Notes under the pieces: generated by a model
Seen by the model: the letters and a program-made list of their open reading frames with translations, nothing else
Databases searched by the model: none
Told to the model about the DNA's origin: nothing
NCBI GenBank assembly: GCA_030390025.1
Contig: CM059432.1
Coordinates: 25,608,001 to 25,672,000, forward strand
Length of the DNA stretch: 64,000 nt
Direction: 5' to 3'
Origin: Squalus acanthias
Lineage: Eukaryota
Part shown: positions 1 through 64,000 of the stretch, in pieces
Layout: the number at the start of each line of letters is the position of its first letter
Position numbering within the stretch: the first letter of the stretch is position 1
Made by a program: the position numbers and the translations under genes

Positions 1-858
1 CTCTGGGAGGTTATTTGTGTCCTCCTTTGTGAAGACAGAACCAAAGTATGTATTCAAGTGGTCTGCCATTTCTTTGTTCCCCATTATAAATTCCCCTGAT
101 TCTGACTGCAAGGGACCTACGCTTGACTTCAGCAATCTTTTTCTCTTCACATATCTATAAAAGCTTTTACAGTCAGTTTTTATGTTCCCTGAAAGCTTAC
201 TCTCACACTCTATTTTCCCCCTCTTAATTAATCCCTTTGTCCTTCATTGCTGAATCCTATACTGCTCCCAATCCTCAGGTTTTCTGCTTTTTATGGCCAA
301 TTTAGATGTCCTCTCCTTGGATCTTATGCTATCCCTAATTTCCTTTGTTAGCCACGGTTGAGTCACCTTTTTTGATTTATTTTTATGCCAAACTGGGATG
401 AACAAATTCTGTAGTTCATCCATGCGATCTTTGAATGTTTGCCATTGCCTTTCCACCGTCAACCCTTTTGAGTGACATTCCCCAATCAATCCTACCCAAC
501 TGGCGCCTCATACCATCGTAGTTTCCTTTATTTAAATTCAGGACCCCAGTCTCTGAGTCAACTACTTCACTCTCCATCTTAATGAAGAATTCTATCATAT
601 TATGATCACTCCGACCCAAGGGGCCTCGCACAACAAGATTGCTAATTAATCCTTTCTCATTACATAATACCCAGTCTAAGATGGCCTGATCTCTAGTTGG
701 TACCTCGACATATTGGTCCAGGAAACCATCCCGTATACACTCCAGGAATTCCTCCTCCACAGTATTGTTACTAATTTGGTAAGCCCAATCTATATGTAGA
801 TTAAAGTCGCCCATGATAACTGCTGTGCTCTTATTGCACGCTTCTCTAATTTCCCTTT
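1..858 (-). mobile_element. CR1 LINE ORF2 fragment (endonuclease C-terminus and linker)
   Basis: MGDFNLHIDW...LDWVL...SDHNMIEF motifs; frameshifted. Confidence 0.88.
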
Positions 859-894
859 AAAGATGTAAGCGTGGGGGAACATCTAGCGATTGTA

Positions 895-1192
895 ACATAG
901 AGTCAGAGGGCTGGATTTTGTCTTGGGGTCGGGTTGGGGTTGTGCAATCCGCATTTCGTGTTTCCCCCCCGACTCCAGATTAATGCCTGATGCAATTTTC
1001 ACTTAATTGGGCAATTGAGTTGGAGCATGTGGGATCCCATGAACTAATTAGTGTTTTGAGTCTGAAAGTCGCCTCTGATGATGTCATCATTGCTGACTGC
1101 CTAGTCTCAGAGATTGTTGGTGACAGAGGACCTGCCTGGCTTTTGATGTGAGTGGACCTGGATGCAAAAATTGGGGGGGGGGGGGGGGCGGG

Positions 1193-1232
<40 letters not shown>

Positions 1233-3643
1233 TTTGCAACCAAGTCCTCCCGGGCAGTCTCTGAAGACATTCAATGCAGCAGCATCAGAGGCGCCGTTCA
1301 GACCTAATACTACTACTACTACCTTCATCACATCTCCATTGTAATAGTGGACCTGCAGCTGATAGTCAGCTATCCACTTGTGCTCCCGTCAGGTTTCACT
1401 GGAGTGTGTCACACCAGGCGTGCTTCATGTCAGTAGAGGGTTAAACTAGCTACAGCGTTTCAAAATGGCATTACAGAGCCAATTTAGAGCTTGTTAAGGG
1501 CTTTAATGGCCTCTCCCGCCTCTTGAAGGCGGGACGGAGTCAGGAACCCCGCGACTGATTCTGTCAAAATTGCGTGGAGGCGGGATGGAGTTGGGATGGG
1601 GTCGGAAACCCCGACCCTGCAAATTTAACCCCCCACACGCCTCCAAACCCGACTCCATGGGTCATTCAAAATCCAGCCCATAGAGTCATAACGGCACAGA
1701 AGGAGGCCATTCGGCCCATCGAGTCCGTGCCGGCTCTCTGTAGAGCAATCCAGTCAGTCCCATTCCCCCACTCTATCCCTGTAGCCCTGCAAGTTTATTT
1801 CCCTCAAGTGCCTATCCAGTCTCCCCTTGAAAACATTGAGTGTCTCCGCTTCCACCACTTCCGTCGGCAGCGAGTTCCAGGTCCTCACCACTCGCTGCGT
1901 AAAAAAGTTTTTCCTCACGTCCCCCCTGTATCTCTTGCTCAAAACCTTAAATCTGTGTCCCCTAGTCCTTGTACCATCAACTAGTGGGAACAGCCTTTCC
2001 CCGTCTAGACTATCCAAACCCGTCATAATCTTGTACACCTCTATCAAATCACCCCTCAACCTCCTTTGCTCTAATGAAAACAAATCCAGCTTCTCCAACT
2101 TGTCCGTGTAGCTAAGATCCCCCATCCCCGGAACCTCTATTTAAGAAACTCAAGATCCCATATGCTTTGCTAACCACTCTCCCAATATGTCCTGCCACCT
2201 TCAGGGACCTATGCACATTAACTCCCAGGTCCCTCTGTCGCTGCACACTCTTCAAAACTGTGCCATTAAGTGTATATTGTCTCTCCCTGTTCCTTCTGCC
2301 AAAATGCATCACCTCACACTTCTCTGTATTAAATTCCATCTGCCACTTGTCTGCCCATTCTGCTAGCCTTTCTATGTCCTGTTGTAGTCATTTGATATCA
2401 TCCTCACTATTTACCACACCCCCAAGTTTGGTGTCATCGGCAAATTTAGAAATTCTACTCTGTATTCCAATATCCAGGTCATTTATATATATCAAAAACA
2501 GCAGTGGCCCCAGCACTGACCCTTGGGGAACACTACTGTCTACCATCCTCCAGTCAGAAAATTCCTTATCCAAGCTGGCACTGACCCACCTATTCCATGA
2601 ACCTCTATTTTGTTCACCAGCTTTCTATGTGATACTTTGTCAAACGCCTTCCTAAAATCCATGTGGACAACATCCATTGAATTCCCTTCATCGATCCTCC
2701 CTGTTACTTCATCAAAAAATTCAATTAGATTAGTCAAACATGATCTGCCTTTTACAAATCCATGTTGGCTCTCCTTAATTAGCTTAAACCTCTCCAAATG
2801 CCCGTTAATTTTTTCCTTGATTATCGTTTCTAAAATTTTACCCACCACTGATGTTAAACTGACCGGCCTGTAGTTACTAGGATTGTCCTTACACCCTTTC
2901 TTGAACAATGGTGTCACATTTGCCACTTTCCAATCCTCAGGCACCTCCTCCGCATCTAGGGAAGATTGGAAAATTATGGCAAGCCCTTCCGCTATCTCCT
3001 CCCCCAATTCCCTTAGCAATCTGAGATGCCAGCCATCTGGACCAGGTGACTTATCCACTCTAAGCATACCCAGCCTTTCTAGTACATCCTGTCTATCAAT
3101 TTTCACCCCTTCCATTGCTTCTACTTTTTCCGCTGCTACTGATATTTTGTCAGCATCCACCTCATTAGTAAACACCAATACAATGTACTCATTCAGTATT
3201 CTAGCCTTGCCCTGCACCTCTAAGCATATAAAACCTTCTTTGTCGCTAATAGGCTCCACCCCGCCTCTTAATACCCGCTTACTGTTTACATGCCGGTAGA
3301 ATATTTTTGGGTTCCCTTTTATGTTAACCGCCATTCTACTCTCATATTCTCTCTTTGCCAATCTTATTTTCATTTTCACTTCCCCTCTCAACTTATTGTA
3401 TTTGGTCTGGTTCTTCCTTGAAGAATTTACCTGACATGCATCATACACCCTCTTGTTTTGTTTCATCATCTTCTCTATCTCCCTCGTCATCCAAGGAGCC
3501 CTTGCTTTGGTTCCCTTACCCTTCCCTCTTGTTGGAATGTACCTAGCCTGTACTTGGAACATCTCTTCCTTAAAGATCACCCATTGTTCCGTTACAGATT
3601 TTCCTGTCAGTCTTTGGTTCCATTTTACTCTGGCTAGATGCAC
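895..3643 (-). mobile_element. CR1 LINE 3' portion (RT and 3' tail) with internal deletions; tail interrupted by a MITE
   Basis: [53 protein letters not shown] motifs; CATAGAGT tail repeats. Confidence 0.9.
908..1679. mobile_element. Harbinger-type MITE containing (GA)n and poly-G tracts
   Basis: Perfect 13-bp TIR GGGCTGGATTTTG/CAAAATCCAGCCC; flanks AGA/ATA fit a mutated 3-bp TSD. Confidence 0.75.
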
Positions 3644-6050
3644 AAGGCAATCTCATAGGTAATGGCAGCGAAATAGCAGAAATACTGAATAGTCACTTTG
3701 CCTCAGCATTTACCAGGGAGACTAACAAGATGGACATGACATTAGAAGAAGAGATCAAAAAAGATATCAAGACATTTAAGATCGAAAGGGGGAGATAATT
3801 GATAAACTAATCAAACTTAGAGAGGATAAAACCCCTGGTCAGTATGGATTGCATCTGCGCATATTAAAAGAAGTGAGGGAAGAGATAGCAGAGGCACTAT
3901 TACATATATATAACAATTTATTACAAAGGAATAATGCCAGGACTAGTGGACAGCTAATGTGATTTCTATATGTAAAAGGGGAGATCGAACAAGTCTAGGG
4001 AACAATAGAACAGTTAGCTTAAAGTCAGTGGTAGGAAAGATAATGTAGTCTTTATTCAAATATGTCAGCTAGAAATTGAAAATATAATAAAGAGTAGTCA
4101 GCACAGATTTCAAAAGGGAAAGTCATACTTGACCAACTTTATTGGCTTCTTTGAAGTAACAAAGAGTAGACAAGGGTAATGTAGTGGATGTAATATTTTT
4201 GGATTTTCAAAAGGCCTTCTATAAGTAGACTCATGACTAAGGTCAGAGCATGTGGAGTCAGGGGCAGGTAGCAGAATGGATAGCAAGCTGATAACAGAGT
4301 GTAGAGGTTAAGGGTAGCTACTGTAAGGGGTCACGGTACTGGTGCGAGGTGAGGCCTTCGTTGCCTATACTATTGCTTGCTCTGGTCTCCGGCCAGACTT
4401 TTGCAATAAGCACCTGTGAGTGGTTCGACCCACTCGCCCTTACGGTTCTGACACCTGGACTTAGATGCAAGGAGCAGTAATGCAGAGAAAAACTCAAATA
4501 GACCCGGTTGAATAGCACGAAATGAATATCTTTATTGCATGGCGTCTAAGATCATGAAATACATGTCATAGGCGCAGATCAAAGAGAGTACAAGTATACA
4601 CACGTTCATAAAACTTGGTCTATGGAAATGAGGAACACACGACACATCGAAAAAGGGGGAACACATTATACATTAACCTTAGAAAAACCACCCTCCCTCA
4701 ATATACCTAAACTACGTCTGGATTTGTAGGATCGGAAAAACATGCTCACCACTCGGCTCACTTCGGAACTTTAAAGTGAGGCACTCAGCTCGTTTCGCTG
4801 CACCGTCTGACTGTCACGTGTTTGGAAGGGTTTCTGCACCCCACTTGTTTACTCTCGCTGCCGCGAAAGGTAAGCCAGACTCCCTGATGTCATGAAGCAG
4901 TCGATGGACTCAGACCGGATCGTGCAGCAATCCGTAGAATTCAAAGGAAACAGTACATGTAGTAGTCGGTAGAATTCAAAGATGGGTTCTGTCGTTATAT
5001 CTTCTGGCGCGGTCGGGGTTTACTGACCGTGGCGGCACGTGGAATTTCTTCTCGTCTTTCTTCTCGTCACTCGGGCCTCCGGGTCCGGACACCGTTTACC
5101 GACACTCGGGATGGTGTACCCTGTTACTTGCCCTGTCGAGGCGGCTCGTTCCGATTGAGCTCCACCCAACACTCGAATAACCGACCAGCACGGCTAAGAG
5201 TCAAGAGTCAAGAGAGTCCAGCAAGAGCTTCAGGAAGAGTCAAGAGTCAAGAGAGAGGCCAGGAAGCGAGAGAGCGAATGGACATTTGTCCTCTATAGTT
5301 ATACTGTTATGTCGGCCTTATCTCCCGCTCATATCTAAACGTTTATTCTTTGTGTGATTTTTGGCGCCCAAAACTCCCAGCATGGGGCGATTATCTTCTT
5401 AACGGGTTTCGGTAGTACCTGAAACTGGCCAACTATCCGTTAATACCTTCTCCATTGTTGAGCCAGCCAGGATTGTAGAATTCGCAATATATCGCGATTT
5501 TATTAATAAGGAGAAAAACACATAGTTTCGTTCAAACAGCTTTTATTTCAGCAGAATGCTGTCAGGTTTTCAAAGTGGACACAAGCAGCTTGTAAAATGG
5601 CCGCCGCACCTCGTGACAGAACATTCTAGACTTTTCGACAGGCAGACAAGATGGCGTTCCAATAAACATTTGTGCAAGATCGATTAAGACTCAGCACATT
5701 GAAGATAATACACGAGACATCATGGGTTTACAGTATACACATAAATACTGAAATCGGTCTCCCAGGTACGAATAAAAGCTATTGTACCAAGCAATCAAGA
5801 ACCCATCCAAAGACATTAATATGTAAAATCCCAACGACTCTACGATGAGAGAGCCGTTAGCGGGTAGTTACAGAAAACACTTGGAAGCCCCAAAACCCCT
5901 CCAGGGAGAACACCGACCGATTAATCAATGGGAAAAATATTAACAGGTACTCAGACAATTACGAGTAGCCCCGAAACCCATTAAAACGAAGATCACCCTA
6001 TACAAGACATTTGAGCGCCAAACCCTAACAAAAGGAAAGACATTAAGGTT

Positions 6051-6081
6051 GGGCGGGAAACGGAAGATTTTGCACTATAAT
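6051..6081 (+). promoter_or_regulatory. Putative LTR core promoter (GC box + TATA-like)
   Basis: GGGCGG at 6051 and TATAAT at 6076; the GGGCGGGA...CACTATAA arrangement recurs in solo LTRs at about 21970-22000 and 58545-58575; YY1-type AAAATGGCCGCC/AAGATGGCG motifs lie upstream (about 5594, 5648). Confidence 0.5.
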
Positions 6082-6899
6082 TGCAAGCTCCAAACCGTCC
6101 ATCTCGCTCCTATTCAGTTGACTCTTATCTTGCTGGTGTTTATCCTCGTGGCTGCTCTTGACTCGCCGTCTTGTTCCTGCTTGCCTCGTGTCTCTTTTCA
6201 AAAGACTGTTGAACTTTATGATCCGCTCGAATCTACCTCGTGTCGTGTCGCGAAGACCTGTGTAGAACTGGGCTCTGAAGCCTTGAAGCGGGCGCACCAT
6301 CCCGATAAGTCGGTAAACGGTGTTGGAACCGAAGGCCCGAGATGAGATGAGATGAGATGAGATGAGAAGAGAAGAAGACCATACTTATCGCCACGGTCAG
6401 TAAGCTCCGACCGCGCCTGTAGGTCAAATAGACACTTTCCTTGCCCAGGAAGACTCTTCTTTGAGTTTTATCGAACCGGTGTGAGGGCACAGGAAGACTC
6501 TTTTTTTGAGTAGTGTCGGAACTCCGAGGACAACACAGATCTTCATGACAGCAGACGTTCCAGCCTGCTAGCCGGAGCAGAAACGAGTAAACAAGTGGGG
6601 CCCGGAGACCCCCTGATCGACACGTGGGTGCTGCGGTGAAAAACATCCGATCAGAGTTTTCGGAATTCTCCGAGTTATCACGAGTGGTGAGCATGAGTCT
6701 CGAATCCTACGAATCTAGCTTAGGACAGATATTGATAGGGGAGGGTTTTAAGTATTAAGGATAATTGTAATGTGTGCCCCCATTTACGATGTGTCGTTCG
6801 TTCCTCGTTTCCCTGAAATTAGTTACATAACTGCGTGTAAGATTGTACTGTCATTAATCTGTGCTTATGACATGTATTTCATAATCTTAAATATTATGC

Positions 6900-6905
6900 A
6901 ATAAA
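6900..6905 (+). promoter_or_regulatory. Putative LTR polyadenylation signal
   Basis: ATGCAATAAAGAT conserved in all related LTR copies, followed by T-rich sequence. Confidence 0.55.
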
Positions 6906-7149
6906 GATTTTCCATTTCGTACCATTCAACCGAGTCTACCTGAGTTTCATCTCCATTATTGCTCTCGCATCTAAGTCCAGTGTCTAGAACCGTAATGGCG
7001 AGTGGGTCGAACCACTCACAGGTGTGTATAGTGCTCCCAGACTGGCTGGAGACCAGAACAGGCAACAAGGCCTAAACCCGCACTAGCACCCGGGCTGCAC
7101 AGAGCCACACGAATCTCACAGGCTGAGAGACAAAAAACCCTTACAGAAA

Positions 7150-8958
7150 ATGGCGACCGCGGCAGGACACTGGCAGCGAGAGGGTAGTGTTTTAGACTTT
7201 GGTGTGAATGTACGAAATGTTATGCAGGAAAAGATAGCAGATTATGTGTTCGGAAAGGTAAATTTAACTAAGAAATGGATAAGTGACCTGTTAGCGGATA
7301 AGTGTCCACTAGAGGCAGCCGAGAGGTGGACAGATAGTAAGGAACATAAAAAGACAGTCGAGAAAGCAGTCTGGTTAATGTGTTACAAAAGGCAGGTCCA
7401 GATTTCAAACCAGATCATTACAGCGCAAACAGCTCGGATCAGGCATTTGGAGGAGGAAATGGATGAGAAGGTCTCTGGAGGGGAGTTGCTCATTAGGAAT
7501 TTAAGTGCGCTGCACCGAGAACGCCAGGAAATCACCAGTCACCATAAAGCAAAAATAGATTACCTCGAGTGCCAGGTCACTGAGGCAAAGTTAAGTGAGG
7601 GCAGACTAAAGGAACGATGTGCCCGCCAAGCTGCCCAAATAAGAGCCCAGGAAGAGAGCTTAACGGGGGTTAGGGCGGCATATAAGATGGCCCTTGAGGA
7701 TAAATTTCAGGGGACCGATCATAGCGTCTGCCAAAAGGAGATAGAGCACCTTAAAAGGGCCGTGAACAAAGCGCACGGCATGGTGTGCCTTATCAGTCCG
7801 TCAGCACACCAGCCACTAGTAGATGAGGAGTCTCAGAAATTCCCACCAAGTAAAGCAAAGGAAGTATTAGCCACTACGCCCTCCGCGCCACCCAGCTATT
7901 TGGAAACCTGGGTAAGGGAGGAAGTAGTAGAAGAAACGAAAGAGCCCACTGAGGAAGAAGTAGAAAAGGGACCGTTGTGTCCAGTTACGGGTATAAAAAG
8001 GGGCCCAAACAGAAACGGTGGGGAGGAACCAGGGGATCTCCTCAACCAGCTTGTGTTGCCTCACAGCTCACACCAGCTGAGAGTTATGATAAATCACGTA
8101 CGGAAGCTGACCGAGTCAGACGACCCTTCCGTACATTTCAGAGAAGTTGAGCAAACCGCAGCCATTAACGGCTGCGACGATGGGGAAACAGCAAAAATGC
8201 TGTTATTTTCGTTAGGCAGTTCAATCCTTCAGTGTCTCTCGGACGAGAGCAAGAGGGGAACCAAGACCTATGAGGCATTAAAAAATGAGGTCCTAGAAGT
8301 ATTGGGGACGGACGATGAAGGTCCGTTTGTTAGAGTGGGACAGACAGTGCAGATGGAGGGAGAACCCCCGAAGGTTTTTGCCGACAGGCTGTGGCCAGTA
8401 TATCAGCGCAGCTGTCCAGGTGCGCCAGAGCGCGACGCTGTGGACGGCGTCGGTTTAACTCATTGGCTCAGGTGTATAGTAGCCAACAGTTTGCCAGCCG
8501 TCAGAGAGCAGGCAAAAGCATGGTTTGATCCCACTGACCCCAACATTACGGAAGAGTCGGTCTTAAATCGACTCACGGTAGGATACCGTAATATAAGGGG
8601 TATGGGAACACGTCCCCTTAAGGGAAAAGTATATGAGGTACGACCCGCAGCCCCGGCTCAAAAGGAGTGGCATCAGGAGGGTAACCGCGCCCCGCAGGCA
8701 AGTAATGCTTGTTACGGGTGTGGGAGGACAGGGCACTGGCGCAAGAACTGCAGGAACCCTTGGAAGGATTCCAGGGATAAAAATCCCGCAGCCCGAGCCC
8801 AGATGCCTGTCTCTGTTAGGGAAGCTAGTGCACCCACCCCTCCCGACGACCTCGAAACAGTGTTGGGAGCCATGCGCAACTTTATGAGTGCACATGGAAG
8901 AGTGGCGGTTGCTACCGGCCCCGTAGGTGCCGCAGGCCCGTCTAACCATACCCAATGA
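7150..8958 (+). CDS. gag: Gag polyprotein (602 aa)
   Basis: Open ORF with strong Kozak (AAAATGG); N-terminal coiled-coil-like region; PSAPPSY late-domain motif (7879-7899); single CCHC knuckle CYGCGRTGHWRKNC (8710-8751). Confidence 0.92.
   Translation: MATAAGHWQREGSVLDFGVNVRNVMQEKIADYVFGKVNLTKKWISDLLADKCPLEAAERWTDSKEHKKTVEKAVWLMCYKRQVQISNQIITAQTARIRHLEEEMDEKVSGGELLIRNLSALHRERQEITSHHKAKIDYLECQVTEAKLSEGRLKERCARQAAQIRAQEESLTGVRAAYKMALEDKFQGTDHSVCQKEIEHLKRAVNKAHGMVCLISPSAHQPLVDEESQKFPPSKAKEVLATTPSAPPSYLETWVREEVVEETKEPTEEEVEKGPLCPVTGIKRGPNRNGGEEPGDLLNQLVLPHSSHQLRVMINHVRKLTESDDPSVHFREVEQTAAINGCDDGETAKMLLFSLGSSILQCLSDESKRGTKTYEALKNEVLEVLGTDDEGPFVRVGQTVQMEGEPPKVFADRLWPVYQRSCPGAPERDAVDGVGLTHWLRCIVANSLPAVREQAKAWFDPTDPNITEESVLNRLTVGYRNIRGMGTRPLKGKVYEVRPAAPAQKEWHQEGNRAPQASNACYGCGRTGHWRKNCRNPWKDSRDKNPAARAQMPVSVREASAPTPPDDLETVLGAMRNFMSAHGRVAVATGPVGAAGPSNHTQ
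7151..7168 (+). promoter_or_regulatory. Primer-binding site, tRNA-Arg(UCG)
   Basis: TGGCGACCGCGGCAGGAC is the reverse complement of the 3' 18 nt of vertebrate tRNA-Arg(TCG) (...GTCCTGCCGCGGTCG-CCA, recalled sequence); lies 5 nt after the LTR end. Confidence 0.88.
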
Positions 8959-11900
8959 CTAGAGCCCGCGCAGCCCGTCTACCTGTGTCCGCTCAGCTAT
9001 GATGCGTGGAAGCGACCCTTGGTGGAGATGGAGGTAGAGAAATTGAAGGGTAGTTATTTGTTGGACACGGGAGCTTCTTGCACCGTGATTCATACAGATA
9101 GCCCTTTTGACTCACTGCTATCTACCAAGGTCCCATTCACATTAGCGGGGTTCACGGGAAAAGAACAGGCTGGCGCATTCTCCTTTCCGCTATCCATTCG
9201 TTTGGGAGCACTTCACATCAAGTGGAAGTGCATATTGATGGAATGGCAGGAGGGGGGTGGAAGAGGTATCCTCGGGTCCGATCTCCTATCAGGGCACGGG
9301 ATCCTCGTGGACCTCAGAAATCATTGTCTCTGGGGGGCTAAGAGTGAAAAAGGCGAGGTAGTGGTAATTCCGGGGGAGGAAGAAACAGGGGTCCTGTGTA
9401 CCATGCAGCCATCCGGAGGCTACGACCTCGGGCTCATGGTAACAGATGTCCCAACGGACATGCAAGCGTACGTGTCAGATAATATGCACGCGTTTGCAAC
9501 CCACAAGCACGATTGTGGGAGGGTTACCGGGTTTGAGGTCAGCGTAGATGGGGACCCCATGACCCGGCCCCAAAAACAGTATAACTTCCCCAAAGAAGCA
9601 GAACCCGATATGGAGACAGCAATGTCCTCCTTGGTGCAGCAGGGCGTGTTGAGGCCGATAGCCACACACGTGAACTCCCCATTATGGCCGGTTAGGAAGC
9701 CAGATAATTCGTGGAGGGCCACGGTGGACTACAGAGTCCTTAACAGTAACATTCCCGCCTGCGCGCCCACGGTAGCAGCAGTTGCTGACCTAATAGGGAG
9801 TATCCCAGCGTCCGCGACCACGTTCACGGTGCTGGATATCTCGAACGGTTTTTGGTCCATCCCGCTGCGGCGAGAGGACCAGTACAAGTTTGCCTTTACT
9901 TTCAAAGGACAACAGTACACATGGAACTGTCTGCCACAGGGTTTCCACAATAGCCCCAGTATTTTCCATCAGTGTATGGCAGGAAGTTTAAAGGAGTTTA
10001 GTCAGCCCAATCAGATAGTGCAGTACGTGGATGATTTGCTCCTATTTACGGACTCAAGGGAGGAGCATGGACCACTGCTGGCCGAGTTATTGGAGCTGCT
10101 AGCGAGAAAGGGTTTTAAAGTAAATCCTAAGAAAGCGCGTATCGGTCAGCAGGAAGTAAAATTCCTGGGGCTGACCATTCGCGCTGGGGAAAGAGCCATA
10201 GATAAGGCTAGGAGGGAGTCGGTGCAAGAGTTACCGATTCCCAACACCATAAGGGGTGTGAGGTCCTTCTTGGGACTGACCGGTTACTGCAGAGATTTTA
10301 TCGAAGATTATGCGGCCGCAGCGGCGCCGCTCCTCCGACTCCTCCATAAGTGAGTGGAGTGGTCTTGGGACGAGGGCTGCCAAGCAGCCTTCGAGAAGTT
10401 AAAAAAGGATCTGCAGACCGCGCCAGCCTTAGGGGCCATAGATGGGGGGAAGGAGTTTTTCCTGGAGGTAGCTGCCAGCGGGGACAGCTTGAGCGCTGTG
10501 CTGCTCCAAGAGCGTCACGGCAAGCTGAGGCCGGTTGTCTATTCGTCCAGGGTGTTAACGGATGTGGAGAGGAGTTTCTCCAATTGCGAAAGGCACCTTT
10601 TAGCCACGCATTGGGCTGTGAAAAGATCAGCGATCTTCACAGGGCTCTCTCCCATCACTCTCCTCACCCATCACACACCAACTAAGATGCTTTTAGATGG
10701 GAGGATTAAAGATGGGACCGTAAGCAGCGTGCGCATTGCGCGCTGGACCCTTCTTCTTTCCCAGATGGATCTTAGAGTAAAAGGTCTTTGCGAGCCCAGG
10801 CTTGCGGCCAATTTGGTATACCCCGGTACAGCCCACCGATGTTCGGTGGAAGGGGTGTGGGACGTCAACATAGGTTTGCGGGCCGGGATACATCCCACTG
10901 GGCGCGAGATTTATGTTGATGGCTCTAGCACAGTATCTGCTGGCGAACGACTCACAGGGTGTGGAGTTTATGACCCTGCGGCAAACCTTGCCCTGGCGAT
11001 CAAGCTCCCTAGCACCATGAGCGCGCAGCAGGCTGAGCTGTCTGCAGTGGTGTACGTTGTTACCCACCCAGACATTTTCCCAACCACATACACGATTTGC
11101 TCGGACAGTATGTTCACATGTAATTCGTGTACGGAATACCTGGCCATTTGGTCCCGCCGTGGATACACCTCCGCGGACGGGCGACCTTTAACGGTGAAGC
11201 CCTTGCTGAAAAAGATCCTAGCAGCAGTAGGGGAGGAAGGGGAGATTTTCATCCATAAGGTGAAGGCTCACTCCTCCACAGAGCCCCGTGGGGAGGGCAA
11301 CCAGCAGGCGGATGCGCTAGCCAGGGAAGGTGCCCGCAACGGCATTTTCTGGGACCCCTATGGGACCAGACCCATGGCAGCGATCCAAGGCAGGGACGGG
11401 AATCCCGGGAACTCCAGGGTAGCATTGCCCCTAGACCTTAAGACCGTCCAAACCCAGGATCCCGCCCTAAAAGCAGTCATAAAAACCATTGCTGAGGGGA
11501 AGCAAGTAGAGGGTCCGTACAGTACGGCAACCCTCTCAGTTAAGGAAGGCATGCTGTTCCACGAGGAGCAGTGGGTTGTGCCGCAGCAGCACAGGAGGGA
11601 ATTCCTCCAGTTGGCTCACGAGGGACCAGGGGCAGGGCACCCCGGGCCCGAGGTTACCTGGCAACGGGTAGAGCAAGCGGGATGGTGGCCAGGGCTCAGG
11701 GAACAGGTCCGCGAGTTCTGTGCAAACTGTCTCGTGTGCGCTGCAAACAACCCAGACCCCCAGAAAAGGAAAGTGCCCATGGGGCACGTAAGAAGGGTAG
11801 AGGGACCATGGCAGTCGATACAGATCGACTATATAGGGCCCCTGCCCACCACCCAGGGAGGCTATAAATACTGCCTTGTCTTGGTGGATGTGTTTTCCAA

Positions 11901-13485
11901 ATGGGTGGAAGCCTTCCCCTGTCGAACAGCTACGGCACTGGGTACTGCAAAAATCTTGGTCAGGGAAGTGTTCTCGCGGTGGGGACTTCCCCGTTTTGTG
12001 GAGTCAGACCAAGGGAGTCATTTCACCGGCCAGGTGATGCAGAACACCCTCATGCTTTTGGGCATTGAAGGGAAGTGGCACGTAGCACACAATCCCCAGT
12101 CATCCGGGATTGTTGAACGCATGAACCGGACCCTGAAGGAGAAATTGAGGAAAGAGACTAGGAACTCGCCCCAAAAATGGGCGGAAGTTCTGCCTTTAGT
12201 CCTCATGGGGGTCCGGGCCAGTCAGTCAAAAAGTACGGGGTATTCCCCGCACGAGGTGATGACTGGGAGGCTCATGCGAACCCCCACCCATGTGCTAGCG
12301 CCGGTGCTCACTGAGGGTCAGCTTCAAGAGATAAGCAGGGACAAGTTCGCCCAGACCCTCTTGGAGCGCCTGAAGCAGGTTTATGAGCAGGCGGCTGGGA
12401 ACATGGGAAGGCAGCATCAGGGCAATCGCCTGTTGCTGGAACCCCGCAAAACGCGGGAGTGGGAAGTAGGAGACCAGGTCATGGTCAGAAACTACGCCAG
12501 AGTAGGGAGTCTGGATCCACTGTATATGGGACCCTACAACATTGTAGATAAGGCGAGTCCCATGGTATACGCCGTAAAGGTACCTCGGCGCACTAAGTGG
12601 TTCCATGTAAACCAGTGCAAACTGTACAAGCCAGGTGCACAAGGGAAAACCACAGGGGCAAAACCTGCGAGTGGGGACTCGCAGCCCCAGGTAGGACCAC
12701 AAGGCACACAGGCAGGCAAAGCAGCTTGCATCAGGGGAGGAGACATCCTGGAAAATTGTGAAACATTTTTGTGGGGTTGGGAGTCAGATGAGGGAGAGTT
12801 CCCGGAACTCGAGTCAGATGAGGATAGTGATGAGGACGAGTGGGAATCGGGGAACGCAAGGGTCGCCCCCGAATCAGGTATAGGGAGGACAGGGGCTGCA
12901 GATAGAGATCCACACAGGGTGGACACCGAGGCTGCAGGTCCCGAACACAGGAGGGAGGAGCTAGGGGAGGCGGAGCCAGCCGCTGTGAGACCACAGGGCG
13001 TGACGGCGGAAACCTCAGAGCCCGAGCCGCCCGCCTTGAACGTCCTGCCCTCGGGGGAGGTAGAGATTGCGAGGGAAGGGCCGCCTGCTGGGCCGAGCAG
13101 GGCGGTGCCACAAGCTGCTAGTCCCGAGGTCAGTGAGGCGGAGTCAGGGGAGGCGGAGCCAGCGACTGTGGTGGGACCACAGGTCGTCCCGGTGGAAGTC
13201 TCGGAACCCGGTCCGTCGGTCCTGGGATTCCTGCCCCCGACAACTCCTCGTAGGTCCAGTCGAGCACCCCAGCCCAGGAAGATGTGGTCATGTCCACAGA
13301 CTGCCCCAAGGCGCAGGCTTAAGGTTAAAGCAGCCCCGGAAGGGCCCAGTCCCATCGCAGCAGCAACAGGCTGCGGCAGATCAAAGGAAGGGGTCAGTGC
13401 AGCCACAGGCTGCGGCAGATCAAAGGAAGGGGTCAGTGCCCTCCCACCGTCGGGAAGAGCCCGCAGCAGCCTTCTCAGAATTTAA
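8959..13485 (+). CDS. pol: Pol (protease, RT, tether/degenerate RNase H, RNase H, integrase), in frame with gag; one internal TGA at 10351-10353
   Basis: LLDTGAS (PR); LDISNGF, LPQGF and YVDD (RT); tether with EVAAS; IYVDGSS...AQQAEL...SDS...KAH...GNQQAD (RNase H); HHCC plus IDYIGP/SDQGSHF/VERMNRTLK (IN); GPY motif. Confidence 0.93.
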
Positions 13486-13836
13486 AGGGGGCCGCCCTGG
13501 GAACGGGCGGCGCTGTACAGTAATAAGTTTAGGATAAGTTTTAAGTTCATAGTTTAAGTTTAAGTTTCTAGGTTTATAGTTTAAGGTTAAGAATAAGTTT
13601 ATAGTTTTAGATAAGGTTATAAGTTTATAGTTTTAAATAAGGTTAAGTTTGTAGTTTAATTTTAACAGAAAATGGTAAAATGATGGGAGTTTTAGATAGG
13701 TCTAGTTAAAGTTTATTTAGTGAACATTGAAGTTTACGTGAGGCGAGGTCAGGGGACCCGCTCACCCTTCACAAAAGCCAGAGACTCTTGCGAGGCTGGC
13801 TACCTCATTCTATCTGATCACAGGAACCAAGGAAGG

Positions 13837-16188
13837 ATGGAACGAATTCTAGTATTGCTCGCGGCAATCGGATGTGGATTGGCCTATCGAGGCCGCACCA
13901 AGGATGTCATGGTGTTTGGATGCTCCGGGGACACGGCCCCCATCGCGGTGGATGGGACCGGAAGACGGGAGGCTGAGGAGACCACCACCTATTTCCACAA
14001 GGGAAGGTGGCCAGGATGGCTGGGAACGAACTCAACGGAGTATTCCAGCACATCGGGGTTTGCCTACCAAGAGACTTCTTTAATGTGCCCCAAAGTAAGG
14101 ATCATCGCACCCAGGATCAGCGTCACCGTCGGCAAACGGATTTGTTTGACTTGTAATGGGAATGTCCCATTGAGCCGATGGTGGTGGCTGCGAAAGCTGA
14201 GCAAAAACATGAGGAACTCTTCGGTCGAGTGGGAACGACTGGGTAATAATACCCATCGGACAATTACGGGGACAAACGGACAAGTGAGAGTCTGTTGGGA
14301 CAAATGGTGGGAACCGGATGAGGGAATTTATGTATGCATGTGGGGGTCAAAGTACGCTTGCCCCAAAGGCATCTCCATATTTTTCATTAATCAATGGCAG
14401 GATAACGGACAGGGGATGAGGTGGGATGCGAGCACCAGGGGGTGCGGAGCCCCATACTCTTCTATCCCGGTAAATGCCACTGAGCTGATTACGCGCCCAC
14501 GCAAAGCCCCGCCCACGATTCCGGTGGTTCTAGCTGAAGAGGAAGGGTGCCCTAAAACTAGTAAGGGACCCGGGAATGGTTTGGTACTGGTCCCCACAGA
14601 CCAGATATTATTTCAGGGGGTACATTACGCGGTGGCCTCGGTGATTTTAAATCTCACCGAGGTGCGGTTACCAGAGTGGTGCCCCAAAAAGACGGAACAG
14701 TTATATCAGGTCCTGGTGACCAAGATGTTCAGACAATTTTACGAATTCGATTTCGCGGAAATTGATAAAACAAGTTTGTACACTGCACCACATGAAGTTT
14801 TTGATCAAGTGGGGAGACAAAGAAGGGGTGTAGTGAACGACGCGTTCACTGCTTTTAACACGGGTACATCTGTGGTCAACGCTCTAGACAGTGTGGAGCT
14901 GCAGACCCAGATTAATGGTTTAAAGGCGCAATTAAAAGACATTCTAACAGATGAAAACAAGGTGGTTGGGTCGGGTTTACACGAGGACCAAGCCATGACT
15001 CTCCATTTAAAGGAAATTATAGCAGAGCTAGAGAAACATGCAAAGACGTTAAATGCCCTGATTAGGGAAGATCGGAATGCATCCGATCAAGCTGCGCAGA
15101 ATGAGGTGTGCGTGCTTTACGGGGCGTGGTTACTGGGCGAGGGCCGCAGTAATTTGGAGGATTTAAAACAAGGTTTGGTCCCGTCCTGGATAAGTAACAA
15201 ACACCTGCGGGCGCTCCACCCTTTTCAGAACGCATTAAGCCCGTGCCAGCTCAGGTTAGCTTCAGAAGCATACCCAGTCCCCGTGGACTGCGGACGATCA
15301 AACCATACTATCATGGGTATAGTATTACGTATGCCGGTTTTGGGCGACACAGCAAAGCCCGCCCCGGTGTATCGGGTAGAGAACATTGGTGTCATTCAGG
15401 GGGGAGCCCACATTCGCTATGCAGCGGTTCCACCCTACGTCATCCGCTGGGAGCAAACGATGACAGGTACAGATCTCTCTGGTTGTCGTGGCAGGGGAGC
15501 ACACATAATACTGTGTCCCCAGCACTTGAATGCCTTTTTAACACCACAGTGCGGGTTCAGAACGGCTGGCGCCAAGTCCATGAATTGCACCATGGAGGCA
15601 ATGGCACAAGATCATGTGCCTCCGCAGGTAGCATACATCGGGGGTGGAACATATTGTGTTACCACTGCAGCGCAACACTACCAGCATGGAAACCGTAGCC
15701 GGTGTCCGGTGAGTGACAGCAGTTTCTGTTTCAAACCCAGGGCGGAAGTTCAAGTAGCACAACAGCGAATTGTCCCAATCCCTGAACCATCCACTGTTCA
15801 TCTTACAGTAAAAGAGAATTTCACCGACTTGCAGCGATTCGTCGCGCATTTCGGATACATCATTCCCCCTCTCCCTGAACACCTCACCAAGCTTTTGAAA
15901 GCCATCACGGTGTCACAGAAACATTTTTACACACTCGAACAGAAAACTGTCAAAATAGGGACAGACATTCTGGATATAGTAATTCCACCGTGGTGGAATC
16001 TGTTCACCAATATTGAAGTGCCTTCATGGATCAGAATAGCCTCCCACATTTTAGTCGTATGCCAAGTTTTTATTGTAGTGTACCTATTGATCGTACATTG
16101 TAAAAGAGGCAAACGCCTCACCAAGCATGAAAACACGGGAGAGTGGCGAGAACGTTACGTGCGCGTGCACGACGAAAGCACCATGTGA
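13837..16188 (+). CDS. env: Envelope glycoprotein, F-protein-like class I fusion protein with N-terminal Ig-like domain (783 aa from the ATG)
   Basis: ATG in AGGATGG context after candidate acceptor CACAG (13823); signal peptide MERILVLLAAIGCGLA; furin site RQRR (14815-14826); heptad repeat; Cys-rich ectodomain; several N-X-S/T sites; TM WIRIASHILVVCQVFIVVYLLIVHC; short tail. Confidence 0.88.
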   Translation: MERILVLLAAIGCGLAYRGRTKDVMVFGCSGDTAPIAVDGTGRREAEETTTYFHKGRWPGWLGTNSTEYSSTSGFAYQETSLMCPKVRIIAPRISVTVGKRICLTCNGNVPLSRWWWLRKLSKNMRNSSVEWERLGNNTHRTITGTNGQVRVCWDKWWEPDEGIYVCMWGSKYACPKGISIFFINQWQDNGQGMRWDASTRGCGAPYSSIPVNATELITRPRKAPPTIPVVLAEEEGCPKTSKGPGNGLVLVPTDQILFQGVHYAVASVILNLTEVRLPEWCPKKTEQLYQVLVTKMFRQFYEFDFAEIDKTSLYTAPHEVFDQVGRQRRGVVNDAFTAFNTGTSVVNALDSVELQTQINGLKAQLKDILTDENKVVGSGLHEDQAMTLHLKEIIAELEKHAKTLNALIREDRNASDQAAQNEVCVLYGAWLLGEGRSNLEDLKQGLVPSWISNKHLRALHPFQNALSPCQLRLASEAYPVPVDCGRSNHTIMGIVLRMPVLGDTAKPAPVYRVENIGVIQGGAHIRYAAVPPYVIRWEQTMTGTDLSGCRGRGAHIILCPQHLNAFLTPQCGFRTAGAKSMNCTMEAMAQDHVPPQVAYIGGGTYCVTTAAQHYQHGNRSRCPVSDSSFCFKPRAEVQVAQQRIVPIPEPSTVHLTVKENFTDLQRFVAHFGYIIPPLPEHLTKLLKAITVSQKHFYTLEQKTVKIGTDILDIVIPPWWNLFTNIEVPSWIRIASHILVVCQVFIVVYLLIVHCKRGKRLTKHENTGEWRERYVRVHDESTM

Positions 16189-16630
16189 TCGGAAAATGGC
16201 GTCACTCCCGCTCGCCTCGTGCGCCGCGGAAGTTTGTACTCGATCATGATTTTCAGAAACTGTAAATACGTTTGGAACTCGACATGTTTTAAGAGTTGGT
16301 GTTGATTATTTTGGTGATGGTGTTGTAGTTAAAAATGATTGTTTGGTTTTGTTTTGTTTTTCCTTTCCCTAAATAAAAATGTGAATATACAGGTGATACG
16401 AGAGGCATCGGCCTGGTTGCGCCTGGAAGGAAAACAAGTGGTGTAAGTTTAAAGGCAAATGATGCCTACGGTGATAATAAATGTAATTTTCTTGGGAAAT
16501 AAGGACGACGCAAAGACCCTAGATAGTTTAAGTTATGGGATTAAATTTTCTGGATTCGGAGAAAATTGAGATAATATTGCTCGCCACAATATTTTTTTTT
16601 GATACGATAAGCGGAGTTATTCGCATCAAC

Positions 16631-16639
16631 AGGAGGGAC
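16631..16639 (+). promoter_or_regulatory. Polypurine tract (short)
   Basis: AGGAGGGAC immediately 5' of the 3' LTR TG. Confidence 0.7.
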
Positions 16640-18311
16640 TGTAGAATTCGCAATATATCGCGATTTTATTAATAAGGAGAAAAACACATAGTTTCGTTCA
16701 AACAGCTTTTATTTCAGCAGAATGCTGTCAGGTTTTCAAAGTGGACACAAGCAGCTTGTAAAATGGCCGCCGCACCTCGTGACAGAACATTCTAGACTTT
16801 TCGACAGGCAGACAAGATGGCGTTCCAATAAACATTTGTGCAAGATCGATTAAGACTCAGCACATTGAAGATAATACACGAGACATCATGGGTTTACAGT
16901 ATACACATAAATACTGAAATCGGTCTCCCAGGTACGATTAAAAGCTATTGTACCAAGCAATCAAGAACCCATCCAAAGACATTAATATGTAAAATCCCAA
17001 CGACTCTACGATGAGAGAGCCGTTAGCGGGTAGTTACAGAAAACACTTGGAAGCCCCAAAACCCCTCCAGGGAGAACACCGACCGATTAATCAATGGGAA
17101 AAATATTAACAGGTACTCAGACAATTACGAGTAGCCCCGAAACCCATTAAAACGAAGATCACCCTATACAAGACATTTGAGCGCCAAACCCTAACAAAAG
17201 GAAAGACATTAAGGTTGGGCGGGAAACGGAAGATTTTGCACTATAATTGCAAGCTCCAAACCGTCCATCTCGCTCCTATTCGGTTGACTCTTATCTTGCT
17301 GGTGTTTATCCTCGTGGCTGCTCTTGACTCGCCGTATTGTTCCTGCTTGCCTCGTGTCTCTTTTCAAAAGACTGTTGAACTTTACGATCCGCTCGAATCT
17401 ACCTCGTGTTGTGTCGCGAAGACCTGTGTAGAACTGGGCTCTGAAGCCTTGAAGCGGGCGCACCATCCCGATAAGTCGGTAAACGGTGTTGGAACCGAAG
17501 GCCCGAGATGAGATGAGATGAGATGAGATGAGAAGAGAAGAAGACCATACTTATCGCCACGGTCAGTAAGCTCCGACCGCGCCTGTAGGTCGAATAGACA
17601 CTATCCTTGCCCAGGAAGACTCTTCTTTGAGTTTTATCGAACTGGTGTGAGGGCACAGGAAGACTCTTTTTTTGAGTAGTGTCGGAACTCCGAGGACAAC
17701 ACAGATCTTCATGACAGCAGACGTTCCAGCCTGCTAGCCGGAGCAGAAACGAGTAAACAAGTGGGGCCCGGAGACCCCCTGATCGACACGTGGGTGCTGC
17801 GGTGAAAAACATCCGATCAGAGTTTTCGGAATTCTCCGAGTTATCACGAGTGGTGAGCATGAGTCTCGAATCCTACGAATCTAGCTTAGGACAGATATTG
17901 ATAGGGGAGGGTTTTAAGTATTAAGGATAATTGTAATGTGTGCCCCCATTTACGATGTGTCGTTCGTTCCTCGTTTCCCTGAAATTAGTTACATAACTGC
18001 GTGTAAGATTGTACTGTCATTAATCTGTGCTTATGACATGTATTTCGTAATCTTAAATATTATGCAATAAAGATTTTCCATTTCATACCATTCAACCGAG
18101 TCTACCTGAGTTTCATCTCCATTATTGCTCTCGCATCTAAGTCCAGTGTCTAGAACCGTAAGGGCGAGTGGGTCGAACCACTCACAGGTGTGTATAGTGC
18201 TCCCAGACTGGCTGGAGACCAGAACAGGCAACAAGGCCTAAACCCGCACTAGCACCCGGGCTGCACAGAGCCACACGAATCTCACAGGCTGAGAGACAAA
18301 AAACCCTTACA
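16640..18311 (+). repeat. 3' LTR (1672 bp)
   Basis: Direct repeat of 5474-7145, preceded by a purine tract and followed by TSD GGAT. Confidence 0.96.
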
Positions 18312-19383
18312 GGATGTGTATGAATCGTCTCCTCGACTGGTTTTGGGGCCCCCCGAATACTGGCTTAATCACCCGCCAATGTCTCTCTCATTGTTGAGCC
18401 GGGGGTGGGGGGGGTATTTGTGTATTGATGTGTCTAGATGGGTTCAATGATCCTTACTGTGCGTAGGAAACGATTCCAGCACTTATATCATTGCTATTGT
18501 TCAAGATGCGAACGGGTTGCATCCTGTCTTTACAATGTGTACCGAGTATGATCCGATCTCATACTGAATGTATATTCGACGCCATCTTGTCTGCCCACTG
18601 TGTCTCTGGAAGCTTCTGCCACGATGCGCGGCGGCCATTTTACAGGCTTCTGTGTCCTTATTATCAGGGCAGCATTTCGTTTAATAAAAATGATCAATTG
18701 AATCTGCTTCTCTCATGTTATTTTGAATCGCGATAATTGCGAAACTCTACACTACTCAGACTGGCAAAAGGTGGGAAGTGGTGTTCCACAGAGATCGATG
18801 CTGGGACCACGGTTGTTCACAATTTAAATTAATGATTTGGACTCGTGAATCGGAAGTACAATTTCTAAATTTGCAGACAACACCAAATTTGAGGGTATAG
18901 TTAATACAAAGGAAGAATGCGACAAAATACAGGAAGACATTAATAAGTTTGCAGACTGGGTATGTAATTGGCAAATGAATTTCAACATAGATAAGTGTGA
19001 GGTGGTGCATTTTGGTAGGAAGAATAAGGAGGCCACATATTAATTGGATTAATGGGGGGAATTTTGCCGGTGCTCAGGGAGCGGGTTTGGAGGCGGGACC
19101 GGTGGCAAAATTGCAAAGATTGACAGCGGGTCCCTAACCCGCTGTCAACCCGCCTCCAGTCAATCTTCCCGGGTGTCGGGTCCCCGATTTGCGCAGGGAT
19201 CTGACACCTAGCGGCGGAAGAGGATTATAGGCACTTAACTGCTTGTTAACAGGTTGTTAACAGGCAGTTAAGAGGCTTTTTCCAATTTTGGCATGTCTAC
19301 TGCAGGCTTCCCGACGTCCGGACACCACGCCAGGGTAAGTGTGGTGTGCTGTGGGTCTACTGTAATGTTTCTTCATTGATGAC

Positions 19384-19590
19384 TGTGAGAAGTCGCACAA
19401 CACCAGGTTATAGTCCAACAGCTTTATTTGAAATCACAAGCTTTCGGAGCGCTGCTCCTTTGTCACCTGACGAAGGAGCAGCGCTCCGAAAGCTTGTGAT
19501 TTCAAATAAAGCTGTTGGACTATAACCTGGTGTTGTGCGACTTCTCACATTTGTCCACCCCAGTCCAACACCGGCATCTCCACATCATGG
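19384..19590 (+). mobile_element. Short palindromic Penelope-derived insertion (inverted terminal segments)
   Basis: 82-bp inverted arms (19384-19465 / 19468-19549, one mismatch); 13-bp TSD CTTCATTGATGAC at 19371-19383 and 19591-19603. Confidence 0.85.
19463..19499 (+). ncRNA. Minimal type I hammerhead ribozyme motif
   Basis: TCAC-CTGACGA-AGGAGC-AGC-GCTCC-GAAA-GCTT-GTGA: core boxes CUGANGA and GAAA, stem II GGAGC/GCTCC, stem I TCAC/GTGA, palindromic AAGCTT stem III. Confidence 0.75.
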
Positions 19591-20729
19591 CTTCATTGAT
19601 GACAGCTGCAGAAGTGGTGTGAAGGATCCAATGGTACACTGGTGAGTTTCAGAGGTAAGAAAATGTTGGGAAAATCATTTTTAATGTATTTAGACTTTTC
19701 TGTAAGGTACAAGTTTTGAAGTGTTTGTGTAGTCCCACCTCATTGGGAGAACCTCTCTCACCACTGACAGATTGCTTCTGTAACCTCACCTGCAGCTGCC
19801 ATCTGTTCTAGCCTAAGGAGGGAGTCACTGGAGAGTCTGGGTGCAAGGGCTCACCTTTGTACAGTGAATGTCAGTGTTTGCAGCACCTCAATGCTGTCAA
19901 ACATTGAAAAAATCACCTGTCAAATAAAATTGTGTGTGGCCCCTTTAAGAAAACCGGCAGATGATGCGTCATCAACTGATGTCATCTGACACTGGCTTTC
20001 TTTTAATTGGCCGGCAAGCCCGCAGGGCGGGCTTAACAAGGGCAATTGATGCAAAATGGCGTCTGTGCGTCGGACGTCGTTGGGGGCGGAATTGGAACCC
20101 GGAAGGCAGCAGTCCCCATCCCCCAAGCTGCATCGAAAGGTAAAATCCAGCCCTAAGAGTCTAAATGGGGTAGAAAAGCAAAGGGATCTCAGGATACAGA
20201 GACACAAATCACTAGAAGTAACAATTCTAGAGGGATAGAATTGAAAAGCACTGAAAGAATGTTAAACTAGTATTGAACGTTGGTTAGATCGCACTTGGGA
20301 GTACAGTGCACAGTTCTTGTCTCTATATTATAAAAGGGATATAAAGGCATTGGAGAAGGTGCAAAAAAGATTCACAAGGATGATACAAGAACTGAGAGGA
20401 TATACTTATCAGGAAAGGCTGAACAGACTGGGACTCTTTTCTCTAGGAAAGAGAAGGCTGAGGGGATGTCATCATTACCGCGGTGTGATCTTAACGTCTA
20501 GTCAGAGGGAGTCCTGCACTGTGTGGAACCTGACAGCCAGACCGTGGCGGGAGATGCCAACTGGCCAGAAGAGGCAATGGTAAATTTTAAAAAAATGACT
20601 TTTATCAGAACTCCTTGTGGCCAGAAGGGACAAGAGTTCCTCGTGAATTGTTGGGGTTCTCCAGCCCCGACCACTTCCCGTTCCCCCGATTGCAATAGAA
20701 CCCCGCCCCTCCAAACATGCCTGCAACAT

Positions 20730-23160
20730 CCTGATCCCCAATCACACCTGCAAATCCTCCCTACCCCGAAACCCGATCACATCTGCAACACCCTCCCGAT
20801 CCCCGATCATATCTGCAAAACCCTCCCGAGCCCCAATCACATCTGCAACACCCTCCCGATCCCCGATCATATCTGCAAAACCCTCCTGAGCCCCGATCAC
20901 ACCTGCAACACCCCCCGATCCCCGATCACATCTGCAACACCCTCCCCAGCCCCGATCACATCTGAAACACTCTCCCGAGCCCTGATCACATCTGCAGTAG
21001 CCTCCCAAGTCCCGATCACATCTGTAACACACCACCCGATCCCCGATCATATCTGTAACACACCACCTGATCCCCGATTACATCTGTAACACACCACCCG
21101 ATCCGCGATCACATCTGCAACACCCTCCCCAGCCCCGATCACATCTGCAACACCTTTCCCAGCCCCGATCACATCTGCAACACCCTCCCCAGCCCCGATC
21201 ACATCTGCAACACCTCTCCCCTGATCCCCGATCACATCTGCAACACCCTCCCCAGCCCCGATCACATCTGCAACACCTCTCCTGAGCCCCGATCACATCT
21301 GCAATCCCCCACCCTGGATCACGTCTGCAAAATCCCCCAATCCCCGATCACGACTGTAACACCCTCCCCAGCCCCGATCATGTCTGTAAAGTTTCGCAAT
21401 TATCGCGATTCGAAATAACAAGATAGAAGCAGATTCGTTTGATCAGTTTATTTAAACAAAATGCTGTCATGATATAAAGGACACAGAAGCCTGTAAAAAG
21501 GCTGCCGCGCATTGTGGCAGAAGCTTCCAGAAGTACAGTGGGCAGACAAGATGGCGTTTGAATAAACATTTTCAATATAAGACGGGATCATACTCGATAA
21601 GCACTGATAAAGACAGGATGCAACCTGTTTGCATTTGTGACAATAGCAAAAGATATAAGTGCTGGAATCGTTTTCAAGTAAGGACCATTGTACTGGGCAA
21701 TCGAAGGCCCATCCAGACACATCAATACACAAATACCCCCACGGCTCTACAGTGAGAGAGCCATTCTCGGGTGATTAAACAAGCATTCGGGGGCCCCCCA
21801 AAACCAGTCAGGGAGACGATTCATACGATCCTGGCTGGGCCAACAATGGGGAGAACATTAACGGGTAGTTGGCCAGTTTCAGGTGCTACCGAAACCCGTT
21901 AAAGACAAGAATCGCCCCATGCTGGGAGTTTTGAGCGCCAATATTTCACAAAGGACAAACATTAAGATTTGGGCGGGAGATAAGGGAACACAGCACTATA
22001 ACTATAGTGAACAAATGTCCATCGGTCTCTTATTCTCTTGATTCGGGGCCTTATTCTCTTATCTCGCTGCTGACTGCAGAGGGTTTTCGGTGTTCTCTCT
22101 GGACTCTGTTGACTATGTTGGGTGGAGCTCAAACGGAAGGAGCCGCCTCAATGAGGGCCAGTGACCGTGTGCACCATCCCGAGAGTTGGTAAACGGTGTC
22201 TGGACCCGAAGGCCCGAAGAGACGAGACGAGACGAGACGAGAAGAAGAGGAGAAGAATCCACGTGCCGCCGCGGTCAGTAAACCCCGACCGCGCCCAAAA
22301 ATATACGACCCATTTCTTGAACTCTACAGGTTACTGCACGAACTGGTCAAAGACTCTTTTTCGAATTCTACCGGCAACCGGTGTCGGACACAGGAAGACT
22401 CTTCTTCGAACCGTGTCCGAGTTCTGTCGAGTTCTTCATGACAACGGGGATCCCAGCCTGCTTGCCGCAGCAGCGAAGATAAACAAGTGGGGTACAGAGA
22501 CCCCTCAAAACACGTGACAGTCAGGCGCTGCAGCGAAACGAGCCGAGTGCCTCACTTTTAAAATTCTCCGAAGTATCACGAGTGGTGAGCATGTTTCCCG
22601 ATCCTACAAATCTAGATGTAGTGTAGGTATTGATAGGGGAGGGTGGTTTTATTAAGGATAAAGTATAATGTGTTCCCCCTTTTACGATGTGCCGTGCGTT
22701 CTTCATTACCATAGACCAAGCTTTATGAATGTATGTATACTTGTACTCTCGTTAATTTGCGCCTATGACATGTACTTCATGATTTTGGACGCTATGCAAT
22801 AAAGATTTCCATTTCGTACTATTCAACCGGGTCTATTTGAGTTTTTCTCTGCATTACTGCTCTCGCACCTAAGTCCAGTGTTAGAACCGTAAGGGCGAGT
22901 GGGTCGAACCACTCACAGGTGCTTATTGCAACAAGGCTGGCCGGAGACCAGAGCAAGCAATAGTATTAGGCAACGAAGGCCTAACCTCGCACCAGCACTG
23001 TCTGTGATACAAGCACGCCAAAACCCCTTACATGTCTGCAATAAGGCCCCCCGATCCCTGATCACATCTGCAACACCTCCCCAATCATGTCTGCAACACC
23101 TCTCCCAATCCCTGATTGTGTCTGAAACACCCCTCCCGATCGTCTCCAGACCCCTCCCCA
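20730..23160 (+). repeat. About 30-bp minisatellite (CCCCGATCACATCTGCAACACCCTCCCCAG), split by the solo LTR (20730-21384, 23037-23160)
   Basis: More than 20 visible degenerate tandem copies; lies inside a GC-rich MITE-like segment (about 20470-23395). Confidence 0.9.
21385..23032 (+). mobile_element. Solo LTR (1648 bp, subfamily B)
   Basis: TGTAAAGTTTCGC...CCCCTTACA; TSD TGTC at 21381-21384 and 23033-23036; shares blocks with the proviral LTR. Confidence 0.92.
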
Positions 23161-23499
23161 CAACTCCTGTTCCCAAGGATCCTCGGGTGCGGCCACCTGC
23201 CGCCAAATTCCCGCCCCACCCCCGCTCGCTGACCAGATAGTGAATCTGTCCGGGTTCGGGCGGGACTCTGGGAACATTTATATTAATGAGGCTGGGCTGA
23301 TCTTAATGGCTGGGTCTCCACATCCCTGGACTCTCCGTGTGCGCCGCCTGCTTTGGGCCTCACCACACTGATCCTGACCCCTCTTTAAAATCGGGGACTT
23401 GAAGGTTTTTGTCAGACTATCCTGCTCTGAAAAGAAGAAAGGAAGCACTAGAACTTGAATTTATTTATTGATCACACAGTTTTTTCTCATCATGTTCTA

Positions 23500-23735
23500 G
23501 AACATAAGAACAGAAGAATTAGGAGCAGGAGTAGGCCATACAGCCCCTTAAGCCTGCTCTGCCATTCAATAAGATCATGGCTGATCTTCAATTTCAACTC
23601 CACCTTCCGGCACTATCCCCATATCCCTTGATTCCCCTAGAGTCCAAAAATCTAGCGATCTCTGTCTTGAATATACTTAACCACTGAGCATCCACAGCCC
23701 TCTGGGGTAGAGAATTCCAAAGATTCACAACCTGA
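23500..23735 (-). mobile_element. CR1 3' end fragment
   Basis: GAACATAAGAA...GGAGCAGGAGTAGGCCAT tail; same tail family as 28543, 44442 and 49901. Confidence 0.75.
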
Positions 23736-24639
23736 ATTATTGAAGAGGAAGATTTGTGCTGGTTCCATCAGCGTGAGACTGCCATCCCATAACTCTCATA
23801 AGTGGCCATTGTTTATGTCTGAAACTAGGGAACGAGTGTGTTGGCGATAAAATGGCCAAGTCTGATCATGTTCACACTAGATATCTGCACATATGCACTT
23901 CTCACCAGTAGTCACTGGTTATCGATCATGAGTAGGAGCCCTAACTGATTCTTAGTTGCTTCCTTGCTTTGTCTGGGGGAACTGAGGGCAATTGTACTGC
24001 CTCTACCATAACCCTTGTGGACTCTGTTATCTCAACACAGACTGAGGATTGAAACAAGACTTTCTTGGTCTGTATGGATCAGAACTGGACCAGGTGGTGC
24101 ATTCGCTCTGTCTTGAATATACTCAACAACTGAGCATCCCAATTAGTATATATTTTGTTGCTAGAATCAAGACAATGCACCTTTTAATATAAAATCCCTT
24201 TATTAGAGAGACCCATTAACTTTAAAGTGTTTATGCTGTACTCTGGCTCCAATCTCTGTTCCCTCTTATAATGCTGATACAAAGCCAGACAGGGCCAATT
24301 GCTCATCTCATGGGGTGCTTTGTCTCACTCATGTCTTAATATAACTCTCTTTGCCTGCATAAGAAGATTAGGAATTAAGTGAATCTTTTTGTCTGCCTGC
24401 AAAAGAACGCGTGTCACATCTCCAAGGCTAATTAGCACAGAATAATTGGTGATTAGTGTAACTAGATAGAAATTTAAGTAAGCATGGAATAAGAAAAGGC
24501 TACGGAGCTCTTTCATTTCAATGGATCCTCTATTTACTTCATCTTCTGGGGGAGGGAAACTACAGGTAAATGACTCTTTTTGAAAAAAATCCTGGCTGAA
24601 AGGCTAACAGGGCAGGACACCAATAAGTCTTAAAAGAGA

Positions 24640-25927
24640 ATGAGAGACGTTGATAGATAAAGTGAGTGGGCGAAACTGCAGATGGACCAAAAAAAGGCTA
24701 GATCCGAGTATTATTTAAATTGTGAAAGGCTAGGAGCAATGGAGTTCCAAGGAGATTTTGGGGTCTGTGTACAACTGTAGTCAGGTACAAAAAATAATCA
24801 AAAAGGCTAATGGAATATTAGCTTTTATAACTAGAGGGCTAGAATATAAAGGGGAGGAAGTTTTGCTGTAGCTATACAAAGCCCTGGTTAGACCACATCT
24901 GGAGTATTGTGTACATTTCTGGCCACTGCACCTTAGAAAGGATGTATTGGCCTTGGAAGTAGTGCAGCGTAGATTCAGCAGAATGTTACCAGGGCTCAAA
25001 GGGTTAGGTTATGAGGAGAAAATACATAAACTAGCTTGTATTCTCTGGAATATAGAAGGTTAGGGGGTAATTTGATTGAGGTTTTTAGGATTTTGAAAGG
25101 AATTGACAGGGTATAGAGGTAAACTTTTTCCGCTGGTGGTAGTGCCTACGACTAGGGGACGTATCCTTAAAACCAGAGCCAGGCCATTCAGGAGAGAAGT
25201 TAGGAAACACATCTTCATGCAAAAGGTGGTAGAATGGTTCCAGGGATGAGGGATTACAGTTATGTGGATATACTGGAGAAGCTGGGGTTGTTCTCCTTAG
25301 AACAGAGAAGGCTAAGAGGAAATTTGATAGAGGTGTTCAAAATCATGAAGGATATAGATAGAGTAAATAAAGAGAAACTGTTTCTAATGGCTGAAGGGTC
25401 GATAACCAGAGGGCACAGATTTAAGGTGATTGGCAAAAGAACCAGAGGCGACATGAGGAAAAACTTTTTTACGCAACGAGTGGTTAGGATTTGGAATGCA
25501 CTGACTGATAGGTTGGTGGATACATATTCAATAGTAGTCTTCAAAAGGGAATTGGGTAAATATTTGAAGGAGAAAAAATTATAGGGATATGGGGAAAGAG
25601 CAGGGGAGTGGGACTAACTGGATTGCTCTTCGAAAGAGCTGGTGCAGACTCGATGGGCCGAATGGCCTCCTTCTGTGCTGTACTATTCAATGATTCTATG
25701 ATTTCAAGAGTGTGAAACTCTCTCCCAGCAGTAGATGCTAGCTCAATTCATAATTTTAAGTCAGAGATCGATAGATTTTTGCTAGACAAGGTATACCTTT
25801 GGTACACAAAAGATTATGGAGTCAAGGCAGGTGGATGAAGTTAAGATACAGATAAGCTATGATCTCATTGAATGGCGGAACAGGCTTGATGGGCTGAATG
25901 TCCTACTCCTATTCCTATATTCCTATG
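24640..25927 (+). mobile_element. CR1 3' part with a second CR1 3' end (about 25232-25703) inserted in it
   Basis: Two sets of RRLRG-LIEVF and TRGH motifs; tails TTCTATGA and TTCCTATG; the outer copy resumes after the inner tail. Confidence 0.82.
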
Positions 25928-26517
25928 AGAGATGTCGGGATAAATTAAAAGGTAGTGGCTAGGTTCATAATCTACAGTTTAAAGGACTGTAGGTTATGAA
26001 CTCCAAAGGAGTGGGCTGTGAGGGGAATTGCTGAGGTGCAGGGGTGGTGAGGGGTTTTTGACATATCATATGCTCAGTAGTTTACGTCTGAGCTGTTAAT
26101 ATAATATTGTCTGCATTTATGCATGGGAATTTACCAGCAGTGGTGAGTTGGTGAATTTGAAGACCCTTTCCTTCACCTTCATACTTCCTCACCCAGAAAT
26201 GTTAACAAAGGTGCTATAGAAATGCAAATTCCTTCCTCCTTCCTACAACTAAGCTCAAGTGGGGGATGACAAGAGGAAGCTTGAATAGTTTCTTGGCACT
26301 CCATCAGGAAGGTCCAAGGTTTGTTCTCTAGTTGTACTGAGTTAGCCAGGGCAGCACTAGGAGTGCTATTAGTTAAGGAGTGAATAACTGTCCTAGAAGT
26401 TCCCAGGTTTAACCTGTAGTTGTGGTGATTTAACTGATGTTGTATTGGCAGTTCAGGTATAAATATCTGTGCATATTAAATGCCAAAAGTCCCTCACCAC
26501 ATGGGCAATCTCTTTCT

Positions 26518-27042
26518 TAGAATCATAGAATCATAGAATGGTTTCTGCACAGAAGGAGACCATTCAGCCCATCGAGCCTGTACCGGCTCTCTGCAAGAGC
26601 ACTTCAGCTAGTCCCACTCTCCGCCCTTTCCCCGTAGCCCGGTAAATTTTTTCCTTCAGGTACTTATCCAATTCCCCTTTGAAAGCTACAACTGAACCTG
26701 CCTCCACCACCCTTTCAGGCAGTGCATTCAGATCCTAACCACTCGCTGCGTAAAAAAGTTTTTCCTGATGTCGCCTTTGGTTCTTTTGCCAATCACCTTA
26801 AATCTGTGTCCTCTGGTTCTCGACCCTTCCACCAATGGGAACAGTTTTTCTCTATCTACTCTGTCTAGACCCCTCATGATTTTGAACACCTCTATTAAAT
26901 CTCCTCTCAACCTTCTCTGCTCTAAGGAGAACAACCCCAGCTTCTCTAGTCTATCCACGTAACTGAAGTCCCTCACCCTGGAATCATTCTCGTAAATCTT
27001 TTCTGCACTCTCTCTAAGGCATTCACATCCTTCCTAAAGTGC
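26518..27042 (-). mobile_element. CR1 3' end
   Basis: RLEKLGLFSLEQRRLRGDLIEVFK...TRGHRFK; (CATAGAAT)n tail. Confidence 0.88.
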
Positions 27043-27340
27043 TAAAGTCATGTGTTCAAATCCTACCATGGCAAGTTGTGAAATTCAATTCAATAAATCT
27101 GGTAGATCGTGGGCTGGAACCAGAAAAAAATGAGCATTAAAAGCTGCTGGATTGTCTTAAAACCCAATTGGCTCACTAAGGTCCATCAGGGAAGAAAACT
27201 AGCCAACCTTACCTGGTCTGGCCTACATGTGACTCCAGATCCATACTATAAGGTTGACTCTTAATACTCTTAGGTCAACTAGGGATGAGAAATAAATACA
27301 GCCTTGCTGGTTTGTCCATATCCCCATAACAAATAAATAG
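27043..27340 (+). mobile_element. tRNA-derived SINE (same family as 32380-32780), 5' truncated
   Basis: GTTCAAATCC B-box; shared CTTACC-GGTCTGGCCTA-GTGACTCCAG block. Confidence 0.6.
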
Positions 27341-27539
27341 TCCCTCAACATTGACAATTGTACAGCAGATAACTGTTTATCCAGTCAAGTATTGCAGGAA
27401 TGGAATCAGAATGCAGGAAGATTAAGCAATCCAGATCTAGGACACTCAGCATGTCAGACATCCATTCTACCTACTGGTACTCAATAAGCACTGTTTCTTC
27501 TGCTCCTTTGAGGCCACTGTGCACCCTATGTTTCCTGAT

Positions 27540-28542
27540 CTGCCCGGGTAGAACCATCATTTCAGTCTGTTCTTGCCCCATGGAACTTATTTCTTCCTAA
27601 CCCGACACTATTTTTTCTTCCCTTGTTCAGTCTCATCCCTAGATTCGTGACTCTTCCGACACCCTCCACCACTTTAACAATTTCCAGTTTCCTGGCCCTA
27701 ACCGTCTCCTTTTCACCATGGACATCCAATCCCTCTACACCTCCATCCCCCACCAGGATGGCCTGAGGGCGCTCTGCTTCTCCCTTGAACAGAGGCCCAA
27801 CCAGTCCCCATCTACTACCACCACCCTCCTCCGCCTGGCTGAATTATTCTTACATTGAAAAACGTCTCCTCTGACTCCACTCACTTCCTCCAAATAAAAG
27901 ATGTGGCTATAGGAACCTGCATGGGTGCTAGCTATGCCTGCCTTTTCGTGGGATACGAGGAACATTCTTTGTTCCAGTCCTACTCAGGTACCCTCTCTCA
28001 CCTCTTTTTCCAGTGCATTGCTGAATGTGTCAGTGCCGCTCCCTGCTCTCGCCCCGATCTGAAAAATTTAATCAGTTTTGCTTTCAATTTCCTTCCCTCC
28101 TTCGCATTCATATGGTCCATCTCCGATTCTTCCCTTCCCTTCCTCAATTTCTCTATCTCCATTTCTGGGGTTAGGCTGTCCACCAGTATCTACTATAAGC
28201 CCACTGACTCCCACAGCTACCTGGGCTACACTTCCTCTCACCTTGCTTCCTGTAAGAACTCTATTCCATTCTCCCAGTTTCTCCATCTCTGTTCTGACAA
28301 TGCCACCTTCCACACCAGTGCTTCCGATATGTCTTCCTTTTTTTCACAACCAAGGATTCCCCTCCACCGTGGTTGACAGGGCCCTCCACTGCGTCTGTCC
28401 CATTTCCCGCACTTCTGCTCTCACCACTTCCCCTCCCTCCCAGAACCATGATAGAGTTCCCCTTGTCCTCAGCTTTCACCCCACCAGCCTCCAGATTCAA
28501 CGGATCATCCTCGACCATTTCTGCCACCTCTAGCGTGATGCC
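27540..28542 (+). mobile_element. Penelope-like element RT fragment (degraded)
   Basis: TMDIQSLYTSIP, AIGTCMGASYACLFVGY, LPFL, YKPTDSHSYL motifs; 3' part similar to 49350-49600. Confidence 0.85.
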
Positions 28543-29370
28543 ACATAGGAACATAGTAACATAGGAACAGGAGTAGGCCATTCAGCCCCTCAAGCCTGTT
28601 CCGCCATTCAATGAGATCATGGCCGATCTGCAACCTAACTCCATATACCCACCTGTGGCCCATATCTCTTAATACCTTTGGTTAACAAAAAGCTATCAAT
28701 CTCAGATTTAAAATTAACAATTGATCTAGCATCAATTGCCATTTGCGGAAGAGAGTTCCAAACTTCTACCACCCTTTGTGTGTAAAAGTGTTTCCTAATT
28801 TCACTCCTGGGAGGTCTGGCTCTAATTTTTAGACTATGCCCCCTAGTCCTAGAATCCACAACCAGTGGAAATAGTTTTTCTCTGTCTACCCTATCTGTTC
28901 CCCTTAATATCTTGAAAACTTCAATCAGATCACCCCTTAACCTTCTAAATTCTAGGGAATACAACCCTAATTTGTGTAATCTCTCCTCCTAACTTAACCC
29001 TTGAAGTCCGGGTATCATTCTGGTAAATCTACGCTGCACTCCCTCCAAGGCCAATATATCCTTCCTAAGGTGTGGTGCCCAGAACTGCTCACAGTAGTCC
29101 AGGTGTGGTCTAACCAGGGTTTTGTATAGCTGCAGCATAACTTCTACCCCCTTGTATTCTAGTCCTCTAGAAATAAAGGTCAGCATTCTATTATCCTTTT
29201 TGATTATTTTCTGTATCTGTTCATGACATTTTAATGATTTATGTACCTGGATCCCCAAGTCTCTTTGGACCTCCACTGTTTTTAACCTTTCACCATTTAG
29301 AAAGTACCCTGTTCTATCCTTTTTAGGTCCAAAGTGGATGACCTCACATTTGCCTACATTGAAATCCATT
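28543..29370 (-). mobile_element. CR1 3' portion
   Basis: FNVGKCEVIHFG, LVRPHLDYC, RRLRGDLIEVFK motifs; tail CATAGGAA. Confidence 0.88.
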
Positions 29371-29741
29371 GGCCCCAGCCAACCCTCCGCCCCCACCACC
29401 CCCGCGATCCCTGGGCGACCCCCCCCCCCCCACCAATCCCAGACCCCTGCCAATCCTCCCCCCTCCCGATCCCCAACCACAACTATCCTCTCTACCCCCT
29501 CCCAATCCCTGACCCCGGCCGATTGCCCAGCCCCCTCCCGCGATCCCTCCCCCGGACCGGCCCCTCGCTTCTGAGACCTACCCGCCCTGGCGGGCTGCGG
29601 GCGGGAAGCCGAGGCCTCGCATTCAAATCAGGCCCTGCCATTAAAGTCGGCAGGGCCTGCGGGAAACCCGGCCTCCCAGGTTTCCCGCCCGCCCCGGAGG
29701 CGCCCCGCCCCGAAACCGCCTCCCTTGAGAAAATTGCACCC
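29371..29741. mobile_element. Partial GC-rich Harbinger-type MITE (one end)
   Basis: Ends in AAAATTGCACCC like the other MITE termini; other end not found. Confidence 0.45.
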
Positions 29742-30469
29742 ATTATGTTGCTCTTTCCAACAATCCTTTCATATGTATAGAGCCATGGACATTTTATACC
29801 TCGTTGATATTTCAGTTGAATGCAAATATCAGGAGACAGCTCTTTTTAAATTTCTATCCTCATTACGTCAACTTTGCTCAATGACATCTTTGTGAGTATA
29901 GTCCTATCACGTTTCTTAACCAGATTTACAATGGCTTAAGCTGCCACTTTCAAATATGTCCTTCCAGTCCATATTCCATTCGCAGTACCATGTTTACATT
30001 TCAAAAGTGACTATACTTCCACAAGTACTTCGTTGGCTGTAAAGTGCTTTGGGACGTCTTAAAGGCGTGAAAGGCACTATGGAAGTACAAATCTTTCTCT
30101 CTTTCCTTAAGTTTACATTACTTTTGCAAATTTTCTCAAGTTGCAGAACTTTTTCGTCATGTTTTTCCAAGAACCACGATGTTTCTGAGGTGGAGTTGAC
30201 ATGCTGAGCAAACCACATTCACAAACTGTGCTCGATTAATGAGGCTCCCTCCAACTGCAATTGGTCATCCTGCCTATCAAACAGGTCGTCAATGAGGAGG
30301 AGCACCCATGTTTCAGTCTGAAAAATGGGATTTGCAACAAAAGTGAGCAGTCGTTGCACAGCAGTTCTGATTTCTTCTCCGCACAGCTGGGTGTACAGAA
30401 ATATTGTAATAAATATTAGTTCAGCAACTCATTGGCTGCTTGAGAAATGTGAAAATGTGAAAATTCTCT

Positions 30470-30905
30470 CCGTTACTCAGTGCTAGTACTCACGCCACTG
30501 AGTCAGAAGGTTGTGGTCCGAATCTCATTCCAGATATTTGAGCACATAATCCAGGCTGACACTGAGGAGTGCTGCACTGGCGGAGGTGCTATCATTCGAA
30601 TGAGACGTTGAGGCCCCGTCTGCTCTCCCAGGTGGATGTAAAAGATCCCATGACACTATTTCAAAGAAGAGCAGGGGAGTTCTCCCCAGTGTCCTGGCAA
30701 ATATTTATCCCTCAACCAACACCGCTGAAAACAGATTATCTGGTCATTATCACATTGCTGTTTGTGGGACCTTCCTGTGCACAAATTGGCTGCCACATTT
30801 TCTACATTACAACAGTGACTACACTTCAAATATATTTACTTGGTTGTTAAGTGCTTTGGGATATGCTGAAACTGTGAAAGGTGCCATATAAATGCAAGCT
30901 CTCTC
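30470..30905 (+). mobile_element. Deu-domain SINE (SacSINE1/AmnSINE-like) with L2-type tail
   Basis: tRNA-like head, GTGGATGTAAAAGATCCCATG...GAAGAGCAGGGGAGTTCTCCCC core, AAAGGTGCCATATAAATGCAAG tail. Confidence 0.78.
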
Positions 30906-32379
30906 TCTTTTCATCACAGCAGAGAGCAGAGAAGCAAAACCACCACAAAAAAAACAAAGAGCACGATCTAGTTTGATTGGCAAGTTTAGATACTGCCAGG
31001 AGCATGACTTTATGTGAGGAGAAAAAGAAAAGAAACCCCATTGTTTTGATAATATTATTTGTGTTAATCATATTCCAACAAGTTAAACTGAAATGTTATG
31101 TACATCGTTCTAGTAATGTTGCTTCGATTTGATATGAATTATATCCCATTAATGTCATATAAATTTTATTAATTATATCTCCATATTATTTAAATTAAGT
31201 ACTTGTCAAGTTATATTAATAAAATGTTCATTATATTGTGTTAATAATGCAATATTTATTGATTACATTTCCAAAATGCATTTAATAATGTCTAAAATGC
31301 CAGAGTATATTTCTGTAATACAATTTTGTTTCAATGCCATTAATTTTATTTAGAATATATATGCAACATTGATTAAAATTCTACAGCATAATTGTAATTC
31401 ATTTCCTCAGTGTCACAGTAATTGTGTGTAATATACAGTAATAGTTCTATCTTTACATACCTTAATAAGTGCTCTACTGCTAGTCTATGTGGCTGCACCC
31501 TGCCTGTGCACAGAGACAGCATGTGAAAGAGTATGCAAAGACTCCACTCTCATTGAAACTCTTAACCATGCCTTGGTCACCTCAACTTTTCCAATGCCCT
31601 TGTTGCCAGCCTCCTGATTTCCATTCTCCATAAATTTCAAATCACCCAAATGTCCATCATCCACATGGTACATGGCCTAAGCCCCTCTTTGCACATCACA
31701 CCCACCCTCACTGACCCACACTGCCTTCCTATCACTCAATGGACCAAATTTTAGTTCCCTATCTTCCTCCACAAGTATTTCTATGGTCTCACCCCTTCCC
31801 ACCTTTCTAACCTTCTTTTCAGCTCACATCCCCTCCCTTGCCCTCTGGTCCTTTGATTCTGTCCTCTCTCCATTCCCTCCACTGTCAACGGCAGAGACTT
31901 CAGTTGCCCTACTCTTTGGAGCTCCCTTCTCAAACCACTCTGCCTCTTTATCTGTCTCCCCACTATTAAAAACCATCTCAAGCCATACCTCTTTAATCAA
32001 GCTTGTCGCCACTTCTCCTAACCTTTCTGCAAAAGCTTACCGTCTGCTCCTTTTCTCCACTTTAGCTCTTTGGGTTGTTTTCCTACATTAACGGTGCTAC
32101 ACAATTCCTGTAATGGAGAAAGAAAGCTTGTGAATCAATATGGGAGAGAGCATGTGGATAAGTGTGGCTTTCAATGGGCCTACATTGGGGTGGGCCGAGG
32201 GGAGAAATGTGCAGGAGACCCATTTTGCCCGGTTCCTGCCCATTTACTGACACATATCAATCTTTCAGCATCATTTCCACAGGATGCTGAGAAAACTTGA
32301 TGAAAATAGGCTGGGTTTAACCAAGTAAATTGGTAATGACAGCGTGGTACCATATCTCACACTTGGCATCGTACCACCA

Positions 32380-32780
32380 CAGCCACATTAGCGCAGTGAT
32401 TATATTACTGGATTAGTAATCCAGAGACCTGGGCGAATAATCCAGAGAACGTGTGTTCAAATCTCACCATGGCAGTTTGAGAATTTGAATTCAGTTTAAA
32501 AAATCTGGAAATAAAACAGAATGGTATCATTATAAGTGACCATGAAGCTGTTGGTTTGTTCTAAAACCCCAACTAGCTCAGTAATGTCCTATAAAGCCGT
32601 CCTTACCCAGTCCGGCCTATGTGTGACTCCAGTCCCACAGCAACACGGATGACTCTTAACTGCCCTCTGCAATGGCCTAGCCAGCCACTCAGTTGTATCA
32701 AACTGCTTTGGGGAACTAGCGATGGGCAATCAATGCCAGTCTTGCCAGTAGCACCCACATCCTGAAAATCAATGAAAAAA
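32380..32780 (+). mobile_element. tRNA-derived SINE
   Basis: A-box-like TAGCGCAGTG, B-box GTTCAAATC, GATGGGCAAT...CCCACATCC tail then A-run; related copy at 27043. Confidence 0.65.
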
Positions 32781-33469
32781 GAGACGTAAGGAACACCTAT
32801 ACACAACAGGTGTTTAGTAGTACCAGTGCCTTCGGTAACCATTAAACAATTCAAAAGGTCATCATAAGGAGTACAATAATTTGTGGGGGAACCGATTCGC
32901 ACTTCACTACCAGCACTTTACACTGGATTTGTCACAGACTCTTTTCCCTGGCCTGGAGGAACATGGTTCCTTTAAGCTGCTGTAGGTGCCAATCATACAG
33001 CAGCAGGGAATTTCTCTTCCCACCCCTATGGAATCATATGGAGACATAGTGGGAAAAACCCTGTCAGGAGAAAGTAAGGAGAGTTTAAATTATGTTGGCT
33101 CCAGAAAATTCTCCAGGATCAGCAGCACGTCTGTCGGGGGGAGGCGGGTGTGGGGAATGTATTGCCTTGCCACACTTATAACAGTGTCTATGCCAGCGTG
33201 TCAATGAGTGGAGTGAGAATGAGAGAGTTTGTGACTGAATGAGGAAAGACAGCATAGGAATGAGCGCAGGGAGAAAGAGAAAGAGAGTGATTGAGTGCAG
33301 GGAGAGAGAGCTTGGCAATGAGTGTGACAAAGGAGCATGTGAATGAAGAGCATTGAGAGAGCACTTAATTTATCATAATCACAAGCTGTCTTGTTGGTTT
33401 AGCCATTCACCGCCAGACCTGGCTGCACCACAAGACATTATCGGGTCCTGCTTTCATCTGCCAAAATTT

Positions 33470-35442
33470 CTCATTATTCCAGAGTCATTCTGGAATGCAA
33501 AGATAAGCTCCGGCTTCTATTCTCCACTGCTAACCGTCTTCTTGAACCCCTCTCCTCTCTCTCCTCCACCCTCACCTCTCTCTCAATGCTCTTCATTCAC
33601 ATGCTCCTTTTTCACACTCATTGCCAAGTGTAAGGAGCTCATGGACTTCTTTGTCTCTAAGATTGAGACCATTCGTTCAGCTGCCTCTGCCACTTCCCTT
33701 CCTTCTCCATGCCCACCGGGCCAACCTTCTTCTAAGGGTCTCCCTGCCCTAGCCCTGAACCCACATCTTTCTCCAGTTTCTCTCCCATCTCCCCTCAGGA
33801 CCTCTCCGCGCTCATCTTGTCCATGAGACCCACTTCATGCTCTCTCAATCCTAATCTCACCAACCTGCTGACCACCCAACTTCCTTTTCTGGCTCCCATG
33901 ATAGCTGACATTGTTAACGGTTCTCTCTCCTCAGGTACTGTCCCCCTCTCCCACAAATCTGCCATCATCAACCCTCTCCTCAAAAAAAAACCCTTGAACT
34001 CTCTGTCCTTGCAAACAACCGCCCCATCTCCAACCTTTCTTTCCTCTCCAAAGTCCTTGAACGTGTTGTCGTCTCTCAAATCTGTGCCCATCTTTCCCGC
34101 AATTCCATGTTTGAATCCCTCCAATCAGGTTTCTGCCCTGCCACAGTACCAAAATGGCTCTCATCAAAGTCACAAATGACACCCTTTGTGACTGTGACTA
34201 AGGTAAACTATCCGTCCTCGTCCTTCTTGACTTGTCTGCAGCCTTTGACACGGCTGACCACTCCATCCTCCTCCAACGCCTCTCCAGCTGGGTGGGACTG
34301 CACTCTCCTGGTTCCATTCTTATCCATCTAATCATAGCCAGGGAATCACCTGCAATGGCTTCTCTTCCCGCTTCCGCATCGTTACCTCTGGTGTCCCCCA
34401 AGGATCTATCCTTGGCCCCCTCCTATTTCTCATCTACATGCTGCCCCTCAGTGACATCATCTGAAAACAGTGTCAGTTTCCACATGTACACTGACGATAC
34501 CCAGCTCTACCTCACCACCACTTCTCTTGACCCTTTCACGGTCTCTAAATTGTCAGACTGCTTGTCCAGTTCTGGAAGAGCAGAAATTTTCTCCAATTAA
34601 ATATTGGGAAGACAGAAGCCATTGTTTTCGGTCCCTGACACAAACTCCGTTCCCTAGCCACTGACTCCATCCCTCTCCCTAACATCTGTCTGAGGCTAAA
34701 CCACACTGTTCGCAACCTTGGTGTCATATTTGACCCTGAAATGAGCTTCCGACCACATATCCGCAGCATAATTAAGACCGCCTATTTCCACCTCCGTAAC
34801 ATCGCCCGTCTCCGCCCTTGCCTCAGCTCATCCGCTGCTGAAACCCTCATCCATGCCTTTGTTACCTCTAGACTGGACTATTCCAATGCACTCCTGGTTG
34901 GCCTCCCTCATTCTACCCTATGTAAACTTGAGGTCATCCAAAACTCGGCTGCCCATGTCCTAACTCGCAACAAGTTCCGTTCACCCATCATCCCTGTGCT
35001 CGCTGACCTACATTGGCGCCCGGTTAAGCAACGCCTCGATTTCAAAATTCTCATCTTTGTTTTCAATTCCCTCCATGGCTTCGCCCCTCCCTATCTATGT
35101 AATCTCCTCCAGCCCCACAACCCCCTGAGGTATCTGCGCTCCTCTAATTCTGCCCTCTTGAGCATCCCTGATTATATTCGCTCAATGATTGGTGGCCGTG
35201 CCTTCTGTTGCCTATGCCCTAAGCTCTGGAATTCCCTGCCTAAACCTCTCTGCTTCTCTATCTCTCGTTCGTCCTTTAAGATGCTCCTTAAAACCTATCT
35301 CTTTGACCAAGGCTTTGCTCATCTGCCATAATCTGTCCTTATGTGGCTCGGTGTCAAATTTTTTGTCTTATAATACTGCTGTGAAGCACCTTAGGATGTT
35401 TTACTACGTTAAAGGTGCTATATAAATACAAGTAGTTGTTGT
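33470..35442 (+). mobile_element. L2 LINE 3' portion (RT and 3' UTR)
   Basis: [52 protein letters not shown]-like motifs; GTTGTTG tail. Confidence 0.9.
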
Positions 35443-36431
35443 CTCTCCACACTGAATCAAGAGTAGAGAAAGAGAAGATGTCAATGGAGAGTGTAGAAAT
35501 TGGTACACATGGCACCTGTTTTTTGAGCATAAAATGGGTGCAAAACGTACCACTTTAGCAGTTGGAAGGCCTGTGCACAATCTGCGCAGGCTTTGGTCCT
35601 ACCATTAAATTTCTAAGGACCACTATTTTGGGCAACCCGGGCAAACACCTAAATCAGCCATTAGGCCTCTAAAATATGTTAATGAGGAGCCTTATGCCAG
35701 TTAAAGGGACCCCGCCACAAAAAAATCCCCGATGAGAGGGGTGGGCGTGACTGTTGCGCCTGCCCCTCTCAGGATTTTGTGGCTGCCAAGTAAAAAGGTA
35801 AGTTTTTAAAAATGTAATGAAAAAAGACTTTCTGTGGAGCAAGGAGGAGCAGGAGCTCTCCCGCTGACTCCACTGTCCTGACGATTGCTCTCCTCCTCTG
35901 TTGCCCAAAATCAGGCCCAGACTCATTTCTACTCCATTATGTCTTTGTGACTCCGTTATTGGTAAAGGATGCAATCTTGCTAGAGTTCCCACAGACTACC
36001 AGTTATCGCATTTTAGAAACACTTCTATGTAGCTGACCTTTGAAAGCATTAAGAGTAGCATTTGGTTAACTCACTTACACTGGGATTCTTTTTATAGTAG
36101 TTTGAAGTATTTAAGGTGAAACTCTGTTCACCTGAATGCAGAAGTTTTATTGAAAGCCTAATGAAAGTTAGATGAAGATCCTGGAGGATTTAGCAAGCAG
36201 TGGAGAGAGTTACGGAATGCAAAGTGATAACAGCATAAATTTTAAACGCTAAGAAAAGCACCGTATAGCAGTGACACTACATGGTATTTTAGCAAAATTA
36301 AGAGGACTGAAGAAAGAAAATGACATTGAATTCTCACAGAAAAATCCCAGAAGTGACCCTATTGCATCACCGAGAAGAACATTACTATCCGATGCCATGC
36401 TGCTTACGGAAAGGTTGTATGGCCACATCAC

Positions 36432-37005
36432 TAACAACAACAACTTGTATTTATATAGCGCCTTTAATGTAGTAAAACGTCCCAAGGCACTTCACAGGGG
36501 CATTAACAAACAAAATTTGACACCGAACCACATAAGGAGATATTGGGGCAGATGACCAAAAGCTTGGTCAAAGAGGTAGGTATGTTTTAAGGCATTTTAA
36601 ACGAGTTAGAGAGGAGGAGAGGTTTAGGGAGGGAATTCCAGAGCTTAGGGCCTAGGCAGCTGAAGGCATGGCCACCAAAGGTGGAGCGATTAAAATCGAG
36701 GACGTGCAAGAGGCCTCGGGGAGTTGTAGGGCTGGAGGAAGTTACAGAGATAGGAAGGGTCAAGGCCATGGAGGAATTTGAAAATAAGGATGAAATTTTA
36801 AAATCGAAGCATTGCTCAACCAGGATCCAATGTCGGTCAGCGAGCACAGGGATGATGGGTGAACGGGACTTGGTGCGAGGTAGGATACAGGCAGCAGAGT
36901 TTTGGAGGAGCTTAAGTTTATGGAAGGTGGTAGATGCGAGGCCGGCCAGGAGTATGTTGGAATAATCAAGTCTCGAGGTAACAAAGGCATGGATTAGGGT
37001 TTCCA
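36432..37005 (-). mobile_element. L2 LINE 3' end
   Basis: ETLIHAFVTSRLDYSN...LQNSAA; (AAC)n tail on the + strand. Confidence 0.88.
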
Positions 37006-37379
37006 AGAGACAGCTTCAAGATTGGGTGTAGAGCTTCTTGAATGGTGTTTCAGCTGCACCCATCCAGGCAAGTGATGGGTATTCTGTTACAATAATATTT
37101 GTCAATACAAAACGGCCAATACTTTGAGATTAGCTTCCATCTATTCTACAAATACATCCCCCACACATCCTTTGTAGATACAATACAGTGTAACTCATCA
37201 TTCCCTATTCCATCAACTCTTTCCGCCACTGTGACCCACTGAAACTCTTGTACTCTATCTTATCACCTCCTTCTCTGCTTTCCTGAAGTCCTTCTCTTCA
37301 ATTGGATTCTCCCCCCCACCCCAAATCTTCCATTACTCCCTTTTCCCCTCCTGCTTGTTCTGTTGTCTGCCCTATAAAG

Positions 37380-39042
37380 TGCATTGAGAATACTTTGCAT
37401 CAGTCTTCACAAAAGAAAGGGACAATGCAGACATTGTAGTGAAGGAGGAGGAGTGTGAAATATTAGATGAGATAAACATAGTGAGAGAAGAAGTATTAAG
37501 GGGTTTAGCATCTTTGAAATTGCCAGGCTCGGATGAAATGTATCCCAAGCTGTTAAGAGAAGCAAGGGAGGAAATAGCGGAGGCTCTGACCATCATTTTC
37601 CAATCCTCTCTGGCTACAGGTGTGGTGCCGGAGGACTGGAGAACTGCTAACGTTGTACCATTGTTTAAAAAGGAAGAAAGGAATAGACCGAGTAATTACA
37701 GGCCAGCCAGCCTAACCTCAGTGGTGGGCAAATTGTTGGAATAAATTCTGAGGGACAGTATTAATCATCATTTAGAAAGGCACAATTAATCAAGGACAAT
37801 CAGCATGGAAGGTCGTATCTGACTAACTTGATTACATTTTTTGAGGAGGTAACAAGGAGGGTTGATGAGGGTAGTGTGTTTGATGTAGTCTACATGGATT
37901 TTAGCAAGGCTTTTGACAAGGTCCCACATGGCAGACTGGTCAGAACAGTAAAAGCCCATGGGATCCAAGGGAAAGTGGCAAGTTGCATCCAAAATTGGCT
38001 CAGTGGCAGGAAGCAAAGGGTAATGGTCGATGGATGTTTTTGTGACTGGAAAGCTGTTTCCAGTGGGGTTCTGCAGGGCTCAGTGCTAGGTCCCTTGCTT
38101 TTTGTGGTATATATCAATGATTTAGACTTCAATGTAGGGAGCATGATTAAGAAGTTTGTAGATGATACAAAAATTGGCCGTGTGGTTGATAATGAGGAAG
38201 AAAGCTGTAGACTGCAGGAAGATATCAATGGACTGGTCAGGTGGGCAGGTGGGCAGGAAAGTGGCAAATGGAATTCAATCCCGAGAAGTGTGAGGCAAGG
38301 GAATACGCAATAAATGGTAGGATACTGAGAAGTGCAGAGGAACAGAGAGACCTTGGAGTGCATGTCTGAAGGTAGCAGGACAGGTAGATAAGGTGGTTAA
38401 GAAGGCATGCGGGATACTTTCCTTTATTAGCCAAGGCATGGAATATAAGAGCAGGGAGATTATGCTAGAACTGTATAAAACACTAGTTTGACCACAGCTA
38501 AAGTACTGCATACAGTTCTGGTCACCACATTACAGGAAAGATGTGATTGCACTAGAGAGGGTACAGAGGAGATTTACGAGGATGTTGTCAGGACTGGAGA
38601 ATTTTAGCTATGAGGGAAAATTGGATAGGCTGGGGTTGTTTTCTTTGGAACAGAGGAGCTGAGGGGAGACTTGATTGAGGTGTATAAAATGATGAGGGGC
38701 CTAGATAGAGTGGATAGGAAGGACCTATTTCCCCCAGCAGTGAGGTCAATAACCATAGATTTAAAGAGGGTAGAAGGATTAGAGGGGAGTTGAGGAGAAC
38801 TTTTTTCACCCAGAGGACGGTGAGGGAGTGGAACTCACTGCCTCAAAGGGTGGTAGAGGCAGAAACACTCATTACATTTAAAAAGTACTTGGATATGCAC
38901 TTGAAGTGCCATAACCTACAAGGCTGCGGACAAGAACTGGAAATGGGATTAGGATAGATAGCTCTTTTGCGGCCGGCACAGACACATTGGGTCAAACGGC
39001 CTCCTTCTGTGCCAAAAATTTCTATGATTCTATGATTCTATG
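37380..39042 (+). mobile_element. CR1 LINE 3' portion (degraded RT)
   Basis: [43 protein letters not shown]; (TTCTATGA)n tail. Confidence 0.9.
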
Positions 39043-39117
39043 TCTCTCTGTGCATAAGGAGCGCAATCGAAATGCAAGTTGTTGTTGGTGCCTATATTAG
39101 GGCAATTCAGCAACAAC

Positions 39118-39881
39118 GGGCCAGAAATTCGGGTCTCCACGGGTGAGTACGCGCTGTGTACTCACCCGTAGGCCCAACGAAAGTGCCGGTTTCGCGCATG
39201 CACTGCGCATGCGCGGGAAACCGGAACTTCCGTTCCCTTGAAGGAAGGGGTTCACAGGTCAAACGCATGCGCCGGAGAGGCAGCGCGTACACCTGGAACT
39301 TCGGCTTATTTTACAGGTTTCTCCGTGCGGGTAAGTCCCTAGCAGCTGCGTGGGGAAAAAGCAGGCGCAAGGCCTGCTTTTAACAAGGTAAGTGGTGAAT
39401 TAAGTAAAATTAAAACATTTTTTCCACAGTTTTATTATTTTTAAACACTTCAAAGAAAGGTAAGTTTATTTTTAGCCCCGTTAAAAACTTTAATTAATTT
39501 TTCAAAAATTTAAATTATTGTTTAAAATAGTTATTTTATGTAATTTATAGTTATTTTAAAAATGTGATTTTTAAAAAAAAATTATTTGAAGTTTTAGTTA
39601 GGTTTTGGGGCCGATCTCTATTCATAGATTTGACAGGATTTCCTGTCAAATCTATGAATGGAGATTCCCTGCTCCGATTGGCTCTCCATGGCCCACGTGA
39701 TCCCAGGGGAACGCTGCGAACTAGCTTCGCCGCTGGGATACGCGAGCACTGCACACCGGCAGCTGGAGGAGGCCCAGGACTCGAATCCCACGCGGGCCCA
39801 CAGCACAACGGCAGGCGCGCTAGGTAAGTGCAGGTCAGGGGCTTGCACCCGCGGGAAGCCTCCGACCCGAATTTCTGGCCC
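39118..39881. mobile_element. Harbinger-type MITE (764 bp)
   Basis: Perfect 18-bp TIR GGGCCAGAAATTCGGGTC/GACCCGAATTTCTGGCCC; TSD AAC at 39115-39117 and 39882-39884. Confidence 0.88.
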
Positions 39882-40699
39882 AACATATATTCATTCAGGT
39901 ATACTTTTATTTGAGTGATGTGTTGTGAGTTTGCTTAGCAGTTTAAGACATTCTGCAGAAGTACATACATGGTGTATAGTGGGACTGAAATAGATTGTGA
40001 AATGTAATATTTGTGTGTAACTCACCAAAACATTTCACTCACAGTATTGTGTTTGAAAGCAACCCATAGAAACTGTCAGGTTTTCTTTGTATTGACTCAT
40101 TCCCATTTATCTTAATGCTTTGCTGTTTTTTAAACAATATGAAAAGCAACAGGTGGTGGAGAGAAATTTCACCCTCCATTGCTATGGGGCAAGATGGAGG
40201 TTGCTATAGAAATATAAGTTTAGAAAATCTGAATGGGAGGCTGGTAGTGACCCGTGAGATTGAGTCTCCAACGCTGTCAATTTCGATTTGTACACTCTTC
40301 AGTTGATTTCTCTGCCTTCATGCAATAACCTACGGGGGAATAATATGAAAATGTGTATCCGAACTTCTCATTATTTCTCTTTTCCTTTCTCTTTCTCGGT
40401 TCGGTTTCTTTCTCTCAGTAGGAACCTATCTCTGTCTCTGTGTCTGGCTGTCATTTCTCTCTTTTGCTCTAATGCTGTACCATTAGTGCCTCCAAAGGCT
40501 TGGAGCTCCACCTCAAGCAGTGTCTTTTCATAACACCATGAGTGGCAACAACGGCAACTTGCATTTATATAGCACCATTAATGTTACAAAACATCCCAAG
40601 GTGCTTCACAGTTGGGTGTCAGTCTCAAACAGGAATAGCAGGGGGAGATTCGGAGAGATGGCGGAAAGCACAGTCAAAAAGGTAAATTTGAAAAAAAGT

Positions 40700-41710
40700 A
40701 AAAAGAAAGACTTGCGTTTATAAAGCGCCTTTTCCAACCTCAGGACGTCCCAAAGCATTATTAAAGCCAATGAAGTACTTATAAAGTGTAGTCACTGTTG
40801 TAATGTAGTTTGTGCAGAGTAAAGTCCCAGCAATGAGATAATGACCAGATAATCTGTTTTTTTTTCTCTTTTTGATAAACCAATAACGTAACTGTAACTC
40901 AATAAAACTTTAAAGGAAACTTAACAAATTAAATTAAAATTTGGTAGTCCGGGGTGACGATGCACTCCAGTCCCCGCGGCGCCCACCGGTCGCGGAAAAA
41001 CTCAAGCGTGCCGGCGGACACCGCGTGCTCCATCTCCAGGGCCACCCAGGCGCGAACATGGCCGCGGAAGTGAGGCAGGCAATCGGGCCGAACGACCCCC
41101 TCGACCGCCCGCTGCCTGGACCAATTAATGGCTTTCTTAGCCAGGCCCAGGAGCAGTCCCACGAGGAGGTCCTCCGACCTGCCCGCTCCCCTCCGCACCG
41201 GGTGACCGTAGATCAGGAGCGTGGGGCTGAAGTGCAACCAGAAATTGAGGAGCAGCCCCTTCAAGTAATGAAAGAGGGGCTGCAACCTCTCACACTCAAC
41301 ATATGTGTGAAACACGGACTCCTCCAGGCCGCAGAAATGGCAAGCGGCCTGGGAGTCCGTAAACCTACTTAACAATCTATTGCACGGGACTGCTCCGTGC
41401 AACACCCTCCAGGCCAAGTCCCCAATAGAACAAGGGAAGACTCCCGCGTAGAGAGCCCTCCATTGGGGACCTTCGCCTCCGCCGGACGGCAAGATGGTAC
41501 GCCAAGGCGTGTCCGGACGGCAGACGAAGATGGCAAAGTGGAGAGTGCAGATAATCTGTTTTAGGTGTTGGTTGAGGGATAAATGTTGGCAAGCAGTCTG
41601 CTCTTATTCAAATAATGCCATAATTATGTGCTCGATTCTCTGGAGTGGGATTTGAACCCTCAACCTTCTAATTCAGAGGTAAGAGTGCTACCACTGAGCC
41701 AAGGCTGACA
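40700..41710 (-). mobile_element. Deu-type SINE split by the Tx1 fragment
   Basis: Tail at 40700-40860 and tRNA-like head at 41640-41710 match the 42950-43420 copy. Confidence 0.65.
40861..41547 (-). mobile_element. 5'-truncated Tx1/L1-clade retrotransposon (ORF2 C-terminal zinc knuckle, poly-A) inserted in a Deu-SINE
   Basis: WRVLHGAV...CHFCGLEESVFHTYVEC; T-run at 40857-40873; 15-bp TSD CAGATAATCTGTTTT at 40846-40860 and 41548-41562. Confidence 0.85.
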
Positions 41711-41742
41711 GAATCTTTAGGAGGTAGGGATAAACATACCAA

Positions 41743-42398
41743 GATGGAAAGGGTGCAGAGGAGGACCACTAGACTAATTTCCAGTTTAAAGCATCTTAGT
41801 TATCCAGATAGGCTAAAAGAGTTGGGACTCTACACTTTAGAGAAGCGTAGACTTAAGGGTGATCTGATTGAGGTTTATAAGATAATGAATGGAATAGATT
41901 GTGTTCCAGTTGACAGCTTGTTCCAATTAAATAGATTAGGGAGGACCAGGGGTCACAAATTTAAGTTGTATAAGGCCTAGATCTAGGTTAGAGGTCAGGA
42001 GATGGTTCTTTTCCCAGAGAATAGTGGATCTCTGGAACAGGCTGCTTTCTCGTGCGGTGGTTGCTGATTCACTGAATTCCTTCAAGCAAGAGCTGGACCT
42101 GTTTCTGGCTGGGGCAGAGATCACCTCTTACAGAAGATAGGTACTGCAGGGAATTCAGGGCCAGGGTGCTCTGCTGGACTAGTTTCAATCGCCTAGATGG
42201 ATCGGAGAGAAATTCCCAGATTTTGTTTCCCGAAATTGGCTTGGGTTTTTTAAATGGTTTTTCGCCTCTCCCAGGAGACTGCATGGTTTCGGGTGGGGTG
42301 GAGTGTATATATTGTGATACACAAGGTATCGCAATGTGTGGGACAGGCTCGATGGAGCAGAGGGTCTTTACCTGTCTGTCATTGTTCGTATGTTTGTA
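41743..42398 (+). mobile_element. CR1-like 3' end with longer 3' UTR
   Basis: MERVQRRTTRLI...LEKRRLKGDLIEVYK...TRGHKFKL. Confidence 0.82.
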
Positions 42399-42589
42399 AG
42401 GGCTTTGGAGAAGAATTTCTAGAGTTTGGGAAGAAGGTGGCTGAAAACTTTGTAATGGAGGAGCGGAGGGATGTGGGAATGAGCCAGAGTTGGAAAAGTG
42501 AAAAGGTATGGGCAGGTAAACATAAATGTGTGTCACTTTGGTGCTCGAGGCCGCATTCTGCTGTTTTGTTTTGGCTAGGAGTGAGCTGT

Positions 42590-42830
42590 TCTCTCAGCCT
42601 GTCCATACAGGACAGTAATGCAGTTTTTACATTACTGACCTACTAAGACCTACATCCAACAGTGATGAAGGTCAATGGCCAGATGCAAACATGCGTTGGA
42701 AACAGTTGAGTCTTTAAGTCAGTTAACAATTTTTGAGCAAAGGTGGTTAAGTGAATTTGTGTGTGCTCAAGTGCTTCAATGTCGCTGCCGGTGTTCTGAC
42801 TTCCATCCTGCAAATGTAAACAGTACAAAT
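42590..42830 (-). pseudogene. Possible decayed hAT transposase C-terminal dimerisation region
   Basis: Weak: FPT...LTFITVGCRS...KTALLSCMDRL resembles FPNL..ALT...CERSFS..KT.LRS.M...RL; has stops. Confidence 0.3.
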
Positions 42831-42949
42831 TCAGAACAGCTTAATACATTGGATGACCTCTTCCACAATATAAACAAACCATCAGTCTGGTTATCTGGTC
42901 CTCCTTGAACTCTTTCATGATCATGCAATGATCAGAATTTCAGGCTCCA

Positions 42950-43420
42950 AAGAAAAGAAAGGCTTGCATTTATATAGCGCCTTTCATGACCTCCGGACCT
43001 CCCAAAGCGCTTTACAGCCAATGAAGTACTTTTTTTTTGGAGTGTAGTCACTGTTGTAATGTGGGAAAATGTAGCAGCCAATTTGCGCACAGCAAGCTCC
43101 CACAAACGGCAATGTGATAATCACCAGATCATCTGTTGATGTTGACTGAGGGATAAATATTTTCCAGGACACCAGACAGAATTCCCCAGCTCTTCTTCGA
43201 AATAGTGCCATGGGATATTTAACATCCACCTGAGAGAGCTAGACAGGGCCGCGGTTTAATGTCTCATCTGAAAGACGGCACCTCCGACAGTGCAGCACTC
43301 CCTTAGTATTGCACTGGAGAGTCAGCCCTGGATTTTTGTGCTTAAGTCTCTGGAGTGGGACTTGAACCCACAACCTTCTGGCTCAGAGGCGAGAGTGGTA
43401 ACTACTGAGCCACGGCTGAC
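42950..43420 (-). mobile_element. Deu-domain SINE, full length
   Basis: Minus strand has A-box GTGGCTCAGTAG, B-box GGTTCAAGTCC, Deu core and L2-type tail. Confidence 0.82.
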
Positions 43421-45555
43421 AAGTGGGGTTATAGTGCTATAGAGTAGGCAGAGTTGTCTATGGTGGGCAGCTAGCTGGGCTTGATCTCGTGGTGCCATTG
43501 TCACGGTTAATTCATTCTCTCCCGAGATCGAAAAACTCCTGGTTCAGGATGTTCCGGGCTTTTCTGAAGCCTCAGCAGGACTTGTACCAGCTGTCAGTTG
43601 GACAGAATTTGCAGGGTGTCCCGGGAACTCCCCCAGACAGGCTCCGTTGATGTGGGGCCATGGGGGAAAGGCTCGCTTTGGAGGATTTGACCCAAGGCCT
43701 GATCAGAATGTCAGGCCCAAAAGTGCCAGGTGAAGGTAAAAGTGAGCTTGTTTTTAGACGTCTAAGGAGAATGAGTGGGCCTTTTTCCTAATGAGAAGAG
43801 ATATGCTTCCATCCATCCCCTTACTGGACATATTACTGGCAAGAGAACTAAATCAGCTTGAAAATTCACCCCTGATTCAGTTCAGTTTGAGAGAAATGGG
43901 GACACTCTAAGCTCACAGAGGTAAGTATAGGTAAGGGAGGCCACTCGACCCATCTAACTGAAGCTACGGTGTTCCACCTCATCACAGCAACTTGTCTCTT
44001 GAATAATTCCAGAATGTTCTCCCTCCCTGGACTTTAGCAGGTCAACTGAATGAGTATTAATGTATTGCTACAATCATAAAGCTCGGAGTTATCTTTAAAA
44101 AAACGCATTCTGGGTGGAATGATGGAATTCCAAGTATCACCTCACACCCACCCAGTAAGTTACCATTTGCCTACAATGTAAAGAATTAACTAACTGCTCT
44201 CCAGTGTTCTGATCTTCAGTGGATTAAACACATTTCATTCTGCTACATGTAAAGTAACAGTTATTTGTGTTTGTGGGTTACACTAAATAGAGGCTACAGG
44301 GGATTCCTACAAATAGTTCATTTGCTGCTTTTTCCAACACCCAAGCATCATGAAAGATTAATTTTCTTTTCTAAAAGAGCAGAAGAGTTATCTCCAGTGT
44401 TCTGGCCCATATTTATCCATCAACCAATATCACTAAATGATCATAAGAACATAAGAACATAAGAAATAGGAGCAGGAATAGGCCACTTGGCCCCTCGAGC
44501 CTGCTCCGCCATTCAATAAGATCATGGCTGATCTTGGGCTCAAAGACACTTCATGATGTCACCAGATCCCAAGAACAAGTATATTTAAAAATGAGATGGT
44601 CCCCCCCCACCCACACCCCCCCCGCCCCCCGCCCCGCCCCACCCCACAAGTCAAAGAATCTGCCAAAACTCACTGTCTTGTCTCAAGAATGAAGAATGTC
44701 TATTTGGGTAAGATACTAGAGGACAGCTAGCACCTCTAGAATTATGCCAGCATGCAAAAGAAAGAAAATAAATTGCATTCAAGTCTGGTATAAGTCCAAT
44801 TCCGAGATGCTTGATGCCTTCCCTAAATTATTTAAAGCATGGATCGGCTCAGATCAGATCTTCTTTAGACAGCACATTGATTTTTTACAGCTTAATCTAT
44901 ACCACAGCACAACTGAGAAGGAGTCAGCTAGGCTCGGCATGGACCCTATTCAAACATGCATAGACACACCTATTAGCATACTGGATACAGGTGACAGCTT
45001 GGCTCAGTTGATGGCACTCTCACTTTTGGGTTATAAGGTTCTGGGCTCAAGTATAGTCTGGTAAGATGGAAGGATGGGATCAAGTGGGCTCAATCATCCA
45101 AACCTATCTTGTCAGCATGATGTGTTTCCATTGCCAGCACAAATATTAATTTCTTCTCCCCTCCTCTCACATTTGATCTGAGACAGTGAGTGTCAGCGTA
45201 CTGTCTATTCAACAGTGGAGGCATTGCCATCAAGTCCACTTGTAACCTCAGCTGATGTCCACACATGCAAGCTTTCCAGACAGAGTCACTGGATGGCGAT
45301 CAGGAGGAATCAACCCCAATTCTTCCATTCTTAAGTAGTAGTGCTGTGGCCAGTTGCGGCATGCCTACTGATACCCCAGTTAAGATCAAAGATCAAGTGT
45401 TCAGGCATACATCTATGTGGCTCAGTACCATTTTCCACTAAGCCATCACCAGAACCTAATTGAAAAGCTGAAGATATCTTATTAATTTTCAATGCTACAA
45501 GGGTCTCACTGCATGGAATGGAAACCCATCTAATAAATAAAGGAACCAAACTTGA

Positions 45556-45724
45556 GGGTAGATTTTGCAAATTAGCACTTCCAGCGTAGAATTTTGTGCA
45601 ACAGGAGCCCAGACCAGGCATTCAGGTGCTGAAGTCAGTGCAGCCGCATGAATTTCAGTCCATGAATACGTGTTCCCCTCGCGTGAAGCTCTGCCCTAGG
45701 AGTTCTAATTTGCAAAATCTATCT
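45556..45724. mobile_element. Small MITE-like inverted repeat
   Basis: 17-bp IR TAGATTTTGCAAATTAG (45559-45575) / CTAATTTGCAAAATCTA (45705-45721). Confidence 0.55.
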
Positions 45725-45935
45725 GGTGCAGCCATTTGCACCATTCCTCTATTGTATACTAGCTGGCATGATAATATTTACAATTCTCCTGGCATTGTCT
45801 GTGACAGGCAATGATAAGAGACAGAAATGGTGCCCGATCGGAAAAGTTACATATTTTTCAAGCAAAGTTTTTGCAGTCAGTCTTTAGCTCGAGCACTGGC
45901 CTACAATTTGTACAGTCAAGGGGGTTCCTGTCGGT

Positions 45936-46300
45936 CTATGAACAAGGGGTAATTAAGGCTGTGGCCAGAGAGTGCTGCATTGATTCTCTTTTATACATCT
46001 CTTGGTATGAATCCAGGAGCACAGAAGGCAGTACATCAATGCAGGTCTTATAAAATTCAGCTGAAGATCCATCTAAAGCTGGTGATTTTCTCCGCAGTAT
46101 ATAAAAGATTGCATTCTGAACATCCAGCAGATCTAAGGGATGATCGAGGTTGAGTCTATCTACAGCTGAAGTATGTGTTAGTGAGATATGTGAGAGAGAA
46201 AAAATTGAGTGCAGATGTTGCACTGCTGAGCTAGACCCTGATTTATATCAGTTGTTTCTATAAACTCCTCATGCATTTATTTTATTGAGGTCTTGGATTT
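45936..46300 (-). mobile_element. Old L1/Tx1-type ORF2 fragment (start of RT)
   Basis: RKSPALDGSSAEFYK...SLATALIT resembles KSPGLDGFTAEFYK...SLxxAxIT. Confidence 0.6.
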
Positions 46301-48539
46301 CTCCATTAGTATGTAATTGTCAGAATCTGACATTTTAATTCATGCTTTTTAGTGGCCTTGGCAAGTAGCCAGCCTTGTCATTATACTCGTATTAACCATT
46401 TTCTTCACAGTGGTGCATATTCGGTCTTATTTGTGAAAATTGCAGTCTTTTTAGATATTAGCACAAGGACATTGTTTAATATTTATTGGACTCCAGTATC
46501 TACATTCTCCAGTTCTGATTCTTGAGGATAATTCCCTGACTGAACAATAACCTGATCCTTTTGCCTTTTAATGTGTTACACTCTGATTGCCCCAGTCCAA
46601 TTTCTCCAAGTCCTACTGTGTCACAACCACTTGGGTCAAATTTGTGAGACGTGGGTCTTGGGGGGAAGGGGGGTGGGGGGTGAGGAAGAGCGGGGAGATT
46701 TTGTCTGCGCACTAGGTGTAAATATGCCTTACAAAGAATGGGTTTATGATTTTGCAATTCTTCCCCTTTTTTACAAAGGACTCTGTTTACACCCCTGTAA
46801 CTATATCACCTTATATGCACAAAAGGATTATTCTGCCTCTCACAGGCATCCTGGATATCAAGACATATATCTATCTTGTAGAGCGGATGCCTTTAACCTC
46901 CATTGAAATGTCCTATTAGCCTGTACACCTAATGAAATATGTGAGAAGTTTGAATGATTTGACAATGTGATACGCTGTATGACCATATTTATTACCAAAT
47001 TTAACAAGACAGTTGGTGCTGACAAATAGTCAATCCATGTGTATAAATCATGTTGAGGACAAATGGTCTTTATCTGTTGGATGTTGTCACCACCATATAT
47101 CTGTCAGACCTAATTCTCTAGCCATCTCATCAATCATTGACTAAGATCCAAAAGGGCAGGTCACTCGGTTAAATGCAAAGCCCAGGTAATAATCTAGAAG
47201 CTGGTTGAAGTCACCTCCCAAGAATATTATGTTCCAAACACATTGGAATTTCTCTGGGGCCATATTCTATTACAAAAGTTGATATTTCCCTTTCCTTGCA
47301 TTATTTTATTTATGGCAAAGTACAACCTTGATCTAAGCTGCATCAGAAACCACCTCAGTTCAGGCCAGTACAGTAAGGTTAATAATTACCTGGGCAGTAA
47401 CAGTAATACTTAGCCCCAGTTCTATCTGGCTTCCACAAGCATTAAGCAACATCAGATTGGAATCTGGCCTTGTATTTAGATGTTTTTCCTACTTGATTAC
47501 AAATATGTATAATTATAGTTGTCTGAGAGTGTGTTTCAAAGTTGTATTGTGATTGAGATATTCCAATATTGGTTTGTACTGCAGCCCTGCAACATGCTCC
47601 CTCCTTCTGCCCCATGTAATTGTTTTATGTGCAATACTCTGCTGTTAAAAGGACAGGCATCCAAAACTAGAGCTCCCTGAATGACTAAAGATATAGAGGT
47701 TAAAATGAAAAAAAAAGTAAGCTTATGGTAAATGTCAGGTTCCTAATACAGTAGAGAACCAAGCTGAATACAGAAAGTACAGAGGAGATCTAAAAAAAGG
47801 AAATAAGAGGGGCAAAGAGGGTGTATGAGAATAGATTAGTGGGTAACATAAAATGGAAATCAAAAGTCTTGTATGAACATATAAATAGTAAAAGTAGACA
47901 AAGGAAGCGTGGGGCCGATTAGAAACCAAAAGGAGATCTTTATGTGGAGGCAGAGGACAAGGCTGAGATACTAAATGAGTACTTTACATCGGTCTTCACT
48001 AAAGAAGAGGATGCTGCCAATGTCCCAGTAAATGAGGAGGTAGTAGAGAAATTGGATAGGATAAAAATAGATAAAGAGGAGTACTTAAAAGGTTGGCTGC
48101 GCTCAAAGTAGAAATATCACCAGGTCCAGATGGGATGCATCCTGGGTTGCTGAGGGAAGCAAGGGTGGAAATTGCAGAGGCTCTGGCCACAGTCTTCCAA
48201 TTCTCCACAGATATGCAAGTGGTGCCTGAGGACTGGAGGATTGCAAATGTTGCATGCCTGTTCAAAAAAAATAGGAGAGGGATAAACCCAGCAACTACAG
48301 GCCAGCCTAACGTCGGTGGTGGTGAAACTTTTAGAGGCATTAATCTGGGTGAAAATTAATTGGCACTGGAAAAATATGGGTTGATAAATGAAAGCTAGCA
48401 TGGATTTGTTATAGGCAAATGGTGTTTGAATAACTTTGATAAAGTAATGGATGTGTTTATGGACTTTCAAAAGGCATTTGATAAAGTACCACTTAATAAA
48501 CTTGAAGCCCATGGGATTAAAGGGGAAGTGGCTGCGTGG

Positions 48540-49602
48540 ATGTTGGAAATACTCAGCAGGTCAGGCAGCATCTGTCGAGAAACAGAGTTAACGTTTCAGG
48601 TCGATGACCCTTCATCAGAACTGGAAAAAGTTAGAGATGTAGCAGATTTTTAAGCAAGTGTAGGGGCAGGGAAAGGGAGGAGGGGAGGAAAGGACAAAAG
48701 GAAGCTCTGTGATAGGATGGAAGGCAGGAGAGATAAAAAGACAACAGGAATGATGGTGCAAGGCAAAAGGAGATGGTAGTGGGACAATTTAAGAAACAAA
48801 AGATGACTCTAGACGAGTTGTAAATGGCAATGGCAGAATCATCAACAGCTGCCATGTGAAAGAAAAAATAAAAGAGAAAAAAATATATAGGGGCCGAGGT
48901 TATAGTCTGAAATTGTTGAACTCGATATTGAGTCTAGAAGGCTGTAAAGTGCCTAATTGAAAGATGATGTGCTGTTCCTCGAGCTTATGCTGAGCTTCGT
49001 TGGAACAGTGTAAGAGGCTGAGGGCGGAGAGGTCAGAGTGGGAGTGAAGCGAAGAATTAAAGTGACAGGCGACCAGAAGCTTGGGATCATGCTTGTGGAC
49101 TGAACGGAGGTGCTCCGCAAAGCGGTCACCCAATTTGGGTTTGGTCTCCCCAATGTAGAGGAGACCGCATCGTGAGCAGCGAATACAGTATACTTAATTG
49201 CAAGAAGTACAAGTAAATACCTGGAAGTAGTGTTTGAGGCCCTGGACAGTGGGAAGAGAAGAGGTAAAAGGGCAGGTGTTGCATCTCCTGCGCTTGCACG
49301 TGAAGGTGCCAGGCGAAGGGGAAGGGGTGTTGGGGGTGATAAAGGGGTGGACTAGGGTGTCGCGGAGGGAGCGGTCCCTTCAGATTGCTGAAAGCAGAGG
49401 GGAGGGGAAGATATGTTTGGTGGTGGCATCACACTGGAGGTGGCAGAAATGGCGGAAGATGATCCGTTGAATGTGGAGGCTGGTGGGGTGAAAGGTGAGG
49501 ACAAGGGGAACCCTATTGTGGTTCTGGGAGGGAGGGGGAGGGGTGAGAGCAGAAGTGCAGGAAAGAGAACGGACATGGTCAAGGGCCGTGTCAACCACAG
49601 TA
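48540..49602 (-). mobile_element. Penelope-like element 3' part (GIY-YIG endonuclease and terminal repeat)
   Basis: YCIRCSRCGLLYIGETK, RFAEHLRSV...HFNS...EQHIIFQLGTLQP motifs; hammerhead in the terminal segment. Confidence 0.88.
48586..48622 (-). ncRNA. Minimal hammerhead ribozyme motif in the Penelope terminus
   Basis: Minus strand AGTT-CTGATGA-AGGGTCATCGACCT-GAAA-CGTT-AACT. Confidence 0.7.
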
Positions 49603-49900
49603 GAGGCTTTTGTATGAGTGAGCAATGGTGACTGGTTGTTTATCAGACTGGTGGGACGTATATAGTAGTGTCTCCCAGGGGTGGTACTGGGACCACTGTT
49701 CCTTTTGATATATATATTAATGACTTGGACGTGGGTATACAGAGCATAATTTCAAAGTTTGCAGATGATACAAAACACAGAAATGCACTGAGGAAGATAG
49801 TTTCAGACTTCAGGAGGACATAGACAGACTGGTGAAATGGGCAGACACATAGCAAATAACTTTATTCAGAGAAGTGTGAAGTGACTAATTTTGGTAGAAA

Positions 49901-51750
49901 GAACATAAGAAATAGGAGCAGGAATAGGCCACTTGGCCCCTCGAGCCTGCTCCGCCATTCAATAAGATCATGGCTGATCTTGGGCTCAAAGCCACTTCTC
50001 TGCCCACTCCCCATAACCCTTCATTCCCTTATCTTGCAAAAATCTGTCTATCTCCACCTTAAATGTATTTAATGACCCAGCCTCCACGGCTCTCTGGGAA
50101 GAGAATTCCACAGATATACGACCCTCTGAGAGAAGAAATTCCTCCTCATCTCAGTTCTAAAAGGGCGACCCTTTATTCTGAAACTATGCCCCTGAGTTCT
50201 AGATTTCCCCACGAGGTGAAACATCCTCTCTGCATCTACCTTGTCGAGCCCCCTCAGTATTTTATATGTTTCAATAAGATCACCTCTCATTCTTCTAAAT
50301 TCCAATGAGTATAGGCCCAACCTGCTCAACCTTTCTTCATAAGTCAACCCCCTCATCTCAGGAATCAACCGAGTAAATCGTCTCTGAACTGCCTCCAATG
50401 CAAGTATATCCTTCCTTGAATAAGGAGACTAAAACTGTACGCAGTACTCAAGGTGTGGTCTCACCAATACCCTGTACAGTTGTAGCAGGACTTCCCTGCT
50501 TTTATACTCCAACCCCCTTGCAATAAAGGTCAACATTCCATTTGCCTTTTTGATTACTTGCTGTACCTGTATGCTAACTTTTTGTGTTTCATGCACAAGG
50601 ACCCCCAGGTCCATCTGAACTGTAGCATTTTGTAATCTCTCTCCATTTAAATAATAATTTGCTTTTTTATTTTTCCTGCCAAAGTGTATAACCTTGCACT
50701 TTCCCACATTACACTCCATCTGCCAAATGTTTTCCCACTCACTTAGCCTGTCTATATCCCTTTGCAGATTCTTTGAGTCCTCTGCACAACTTGCTTTCCC
50801 ACCCATCTTTGTATCATCCGCAAACTTGGCTACATTACACCCGGTCCCTTCATCCAAGTCATTAATGTAGATTGTAAATAGTTGAGGCCCCAGCACCGAT
50901 CCCTGTGGCACCCCACTAGTTACCATTTGCCAACTGGAAAATGACCCATTTATCCTGAGTCTCTGCTTTCTGTTAGTTAGCCAGTTCTCTATCCATGCTA
51001 ATATATTACCCCCAACTCCGTGAGCTCTTATCTTATGCAGTAACCTTTTATGTGGCACCTTATTGAATATCTTCTGGAAATCCAAATACACCACATCCGC
51101 TGGCTCACCTTTGTCCACCCTGCTCATTACATCCTCAAAGAACTCCAGCAAATTTGTTAAACATGCTTTCCCTTTCATAAAACCATGCTGACTCTGCTTG
51201 ACTGCATTATGATTTTCCAAATGCCCTGCTACTGCTTCCTTAATGAAGGACTCCAGCATTTTCCCAACGACAAATGTTAGGCTCACTGGTCTATAGTTTC
51301 CTGCTTTCGGTCTCCCTCCTTTCTTCAATAGGAGTGTTACATTTGCGGTTTTCCAATCCGCTGGAACCTCTCCAGAGTCCAGGGAATGTTGGTATATTGC
51401 AACCAATGCATCCACTGTCTCTGCAGCCACTTCTTTTAAGACCCTGGGATGCAGGCCATCTGGTCCAGGGACTTCTCGTCTTTTAGTCCCATTATTTTAC
51501 CAAGTACTATTTCCTTAGTGATAGTGATTGTCTTTAGTTCCCCCCTCCCTGTGGCTCCTTGATTATTCATTATTGGGATGTTGTTAGTGTCTTCTACCAT
51601 GAAGACAGATACAAAATATTTGTTCAGAGTCTCTGCCATTTTCCCATTCCCTGTTATTAATTCCCAATTCTCATCCTCTAAGGGACCAACGTTTACTTTA
51701 GCTACTCTCCTCCTTTTCATATACCTGTAGAAGCTCTTACTTTCTGTTTT
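49901..51750 (-). mobile_element. CR1 LINE 3' portion, relatively young
   Basis: 333-aa RT ORF (50429-51430) with [17 protein letters not shown]; tail CATAAGAA. Confidence 0.92.
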
Positions 51751-54201
51751 AATATTTTAATATTTTAACATAAGAAAGGATGAGGACAAGCATTATAAAC
51801 TAAATGGTACAATTTTAATGGGGATTCAGGAACAGAGACCCTGGGGTGGACATACACAAATCTTTGAATGTGGCAGGTCAAGTTGGGAAGACTATTAAAA
51901 AGGGATATGGGATCCTTGGCTTTATAAATAGAGGCATAGTTAATTTTCTTTACCTGGGCGGGTCCAGTGTGGGGGGCTGCCATAGTGGGTTGCGAGCCCG
52001 TTGCTGGCTCCATCCCGCTCCACAGAACAACTTTACATTAATAGGGCCTATTAAGCCCGCCCTGCGCGTTACCCAGCCCAATTAAATGGTGTGGGTCTAG
52101 TGACATCATTCATGACGCGTTTTCAGCCGGGATCTTTAAAGGGGCCATGGTCGCATTACATTTGAAGGTTAATGTAACATGGTGCAGTCAGTGCACTATA
52201 GCAGAGCATTGGAGTACTGCAAACACTTGACAATGACCACACAGAGGCAGAGGGCTGCACCCAGGTTCTCCCATGACTCCCTCCATATGCTTATAGAGGG
52301 AGTCAGAGCACGCAGCGGGGTCCTCTTCCCTTCCAATGTGTGGAAGAGACCTCCCCATGAGACCAAAACAGCCTGGTTAGGGATTACACAGGAGGTCACC
52401 AGCAGAGATGTGGTCAGGAGGACCTGGGTGCAGTGCAGCAAACGTTTCAATGATCTCATTAAATCAGAATGCATGAGTAGAAAGCTGCACTCAACTTCAT
52501 CCTGCTGTGCCTCTCATCCCAATCACTCTGCCTTCCCAACCCTACTCCTGTACATCCTTACTCACACTTGCACGTCCACCCATCTCTCTCTATCTACATT
52601 ATCACATTCTGATCTCACACTCACCCTCATCCTAGTGCAATCATACCAACTAACAACACACAAGGAGGCCGCTTGGCTTTGGCACACCACTCCATCATAG
52701 TCTCCCTCTAAAGATCTAACCCACCATTCCTTACACTCATTCCATCACTCCCACTCAACCTAATCTCCTTTCCCTCCTTGCAGGAAAAGAGAGCCCAAAA
52801 TAAGAGGGAGAGAACTGGCAGTGGCCCTCCATCATTTGCAAACCTTACAACAACAACAACTTGTATTTATATAGCGCTTTTAACATAGTAAAACATCCCA
52901 AGGCGCTTCACAGGAGTATTATAACACACAAAATTTGACACCGAGCCACATAAGGAGAAATTAGGGCAGGTGACCAAAAGCTTGGTCAAAGAGCTAGGTT
53001 TTAAGTAGCGTCTTAAAGGAGGAAAGAGAGGTAGAGAGGCGGAGGGGTTTAGGCAGGGAATTCCAGAGCTTAGGGCCCAGGCAACAGAAGGCATGGCTAC
53101 CAATGGTTGAGCGATTATAATCAGGGATGCTCAAGAGGGCAGAATTAGAGGAGTGCAGATATCTCGGGGGGTTGTGGGAATGAAGGAGATTACAGAGATA
53201 GGGAGGGGCGAGGCCATGGAGGGATTTGAAAACAAGGATGAGAAATTTTGAAATTGAGGCGTTGCTTAACCGGGAACCAATGTAGGTCAGCGAGCACAGG
53301 GGTGATGGTTGAACGGGACTTGGTGCAAGTTAGGACTTGGGCAGCCGAGTTTTGGATGACCTCAAGTTTACATAGGGTAGAATGTGGGAGGCCAGCCAAG
53401 AGTGCATTGGAATAGTCAAGTCTAGAGGTAATAAAGGCATGGATGAGCGTTTCAGCAGCGGATGAGCTGAGGCAAGGGCGGAGACGGGCAATGTTACGGA
53501 GGTGGAAATAGGCGATCTTAGTTATGCTGCGGATATGTGGTCAGAATCTCATTTCAGGGTCAAATACGACACCAAGGTTGCGAACAGTGTGGTTCAGCCT
53601 TAGATGCTAGGGAGAGGGATGGAGTCAGTGGCTAGGGAACGGAGTTTGTAGTGGGGACTGAAAGCAATGGCTTTGGTCTTCTCAATATTTAATTGGAGAA
53701 AATTTCTGCTGATCCAGAACTGGATGTCGGACAAGCAGGGCTACGGGGATAGAGCGGGGGAATGGGACTGATTAGATTGCCCTACAGAGAGCCGGCATGG
53801 ACTCGATGGGCTGAATGACCTCCTTCTATGCCATAATGACTCTATGACTCTCTATGACAAGCAGTCTGACAATTAAGAAACCATGGAGAAGTCGAGAGAA
53901 GTGGTAGCGAGGTGGAGCTGGGTGTCGTCAGCGTACATGTGGAAACTGGTGATGTGTTTTCGGATGATATCGCCAAGGGGCAACATGTAGATGAGAAATA
54001 GAATGGGGCCAAGGATAGATCCTTGGGGGGACACCAGAGGTAACGATGTGGGAGCAGGAAGAGAAGCTACAATTAGATAGATAAAAATGGAACCAGGCGA
54101 GTGCAGTCCTTCCCATTTGGATGAGGTGGAGAGGCATTGGAGAAAGATGGAGTGGCCAACTATGTTAAAGGCTGCAGACAAGTCAAGAATGATGAGGAGG
54201 G

Positions 54202-56454
54202 TGTAGGGGGTGGTGGTTTGTGTCAGCTTCACCTCTGACTTCTGAGCGGTTCGAATCGCTCCCACACCCTTGGTTCTAGACCTATTTGGGGGTTGTGATA
54301 AAAAGTGCAGCAGACAACTGGTTTTGATGCAAGAACTTTGATCTTTATTTAAAAAGTAAAACACAACACAAACACTCTTAACACTCAAAAAGTGGGGAAC
54401 ACTTCGGTACAAGCGAGGGAAATAACATTAGAAGAATACTTCACCCCTCCCAATCCCACTTCACTAGCTAGGTTGGATTCCAGAGGACCAGGGATGATAC
54501 TCACCAGATGAATCATTGACAGTTAGGTTAGTTCGCGGTATTGGGGTTCACTCTATGGGGGAAAATTCAGCTGCTTGCGCCTCCCGTTAGCGCCTTAAGA
54601 GGGCGCTAATGGGGCGCAAAGCAGCTAACGCCCGGGCGCAGCGCCGTCCACGCCTCCTGCAAAATTCAGTGGGAGGTTAGCGGCGGCGGCAGCCGGTAGC
54701 ACCCTGTGGCGCTGCGCCGCCGCCGATGACGTCATCGCCGTGCGCAGCACCCCGCTCGCGCTCCAGCCGCGATCTTCGGTCGCGCCCCCTGACTTACCGC
54801 CAGACGCTATGTCCGACGGGTTCAGGGGGGCGTACGTGTGGCCGGGGCGGCGATATTTAAAGGGGAGGTGGCAGGCGGCCATTTTTGTTGCTGGCCGCCT
54901 GCCAGCACCTGCCCCCGTTGCTGTCCCCGGCCCCCGTGAAGCCCCCCCACCGTGAAGTGCCGGCTGCGCTCCCAGAGCCCGGCACTTCTCTTGAGTGCCG
55001 GGCTCTTTTGCTGGCACTCCCGATCCCTGGGGGCCCAGCTGGGCCCGGTTCGCGCTGCGCAGGGCCCCTCCCCTTTAAGAAGGGGAGGAAGGCCTGCAAT
55101 ACCGCGGCGCGACGTGCCGCAGCGCCTGGTGCTGCGGCACGTAGCACCAGGATATTCCCTCGCAGCGCCCCAAGAGGGATGCGGGGTGCTTCCAGTAGCG
55201 CCCTGCTTCCCTCTTGGGGCGCAACCACTGAAGTTCCGGCGCAGGGGCGCTAATTTTTTCGGGGCGCTAAACGTAGCGCCCCGGCGAGGTTAGCGCCCCA
55301 AAGGGGGCGCGACTCAATTTTTCCCCCTATATGTCGGTCGGTGTCTGCCGTACCCCATACGCGGTAGAGGACTTCAACTGCGTATCTGGTCAGTCTTCGC
55401 GAGTCCGCTGATGCGGTAGGGTGCATATTGGATTTATCAGGTGAGTACCCACTTTTCTTTAGTTTAGAAGTAGGGCTTAGAGTTTTTAAGGGAAAATCTT
55501 ACCCAGGGGTAAGTCAGGAGTAGATTGTAGAGTGGAGACTTTGCGGTTCTTCAGTTTTTCTTCAAGTTGGTTTTCTTTGGTCGCGGTGGCCCAAATACTG
55601 GTACTTGGTGTTTGGTTGGTTGTTTCTTGAGGGCCTTGTTGCCACAAGGTGTCCGATGGTCACTGAGGCGGTCGTTCTGGGTTCTTCTCGTGTCAGCCTA
55701 CTTTGTTGGATGGTCTGGCCTTCGAGCTGTCGACCTCCTGGCTGGACACGGAACGCTGAACGGTGTTGGTTTTAGAACTGTGTTGCGGAGAATGCCTCCG
55801 TTGATGTCTTCTTGTTCTTCCTTCCTCTTCTTCTTTTTCAGGTTGAGAACGGAGCTTCAATTATACTCATTGAAGGTTCCTTATCTGCACGTCAAATCAG
55901 GTCTCGGTCTTTGTTAGTTTTGGCGGGCTCGTTATCGGTAACTGGTTTGCTAAGGTGTGAAGTAGTTTCGGGATGGTCCCCATCCTGTCGATTTGCCACT
56001 TAATCGGAGTTTGATTATTCTTATGTTTTGGGTTTCTTGGTTGGGCCTGTAATTTCTATAGGGTAAGCCGAAGTAATTTGTTTTATGCATGTCTTAATGG
56101 GCTCTGTAGCTTGGGGTGGAGACAGTTCTCCTCAGGTTTATTGTTTGGATGCTAATGTCTGATAGGGGCCGATTTAAACTTCCAGCGAGATCATGCGGTT
56201 CCCCAGACAGTTTCCATTAGCTCCAATACCCAAACTGTTTTTACAAAGGTTGTACCCACCTTCCTCCACAGCCTTTTCTCCCCTACATGCCCAGACATGT
56301 TTTAAAAATACCAAAATCTTGGTTTTTGCTCGAAAGTTCTTTGGTTAGGCCCAATGCACTTCACCACCCTGTAATAGCTAGAAAAGAGTCCAAAGTCTTT
56401 ATCCTTAGGGGTTTTCTAGAGTTAGGGGGATCTGTGAATTTTGAGAATCTTACA
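54202..56454 (-). mobile_element. Solo LTR of a more distant family (about 1.48 kb excluding the inserted MITE)
   Basis: TGTA...TACA termini; TSD AGGG at 54198-54201 and 56455-56458 interrupting an L2; the minus strand carries TATAAT, GGTGAGTA, AATAAA and the TCGAACC hairpin in the same order as the other LTRs. Confidence 0.8.
54557..55327. mobile_element. GC-rich Harbinger-type MITE inside the solo LTR
   Basis: TIR GGGGGAAAATT / AATTTTTCCCCC; TSD TAT at 54554-54556 and 55328-55330; many GGCGCTAA/TTAGCGCC subterminal motifs. Confidence 0.82.
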
Positions 56455-57249
56455 AGGGATAGTTTATCTTTGTCGCAGTCACAAAGGATGCCATTTGAGA
56501 GGAAGCTGCTTTAGAAATATCTGGAGTCGCTGAGCAGCTGGAGGTGGGAGATGGAGAGAGGGGGACATCTCAGCAACCTGGTGACAGAATTACATATCAT
56601 ACAGCTACATGGCATACATCAGTCACTCATATGGACACTGATGTCAGAAGCCAGGGAATGGTCATCATGTGCATGATGGTATCTCTATCCATTCTTCATA
56701 TGGCATAACTAACTCATCTCTTTACTCTCCCACAGATCCATCAAGAGGCCCTCCTCACCACTGTCCAGGAGGAAGATGAAGACGACTCCTCAGAGAAGCC
56801 TCCAGCCTCTAAGGGCGCACCATCACCAGATATAAATGCACCCAGCACCAGTGCAGATACGCACACCTGGGTGGGTCCCATACAAGATAGAGTAGTGTTG
56901 TCACCTGGTCTCTCACAACTCACAAGTGAGCAAGATGGTGGAGACAGGGACAGCAGTGGCGAGTTCTCACCGGAGGGCACAGGACACTCCTAGCTCTGCT
57001 GAGCTGCATGCAGACGCTGAGCCTCGGGGGCCATCCAGAAAAAGGGCGATCATGGAGGTGCAGGAAGAAGTGCAGGGGGCTCTGACAGGTTTCGTGAGTG
57101 CGATGTCTGCAGATGGTCAGGGGATGAAGGAGTCCATCTCCACCATGAGCACCACTGTGTCGCAGGCGATGGTGACTGTAGGCTCCTCCATGGATAGGAT
57201 AGCCACCTACATGGAGCAGCTAATGCATCACTCGCAGGAGCACATGATC

Positions 57250-57459
57250 TCTATGGAGGATAGATGGCTATCTATGGAGAATAGATGGCTATCTATGGAG
57301 AATAGATGGCTATCTATGGAGGATAGATGGCTATCTATGGAGAATAGATGGCTATCTATGGAGAATAGATGGCTATCTATGGAGGATAGATGGCTATCTA
57401 TGGAGAATAGATGGCTATCTATGGAGGATAGATGGCTATCTATGGAGAATAGTTGGCAG
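57250..57459 (+). repeat. 21-bp tandem repeat (9 full units plus 1 degenerate) encoding SME(D/N)RWL
   Basis: TCTATGGAG(G/A)ATAGATGGCTA units in frame within ORF 56926-57606. Confidence 0.95.
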
Positions 57460-57946
57460 AGGCCCATAGACCTCCTCTTTAGCAGGGATGTCAGCATAGA
57501 CATGGGTCCTCATGGCTCCACTGATGTGCAGCAAGGTGCTCTCCAGCTCCTTGGCAGCAGGGAAGTGAGCAGGCTGTCTCTACCTCTGCTGAAGCCACAG
57601 GGTTAACACCTTGTAGAAGCACGCGGAAGAGAAAGATGACACACAGGTAGATTCACAAGGGTAGCCACTTGGGTGTTTTATCCAATTTTTATGCAAAGTT
57701 TCCGTTAATGTGCTGTCAAACATAAAAATATTTATTTTCACCATGTTCTGGTCTTGGATACATTTGTGTGCACCTCTGGAAGTGGCTTAGTGAGTTGCAG
57801 TGAATGGTGAGATATAACGGTACCTCCAGCAATGGTGATGAGTGTGAAAGGAATGGCTTGGTCATTGTAGGGATGCTTTATGGTGTTGGTGTGGGGTGGT
57901 GCCAACCTAGCGCATCATGTGGCAGCCATATGGGTGTACAGCGTCA

Positions 57947-59817
57947 AGTTAAGTAAATCTGGCCATGATGTAGAATTCGCAAAATTATCGCGATTTTATA
58001 AAATAAGAAGGAGACATAAAGTTTCGTACAAACAGCTTTATTTCAGCAGAATGCTGTCAGGTTTCAAAGCGGACACAAACAGCCTGTAAAATGGCCGCCA
58101 CGCCTCGTGGCAGAACGTTCTAGACTTTCAATGGGCAGACAAGATGGCGTTCCAATAAACATTTGTGCAAGATCGTACAGGACTCAGCACATTTGAGATA
58201 ATTGACAAGACATGATGGGTTTGCATTTTATACATAAATACTGGAATCGGTCTCCCAGGTGCGAATAAGGGCTATTGTACCGAGCGATCAAGAACCCATC
58301 CAAAGACATTAATATGCAAAATCCCCACGACTCTACGATGAGAGAGCCGTTTGCGGGTAGTTACAGAAAGCATTTGGAAGCCCCAAAACCCCTCCAGGGA
58401 GACTACTAGCCGGTTCCACAATGGGAGAAGTATTAACGGGTACTCAGACAGTTACAAGTATCACCGAAACCCATTAGAAACGGAGATCACCCTATACAAG
58501 AAGTTTGAGCGCCAAAACCCTGACAAAAGATAGACATTAAGATTGGGCGGGAAAAGAGGAATTACAGCACTATAACTGTAAGGTATAACCGTCCATCTTT
58601 CGCTTGATGCTCTTGCTGCTGACTGCTGCCTCTGCTTCTTCTTGCTCTTGCTGCTTTGACTCGCTGGAAGGCTGTTGAACTTTTATTCTCTTGCCTGACG
58701 GCTCTGGACTCTGATCCGCTAGGATCAACCTCGTGGCTTGCCGCGAAGATCTGTGTAGAACTGGGCTGTGAGGCCTGGAAGCGGGCACACCATCCCGAGA
58801 AGTCGGTAAACGGTGTTGGAACCGAAGCCCCGAGAGGAGATGAGATGAGATGAGATGAGATGAGAAGAGAAGAAGACGACAATACGTATCGCCACGGTCA
58901 GTAAGCCCCGACCGCGCCTGTAAGTCGAATAAACACTTCCTTGCCCAGGAAGACCCTTCTTTGAGTTTTACAAACTGGTGAGGGCACAGGAAGACTCTTT
59001 TTCGAGTAGTATCGGAACTCCGAGGACAACACAGATCTTCATGACAGCAGACGGTCCAGCCTGCTAGCCGGAGCAGAAACGAGTAAACAAGTGGGGTACA
59101 GAGACCCCTGATCAGCACGTGGATAGTCAGGTGCTGCGGTAAAAACATCTGAGCAGAGTTTCGGAATTCTCCGAGTTATCACGAGTGGTGAGCATGAGTC
59201 TCGATCCTACAAATCTAGATTAGGACAGGTATTGATAGGGGAGGGTTTAAGTTTTAAGGATAATTATAATGTGTGTCCCCTTTTTCGATGTGTCATGCGC
59301 TCCTCGTTTCCCTAAAATTAGTTACATAACTGTGCGTAAGATTGTACTGTCGTTAATCTGTGCTTATGACATGTACCTCGTAATCTTGAATAATATGCAA
59401 TAAAGATTTCCATTTCGCACTATTCAACCGGGTCTACCTGAGTTTTTCTCTGCATTATTGCTCTCGCACCTAAGTCCAGTGTCAGAACCGTAAGGGCGAG
59501 TGGGTCGAACCACTCACAGGTGTCTAGTGTTACCAGGCTGGCTGGAGACCAGAACAGGCAACAAGGCCTAACCTCGCACTAGCACCCAGGCTAAGCACAG
59601 AGCCGCAGGTCACCCCTTACAATGATGAGGCCATCCCTGGCCTCCCGGGCAACAATGTGGTCGGGTGCTGATGCCCTCTATCCTGTGCAGCATCAGGTGA
59701 TTGCGGAGAAGGTTGGTGTTGTTGTTGGTGCTGCTGGTATGCCTGGTGCTGCTGGTGTTGGGGCTCATCGTGGTCAGATTCTGAGGACCAAGGTGAGACT
59801 GTATAAATGGCACCCAT
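57947..59817 (-). pseudogene. Harbinger transposase remnant (N-terminus joined to C-terminal helix; core deleted; split by solo LTR)
   Basis: Removing the LTR restores HIVAREARDGLIMARFT-stop, resembling the usual Harbinger transposase end; Q/H-rich N-terminus from ATG 59817. Confidence 0.55.
57969..59621 (+). mobile_element. Solo LTR (1653 bp, same subfamily as the provirus)
   Basis: TGTAGAATTCGC...CCCCTTACA; TSD ATGA at 57965-57968 and 59622-59625; colinear with the proviral LTR including the (GAGAT)n tract. Confidence 0.93.
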
Positions 59818-60552
59818 GTTGATGGAATTGATGACAGGTGAAGTAGAGATGACAGAAACAATCTGTCAATAGTGAGAGAGGTTCTTCCAATGAGGTGACA
59901 CTGGATGGAGATTTTGCTGAAAAGACTTGCAGCCTGCAGAATCTGTGTTGGGAATGCAGTGAGAAACAGCCTCTGCCTGAGGAAAGTGATCAGCTGTCAG
60001 GTGGGAGCTTTTATAATACATTTCATGCTGTCAACTAATCAGCTGGAGCAATGGTCATTCAACTCCTGGCTCAAGTTGACAGACGTAGTTCCTGAACAAC
60101 GTGGTTCCCGTGGCCATGCAGGGAAATTTAAAATGTAGGGGGAGAAAGGCTCTTAAGTGTCTGTGAACAAGGTTATAATGATTTCAATTAGGTCGCCCGC
60201 CTCTGCCGGTTGGGTTTTACAGCAAACGCGCCCGAGGAAAAGGCATGTAGGGGCGGGATGATGGCGGGTTCCCGACCCGCTCCCACTTTTTCAAATTTCC
60301 CACCGGACCTGCCTCCATTCCCGCCTGCATGGACCCCTGAAAATTCCAGCCATAGAGTACAAAATCAAGGGAGTTATGCTAAACCTTTATAAAACACTGG
60401 TTAGGCCCCAGCTGCAGTATTATTACCAATTCTGGGCACCACACTTTAGGAAGGATGTCAAGGGCTTGAAAAGGGTGCAGAGAAGATTTGCTAGAATGGT
60501 GCCAGGGATGCGGGACTTAAGTTACGTGGAGAGACTAGAGAATCCGCAATCC

Positions 60553-60860
60553 AACACGGTGGCATAGTGGTTAGCACTGGTGCCTCACAAAGCCAGGGAC
60601 CCGGGTTCGAATCTGACCTCGTGGTGACTTTCTGTGTGGAGTTTGCACATTCTCCCCGTGTCTGCGTGGGTTTCCTCCGGGTGCTCCGGTTTCCTCCCAC
60701 AGTCCAAAAATGTGCGGGTTAGGTTGATTTGGCTATGATAAATTGACCCTTAGTGTTAGGGGGGGATTAAATATGTGGGGTTATGGGGATAGGATGGGAT
60801 ATGTTAGGGGGAATTAAATACGTGGGGTTACGGGGGTAGGGTGGGATATGTGTACTGTGG
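60553..60860 (+). mobile_element. V-SINE (HE1-like)
   Basis: A-box TGGCATAGTGG, B-box GGTTCGAATC, V-domain GTGTGGAGTTTGCACATTCTCCCCGTGTCTGCGTGGGTTTCCTCCGGGTGCTCCGGTTTCCTCCCAC. Confidence 0.88.
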
Positions 60861-62039
60861 GGATTAAAGCAGGGACAGGGTACTGGATTTGGATGATCAG
60901 CCATGATCGTATTGAATGGTGGAGCAGGCTCGAAGGGCCGAATGGCCTACTCCTGTTCTATGTTTCTATGTTCTCCTTAGAGCAGAAAGGTTAAGGAGAG
61001 ATTTGATGGAGGTGTTCAAAATCTTGAAGAGTCTTGATAGAATAAATAAGCAGAAACTGTTTCCTGTGGCAGAAGGGTTCGTAACCAGAGGACACAGATC
61101 TAAAGTAGTTGGCAAAGGAACCAGAGGTGACCTGAGATTAAAAAAATATATACAGCGAGTTGTTGTGATCTGGAATGCGTTGTCTGAAAGGGTGGTGGAA
61201 GCTGATTCAGCAGTAACAAAAGGAAATTGGATAAATACTTTAAGAGGAAAAATTTGCTGGGTTATGGGGAAAGAGCAGGGGAGTGGGGCTAATTGGATAG
61301 CTCTTTCAAAGAGCCGGCACAAGCACGATGGACCAAATGTCCTCCTTCTGTGCTGTATCGTTCTATGAGTCTATGATATCACGTGACAGGAGAAGATGGT
61401 AGCACTATAGCATTGTGCTCAAATTTCACTCTTACACCATTATGCTCACCCTGAGATTTGCTACTACATAAAAACATATAAATACTGAGTAAGAGGGAGG
61501 AGGGACATGACCCAGGACTTTAAACATTGAGGCTAATTGATTTGAACTTTGAACGTAAAACTATAGGGTACAGGTTCAAAATTTTATTCCCAACAGGCTT
61601 CTCGACTCTCAGCAAAAGCAGTTGATCCTGCAACAACAAGAACACAGTGAAACATGTGCATCACAAAGATGTGGATTGAAAATCAGTGGGGGCTGAGGAA
61701 GGTGACTGAAGGTGTGGTTGAAGTGGTAAATTTTGAAGAAGATTTTGAAGTTGGGGAGTGGTGCAGCAAAACGGTGAGATTTCAGGAACAGAATACACAG
61801 CTGATGGCTCCCCACCAATTATAGAAAAGGTGAAGGGGAGACCTGCCTCAGAAAAGTGAAATCTGTAAGCTGGCACATACGGCTGGATGAGGATGCATAT
61901 CATAGAATCATAGTGCAAATCAAGGCCACACTGTCCAATGGTCTATGCCTGATGCTGGGTAGGGTACAGTGAGGCCTCAGTGGGTTTGTAAATAGGGAAG
62001 AAGATTTTAAAATTGATGTACAGGTGGACAGGGAGGCAG

Positions 62040-62480
62040 CGAATGTGCAGCTGATGATGGAACTCATGGCTCTGAAAGCCCCATATGCTAACCCCCTCAA
62101 TTTTATGAATGCTGAAGGGTTTCATTCAGTTAACATGTAGCTACTGTGCAAAACCACTCATCTTAGCCTGCACGTTAATACTCACTATTCTGGAAGCTGT
62201 CATAACGCTTTCATCATGTACCAATCTATCATATCAGATCTGATGACTTAAAACCATATAGATTGGGGATCAGGGTTTTCCAGTCTAGTCATAGCTTATG
62301 ACTTCAGTATGGTATCTGCTGACGTAGGGGAAAAGCAGATATAATGAGACCCAAGAAATGCAATAGAGCAGACCATAGGCATTCTGAAGTCTCATTTTTG
62401 GTTGCTACTTCTTGAAGCTGAAGTGGATGATGATGATGAAGAAGATAAAAAGATCTTTCTTCTCTACATCAGAAAAAGGT
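62040..62480 (+). pseudogene. Decayed Harbinger (HARBI1/DDE_Tnp_4-like) transposase
   Basis: Frameshifted motifs DDGTH..LKAP, FMNAEGFHSVN, YSGSCHNAFI, RNAIEQTIGILKSHF, then an acidic tail; convergent helical ORF remnants at 62922-63373 may be its Myb partner. Confidence 0.68.
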
Positions 62481-64000
62481 TGCATAAGAACGTAGAACAA
62501 GAGAGACATTCAGTAAAGTTGACAGACCACATCATTTGTTTTTCCTTTCCCTTCCCCACCTCCAACTATCTCTCAAAAGCTTGCAGTCCCCAAGGTTTCT
62601 GTACCTTGCCTCCATAATACAGAAGTGACACTCTCTCATATCATCATCCAAGTCCACTACGTTGCAAACATCCACAGAACTGAACACTGAAGTCTATGTG
62701 GTGAAATAATTTAAATTTTCTAGAACTAAATCGAACAAAAATGATCCAATAATTTCTGACCAACTGCAACTATTTCTTATCACCATGTCTACCCTATGTG
62801 CCAGCTACCTTACTTGCTTTAGCTGCAAATCTACTTCTTCTATGAGCTGCTCTGAGTGACTCATCTCAGTGGAGCTGCTGTCCGTAAGGGACCCACTTCC
62901 AGTTGTCATTCTCTTGCATTGTCACTGGATTTCTGAGCCTAGGTCCAAAGCTCCATCAGGTGCTGGCATTGGAGGGAGCCTTAAAGACATAGGCACACTT
63001 TCACCACTCTGAGGGACAACAGCATCTGTTACCACTCCTTGCAGCTCACTGCTGCAGGGCACAGGTTCCAATTTGGAGCAAATAGTCCCAAACACAACTT
63101 GGAAATTGTTGTGTTCAGTCTCGCCTTCAAAGCATCGATTGAAGCACTGGTAGTTGCCATTCCAGAAGCAACCAATGTCCTTAGAACTTCCTCCTGGCAC
63201 TGTGTTGCCACAGAAACCTCCTGGATTGTCATTCTCTCCAGAATGTCACGAGAAACTCCCTGCAATGTTTTGCAGATGTGTGAAATGGACTTCTTCCAAT
63301 TATCCATCATCTCAACCATAAGTATGGAAACCATCTCCATTGCCAGCACATGTGATCTATGCTCCCGAATCATAGTTCTTTGGAAGACTGGGCCCTGAAA
63401 TCTGGGTCCCTAGGTTCCTTAGCCTAGGATAGTCACTTCTCCGCTCTGAATACAGAAATGGCTTTCTCCCTCTCTTTCACTCCCACGGTGGTTTTACTTC
63501 TTTAAAGTCACCCCACATAACTAATGAGGATTAGTCCAAGAAACTTCAGCGGGTTAGTTGCAGAATCAGGTTAGCTGCCCAACCCAGTGCTAACTCGCCA
63601 ATGAGAGGAGAATTCAGTTTCTTATCTCAATTTGAATTTGTTCATACATAGTAGGGATAATTTTACAAAGTTGTATTCTCAGCCTCACTTAATCTAAATG
63701 TCTACAGGCCCAAATACTTTAAGGTTTGCAGAACCTCTAGACAGTTTTCTGGGATCTGTCTGAATGATATCCTGGATGCCTGATAATCCCATATGCAGTG
63801 CAGATGGAAAATCATCCTCAAAACATATAATCCAACACTCAAGAGTTGACTATATTCCAGACCCTATGTGAGCCAAGCCAACTGTAAGAGTAGATTGCAG
63901 TTCAGCGCCCATGTCAGCTGAATCAATTTGCAGAGCAAGCTGTAAGCCAGCCCATATGTTAGTTGTATGAACCAACAGAGCGGTTGGAAAACGGTCCCAT

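What the first reader, a model, noticed from the sequence alone, without database searches (positions are those of the whole stretch)
7141..7170. Gag start codon overlaps the primer-binding site; no leader between PBS and gag
Seen: LTR-CA|GAAA-A-TGGCGACCGCGGCAGGAC. The TG of the PBS completes an ATG in strong Kozak context, so the PBS encodes MATAAG. The LTR-PBS spacer is 5 nt instead of the usual 2 or so. Inferred: packaging/dimerisation signals must lie in the long R-U5 or in gag, and tRNA annealing could block translation initiation, giving a translation-versus-packaging switch.
Basis: partly seen in the sequence, partly recalled or inferred. Interest (0 to 1): 0.72.

Follow-up and report, generated by a model that had tools for sequence, protein, structure and literature searches.

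The report
Gag start inside tRNA primer site
In a large family of fish endogenous retroviruses the coat-protein (gag) reading frame opens inside the site where the host tRNA primer binds, so there is no untranslated leader behind that site; the next 70 bases likely serve both as protein code and as one strand of a predicted RNA stem, but sister lineages spread with the start moved, so the overlap is common rather than essential.

Summary
Observation confirmed. A young provirus (LTRs 5474-7145 and 16640-18311) has CA|GAAAA|TGG; the last spacer A plus the primer-binding site (18-nt match to host tRNA-Arg-TCG) gives an ATG that opens the 602-codon gag frame. 2706 of 2835 exact copies of this site have the A. 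The frame to the second Met (24 codons) is kept in most lineages, a skate homolog and homologs about 34% identical. Lineages lacking this ATG gained another 8-10 codons before the second Met; one lineage lacks the second ATG; one has the first ATG out of frame. Codons 7-24 show weak amino-acid constraint but pair, with compensatory changes, with the sequence just after the LTR poly(A) signal: a predicted R/U5-gag stem enclosing the primer site. Use of the ATG is inferred, not shown; no cap site or Ribo-seq data. The 5-nt spacer is not special (1-5 nt in relatives). A tRNA-operated switch is untested and more likely a late lock than the trigger. The element is snakehead-retrovirus-like, not a lokiretrovirus. 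A primer site inside gag is known from yeast Ty1. The scan noted this before elsewhere in the same genome.

The parts
5470..5473 (.). left target-site duplication GGAT (right copy 18312-18315)
5474..7145 (+). 5' LTR, 1672 bp, TG...CA, 11 mismatches to the 3' LTR
6900..6905 (+). likely poly(A) signal AATAAA; ATGs are depleted between it and the PBS (7 seen, 33 expected over 18 related representatives) but not upstream of it (74 vs 78)
   Evidence: use as poly(A) signal inferred
6913..6985 (+). 5' arm (R/U5) of the predicted long stem that pairs with 7165-7219
7000..7017 (+). conserved U5 hairpin; its loop is both near-palindromic and complementary to the tRNA T-loop (candidate dimer-initiation or primer-activation element, untested)
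   Evidence: function inferred
7146..7150 (+). 5-nt LTR-PBS spacer; its last base is the A of the ATG
7150..7152 (+). first in-frame gag ATG (ATG1), overlapping the PBS
7151..7168 (+). primer-binding site for tRNA-Arg(TCG); encodes (M)ATAAG
7165..7219 (+). gag codons 6-24, also the 3' arm of the predicted stem
7222..7224 (+). second in-frame ATG (codon 25), conserved in 74 of 80 A-type loci, TTG in one lineage
7150..8958 (+). gag, 602 aa, weak zinc-knuckle match near the C terminus, ending in TGA in frame with pol
8959..13485 (+). pol (protease, RT, tether, second RNase H, integrase); one in-frame stop at 10351-10353 in this copy
13837..16188 (+). env, 783 aa, with its own ATG; look-alikes by language-model features are F-type fusion proteins
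16631..16638 (+). polypurine tract
   Evidence: read from sequence
16640..18311 (+). 3' LTR

Best explanation
The ATG formed by the last spacer base and the TG of the primer-binding site opens the gag frame and is likely the main Gag start in this lineage, so the host tRNA dictates the first six residues, and the next 70 bases likely double as one strand of a predicted R/U5-gag RNA stem that would do the job of the missing leader. Mechanism. (1) Shown in sequence: PBS = complement of tRNA-Arg(TCG); two host isodecoders give MATAAG or MATTKG. (2) Inferred: transcription starts near the poly(A) signal, the ATG-poor U5 (about 120-260 nt in the family) is scanned, and ATG1 is the first good start in most copies. 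(3) Predicted, with covariation: the bases just after the poly(A) signal pair with PBS-end to codon 24, closing a multiloop that holds U5, the spacer and most of the PBS. (4) Inferred by analogy with HIV-1, FIV and MPMV U5/gag long-range interactions and Ty1: a ribosome must open this stem, while the closed form is the one Gag binds and packages, so the fold is the likely translation-versus-packaging control. (5) Inferred: tRNA annealing, which in retroviruses needs Gag/NC chaperoning (recalled), would cover the UG of the start codon and lock an already committed RNA out of translation; it would be a latch, not the trigger. (6) Shown by comparison: the start can move (to 8-10 codons before the second Met, or to the second Met), so what the family conserves is a start within about 70 nt of the PBS and the stem, not the overlap itself.
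For: A before the PBS in 2706 of 2835 exact copies and 376 of 393 with the second isodecoder PBS (by subtraction). ATG1 in frame, 72 nt before the second Met, on both sides of the deepest split of the Gag tree, in a skate protein (54% identity) and in unnamed homologs at about 34% identity. Codons 7-24 stop-free in 74 of 80 vs 5 and 3 of 80 in the other frames. Lineages without ATG1 have an in-frame ATG 10 codons before the second Met in 23 of 27 related loci, with PBS-to-Met distances spread over 68-75 nt, and more distant ones 8 codons before it: a compensating start. One lineage keeps ATG1 and has TTG at the second-Met position in 7 of 7 copies. Purine at -3 in 74 of 80. No ATG between AATAAA and the PBS in 58 of 91 loci. 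Stem: z -3.4 for the window; best of 377 tiles of the internal region; z -3.4 to -7.0 in 11 of 12 representatives; own partner best in 8 of 12 rows and 9 of 12 columns; 89% of cells paired, 16 of 56 pairs with double-sided change, 62 such cells vs 22 in shuffles, 33-43% paired when slid.
Against: No translation, cap-site or structure-probing data. Amino-acid constraint on codons 8-24 is weak: pN/pS 0.67 vs 0.29 for codons 25-60, and mismatches are flat over codon positions (498/500/536), so the stem could explain much of the conservation. A lineage of 9 of 9 copies has ATG1 out of frame (14-codon upstream ORF) and keeps the second Met. The second ATG is itself conserved (74 of 80) with a purine at -3 in 73 of 74. 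A CpG test found 19 stop-type vs 12 sense-type variants at codon 10: no sign of selection for an open frame there. The tree has no outgroup, and more distant lineages lack ATG1, so which state is ancestral is not settled. The structure scored came from the window's own fold, copies are related, and RNAalifold recovered only the inner half of the stem over all 22 sequences.
Confidence: 0.6

Rival explanations
1. Gag starts at the second ATG (7222); the 72 nt before it are an ordinary short structured leader, and ATG1 is a by-product of an A-rich spacer in front of the obligatory TGG.
For: Weak amino-acid constraint on codons 8-24; the stem explains nucleotide conservation; second Met conserved in good context; out-of-frame lineage multiplied; CpG test negative.
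Against: A strong-context in-frame first ATG on a scanned, ATG-poor leader is hard to skip; the frame is stop-free like core gag; lineages without ATG1 gained a new upstream ATG rather than simply using the second Met; one lineage has no second ATG; the stem tolerates 68-75 nt in ATG1-less lineages while ATG1 lineages hold 72.
Confidence: 0.12
2. Both ATGs are used, giving a long and a short Gag by leaky scanning, with the ratio set by whether the PBS is covered; lineages differ in which start they kept.
For: Nearly all lineages carry two in-frame starts, an upstream one (ATG1 or its replacement) and the conserved Met; single lineages survive with only one of them.
Against: ATG1 is in strong context in 74 of 80 loci, which leaves little leak; the Met could be conserved as a residue (it is replaced by Leu in one lineage). 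No protein data.
Confidence: 0.18
3. Annealing of tRNA-Arg, or of its 3' fragments, to the PBS is the primary switch that turns Gag translation off.
For: An 18-bp duplex of about -41 kcal/mol would cover the UG of the start codon and five more codons; 3'-tRNA fragments that target the PBS lower ERV RNA and protein (PMC7472051 passages); the ATG's A and the spacer are predicted unpaired.
Against: Lineages without the overlap multiplied (129 non-A copies of this PBS); annealing of intact tRNA normally needs Gag/NC (recalled), which places it after commitment; nothing here tests it.
Confidence: 0.1

Closest known systems
Snakehead retrovirus (SnRV) and related ERVs (clade Huo of PMC6001957; lineage I elephant-shark ERVs of PMC4422223)
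   Same: RT 44% identical over 261 aa to a protein whose motifs match the SnRV row of the PMC7947760 supplement; gag and pol in one frame across a stop codon (SnRV read-through listed in PMC13517186); second RNase H; Arg-tRNA primer (recalled for SnRV; source paper not held).
   Different: SnRV has a noncoding region between PBS and gag (PMC12193657 passage) and a UAG at the gag-pol junction, here TGA; closer RTs (51-54%) are unnamed or from frogs and coelacanth, so this is a related lineage, not SnRV.
Saccharomyces Ty1 (Pseudoviridae)
   Same: PBS lies inside the GAG ORF; 53-nt 5' UTR plus 327 nt of GAG form one domain for translation, packaging and priming, closed by long-range pairing with the RNA 5' end (PMC4974528, PMC5454406 passages).
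   Different: Ty1's start codon lies in the LTR about 40 nt before a 10-nt PBS; here the start codon is made by the PBS itself, in an env-bearing vertebrate retrovirus-type element.
U5/gag long-range interactions and the U5-leader (PBS) stem of HIV-1, FIV, MPMV
   Same: Pairing of U5 with sequence 3' of the PBS or at the gag start; start-codon access linked to packaging (PMC13736810, PMC1865047 passages).
   Different: Those viruses have a separate psi-bearing leader between PBS and gag; here leader and gag 5' end are the same bases and the predicted stem has about 50 pairs.
Lokiretroviruses (PMC7947760)
   Same: gag-pol-env with tether plus new RNase H, RXKR-like cleavage site and an F-type Env look-alike.
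   Different: RT motif here is LPQGF, not the PFGY-NSP of Loki RTs seen in the supplement; that study found Loki in 0 of 3 cartilaginous-fish genomes; no Loki sequence was in my tree.

Membership tests
Endogenous retrovirus (Retroviridae-type provirus) | Paired LTRs TG...CA with target duplication, PBS, PPT | tested here: met
Endogenous retrovirus (Retroviridae-type provirus) | gag-pol-env order with PR-RT-tether-RNase H-IN | tested here: met
Endogenous retrovirus (Retroviridae-type provirus) | RT closer to retroviral than to Ty3/gypsy RTs | tested here: met
   PDB: foamy Pol/RT 1e-47 to 1e-52, MLV-type 1e-46, Ty3 1e-32; four gypsy-like RTs split off with support 100
Endogenous retrovirus (Retroviridae-type provirus) | Untranslated leader between PBS and gag | tested here: not met
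   usual but not definitional
SnRV-related ERVs (clade Huo) | RT groups with SnRV / class III ERVs in a full retrovirus tree | tested here: inconclusive
   44% identity and a shared 92-support branch that also holds other retroviral RTs, in a quick tree of 22 database hits without a reference set
SnRV-related ERVs (clade Huo) | Arg-tRNA primer | tested here: met
   for this family; the SnRV primer is recalled
Lokiretrovirus | RT in the Loki clade (PFGY-NSP motif in the published alignment) | tested here: not met
   motif comparison only
Lokiretrovirus | Env similar to Mononegavirales F protein | tested here: inconclusive
   Atlas feature scores 0.93-0.94 to Fusion_gly/Baculo_F clusters; no Pfam hit, no PDB sequence hit, fold model unusable
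Ty1-type layout (PBS inside gag) | PBS translated as part of Gag | not testable with these tools
   frame evidence only; needs ribosome profiling or proteomics
U5/gag long-range interaction | Conserved, covarying pairing of U5 with the gag 5' end | tested here: met
   computational:
U5/gag long-range interaction | Needed for dimerisation or packaging | not testable with these tools
   no experiment

The most novel reading that the evidence does not exclude
A leaderless retrovirus in which the primer tRNA (or its 3' fragment) directly gates Gag initiation: annealing covers the start codon, shifts ribosomes to the second Met or silences the RNA, and the choice of tRNA isodecoder rewrites the Gag N-terminus in each replication cycle, with the whole packaging signal folded from R/U5 and the first gag codons.
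Probability: 0.15. Interest if true: 0.8.

Novelty: new variant of a known kind. Interest (0 to 1): 0.48.

Why it matters
Textbook retroviruses keep a packaging leader between primer site and gag. Here a family with thousands of young copies has folded primer site, start codon, N-terminal codons and the predicted packaging scaffold into about 75 bases, and natural sister lineages supply the controls (start moved, second start lost, first start out of frame). That makes it a compact system for asking how one RNA is split between translation and packaging, and whether host tRNA fragments can repress an ERV by sitting on its start codon. The layout principle is already known from Ty1, which limits the surprise.

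Tried and rejected
Lokiretrovirus assignment: my first reading from the gene layout, dropped after RT motif comparison. Expression, cap site and env splice junction: no RNA holder on record was listed; contigs of six runs guessed to be RNA or of unknown kind cover the element but show no start, end or gag-env splice joint among the joints listed: no evidence either way. CpG stop-versus-sense test at codon 10: 19 vs 12, no support. Amino-acid selection on codons 8-24: weak (in the main clade alone, same-residue codon change 0.22 vs 0.23-0.48 in later windows and amino-acid difference 0.22 vs 0.11-0.32). Env: no Pfam or PDB sequence hit; single-sequence model pLDDT 37, not used for a fold search. 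The upstream ATG at 6995 differs between the two LTRs and is absent from related copies: treated as private to this copy. A CCGCGG palindrome in the PBS as dimer signal: absent from the second isodecoder PBS, rejected. No conserved TATA box located. The PBS frames of published Loki consensus sequences could not be surveyed: the supplement is cut and I saw only passages. A slice was off by one base, so its printed 'False' for the tRNA match is an indexing slip; the match is read. Stop counts used representatives mostly picked from open copies; one search is the unselected count.

Full report
The element. Window 5474-18311 is a young provirus: LTRs of 1672 bp (TG...CA) with 11 mismatches and a GGAT target duplication, gag 7150-8958, a TGA in frame with pol, pol with protease, RT, tether, second RNase H and integrase (one in-frame stop at 10351-10353 in this copy), and env 13837-16188. 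Named protein relatives come from a skate and a sawshark, so the host is likely a cartilaginous fish (inference). I first read it as a lokiretrovirus from the layout and the F-type Env look-alikes. The RT says otherwise: its motif is LPQGF where the Loki rows of the published alignment have PFGY-NSP, it is 44% identical to a protein matching the SnRV row, and that study found Loki in 0 of 3 cartilaginous fish. Best label: SnRV-related (clade Huo), not formally shown, since my tree had no reference set.

The observation. After the LTR's CA come GAAAA (7146-7150) and an 18-nt PBS (7151-7168) that is the complement of CCA plus the last 15 nt of a host tRNA-Arg(TCG) gene. The spacer's last A and the PBS's TG form ATG at 7150, with A at -3 and G at +4, opening 602 codons. 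The G at +4 is forced by the tRNA's CCA, and an A before TGG is a common accident, so the ATG alone proves little. The spacer is 1-5 nt in relatives, and 2-4 nt is given as usual for ERVs.

Is the ATG kept? Genome-wide, 2706 exact copies of this PBS are preceded by A and 129 by another base; for a second PBS that matches another tRNA-Arg(TCG) gene and gives MATTKG, 17 of 393 lack the A. These counts are dominated by one expanded clade. I therefore sampled loci to enrich rare types (112 loci, counting the window and leaving out nine duplicates and four tRNA loci; plus 16 and 17, some the same places) and found four layouts. Type A: ATG1 in frame, 72 nt before a conserved second Met; 74 of 80 A-preceded loci have ATG at codon 25 and 74 of 80 are open to it; codons 7-24 are stop-free in 74 of 80 against 5 and 3 of 80 in the other frames, as in core gag. 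The same 24-residue extension is in a skate protein (MATTKG..., 54% identity) and in unnamed proteins at 34-42% identity (MATAAG...). Type B: no ATG1; 23 of 27 related loci have a new in-frame ATG 10 codons before the second Met (4 have a variant codon there; 3 further loci of the 30 were an unrelated family), and the PBS-to-Met distance drifts from 68 to 75 nt; more distant lineages have it 8 codons before. Type C: ATG1 present but out of frame, 71 nt, a 14-codon upstream ORF, 9 of 9 copies. Type D: ATG1 present, TTG at the second-Met position in 7 of 7 copies, 6 of them in frame to that point or beyond. On a Gag tree of 21 unrepaired representatives, type A sits on both sides of the deepest split and on the longest branch, B forms two groups, D lies among B and C beside A; the root is a midpoint only.

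What this says. A start upstream of the conserved Met is kept or replaced in nearly every lineage, which fits translation of the extension. But the extension's amino acids are weakly constrained: pN/pS 0.67 against 0.29 and 0.40 for later codons over 13 representatives, with no third-position excess, and a CpG test gave 19 stop-type to 12 sense-type variants, which is no support. Type C shows that ATG1's frame can be lost while copies still accumulate, either because the second Met suffices or because those copies were mobilised in trans.

The stem. Folding showed why the extension is constrained at the nucleotide level. In the window, 6913-6985, right behind the AATAAA at 6900, pairs with 7165-7219 (z -3.4). 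Among 377 tiles of the internal region the post-PBS tile is the best partner of that segment; the cognate duplex has z -3.4 to -7.0 in 11 of 12 representatives of types A, B and C (one at -1.7), and divergent lineages prefer their own partner (8 of 12 rows, 9 of 12 columns; the misses fall mostly within groups of close relatives). On an alignment of 22 copies, 89% of cells pair, 16 of 56 pairs change on both sides (62 cells against 22 in shuffles), and slid controls pair at 33-43%. RNAalifold alone recovers the inner half with 8 of 27 pairs compensated. The structure was derived from the window and the copies are related, so these controls overstate significance. The spacer and the A of ATG1 are predicted unpaired; the last four PBS bases pair with U5. 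Between AATAAA and the PBS, ATGs are depleted (7 seen, 33 expected from dinucleotide shuffles, 18 related representatives) but not in the same length upstream (74 vs 78); 58 of 91 loci have none. This suggests a cap site near the poly(A) signal and a scanned leader of 120-260 nt, not a long R-U5; contig data could not place it.

Mechanism, committed. ATG1 is likely the main start (about 0.75 that it is used at all). The R/U5-gag stem is likely the structural scaffold that other retroviruses build from a separate leader, and opening versus closing it is the likely translation/packaging control, by analogy with HIV-1, FIV and MPMV and Ty1. tRNA annealing (about -41 kcal/mol) would cover the start codon, but it normally follows Gag binding (recalled), and lineages without the overlap multiplied, so I rank it as a late latch. 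Host 3'-tRNA fragments, which lower ERV RNA and protein through the PBS, would here land on the start codon; untested.

Novelty. A PBS inside gag is known for Ty1. SnRV has a noncoding stretch between PBS and gag. Full-text searches for a gag start codon overlapping or inside the PBS and for SnRV leaders listed no paper whose title or abstract describes this layout in a vertebrate retrovirus; I opened only some of them, and most subscription papers are not searched. The scan's own notes report the overlap and the isodecoder swap elsewhere in this genome and similar overlaps in unrelated retrotransposons; I had reached the overlap and swap before reading them, and they are not independent support. 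The covarying stem is not mentioned in the lines shown. Papers seen: PMC7947760 (first quarter of text, passages, supplement passages; supplement cut), PMC4422223 (first half), and passages only of PMC9040795 (no hits), PMC4974528, PMC5454406, PMC7472051, PMC12853362, PMC5210030, PMC13517186, PMC12193657, PMC6001957, PMC1865047, PMC7828637 and PMC13736810; Hart et al. 1996 on SnRV was not held, and its Arg primer is recalled.

Verdict. Real and conserved; a new variant of a known kind; interest 0.48. The switch by tRNA remains a testable idea at about 0.1-0.15.

Noticed in passing
window 8950-8962: gag ends in TGA followed by CTAG, in frame with pol: a type II-like read-through context; SnRV and gammaretroviruses are listed with UAG, some fish ERVs with UGA (PMC13517186 passage).
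   Followed up: partly
window 7000-7017 and 6985-6992: Conserved U5 hairpin whose loop could pair with the tRNA T-loop (primer-activation-like) or with itself (kissing loop); a second GAACC sits about 20 nt upstream in most lineages.
   Followed up: partly
G000:C24:44794443 (L141) versus the arrays on G000:C26: The second primer type (393 PBS copies) matched only one exact tRNA-Arg(TCG) gene pattern in the genome, against 422 matches for the first type, many in tandem arrays with a 1.6-kb period.
   Followed up: partly
window 7146-7150 and 16631-16639: The two ends of the linear DNA would be unequal: 5 extra bases beyond the U5 CA but about 1-2 between PPT and the U3 TG, so integrase would trim unequal lengths; spacer length varies 1-5 nt among relatives.
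   Followed up: no
window about 22240-23030 and 57970-59620: Two diverged solo-LTR-like copies of the same family (70% and about 90% identical over matched parts); ends not mapped.
   Followed up: no
window 12534-13481: Pol carries a long low-complexity C-terminal extension after integrase, with an open 315-codon frame on the opposite strand.
   Followed up: no
L034, L050, L054: An unrelated LTR element family uses the same tRNA-Arg PBS with a 3-nt spacer and a first long ORF starting 120-190 nt downstream, i.e. with an ordinary leader.
   Followed up: no
L154-L156: Main-clade copies that lack the A before the PBS but have an in-frame ATG at codon 19; two of them have ORFs of 488 or more codons from it.
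   Followed up: no
window 5594-5603, 5648-5656, 7147-7154: AANATGGC motifs resembling the YY1/TISU consensus (recalled) occur twice near the LTR start and at the gag start itself.
   Followed up: no

Follow-up and report, generated by a model that had tools for sequence, protein, structure and literature searches.

How Pol is made at this locus is the question raised by a 64,000-nt window of the Squalus acanthias genome, in which a retroviral gag frame ends in TGA-CTAG and the same frame continues into pol. The junction combines an in-frame layout and a UGA-CUAG context with a conserved stop position and local nucleotide conservation. It is best explained as the gag-pol boundary of a class III-like (snakehead-retrovirus-like) family of endogenous retroviruses (ERVs) of cartilaginous fishes in which the UGA is read through, with a probability of roughly 0.8.

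Organization of the provirus

The element is a young provirus by LTR divergence (0.66%; 11 mismatches, no indel). LTR comparison places the 5′ LTR (1,672 nt, TG...CA) at 5474–7145, with the target-site duplication GGAT just before it, and the 3′ LTR at 16640–18311, flanked upstream by a purine-rich tract and downstream by GGAT. All features described here are on the + strand. A putative primer-binding site (7151–7168), overlapped by the first in-frame ATG (7150), is suggested by its position and TGG start, and presumably matches the 3′ end of tRNA-Arg. The ORF and Gag alignment define gag (7150–8958), of 602 aa counted from this ATG; the Met kept in all four aligned Gags is residue 25 (nt 7222). 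A single CCHC zinc knuckle (8710–8751; PF00098, E 0.005, below the Pfam cut-off) starts 82 residues before the stop, and its C, C, H and C are invariant in the Gag alignment.

Pro-RT (8959–10350; ORF, Pfam and structure matches) is in the gag frame and includes the protease DTG (9064–9072) and the RT core (about 9691–10179). The remaining pol (10354–13485) encodes a tether (degenerate RNase H), RNase H and integrase, as identified with Pfam. Between these segments, at the end of RT, lies a second in-frame TGA (10351–10353), unmentioned in the preliminary description and not in a CUAG context. All 22 Pol relatives are open across this position, marking it as a private lesion of this copy, which because of the extra stop cannot by itself make complete Gag-Pol by reading through once.

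An env-like ORF (13837–16188; 783 aa) carries a furin-like RQRR site and, at its C-terminal end, a hydrophobic stretch, and has relatives in skate and sawshark. Searches of Pfam, PDB and Atlas gave nothing usable for its classification (in Atlas, one unnamed cluster at 0.84), and an AlphaFold model built from the single sequence (pLDDT 34) was too poor for structure search. A profile match to Niban was discarded, as it derives from chimeric model P0300. Comparison with SnRV-type Env gave a collinear 409-aa alignment that is not significant (20% identity, E 2.5), and the paramyxo/pneumovirus F domain of lokiretrovirus-type Env (PF00523) had no Pfam match at E 0.01 and no informative PDB match.

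The gag stop and its context

As stated in the preliminary description, gag ends in CAA TGA CTA G (8953–8962) and the frame stays open into the protease. The gag frame spans 7087–8958, with the stop at 8956–8958, and after it the same frame is open from 8959 to 10353; the post-stop translation is LEPAQPVYLCPLSYDAWKRPLVEMEV...LLDTGAS, with the catalytic Asp 36 codons downstream of the gag stop. The other two frames each contain several stops across the junction, and in a scan of 8501–9200 three slippery-type heptamers were found (at 8622, 9102 and 9156), none of them at the gag stop.

TGACTAG is present at 1 of the 1,099 TGA triplets on the + strand of the whole window, 3 of 2,234 on both strands combined and 1 of 68 within the gag-pol region, and CTAG makes up 0.25–0.26% of 4-mers; its presence at the gag stop is more than chance. 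Type II readthrough (Beier-Grimm) is defined by the hexamer UGACUA or UGACGG (PMC13517186). UGACUAG at 8956–8962, the proposed readthrough site, contains the former, is followed by in-frame functional coding sequence and occupies a conserved stop position. UGA-CUAG is reported to give efficient readthrough in four mammalian genes, with 1.5% for UGA-CUA alone, and the same heptamer in vertebrate OPRL1, OPRK1, MAPK10 and AQP4 is leaky in HEK-293T cells (PMC4132726); these are cellular C-terminal extensions, whereas in the shark element the heptamer would act as a polyprotein ratio switch.

Readthrough at the UGA-CUAG of the gag stop is accordingly a likely reading of the sequence. The majority of ribosomes on the full-length RNA would terminate at UGA, giving Gag; in a few per cent of cases a near-cognate tRNA would decode the UGA and translation would go on in frame to give Gag-Pro-Pol, rare readthrough thereby setting the Gag:Pol ratio. 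Basal leakiness would come from the CUAG 3′ of the stop, and a long stem-loop 9 nt downstream would probably boost it, as in alphaviruses.

Conservation of the stop among relatives

Gag and Pol relatives were compared as proteins alone, with the end of the Gag protein taken as the stop position. On this basis, seven of eight Gag relatives, down to 35% identity and including skate, terminate at the same place, and three Gag clusters (55, 46 and 35% identity) finish in one alignment column. In a coelacanth gene model (P0006), capsid runs into protease without a break. A Gag profile search gave 39 matches at E up to 1e-10, only three of which exceed 1,000 aa; since these three align at the zinc knuckle only and most matches are fragments, this is weak evidence against a fused gag-pol. 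The gag stop looks like a family trait rather than a lesion, and the element belongs to a multi-copy, multi-species family of cartilaginous fishes.

On the pol side, the Pfam protease match begins at residue 17 and the first Met comes only at 24. The first Met lies 13 residues before the catalytic Asp in P0001 and, among the frog and coelacanth relatives (P0002–P0008), 3 before it in P0002–P0004 and P0008 and after it in P0005; these differing positions among close relatives indicate that there is no shared internal start. The annotation of the relatives can be corrected correspondingly, as their Pol proteins were called from internal Mets and lose the start of the protease.

At the nucleotide level, four sequencing runs with four organism labels were compared, with 40 of 97 variants and 24 of 73 loose ends listed. 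None of those 40 variants falls in 8948–9017, compared with 5.6–11.2 per 100 nt in the surrounding sequence (P 0.007 for uniform placement). The listed loose ends cluster before 8955 in three of four runs and behind 8990 in three of four, two divergent contig pieces start matching at 8953, i.e. at the stop, and a contig piece of run X7 is identical to 8902–8978. Run variants and loose ends thus outline a nucleotide-conserved island (8955–8990) starting at the stop, where minor variants could still occur, given that depth dips near the stop, the variants are those 40 of 97 and no listed piece extends 31 letters into both flanks of the stop.

A predicted stem-loop downstream of the stop

Folding predicts an extended stem-loop (8968–9176; 209 nt) after a 9-nt spacer, a candidate stimulator of readthrough. 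Its basal helices (8972–8975/9168–9171 and 8982–8987/9153–9158) have pair probabilities of 0.99–1.0 in all six folding windows, and the stability of the stem-loop window ranks 6th of 61 along gag-pol (z −3.7). Folds of 40–150 nt after the stop are no more stable than shuffles, and folding the downstream ~150 nt, the check put forward in the preliminary description, gave no significant result (z −1.4 for the first 155 nt alone). An alternative 9-bp helix (8982–8990/9063–9071) was discarded, having a pair probability of 0 in the longer fold. Two of 13 variants in the stem-loop disrupt a pair, compared with about five expected (P about 0.03), with an upstream control region nearly as good in the same test (P 0.05–0.11) and no two-sided compensatory change in the predicted stem seen among the variants. 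Long-range stems are likewise predicted past the stops of four other loci (L081, L090, L002 and L084), so that a long stem by itself lacks specificity.

Gammaretroviral pseudoknots are compact, H-type and located 8 nt past the stop. A crude two-stem pseudoknot search here gave 261 combinations, none clear, and the minimum-energy fold is the stem-loop, from a program that cannot show pseudoknots. Type II alphavirus stem-loops have a spacer of 8–12 nt after the stop (PMC13517186, PMC3159437), and a 9-nt spacer is that of EEEV and WEEV (PMC3159437). Alphaviruses are a different virus family, and the predicted stem of the shark element is a 209-nt near-continuous rod. The chances that this modelled structure raises readthrough as its alphavirus counterparts do are about even.

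Relationship to known retroviruses and readthrough systems

In the RT tree the element falls outside the class I (gamma/epsilon) clade (clade support 100/99) and a gamma/epsilon placement is rejected (AU p 0.031; 32 of 66 rows, quick tree), bearing out the earlier view that it is neither a gamma- nor an epsilonretrovirus. Its position is an open fork shared with L081 and with ERVs of frog/coelacanth and of birds, foamy and lokiretrovirus rows being absent from the tree; grouping with SnRV is not rejected (AU p 0.12). With the window protein or Gag alignment as query, no close-relative DNA was found in viral_contigs, and Pol alignments retrieved only reference-type retroviruses there. The best viral_contigs match, L081 (10,688 nt; 37%, E 5e-84), has a TAG-GGC junction as for SnRV and a similar layout, with the knuckle 82 aa before the stop and DTG 32 aa after it. 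Among 80 loci from metagenome_contigs, the retroviral RT motif was present only in L001 and L002, which are a single sequence with about 33% identity and a TAG-CGC junction.

As in the element, a single stop separates in-frame gag and pol in SnRV, but there it is UAG-GGC (PMC13517186). MoMLV (gamma) and WDSV (epsilon), both type III, serve the same purpose with a stop placed after the NC knuckle and before the protease DTG; gamma/epsilon junctions are UAG-GGR or UAG-GAU, to which gammaretroviruses add an H-type pseudoknot (PMC13517186), in contrast to UGA-CUAG here. Seven of the loci compared (L082–L086, L088 and L089) have TAG-G. What had been proposed as a different recoding solution is the same strategy as that of MLV, and only the signal differs.

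UGA junctions are found in SSSV (UGAAGA), ZFERV (UGACGA) and a cane-toad ERV (UGAAGU), all from aquatic hosts and none with CUAG (PMC13517186), in L090 (TGA-AGA), which groups with class I in the tree, and in the frog XtERV-S (clade Huo / class III), with TGA at the gag-pol junction as here (PMC8278194). Since fish and frog retroviruses with a UGA gag-pol junction were known already, what sets the shark element apart is confined to its CUAG context and a probable stem-loop on the 3′ side. Of the original recoding claim, readthrough in a type II UGA-CUA context holds as the best explanation, with a stop common to relatives, while the novelty of a UGA junction does not. No retroviral UGA-CUAG gag-pol junction was described in the literature searched. 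The hexamer UGACUA is shared with the nsP3-nsP4 junction of alphaviruses (SINV and ONNV, UGA-CUA), VEEV having UGA-CGG (PMC13517186).

In lokiretroviruses, frames counted by eye from the supplement consensus sequences place an in-frame TGA-CTAG between gag and protease in Loki-Ofa, Loki-Pyo, Loki-Sau and the consensus preceding the Loki-Cne pol entry; Loki-Bsp has TGA-CTGG, and in other lokiretroviruses gag-pol is annotated as continuous or offset (PMC7947760). The main text does not mention readthrough and passes over the in-frame TGA-CTAG of several consensus sequences (PMC7947760). Lokiretrovirus identity of the shark element was dropped on the RT motif only (NCLPQGF here, NRCPFGY in the lokiretrovirus RT passages compared; PMC7947760). 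A dual RNase H (tether plus RNase H) is common to both, but also to all retroviruses, and so is not diagnostic. The element was likewise rejected as a foamy virus, having gag and pol in the same frame, a knuckle, and the first Met inside the protease. Foamy Gag is not known to have a zinc knuckle. Foamy pol has its own start codon (PMC8278194) and lies in another frame.

Alternative explanations

Pol might instead come from a separate RNA, made as in foamy viruses by a stop-removing splice or from an internal promoter, with the TGA an ordinary terminator and CTAG kept for protein reasons. The best solved-structure matches of RT are Peptidase A9/RT and Pr125Pol entries, which we take to be foamy virus, and Met 9028 is in a good Kozak context. 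This Met, however, lies inside the protease domain, and an upstream Met is not common to close relatives, although in some distant ones (P0012–P0015) a common Met precedes the Asp by 31 residues. The one acceptor-like AG (near 8819) is upstream of the stop, so splicing there would not remove it. A look-up of the junction returned no RNA record, a result that carries no weight as to expression. The UGA junction of Tca2 is reported to direct no readthrough in a reporter and to have a minor promoter (PMC2194720), the latter in keeping with a separate RNA; the reporter result was counted against readthrough at the shark junction. Production of Pol from its own RNA is unlikely, as it leaves the rare context and the conservation starting at the stop unexplained.

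Readthrough also has to be weighed against other ways past the stop: selenocysteine insertion, A-to-I editing of the UGA, or a frameshift or hop. Some selenoprotein sites likewise have a stem-loop after their UGA (PMC3159437), and a long predicted duplex is nearby, but 5400–18400 contains no SECIS family match at E up to 1 (only two weak snoRNA matches), the stop is outside stable helices, and gag and pol are in frame with each other, the stop lacking a slippery heptamer, making these routes quite improbable. Alternatively, gag-pol may formerly have been uninterrupted, with the TGA a nonsense mutation of the same kind as the stop at 10351; this would fit the presence of one such lesion in this copy and the annotation of P0006 and several lokiretrovirus consensus sequences as continuous gag-pol. 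This reading is largely refuted, and its chances are very small: the Gag relatives that end there (7/8) span three clusters, the Pol relatives (22/22) cross the internal stop, and private sites of this copy show as majority variants, the gag stop not being among the 40 of 97 listed.

Implications

A 2026 review of readthrough in animal viruses gives retroviral junctions as UAG type III or UGA-AGA/CGA/AGU, with epsilonretrovirus readthrough not verified and its cis-elements unclear (PMC13517186). It is conceivable, if somewhat doubtful, that retroviruses use the full alphavirus-type signal, with UGA-CUAG plus an extended 3′ stem-loop controlling Gag-Pol in an ERV family of cartilaginous fishes and the same heptamer doing so independently in a subgroup of ray-finned-fish lokiretroviruses. 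The cartilaginous-fish family pairs a candidate stem-loop with the leaky context that is studied best in vertebrates, and offers a simple reporter-testable case of a non-gamma Gag:Pol ratio. If the proposal is true, type II readthrough would recur in the deepest retroviral branches as a Gag-Pol strategy not listed so far, and the UAG plus pseudoknot of MLV would be just one among several interchangeable signals.

Provirus layout and the gag-pol junction

The gag frame (7087–8958) is closed by TGA at 8956–8958, within CAA TGA CTA G (8953–8962), and past this codon the frame stays open through protease and reverse transcriptase (RT) as far as 10353. The in-frame UGA-CUAG between gag and protease noted in the preliminary description is real. 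Among 1,099 plus-strand TGA triplets in the window a single one forms TGACTAG, precisely at the gag stop; CTAG accounts for 0.26% of 4-mers. In Pfam, the Gag zinc knuckle and the protease are matched weakly, the protease from 17 residues past the gag stop, and pol also has RT, tether plus RNase H and integrase domains. Across gag, pol and env only one break was found, a second TGA in frame where RT ends (10351–10353, + strand); beyond it the pol frame extends to 13485. All 22 Pol relatives tested cross this position unbroken (a built-in control), so it behaves as a private lesion; given this extra stop, the readthrough claim concerns the signal of the family, not this copy.

The LTRs (5′, 5474–7145; 3′, 16640–18311; both +) are flanked by GGAT and show 11 differences over 1,672 positions; so few differences, together with GGAT on both sides, indicate a young insertion. 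Older LTR relatives are a full-length solo LTR (57969–59607, 85.5%), a decayed one (21393–22960, 66–73%) and inverted fragments directly upstream of the provirus (4373–5116). The first gag-frame ATG, 5 nt past the LTR, overlaps a PBS-like sequence (7150–7168). The PBS-encoded MAT.. peptide starts three of four aligned Gags, while Met 25 is kept in all four and may be the true Gag start. The integrase has a long, acidic, low-complexity C-terminal extension (12931–13239; ~280 aa beyond the SH3-like domain) holding a 126-nt internal duplication and short tandem peptide repeats. An env-like ORF (13837–16188, +) encodes an RQRR site and, in its N-terminal part, an Ig-like D-x-G-x-Y-x-C pattern (by eye); its second half shows weak collinearity with Env from locus L093. 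Named relatives of Gag and Env come from skate and sawshark (Env identity to skate, 75%), which points to a cartilaginous-fish host. Elsewhere in the window are LINE-like ORF fragments with RT (2543–3652 and 50432–51496, both − strand) and 30-nt and 21-nt tandem arrays near 20730–21390 and 57190–57500.

Conservation of the gag stop

The C-termini of three Gag clusters (55, 46 and 35% identity) share one alignment column with that of the window Gag. This applies to seven of their eight members, the remaining one (P0124) ending early, in unrelated sequence. Contigs from four public sequencing runs (4 of 22 runs; four organism labels, four studies), one of which may share its source with the window DNA, were compared over 8680–9320 at 80% likeness. 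Contigs lose rare variants, and depth drops near the stop. None of the 40 variants listed, from a total of 97, falls in 8948–9017 (P = 0.007 for these 40 if placement is uniform), with 14 in 8700–8947, 13 in 9018–9184 and 13 in 9185–9300. One contig piece of run X7 matches 8902–8978 without difference. Among the 24 of 73 loose ends listed, clusters lie before 8955 (X1, X7, X16) and behind 8990 (X7, X9, X16), and 8953 is where two divergent pieces start, with 14 and 26 differing letters. This pattern indicates that in divergent subfamilies likeness to this copy is lost shortly before the stop, and a second time 32 nt past it. Behind 8990, one loose end has changed codons and unchanged amino acids (by eye). 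By these indirect comparisons, the gag stop has a conserved position among the relatives, with local nucleotide conservation.

Downstream RNA structure

The downstream region to which the preliminary description had drawn attention is not unusually stable over 155 nt (z −1.4). A longer window is predicted to fold as a single extended stem-loop (8968–9176; spacer 9 nt), its basal helices joining the conserved island to 9153–9171 (pair probability 0.99–1.0 in six of six window choices). Of 13 listed variants in 8959–9184, two break predicted pairs (~5 expected; P about 0.03; controls, 0.05–0.11 for the upstream region and 0.6 for the downstream region), and the predicted stem showed no compensatory change on both sides of a pair. 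Stability of the stem-loop window ranks 6 of 61 along gag-pol; the stablest 200-nt fold sits in RT (10066–10265; z −6.3), away from the junction. Alphavirus stimulators have spacers of 8–12 nt and raise readthrough 3- to 14-fold (excerpts of PMC3159437), and the available text of PMC3835772 reports no pseudoknot found 3′ of the snakehead retrovirus (SnRV) and WDSV stops. We put the odds that the predicted stem-loop plays a role in readthrough at about even.

Routes to Pol

The remaining two frames across the junction are closed, no slippery heptamer lies at the gag stop, and Rfam finds no SECIS in the element. Internal initiation would use the first Met past the stop, codon 24, which falls within the Pfam protease match; in the nearest relatives the first Met precedes the catalytic Asp by 13 or 3 residues, or lies past it, and with its position varying in this way no conserved internal start is apparent. 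Two observations count against readthrough: a gene model from coelacanth (P0006) joins capsid to protease without a break, where the codon may be a sense one or the model may include a predicted intron, and the UGA junction of the Candida element Tca2, which contains a minor promoter, failed to direct readthrough in a reporter (excerpts of PMC2194720). UGA-CUAG is leaky in vertebrate cells, with UGA-CUA alone giving 1.5% readthrough and OPRL1 up to about 31% (excerpts of PMC4132726). Near-cognate tRNA decoding of the gag UGA, perhaps assisted by the stem-loop, would yield Gag-Pro-Pol as a minority product. From layout, context, conserved stop position and local conservation we infer that this readthrough mechanism, as first proposed, is probably right (probability roughly 0.8).

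Relationships of the element

An RT tree of 66 rows, with no foamy or lokiretrovirus rows, places the element outside the 100/99 clade of gamma references and L090 (a locus with a TGA-AGA junction), in an open fork with the SnRV-type locus L081, frog and coelacanth elements and bird ERVs. A test on 32 of the 66 rows rejects grouping with class I (p 0.031) and does not reject grouping with L081 (p 0.12). Elephant shark carries SnRV-related ERVs (PMC4422223), which form clade Huo (PMC6001957, PMC8922424; all in excerpt). Knuckle-to-stop distance is 82 residues in both L081 and the window element. The L081 junction is UAG-GGC, as excerpts of PMC13517186 give for SnRV. Gag shows weak likeness to that of L081 in a coiled-coil-like stretch (E 3e-6); Env similarity is collinear, though not significant. 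Lokiretrovirus identity is excluded on the RT motif (by eye).

A type II context at a retroviral junction

In-frame readthrough at gag-pol is textbook. The contrast drawn earlier with known retroviruses holds for the CUAG context and the candidate 3′ stem-loop and is otherwise narrower than claimed, since UGA junctions have been reported in SSSV, ZFERV and a toad ERV (PMC13517186), and the class III element XtERV-S also has one (PMC8278194; both in excerpt). The literature searched, which excludes subscription journals and Repbase, yielded no description of UGA-CUAG between retroviral gag and pol, and the available portions of PMC12440569, PMC3835772 and PMC5009743 hold nothing further on this context. 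In the available part of the lokiretrovirus supplement (PMC7947760), 4 among 17 TGACTAG matches listed close gag with protease in the same frame, and each of the four ‘Gag protein’ entries listed terminates in TGA, with CTAG (3) or CTGG (1) next (both by eye). Dataset S1 there has TGA-CTAG gag ends in frame with protease in Loki-Ofa, Loki-Pyo, Loki-Sau and the sequence preceding the Loki-Cne pol entry, and TGA-CTGG in Loki-Bsp. That paper, in the portion available, begins most pol genes of these consensus sequences further downstream, and a text search found neither ‘readthrough’ nor ‘stop codon’ in its main text or in the Odin paper. A distant retrovirus-like element on metagenome contigs (33% identity; L001:159, L002:1280) has an in-frame TAG-CGC gag-pol junction, a further context outside readthrough types I–III. 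What appears new, against the literature searched, is that the shark element places a type II signal (UGA-CUA, as in alphaviruses) between gag and pol of a retrovirus, perhaps accompanied by a stem-loop of alphavirus type.

Follow-up and report, generated by a model that had tools for sequence, protein, structure and literature searches.

A predicted paramyxo-/pneumovirus F-like envelope protein in an abundant endogenous retrovirus of the shark Squalus acanthias

Several groups of retroelements carry envelope proteins that resemble F, the fusion protein of negative-strand RNA viruses. According to Wang and Han (2020), the lokiretrovirus Env is related to mononegaviral F and matches the Pfam family Fusion_gly at E 2.2e-7, and a genome screen for lokiretroviruses was positive in 0 of 6 chondrichthyan genomes (PMC7947760). 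The RTs of lokiretroviruses form a clade that is sister to the canonical retroviruses. The foamy virus Env has an F-like core (PDB 8rm0, 8rm1, 8ozh; Fernandez et al. 2024, PMC11468914). Errantiviruses too are LTR elements, and their env is of the F type and cleaved by furin; for those of invertebrates the authors report that they found no homologous vertebrate elements (PMC13524379). An F-like layout is therefore not new for a retroviral Env, since it has been published for lokiretroviruses, foamy viruses and errantiviruses (PMC7947760, PMC11468914, PMC13524379). A different env, of the immunosuppressive-domain type, has been described in cartilaginous-fish ERVs (PMC11521997). In the lokiretrovirus, cartilaginous-fish ERV and WDSV literature we found no published description of the Env family reported here or of an F-like epsilonretrovirus Env.

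Here we investigate an env gene of Squalus acanthias. Positions are those of the window, the whole stretch of 64,000 nucleotides that was analysed, and all features are on its + strand. The gene lies between pol and the 3' LTR of a provirus that is bordered by a 4 bp target-site duplication, GGAT (5470..5473; 3' copy 18312-18315), in the sequence flanking both LTRs. The 5' LTR (5474..7145, TG...CA, 1672 nt) differs by 11 mismatches from the 3' LTR (16640..18311), which was identified by its match to the 5' LTR, and the pair is 99.3% identical. A polypurine-tract-like run, read from the sequence, is present at 16631..16639, immediately upstream of the 3' LTR. The gag gene (7150..8958) encodes 602 aa, with a coiled coil in the N-terminal part and a single CCHC zinc knuckle (zf-CCHC E 0.0054, below the cut-off). 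It ends at an in-frame TGA, after which pol continues in the same frame, and this TGA is kept in all four of the other full-length copies checked. The pol gene (8959..13485) is comprised of protease, RT, tether, RNase H, integrase and a long acidic/Pro-rich tail, with Pfam matches to RVT_1 (1.5e-36), RNase_H (1e-20), Integrase_H2C2 (1.3e-17) and rve (3.1e-15). In this copy it is interrupted by an in-frame stop at 10351-10353, where 5/5 other full-length copies are open.

The genome of Squalus acanthias contains at least 57 near-identical env copies on many contigs, 54 of the 57 without a stop, and the 57 scored matches are all 98–100% identical in protein. Wherever another copy was examined with its upstream DNA (8/8), gag/pol adjoin env in the same way. 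Among 10 env copies pN/pS is 0.06 (pS 0.059, pN 0.0037), with pN biased downward because the 10 are the best protein scorers of the 57. The env gene is under purifying selection, and the endogenous retrovirus family is of recent origin and present in very many copies, most of them open in env. The leader-to-env splice joint was not seen in contigs of four runs (RNA label presumed) that span the whole provirus, an observation that is uninformative either way.

In the ORF listing env occupies 13837..16188 and encodes 783 aa plus stop. The hydrophobic N-terminus (mean hydropathy 2.2) is a predicted signal peptide of aa 1-16 (13837..13884), with its cleavage inferred. It is followed by a variable module, aa 17-234 (13885..14538), which is confined to close relatives; in more distant homologues the alignment begins no earlier than about aa 221-235. 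The module may contain Ig-like strands at aa 88-183, as the Pfam family Ig_3 is matched at E 0.32 here and by 4/58 homologues (best E 0.0027), and it is likely to be the receptor-binding part of the protein. Next comes an F2-like segment, aa 235-326 (14539..14814), with C238 and C282 conserved in 91% and 88% of homologues, respectively. A motif search located the furin-type site RQRR at aa 327-330 (14815..14826). This is the sole R-x-[KR]-R of the ectodomain, since the only other in Env, RGKR, belongs to the cytoplasmic tail (aa 757), and a basic [RK]xx[RK] is aligned at the cleavage position in 22/31 homologues.

The product C-terminal of RQRR would be 453 aa long and begins GVVNDAFTAFNTGTSVVNAL. 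Its first residues, aa 331-350 (14827..14886), include conserved G343 and N348 and form a putative fusion peptide, a role assigned from position. The mean Kyte-Doolittle hydropathy is 0.70, and the post-RQRR peptide is weakly hydrophobic across the family (median 0.47, range -0.35 to 1.09, 31 aligned homologues). The peptide is far less hydrophobic than expected of a fusion peptide, which is a point against the reading of Env as a fusogen. No CX6CC, CX6C or CC was found by regex search in the whole Env. The first-pass annotation, made from the DNA letters, had described a 453-aa anchored subunit left by RQRR, an unusually polar fusion peptide and the lack of CX6CC, and these three observations are all borne out.

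An AlphaFold2 model of the Env monomer was made from 58 homologous sequences and no templates. Its overall confidence was moderate (pLDDT 62, pTM 0.48), but per 10-residue block the pLDDT reached 86–92 at aa 241-300, within the F2-like segment, and 69–95 at aa 421-650. Confidence was low over the N-terminal module, aa 17-234, and below 50 at aa 315-356, the cleavage site and fusion-peptide region. A model from the single sequence had a pLDDT of 34 and was unusable. After the cleavage site the model places helices at 331-374 and 383-444, and an HRA-like long helix, aa 351-444 (14887..15168), falls inside the span aligned to post-fusion F. Beyond it are beta-rich, Cys-rich domains at aa 477-645 (15265..15771; pLDDT 71–95 per 10-residue block) that match F domains I and II and contain conserved Cys at 485, 550, 560, 572, 584, 607, 623 and 631. 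Of the ten Cys at aa 425-631, eight are kept in at least 85% of homologues; the other two are C572 (78%) and C470 (50%). The model then has an HRB-like helix at aa 680-711 (15874..15969), with structural alignments that extend to residue 708-716, and a membrane helix at 730-763. The transmembrane anchor itself is aa 731-755 (16027..16101), with hydropathy up to 2.56, and leaves a 28-aa tail to 16185. By hydropathy it belongs to the one strong membrane segment of Env, about aa 728-758, the protein having besides this just the 16-aa signal-type stretch at its N-terminus. The Cys-rich region, second helix and TM segment of the first-pass annotation can thus all be recognised. Its "long heptad repeat" stands in part: the predicted helices are there, but a crude a/d heptad scan flags only aa 249-279 and 652-703. 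Because the scan left the post-cleavage helix unflagged, the repeat rests on the predicted helix.

What does this predicted fold resemble? In the PDB, Foldseek returned 244 matches at E<=0.001, and the best 50 listed were all paramyxo-/pneumovirus F, headed by RSV F in its post-fusion form (6apb_A, E 1.8e-11, probability 1.00). A second look with VIA gave Z>=8 for 221 of 993 chains, and again the best 50 listed were all paramyxo-/pneumovirus F; the top chain was hPIV3 F (1ztm_C, Z 13.3, rmsd 8.4, 382 aligned), with model residues 245..708 placed on chain residues 26..484. When VIA was run independently of Foldseek over all 48,161 representatives, 11 chains had Z>=8, of which nine were paramyxo-/pneumovirus F (best NDV 3maw_A, Z 12.4) and two were foamy-virus Env (8rm1_D, Z 8.4, 301 aligned; 8rm0_A, Z 8.3, 280 aligned). 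Below Z 7.3 the scan yielded mostly unrelated helical proteins. The rmsd of the best rows is large (8–19 Å) because the long helices differ in position. Among predicted viral structures, BFVD gave 61 matches at E<=0.001, including mononegaviral glycoproteins, paramyxovirus F0 and baculovirus F, the last at E 4e-12 (Q919H3) to 1e-7. Predicted Envs of the epsilonretroviruses WEHV-1 and WDSV also have F-like folds in this database. The nearest ESM Atlas clusters carry Gypsy/Baculo_F and Fusion_gly (scores 0.93–0.95), which serves as a lead only.

No orthoretroviral TM or gp41-like chain was among the matches listed for Foldseek against the PDB or for either VIA comparison; absence from such a listing does not by itself exclude a family. 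The first-pass annotation had proposed an F layout rather than SU/TM, of paramyxo-/pneumovirus or alternatively baculovirus type, and both parts of the proposal agree with the structural matches. It had also named best hits to gp41/TM folds as the result that would overturn this reading; since the best matches listed are to F and none of them to gp41/TM, that objection falls away. Even its starting point, 14570, lies within codon 245, where the structural alignments to F start. The F-type reading of Env is therefore supported, on the evidence of a predicted model.

Sequence searches gave a different picture. The Fusion_gly and Baculo_F profiles had been put forward as a check. Pfam returned no match to Fusion_gly for Env at E<=1, nor for 16 homologues at E<=0.1, and the family was absent among the 25 listed of 89 Pfam families for 58 Env homologues. 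Baculo_F and Foamy_virus_ENV likewise had no match to Env at E<=1, and Baculo_F was matched by 1/58 homologues, below the cut-off (E 1.1e-3, 18.1 bits vs 24.1). A profile of 40 Env homologues run against PDB sequences matched nothing but an HR2-TM stretch of a coronavirus spike (E 1e-4) and a HERV-K TM (E 0.023), and so no F protein. With phmmer, Env against PDB sequences produced chance matches only (E about 1), and a word-based protein search with the Env alignment added no relatives. The likeness of Env to F, as modelled, is structural and is not found at the sequence level. This family escapes profile searches, and structure prediction alone exposes its likeness to F.

We consider that Env from aa 245 to about 708 folds like paramyxo-/pneumovirus F and would act as a furin-primed class I fusogen, with a probability of about 0.88. 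The predicted fold is collinear with F (hPIV3 1ztm, NDV 3maw, RSV 6apb) over the whole F ectodomain. Like F, it is predicted to have a small N-terminal piece and a large anchored piece with a furin-type site between them; a long helix would follow the new N-terminus, and after it come beta domains rich in disulphides, another helix, an anchor near the C-terminus and a short tail. The shark Env differs from F in a sequence identity of 6–15% with no Pfam Fusion_gly match, in about 220 extra residues ahead of the F2-like piece and in a far more polar putative fusion peptide. It is also encoded by a retrovirus and without a separate attachment protein gene, whereas F comes from negative-strand RNA viruses. 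Predicted baculovirus F (Ld130) models match as well, and the baculovirus F and errantivirus Env families (PF12259, PF07253) are those carried by the ESM Atlas clusters, but the shark Env itself has no Pfam match to them, and the pol beside it has the dual RNase H of retroviruses and is not of the Ty3/gypsy type, as it is in errantiviruses.

Since the predicted fold matches F of the measles and RSV type, the same manner of membrane fusion is likely. In order, the protein would consist of a signal peptide, a lineage-specific and possibly Ig-like N-terminal module, an F2-like segment, RQRR and an F1-like subunit of 453 aa, the last made up of fusion peptide, HRA helix, disulphide-rich beta domains, HRB helix, anchor and 28-aa tail. 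A precursor trimer would form and be cleaved after RQRR by a furin-type protease. The N-terminal module would then bind the target cell, a task that in paramyxoviruses belongs to a separate attachment protein. HRA would extend and drive the newly freed N-terminus into the membrane of the target cell, and HRB would pack onto the HRA coiled coil, drawing both membranes together; in F proteins the refolded trimer is a six-helix bundle.

To which retroviral lineage does the element belong? Its pol has a dual RNase H, in that the RNase_H match is downstream of RT and the intervening stretch aligns to the XMRV/MLV RT connection and RNase H. A viral-contig scan with RT alone found no match; with an alignment as query, 21 loci came up. 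The best of them is a 10.7-kb gag-pol-env record whose pol is nearest to MLV-type RT and whose 1042-aa Env matches the shark Env family weakly (hhalign probability 69%, E 4.5e-5, 121 columns). The element could be a lokiretrovirus as Wang and Han (2020) define the group, with an Env that is a divergent lokiretroviral one, an identification that is plausible but that on balance we do not adopt. The two Envs have in common a signal peptide, an RXKR-type site followed by a putative fusion peptide, a coiled coil and a membrane anchor, in a provirus with dual RNase H, yet the published retroviral Env is detectable with Fusion_gly and the shark Env is not (PMC7947760). The pol order RT-tether-RNase H-integrase fits, and the nearest named pol relatives, with 45% identity in frogs and 41% in coelacanth, come from host classes of lokiretroviruses; the nearest frog pol, however, is that of Pyxicephalus adspersus, which was negative in the lokiretrovirus screen (PMC7947760). 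The same screen was positive for Xenopus tropicalis, which has Env homologues, but such homologues are also held by Scyliorhinus torazame and Chiloscyllium punctatum, both among the 0/6 chondrichthyans (PMC7947760). The gag product matches at aa 65-205 only SMC coiled-coil models, very weakly (E 0.26–0.4), and an 'smc' gene is described in some lokiretroviruses. Two further observations count against a lokiretrovirus: the RT scores best with foamy-virus PR-RT (182 bits vs 160–164 bits for MLV-type RT), and cartilaginous-fish ERV RTs were mostly clade III in a survey (PMC11089739). That RT score (7kse, E 1.7e-52), with the best integrase score, to PFV (E 1.2e-33), would suit instead a foamy-like endogenous retrovirus with an Env of spumaretrovirus type sharing the F-like core, but this we regard as improbable. 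Foamy Env chains were the sole non-F proteins with Z>=8 among the 48,161 and the BFVD matches include feline foamy gp130 (E 1.3e-4), but F scores clearly higher (Z up to 12.4–13.3) and Foamy_virus_ENV has no match at E<=1. Foamy Env is described as having a leader peptide that spans the membrane a second time (PMC11468914), which is missing in the shark Env with its short signal-type stretch and single strong membrane segment. The extra module is N-terminal in the shark Env and inserted within SU in foamy Env. An unusually long TM subunit is common to both. To our knowledge, foamy viruses have neither a gag CCHC knuckle nor a gag stop read through into pol, unlike the shark element.

Two other explanations would remove the F-type fusogen from a working retrovirus altogether. 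Were Env an ordinary orthoretroviral SU/TM protein, gamma-type or gp41-like, the F-like model would be a prediction artefact, as the moderate overall confidence and the weak profile matches to HERV-K TM and the coronavirus HR2-TM stretch might suggest. This is very hard to credit for a protein with neither CX6CC nor CC and a C-terminal subunit of 453 aa, with a match to F carried by confident beta-rich domains and not helices alone, and with orthoretroviral TM in none of the matches listed. The gene might also be a fusogen domesticated by the host, or a paramyxovirus gene that became endogenous, as would fit an open ORF under purifying selection; its position within an element bordered by LTRs and a target-site duplication, the same place beside gag/pol in 8/8 other copies and the at least 57 near-identical copies across many contigs make this most improbable.

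If Env is indeed an F-type fusogen, cartilaginous fishes would join the hosts of retroviruses that use such a fusion protein. Tentatively, and with some doubt, we suggest that the element represents a recently active shark/skate retroviral lineage, distinct from the published lokiretroviruses, with an F-type fusogen bearing its own N-terminal receptor-binding head. F-like folds are also seen for foamy and predicted epsilonretrovirus Envs, and if the suggestion is true, the ancient and common envelope among retroviruses of lower vertebrates would be the F-type fusion machine and not the gp41/TM type. Because the family is so recent and numerous, with env open in most copies, it lends itself to the study of two questions: by what means such envelopes attach and fuse when no separate attachment protein exists, and how old the tie between the fusogens of retroviruses and mononegaviruses may be.

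The env reading frame of the provirus (13837-16188, frame 1) encodes a 783-residue protein, Env. The first-pass annotation had read its layout as that of the paramyxo- and pneumovirus fusion glycoprotein F, not as a retroviral SU/TM arrangement, and every feature that it listed is present. RQRR is found at residues 327-330 and is the only such furin site in the ectodomain. It leaves a C-terminal subunit of 453 residues, which begins with the peptide that had been quoted, contains a Cys-rich region with ten cysteines (residues 425-631), and has a membrane segment at about residues 731-755 followed by a 28-residue tail. A motif search of the whole of Env found no CX6CC, the motif said to be missing, and likewise no CX6C or CC. 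The putative fusion peptide, described as unusually polar, is weakly hydrophobic across the entire family (median 0.47).

Sequence methods leave Env unnamed, whereas structure prediction names it F-like. Profile searches assigned Env to no Pfam or NCBIfam family. Fusion_gly was not among the families listed for 58 Env homologues, Baculo_F was matched by one of the 58, under its cut-off, and a profile search of PDB sequences with the Env family returned no F protein. An AlphaFold2 model of Env, made with a 58-sequence alignment as input, has a mean pLDDT of 62, with most of the F2-like segment and of the beta-rich domains at 85-95. Foldseek found 244 matches to this model in the PDB at E≤0.001. 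The top 50, which are those listed, are all paramyxo- or pneumovirus F, so the F-type layout is supported by the predicted structure. The leading matches are post-fusion RSV F (E 1.8e-11) and hPIV3 F; post-fusion chains rank first because the model holds the long continuous helix of that form. VIA-align placed 382 residues of the model on hPIV3 F with Z 13.3 (model 245-708 on F 26-484), an alignment that takes in the entire F ectodomain, in order. In a scan of 48,161 chains independent of Foldseek, Z was at least 8 for eleven, comprising nine F proteins and two foamy-virus Envs; rows under Z 7.3 are mostly unrelated helical proteins. Predicted viral structures that match the model include mononegaviral glycoproteins, baculovirus F, paramyxovirus F0, feline foamy gp130 and the Envs of two walleye epsilonretroviruses.

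When 1.84 billion representatives were searched exhaustively, 51 Env homologues emerged at E≤0.001, the named sources being sharks, skates and frogs. A basic site is aligned with RQRR in 22 of the 31 homologues covering that position, G343 and N348 are kept in the putative fusion peptide behind it, and most ectodomain cysteines are conserved in 85-96% of sequences. Because they are conserved among homologues, these features are more than chance. Alignment of the remoter homologues begins only at about residues 221-235, which makes the first 220 residues an addition specific to the lineage. This N-terminal module is weakly Ig-like (Ig_3, E 0.32, a model matched by 4/58 homologues).

From the likeness to F we infer how Env may act. 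The precursor would form a trimer and then be cut after RQRR, the N-terminal module would bind the target cell, and the HRA-like helix (residues 351-444) would extend before the HRB-like helix (680-711) folds back to give a six-helix bundle.

The env containing the F-like region is part of a complete LTR-bounded provirus. The 5' LTR (5474-7145) and 3' LTR (16640-18311) are each 1672 nt, bounded by TG...CA, and differ from one another at 11 positions. A 4-bp duplication, GGAT, lies on both sides of the pair, and a purine run immediately precedes the 3' LTR. The insertion boundaries are supported by a stretch at 21743-21900 on the minus strand, part of a host repeat, that resembles both flanks joined (85-87% identity) and so represents a paralogous 'empty site'. 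Elsewhere in the window there is a solo-LTR-like copy at 57962-59604 which, at 86% identity to the provirus LTRs, represents an older relative of the family. Shorter LTR-related stretches occur at 4373-4755 and 22430-22960.

A TGG-initiated PBS-like stretch (7151-7168) lies five bases past the 5' LTR and overlaps the ATG of gag (7150-8958, frame 1). The in-frame TGA closing gag is present in all four other full-length copies checked there, which fits read-through expression of pol (8959-13485, frame 1). Pfam matches in pol are protease-like, RVT_1, RNase_H, Integrase_H2C2 and rve, and the stretch from RT to RNase H can be aligned to the connection and RNase H of MLV-type RT. The C-terminus of pol (12700-13485) is an acidic, Pro/Ser/Glu-rich tail of about 260 residues, for which no family match was found; a 39-nt near-repeat lies within it at 13360-13439. 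The N-terminal third of Gag (residues 65-205, window 7342-7764) is a long coiled coil. In the library it matches SMC models alone, and those very weakly (E 0.26-0.4); it may be what is named an 'smc' gene in the lokiretrovirus paper.

A survey of env in the 3.71-Gb genome gave 12,920 first-look candidates, of which 57 matches were scored. All 57 are full length with 98-100% protein identity, and 54 have no stop. Ten env copies differ by 0.6-2.3% in DNA, with pN 0.0037 against pS 0.059 (ratio 0.06). Since the ten are those scoring highest at the protein level, pN is biased downwards, but a sixteen-fold shortage of amino-acid changes is hard to obtain from neutral copies even so. Reinfection, and not intracellular copying, is the likely origin of the copies, whose lineages would have split at a time when Env was required. 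The six full-length copies examined, that of the window among them, all have an open env, while gag or pol is broken or truncated at least once in every one of them. In the window copy a private in-frame stop (10351-10353) interrupts pol, where the five others are open. Three of eight other copies fetched with upstream DNA (L011, L013 and L015) lack most of pol (window 8991-12605) and retain full-length gag and an open env; within the family, they are a non-autonomous gag-env form.

Is the provirus a lokiretrovirus? It may be: frog and coelacanth sequences are nearest to its pol. However, foamy-virus proteins give the best scores for its RT and integrase. The lokiretrovirus screen (PMC7947760) had none of six chondrichthyan genomes positive, and two of those six hold homologues of the shark Env; the survey in PMC11089739 places most cartilaginous-fish ERV RTs in clade III.

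Other retroviral Envs also resemble the predicted fold. The walleye epsilonretrovirus Envs Q9WHI8 and A4GTG3 (BFVD predicted structures) match the F-like model with E 1.1e-11 and 4e-9, and our literature search found no paper that calls an epsilonretroviral Env F-like. The 1042-aa Env of L019, a 10.7-kb viral record with gag-pol-env, has a weak profile match to the shark family (6407-9532, probability 69%). Published accounts describe a lokiretrovirus Env with similarity to Fusion_gly (E 2.2e-7; PMC7947760), a structural core common to foamy virus Env and F (PMC11468914; meeting report PMC12390576), F-type env in invertebrate errantiviruses (PMC13524379) and a virosphere-wide survey of RSV-F-like fusogens (PMC12583693). 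F-like retroviral envelopes have thus already been published, and the shark Env family adds to them. Unlike those published, it is without profile-level similarity to F, has an extra N-terminal module, comes from a different host class, and is very young and very abundant.
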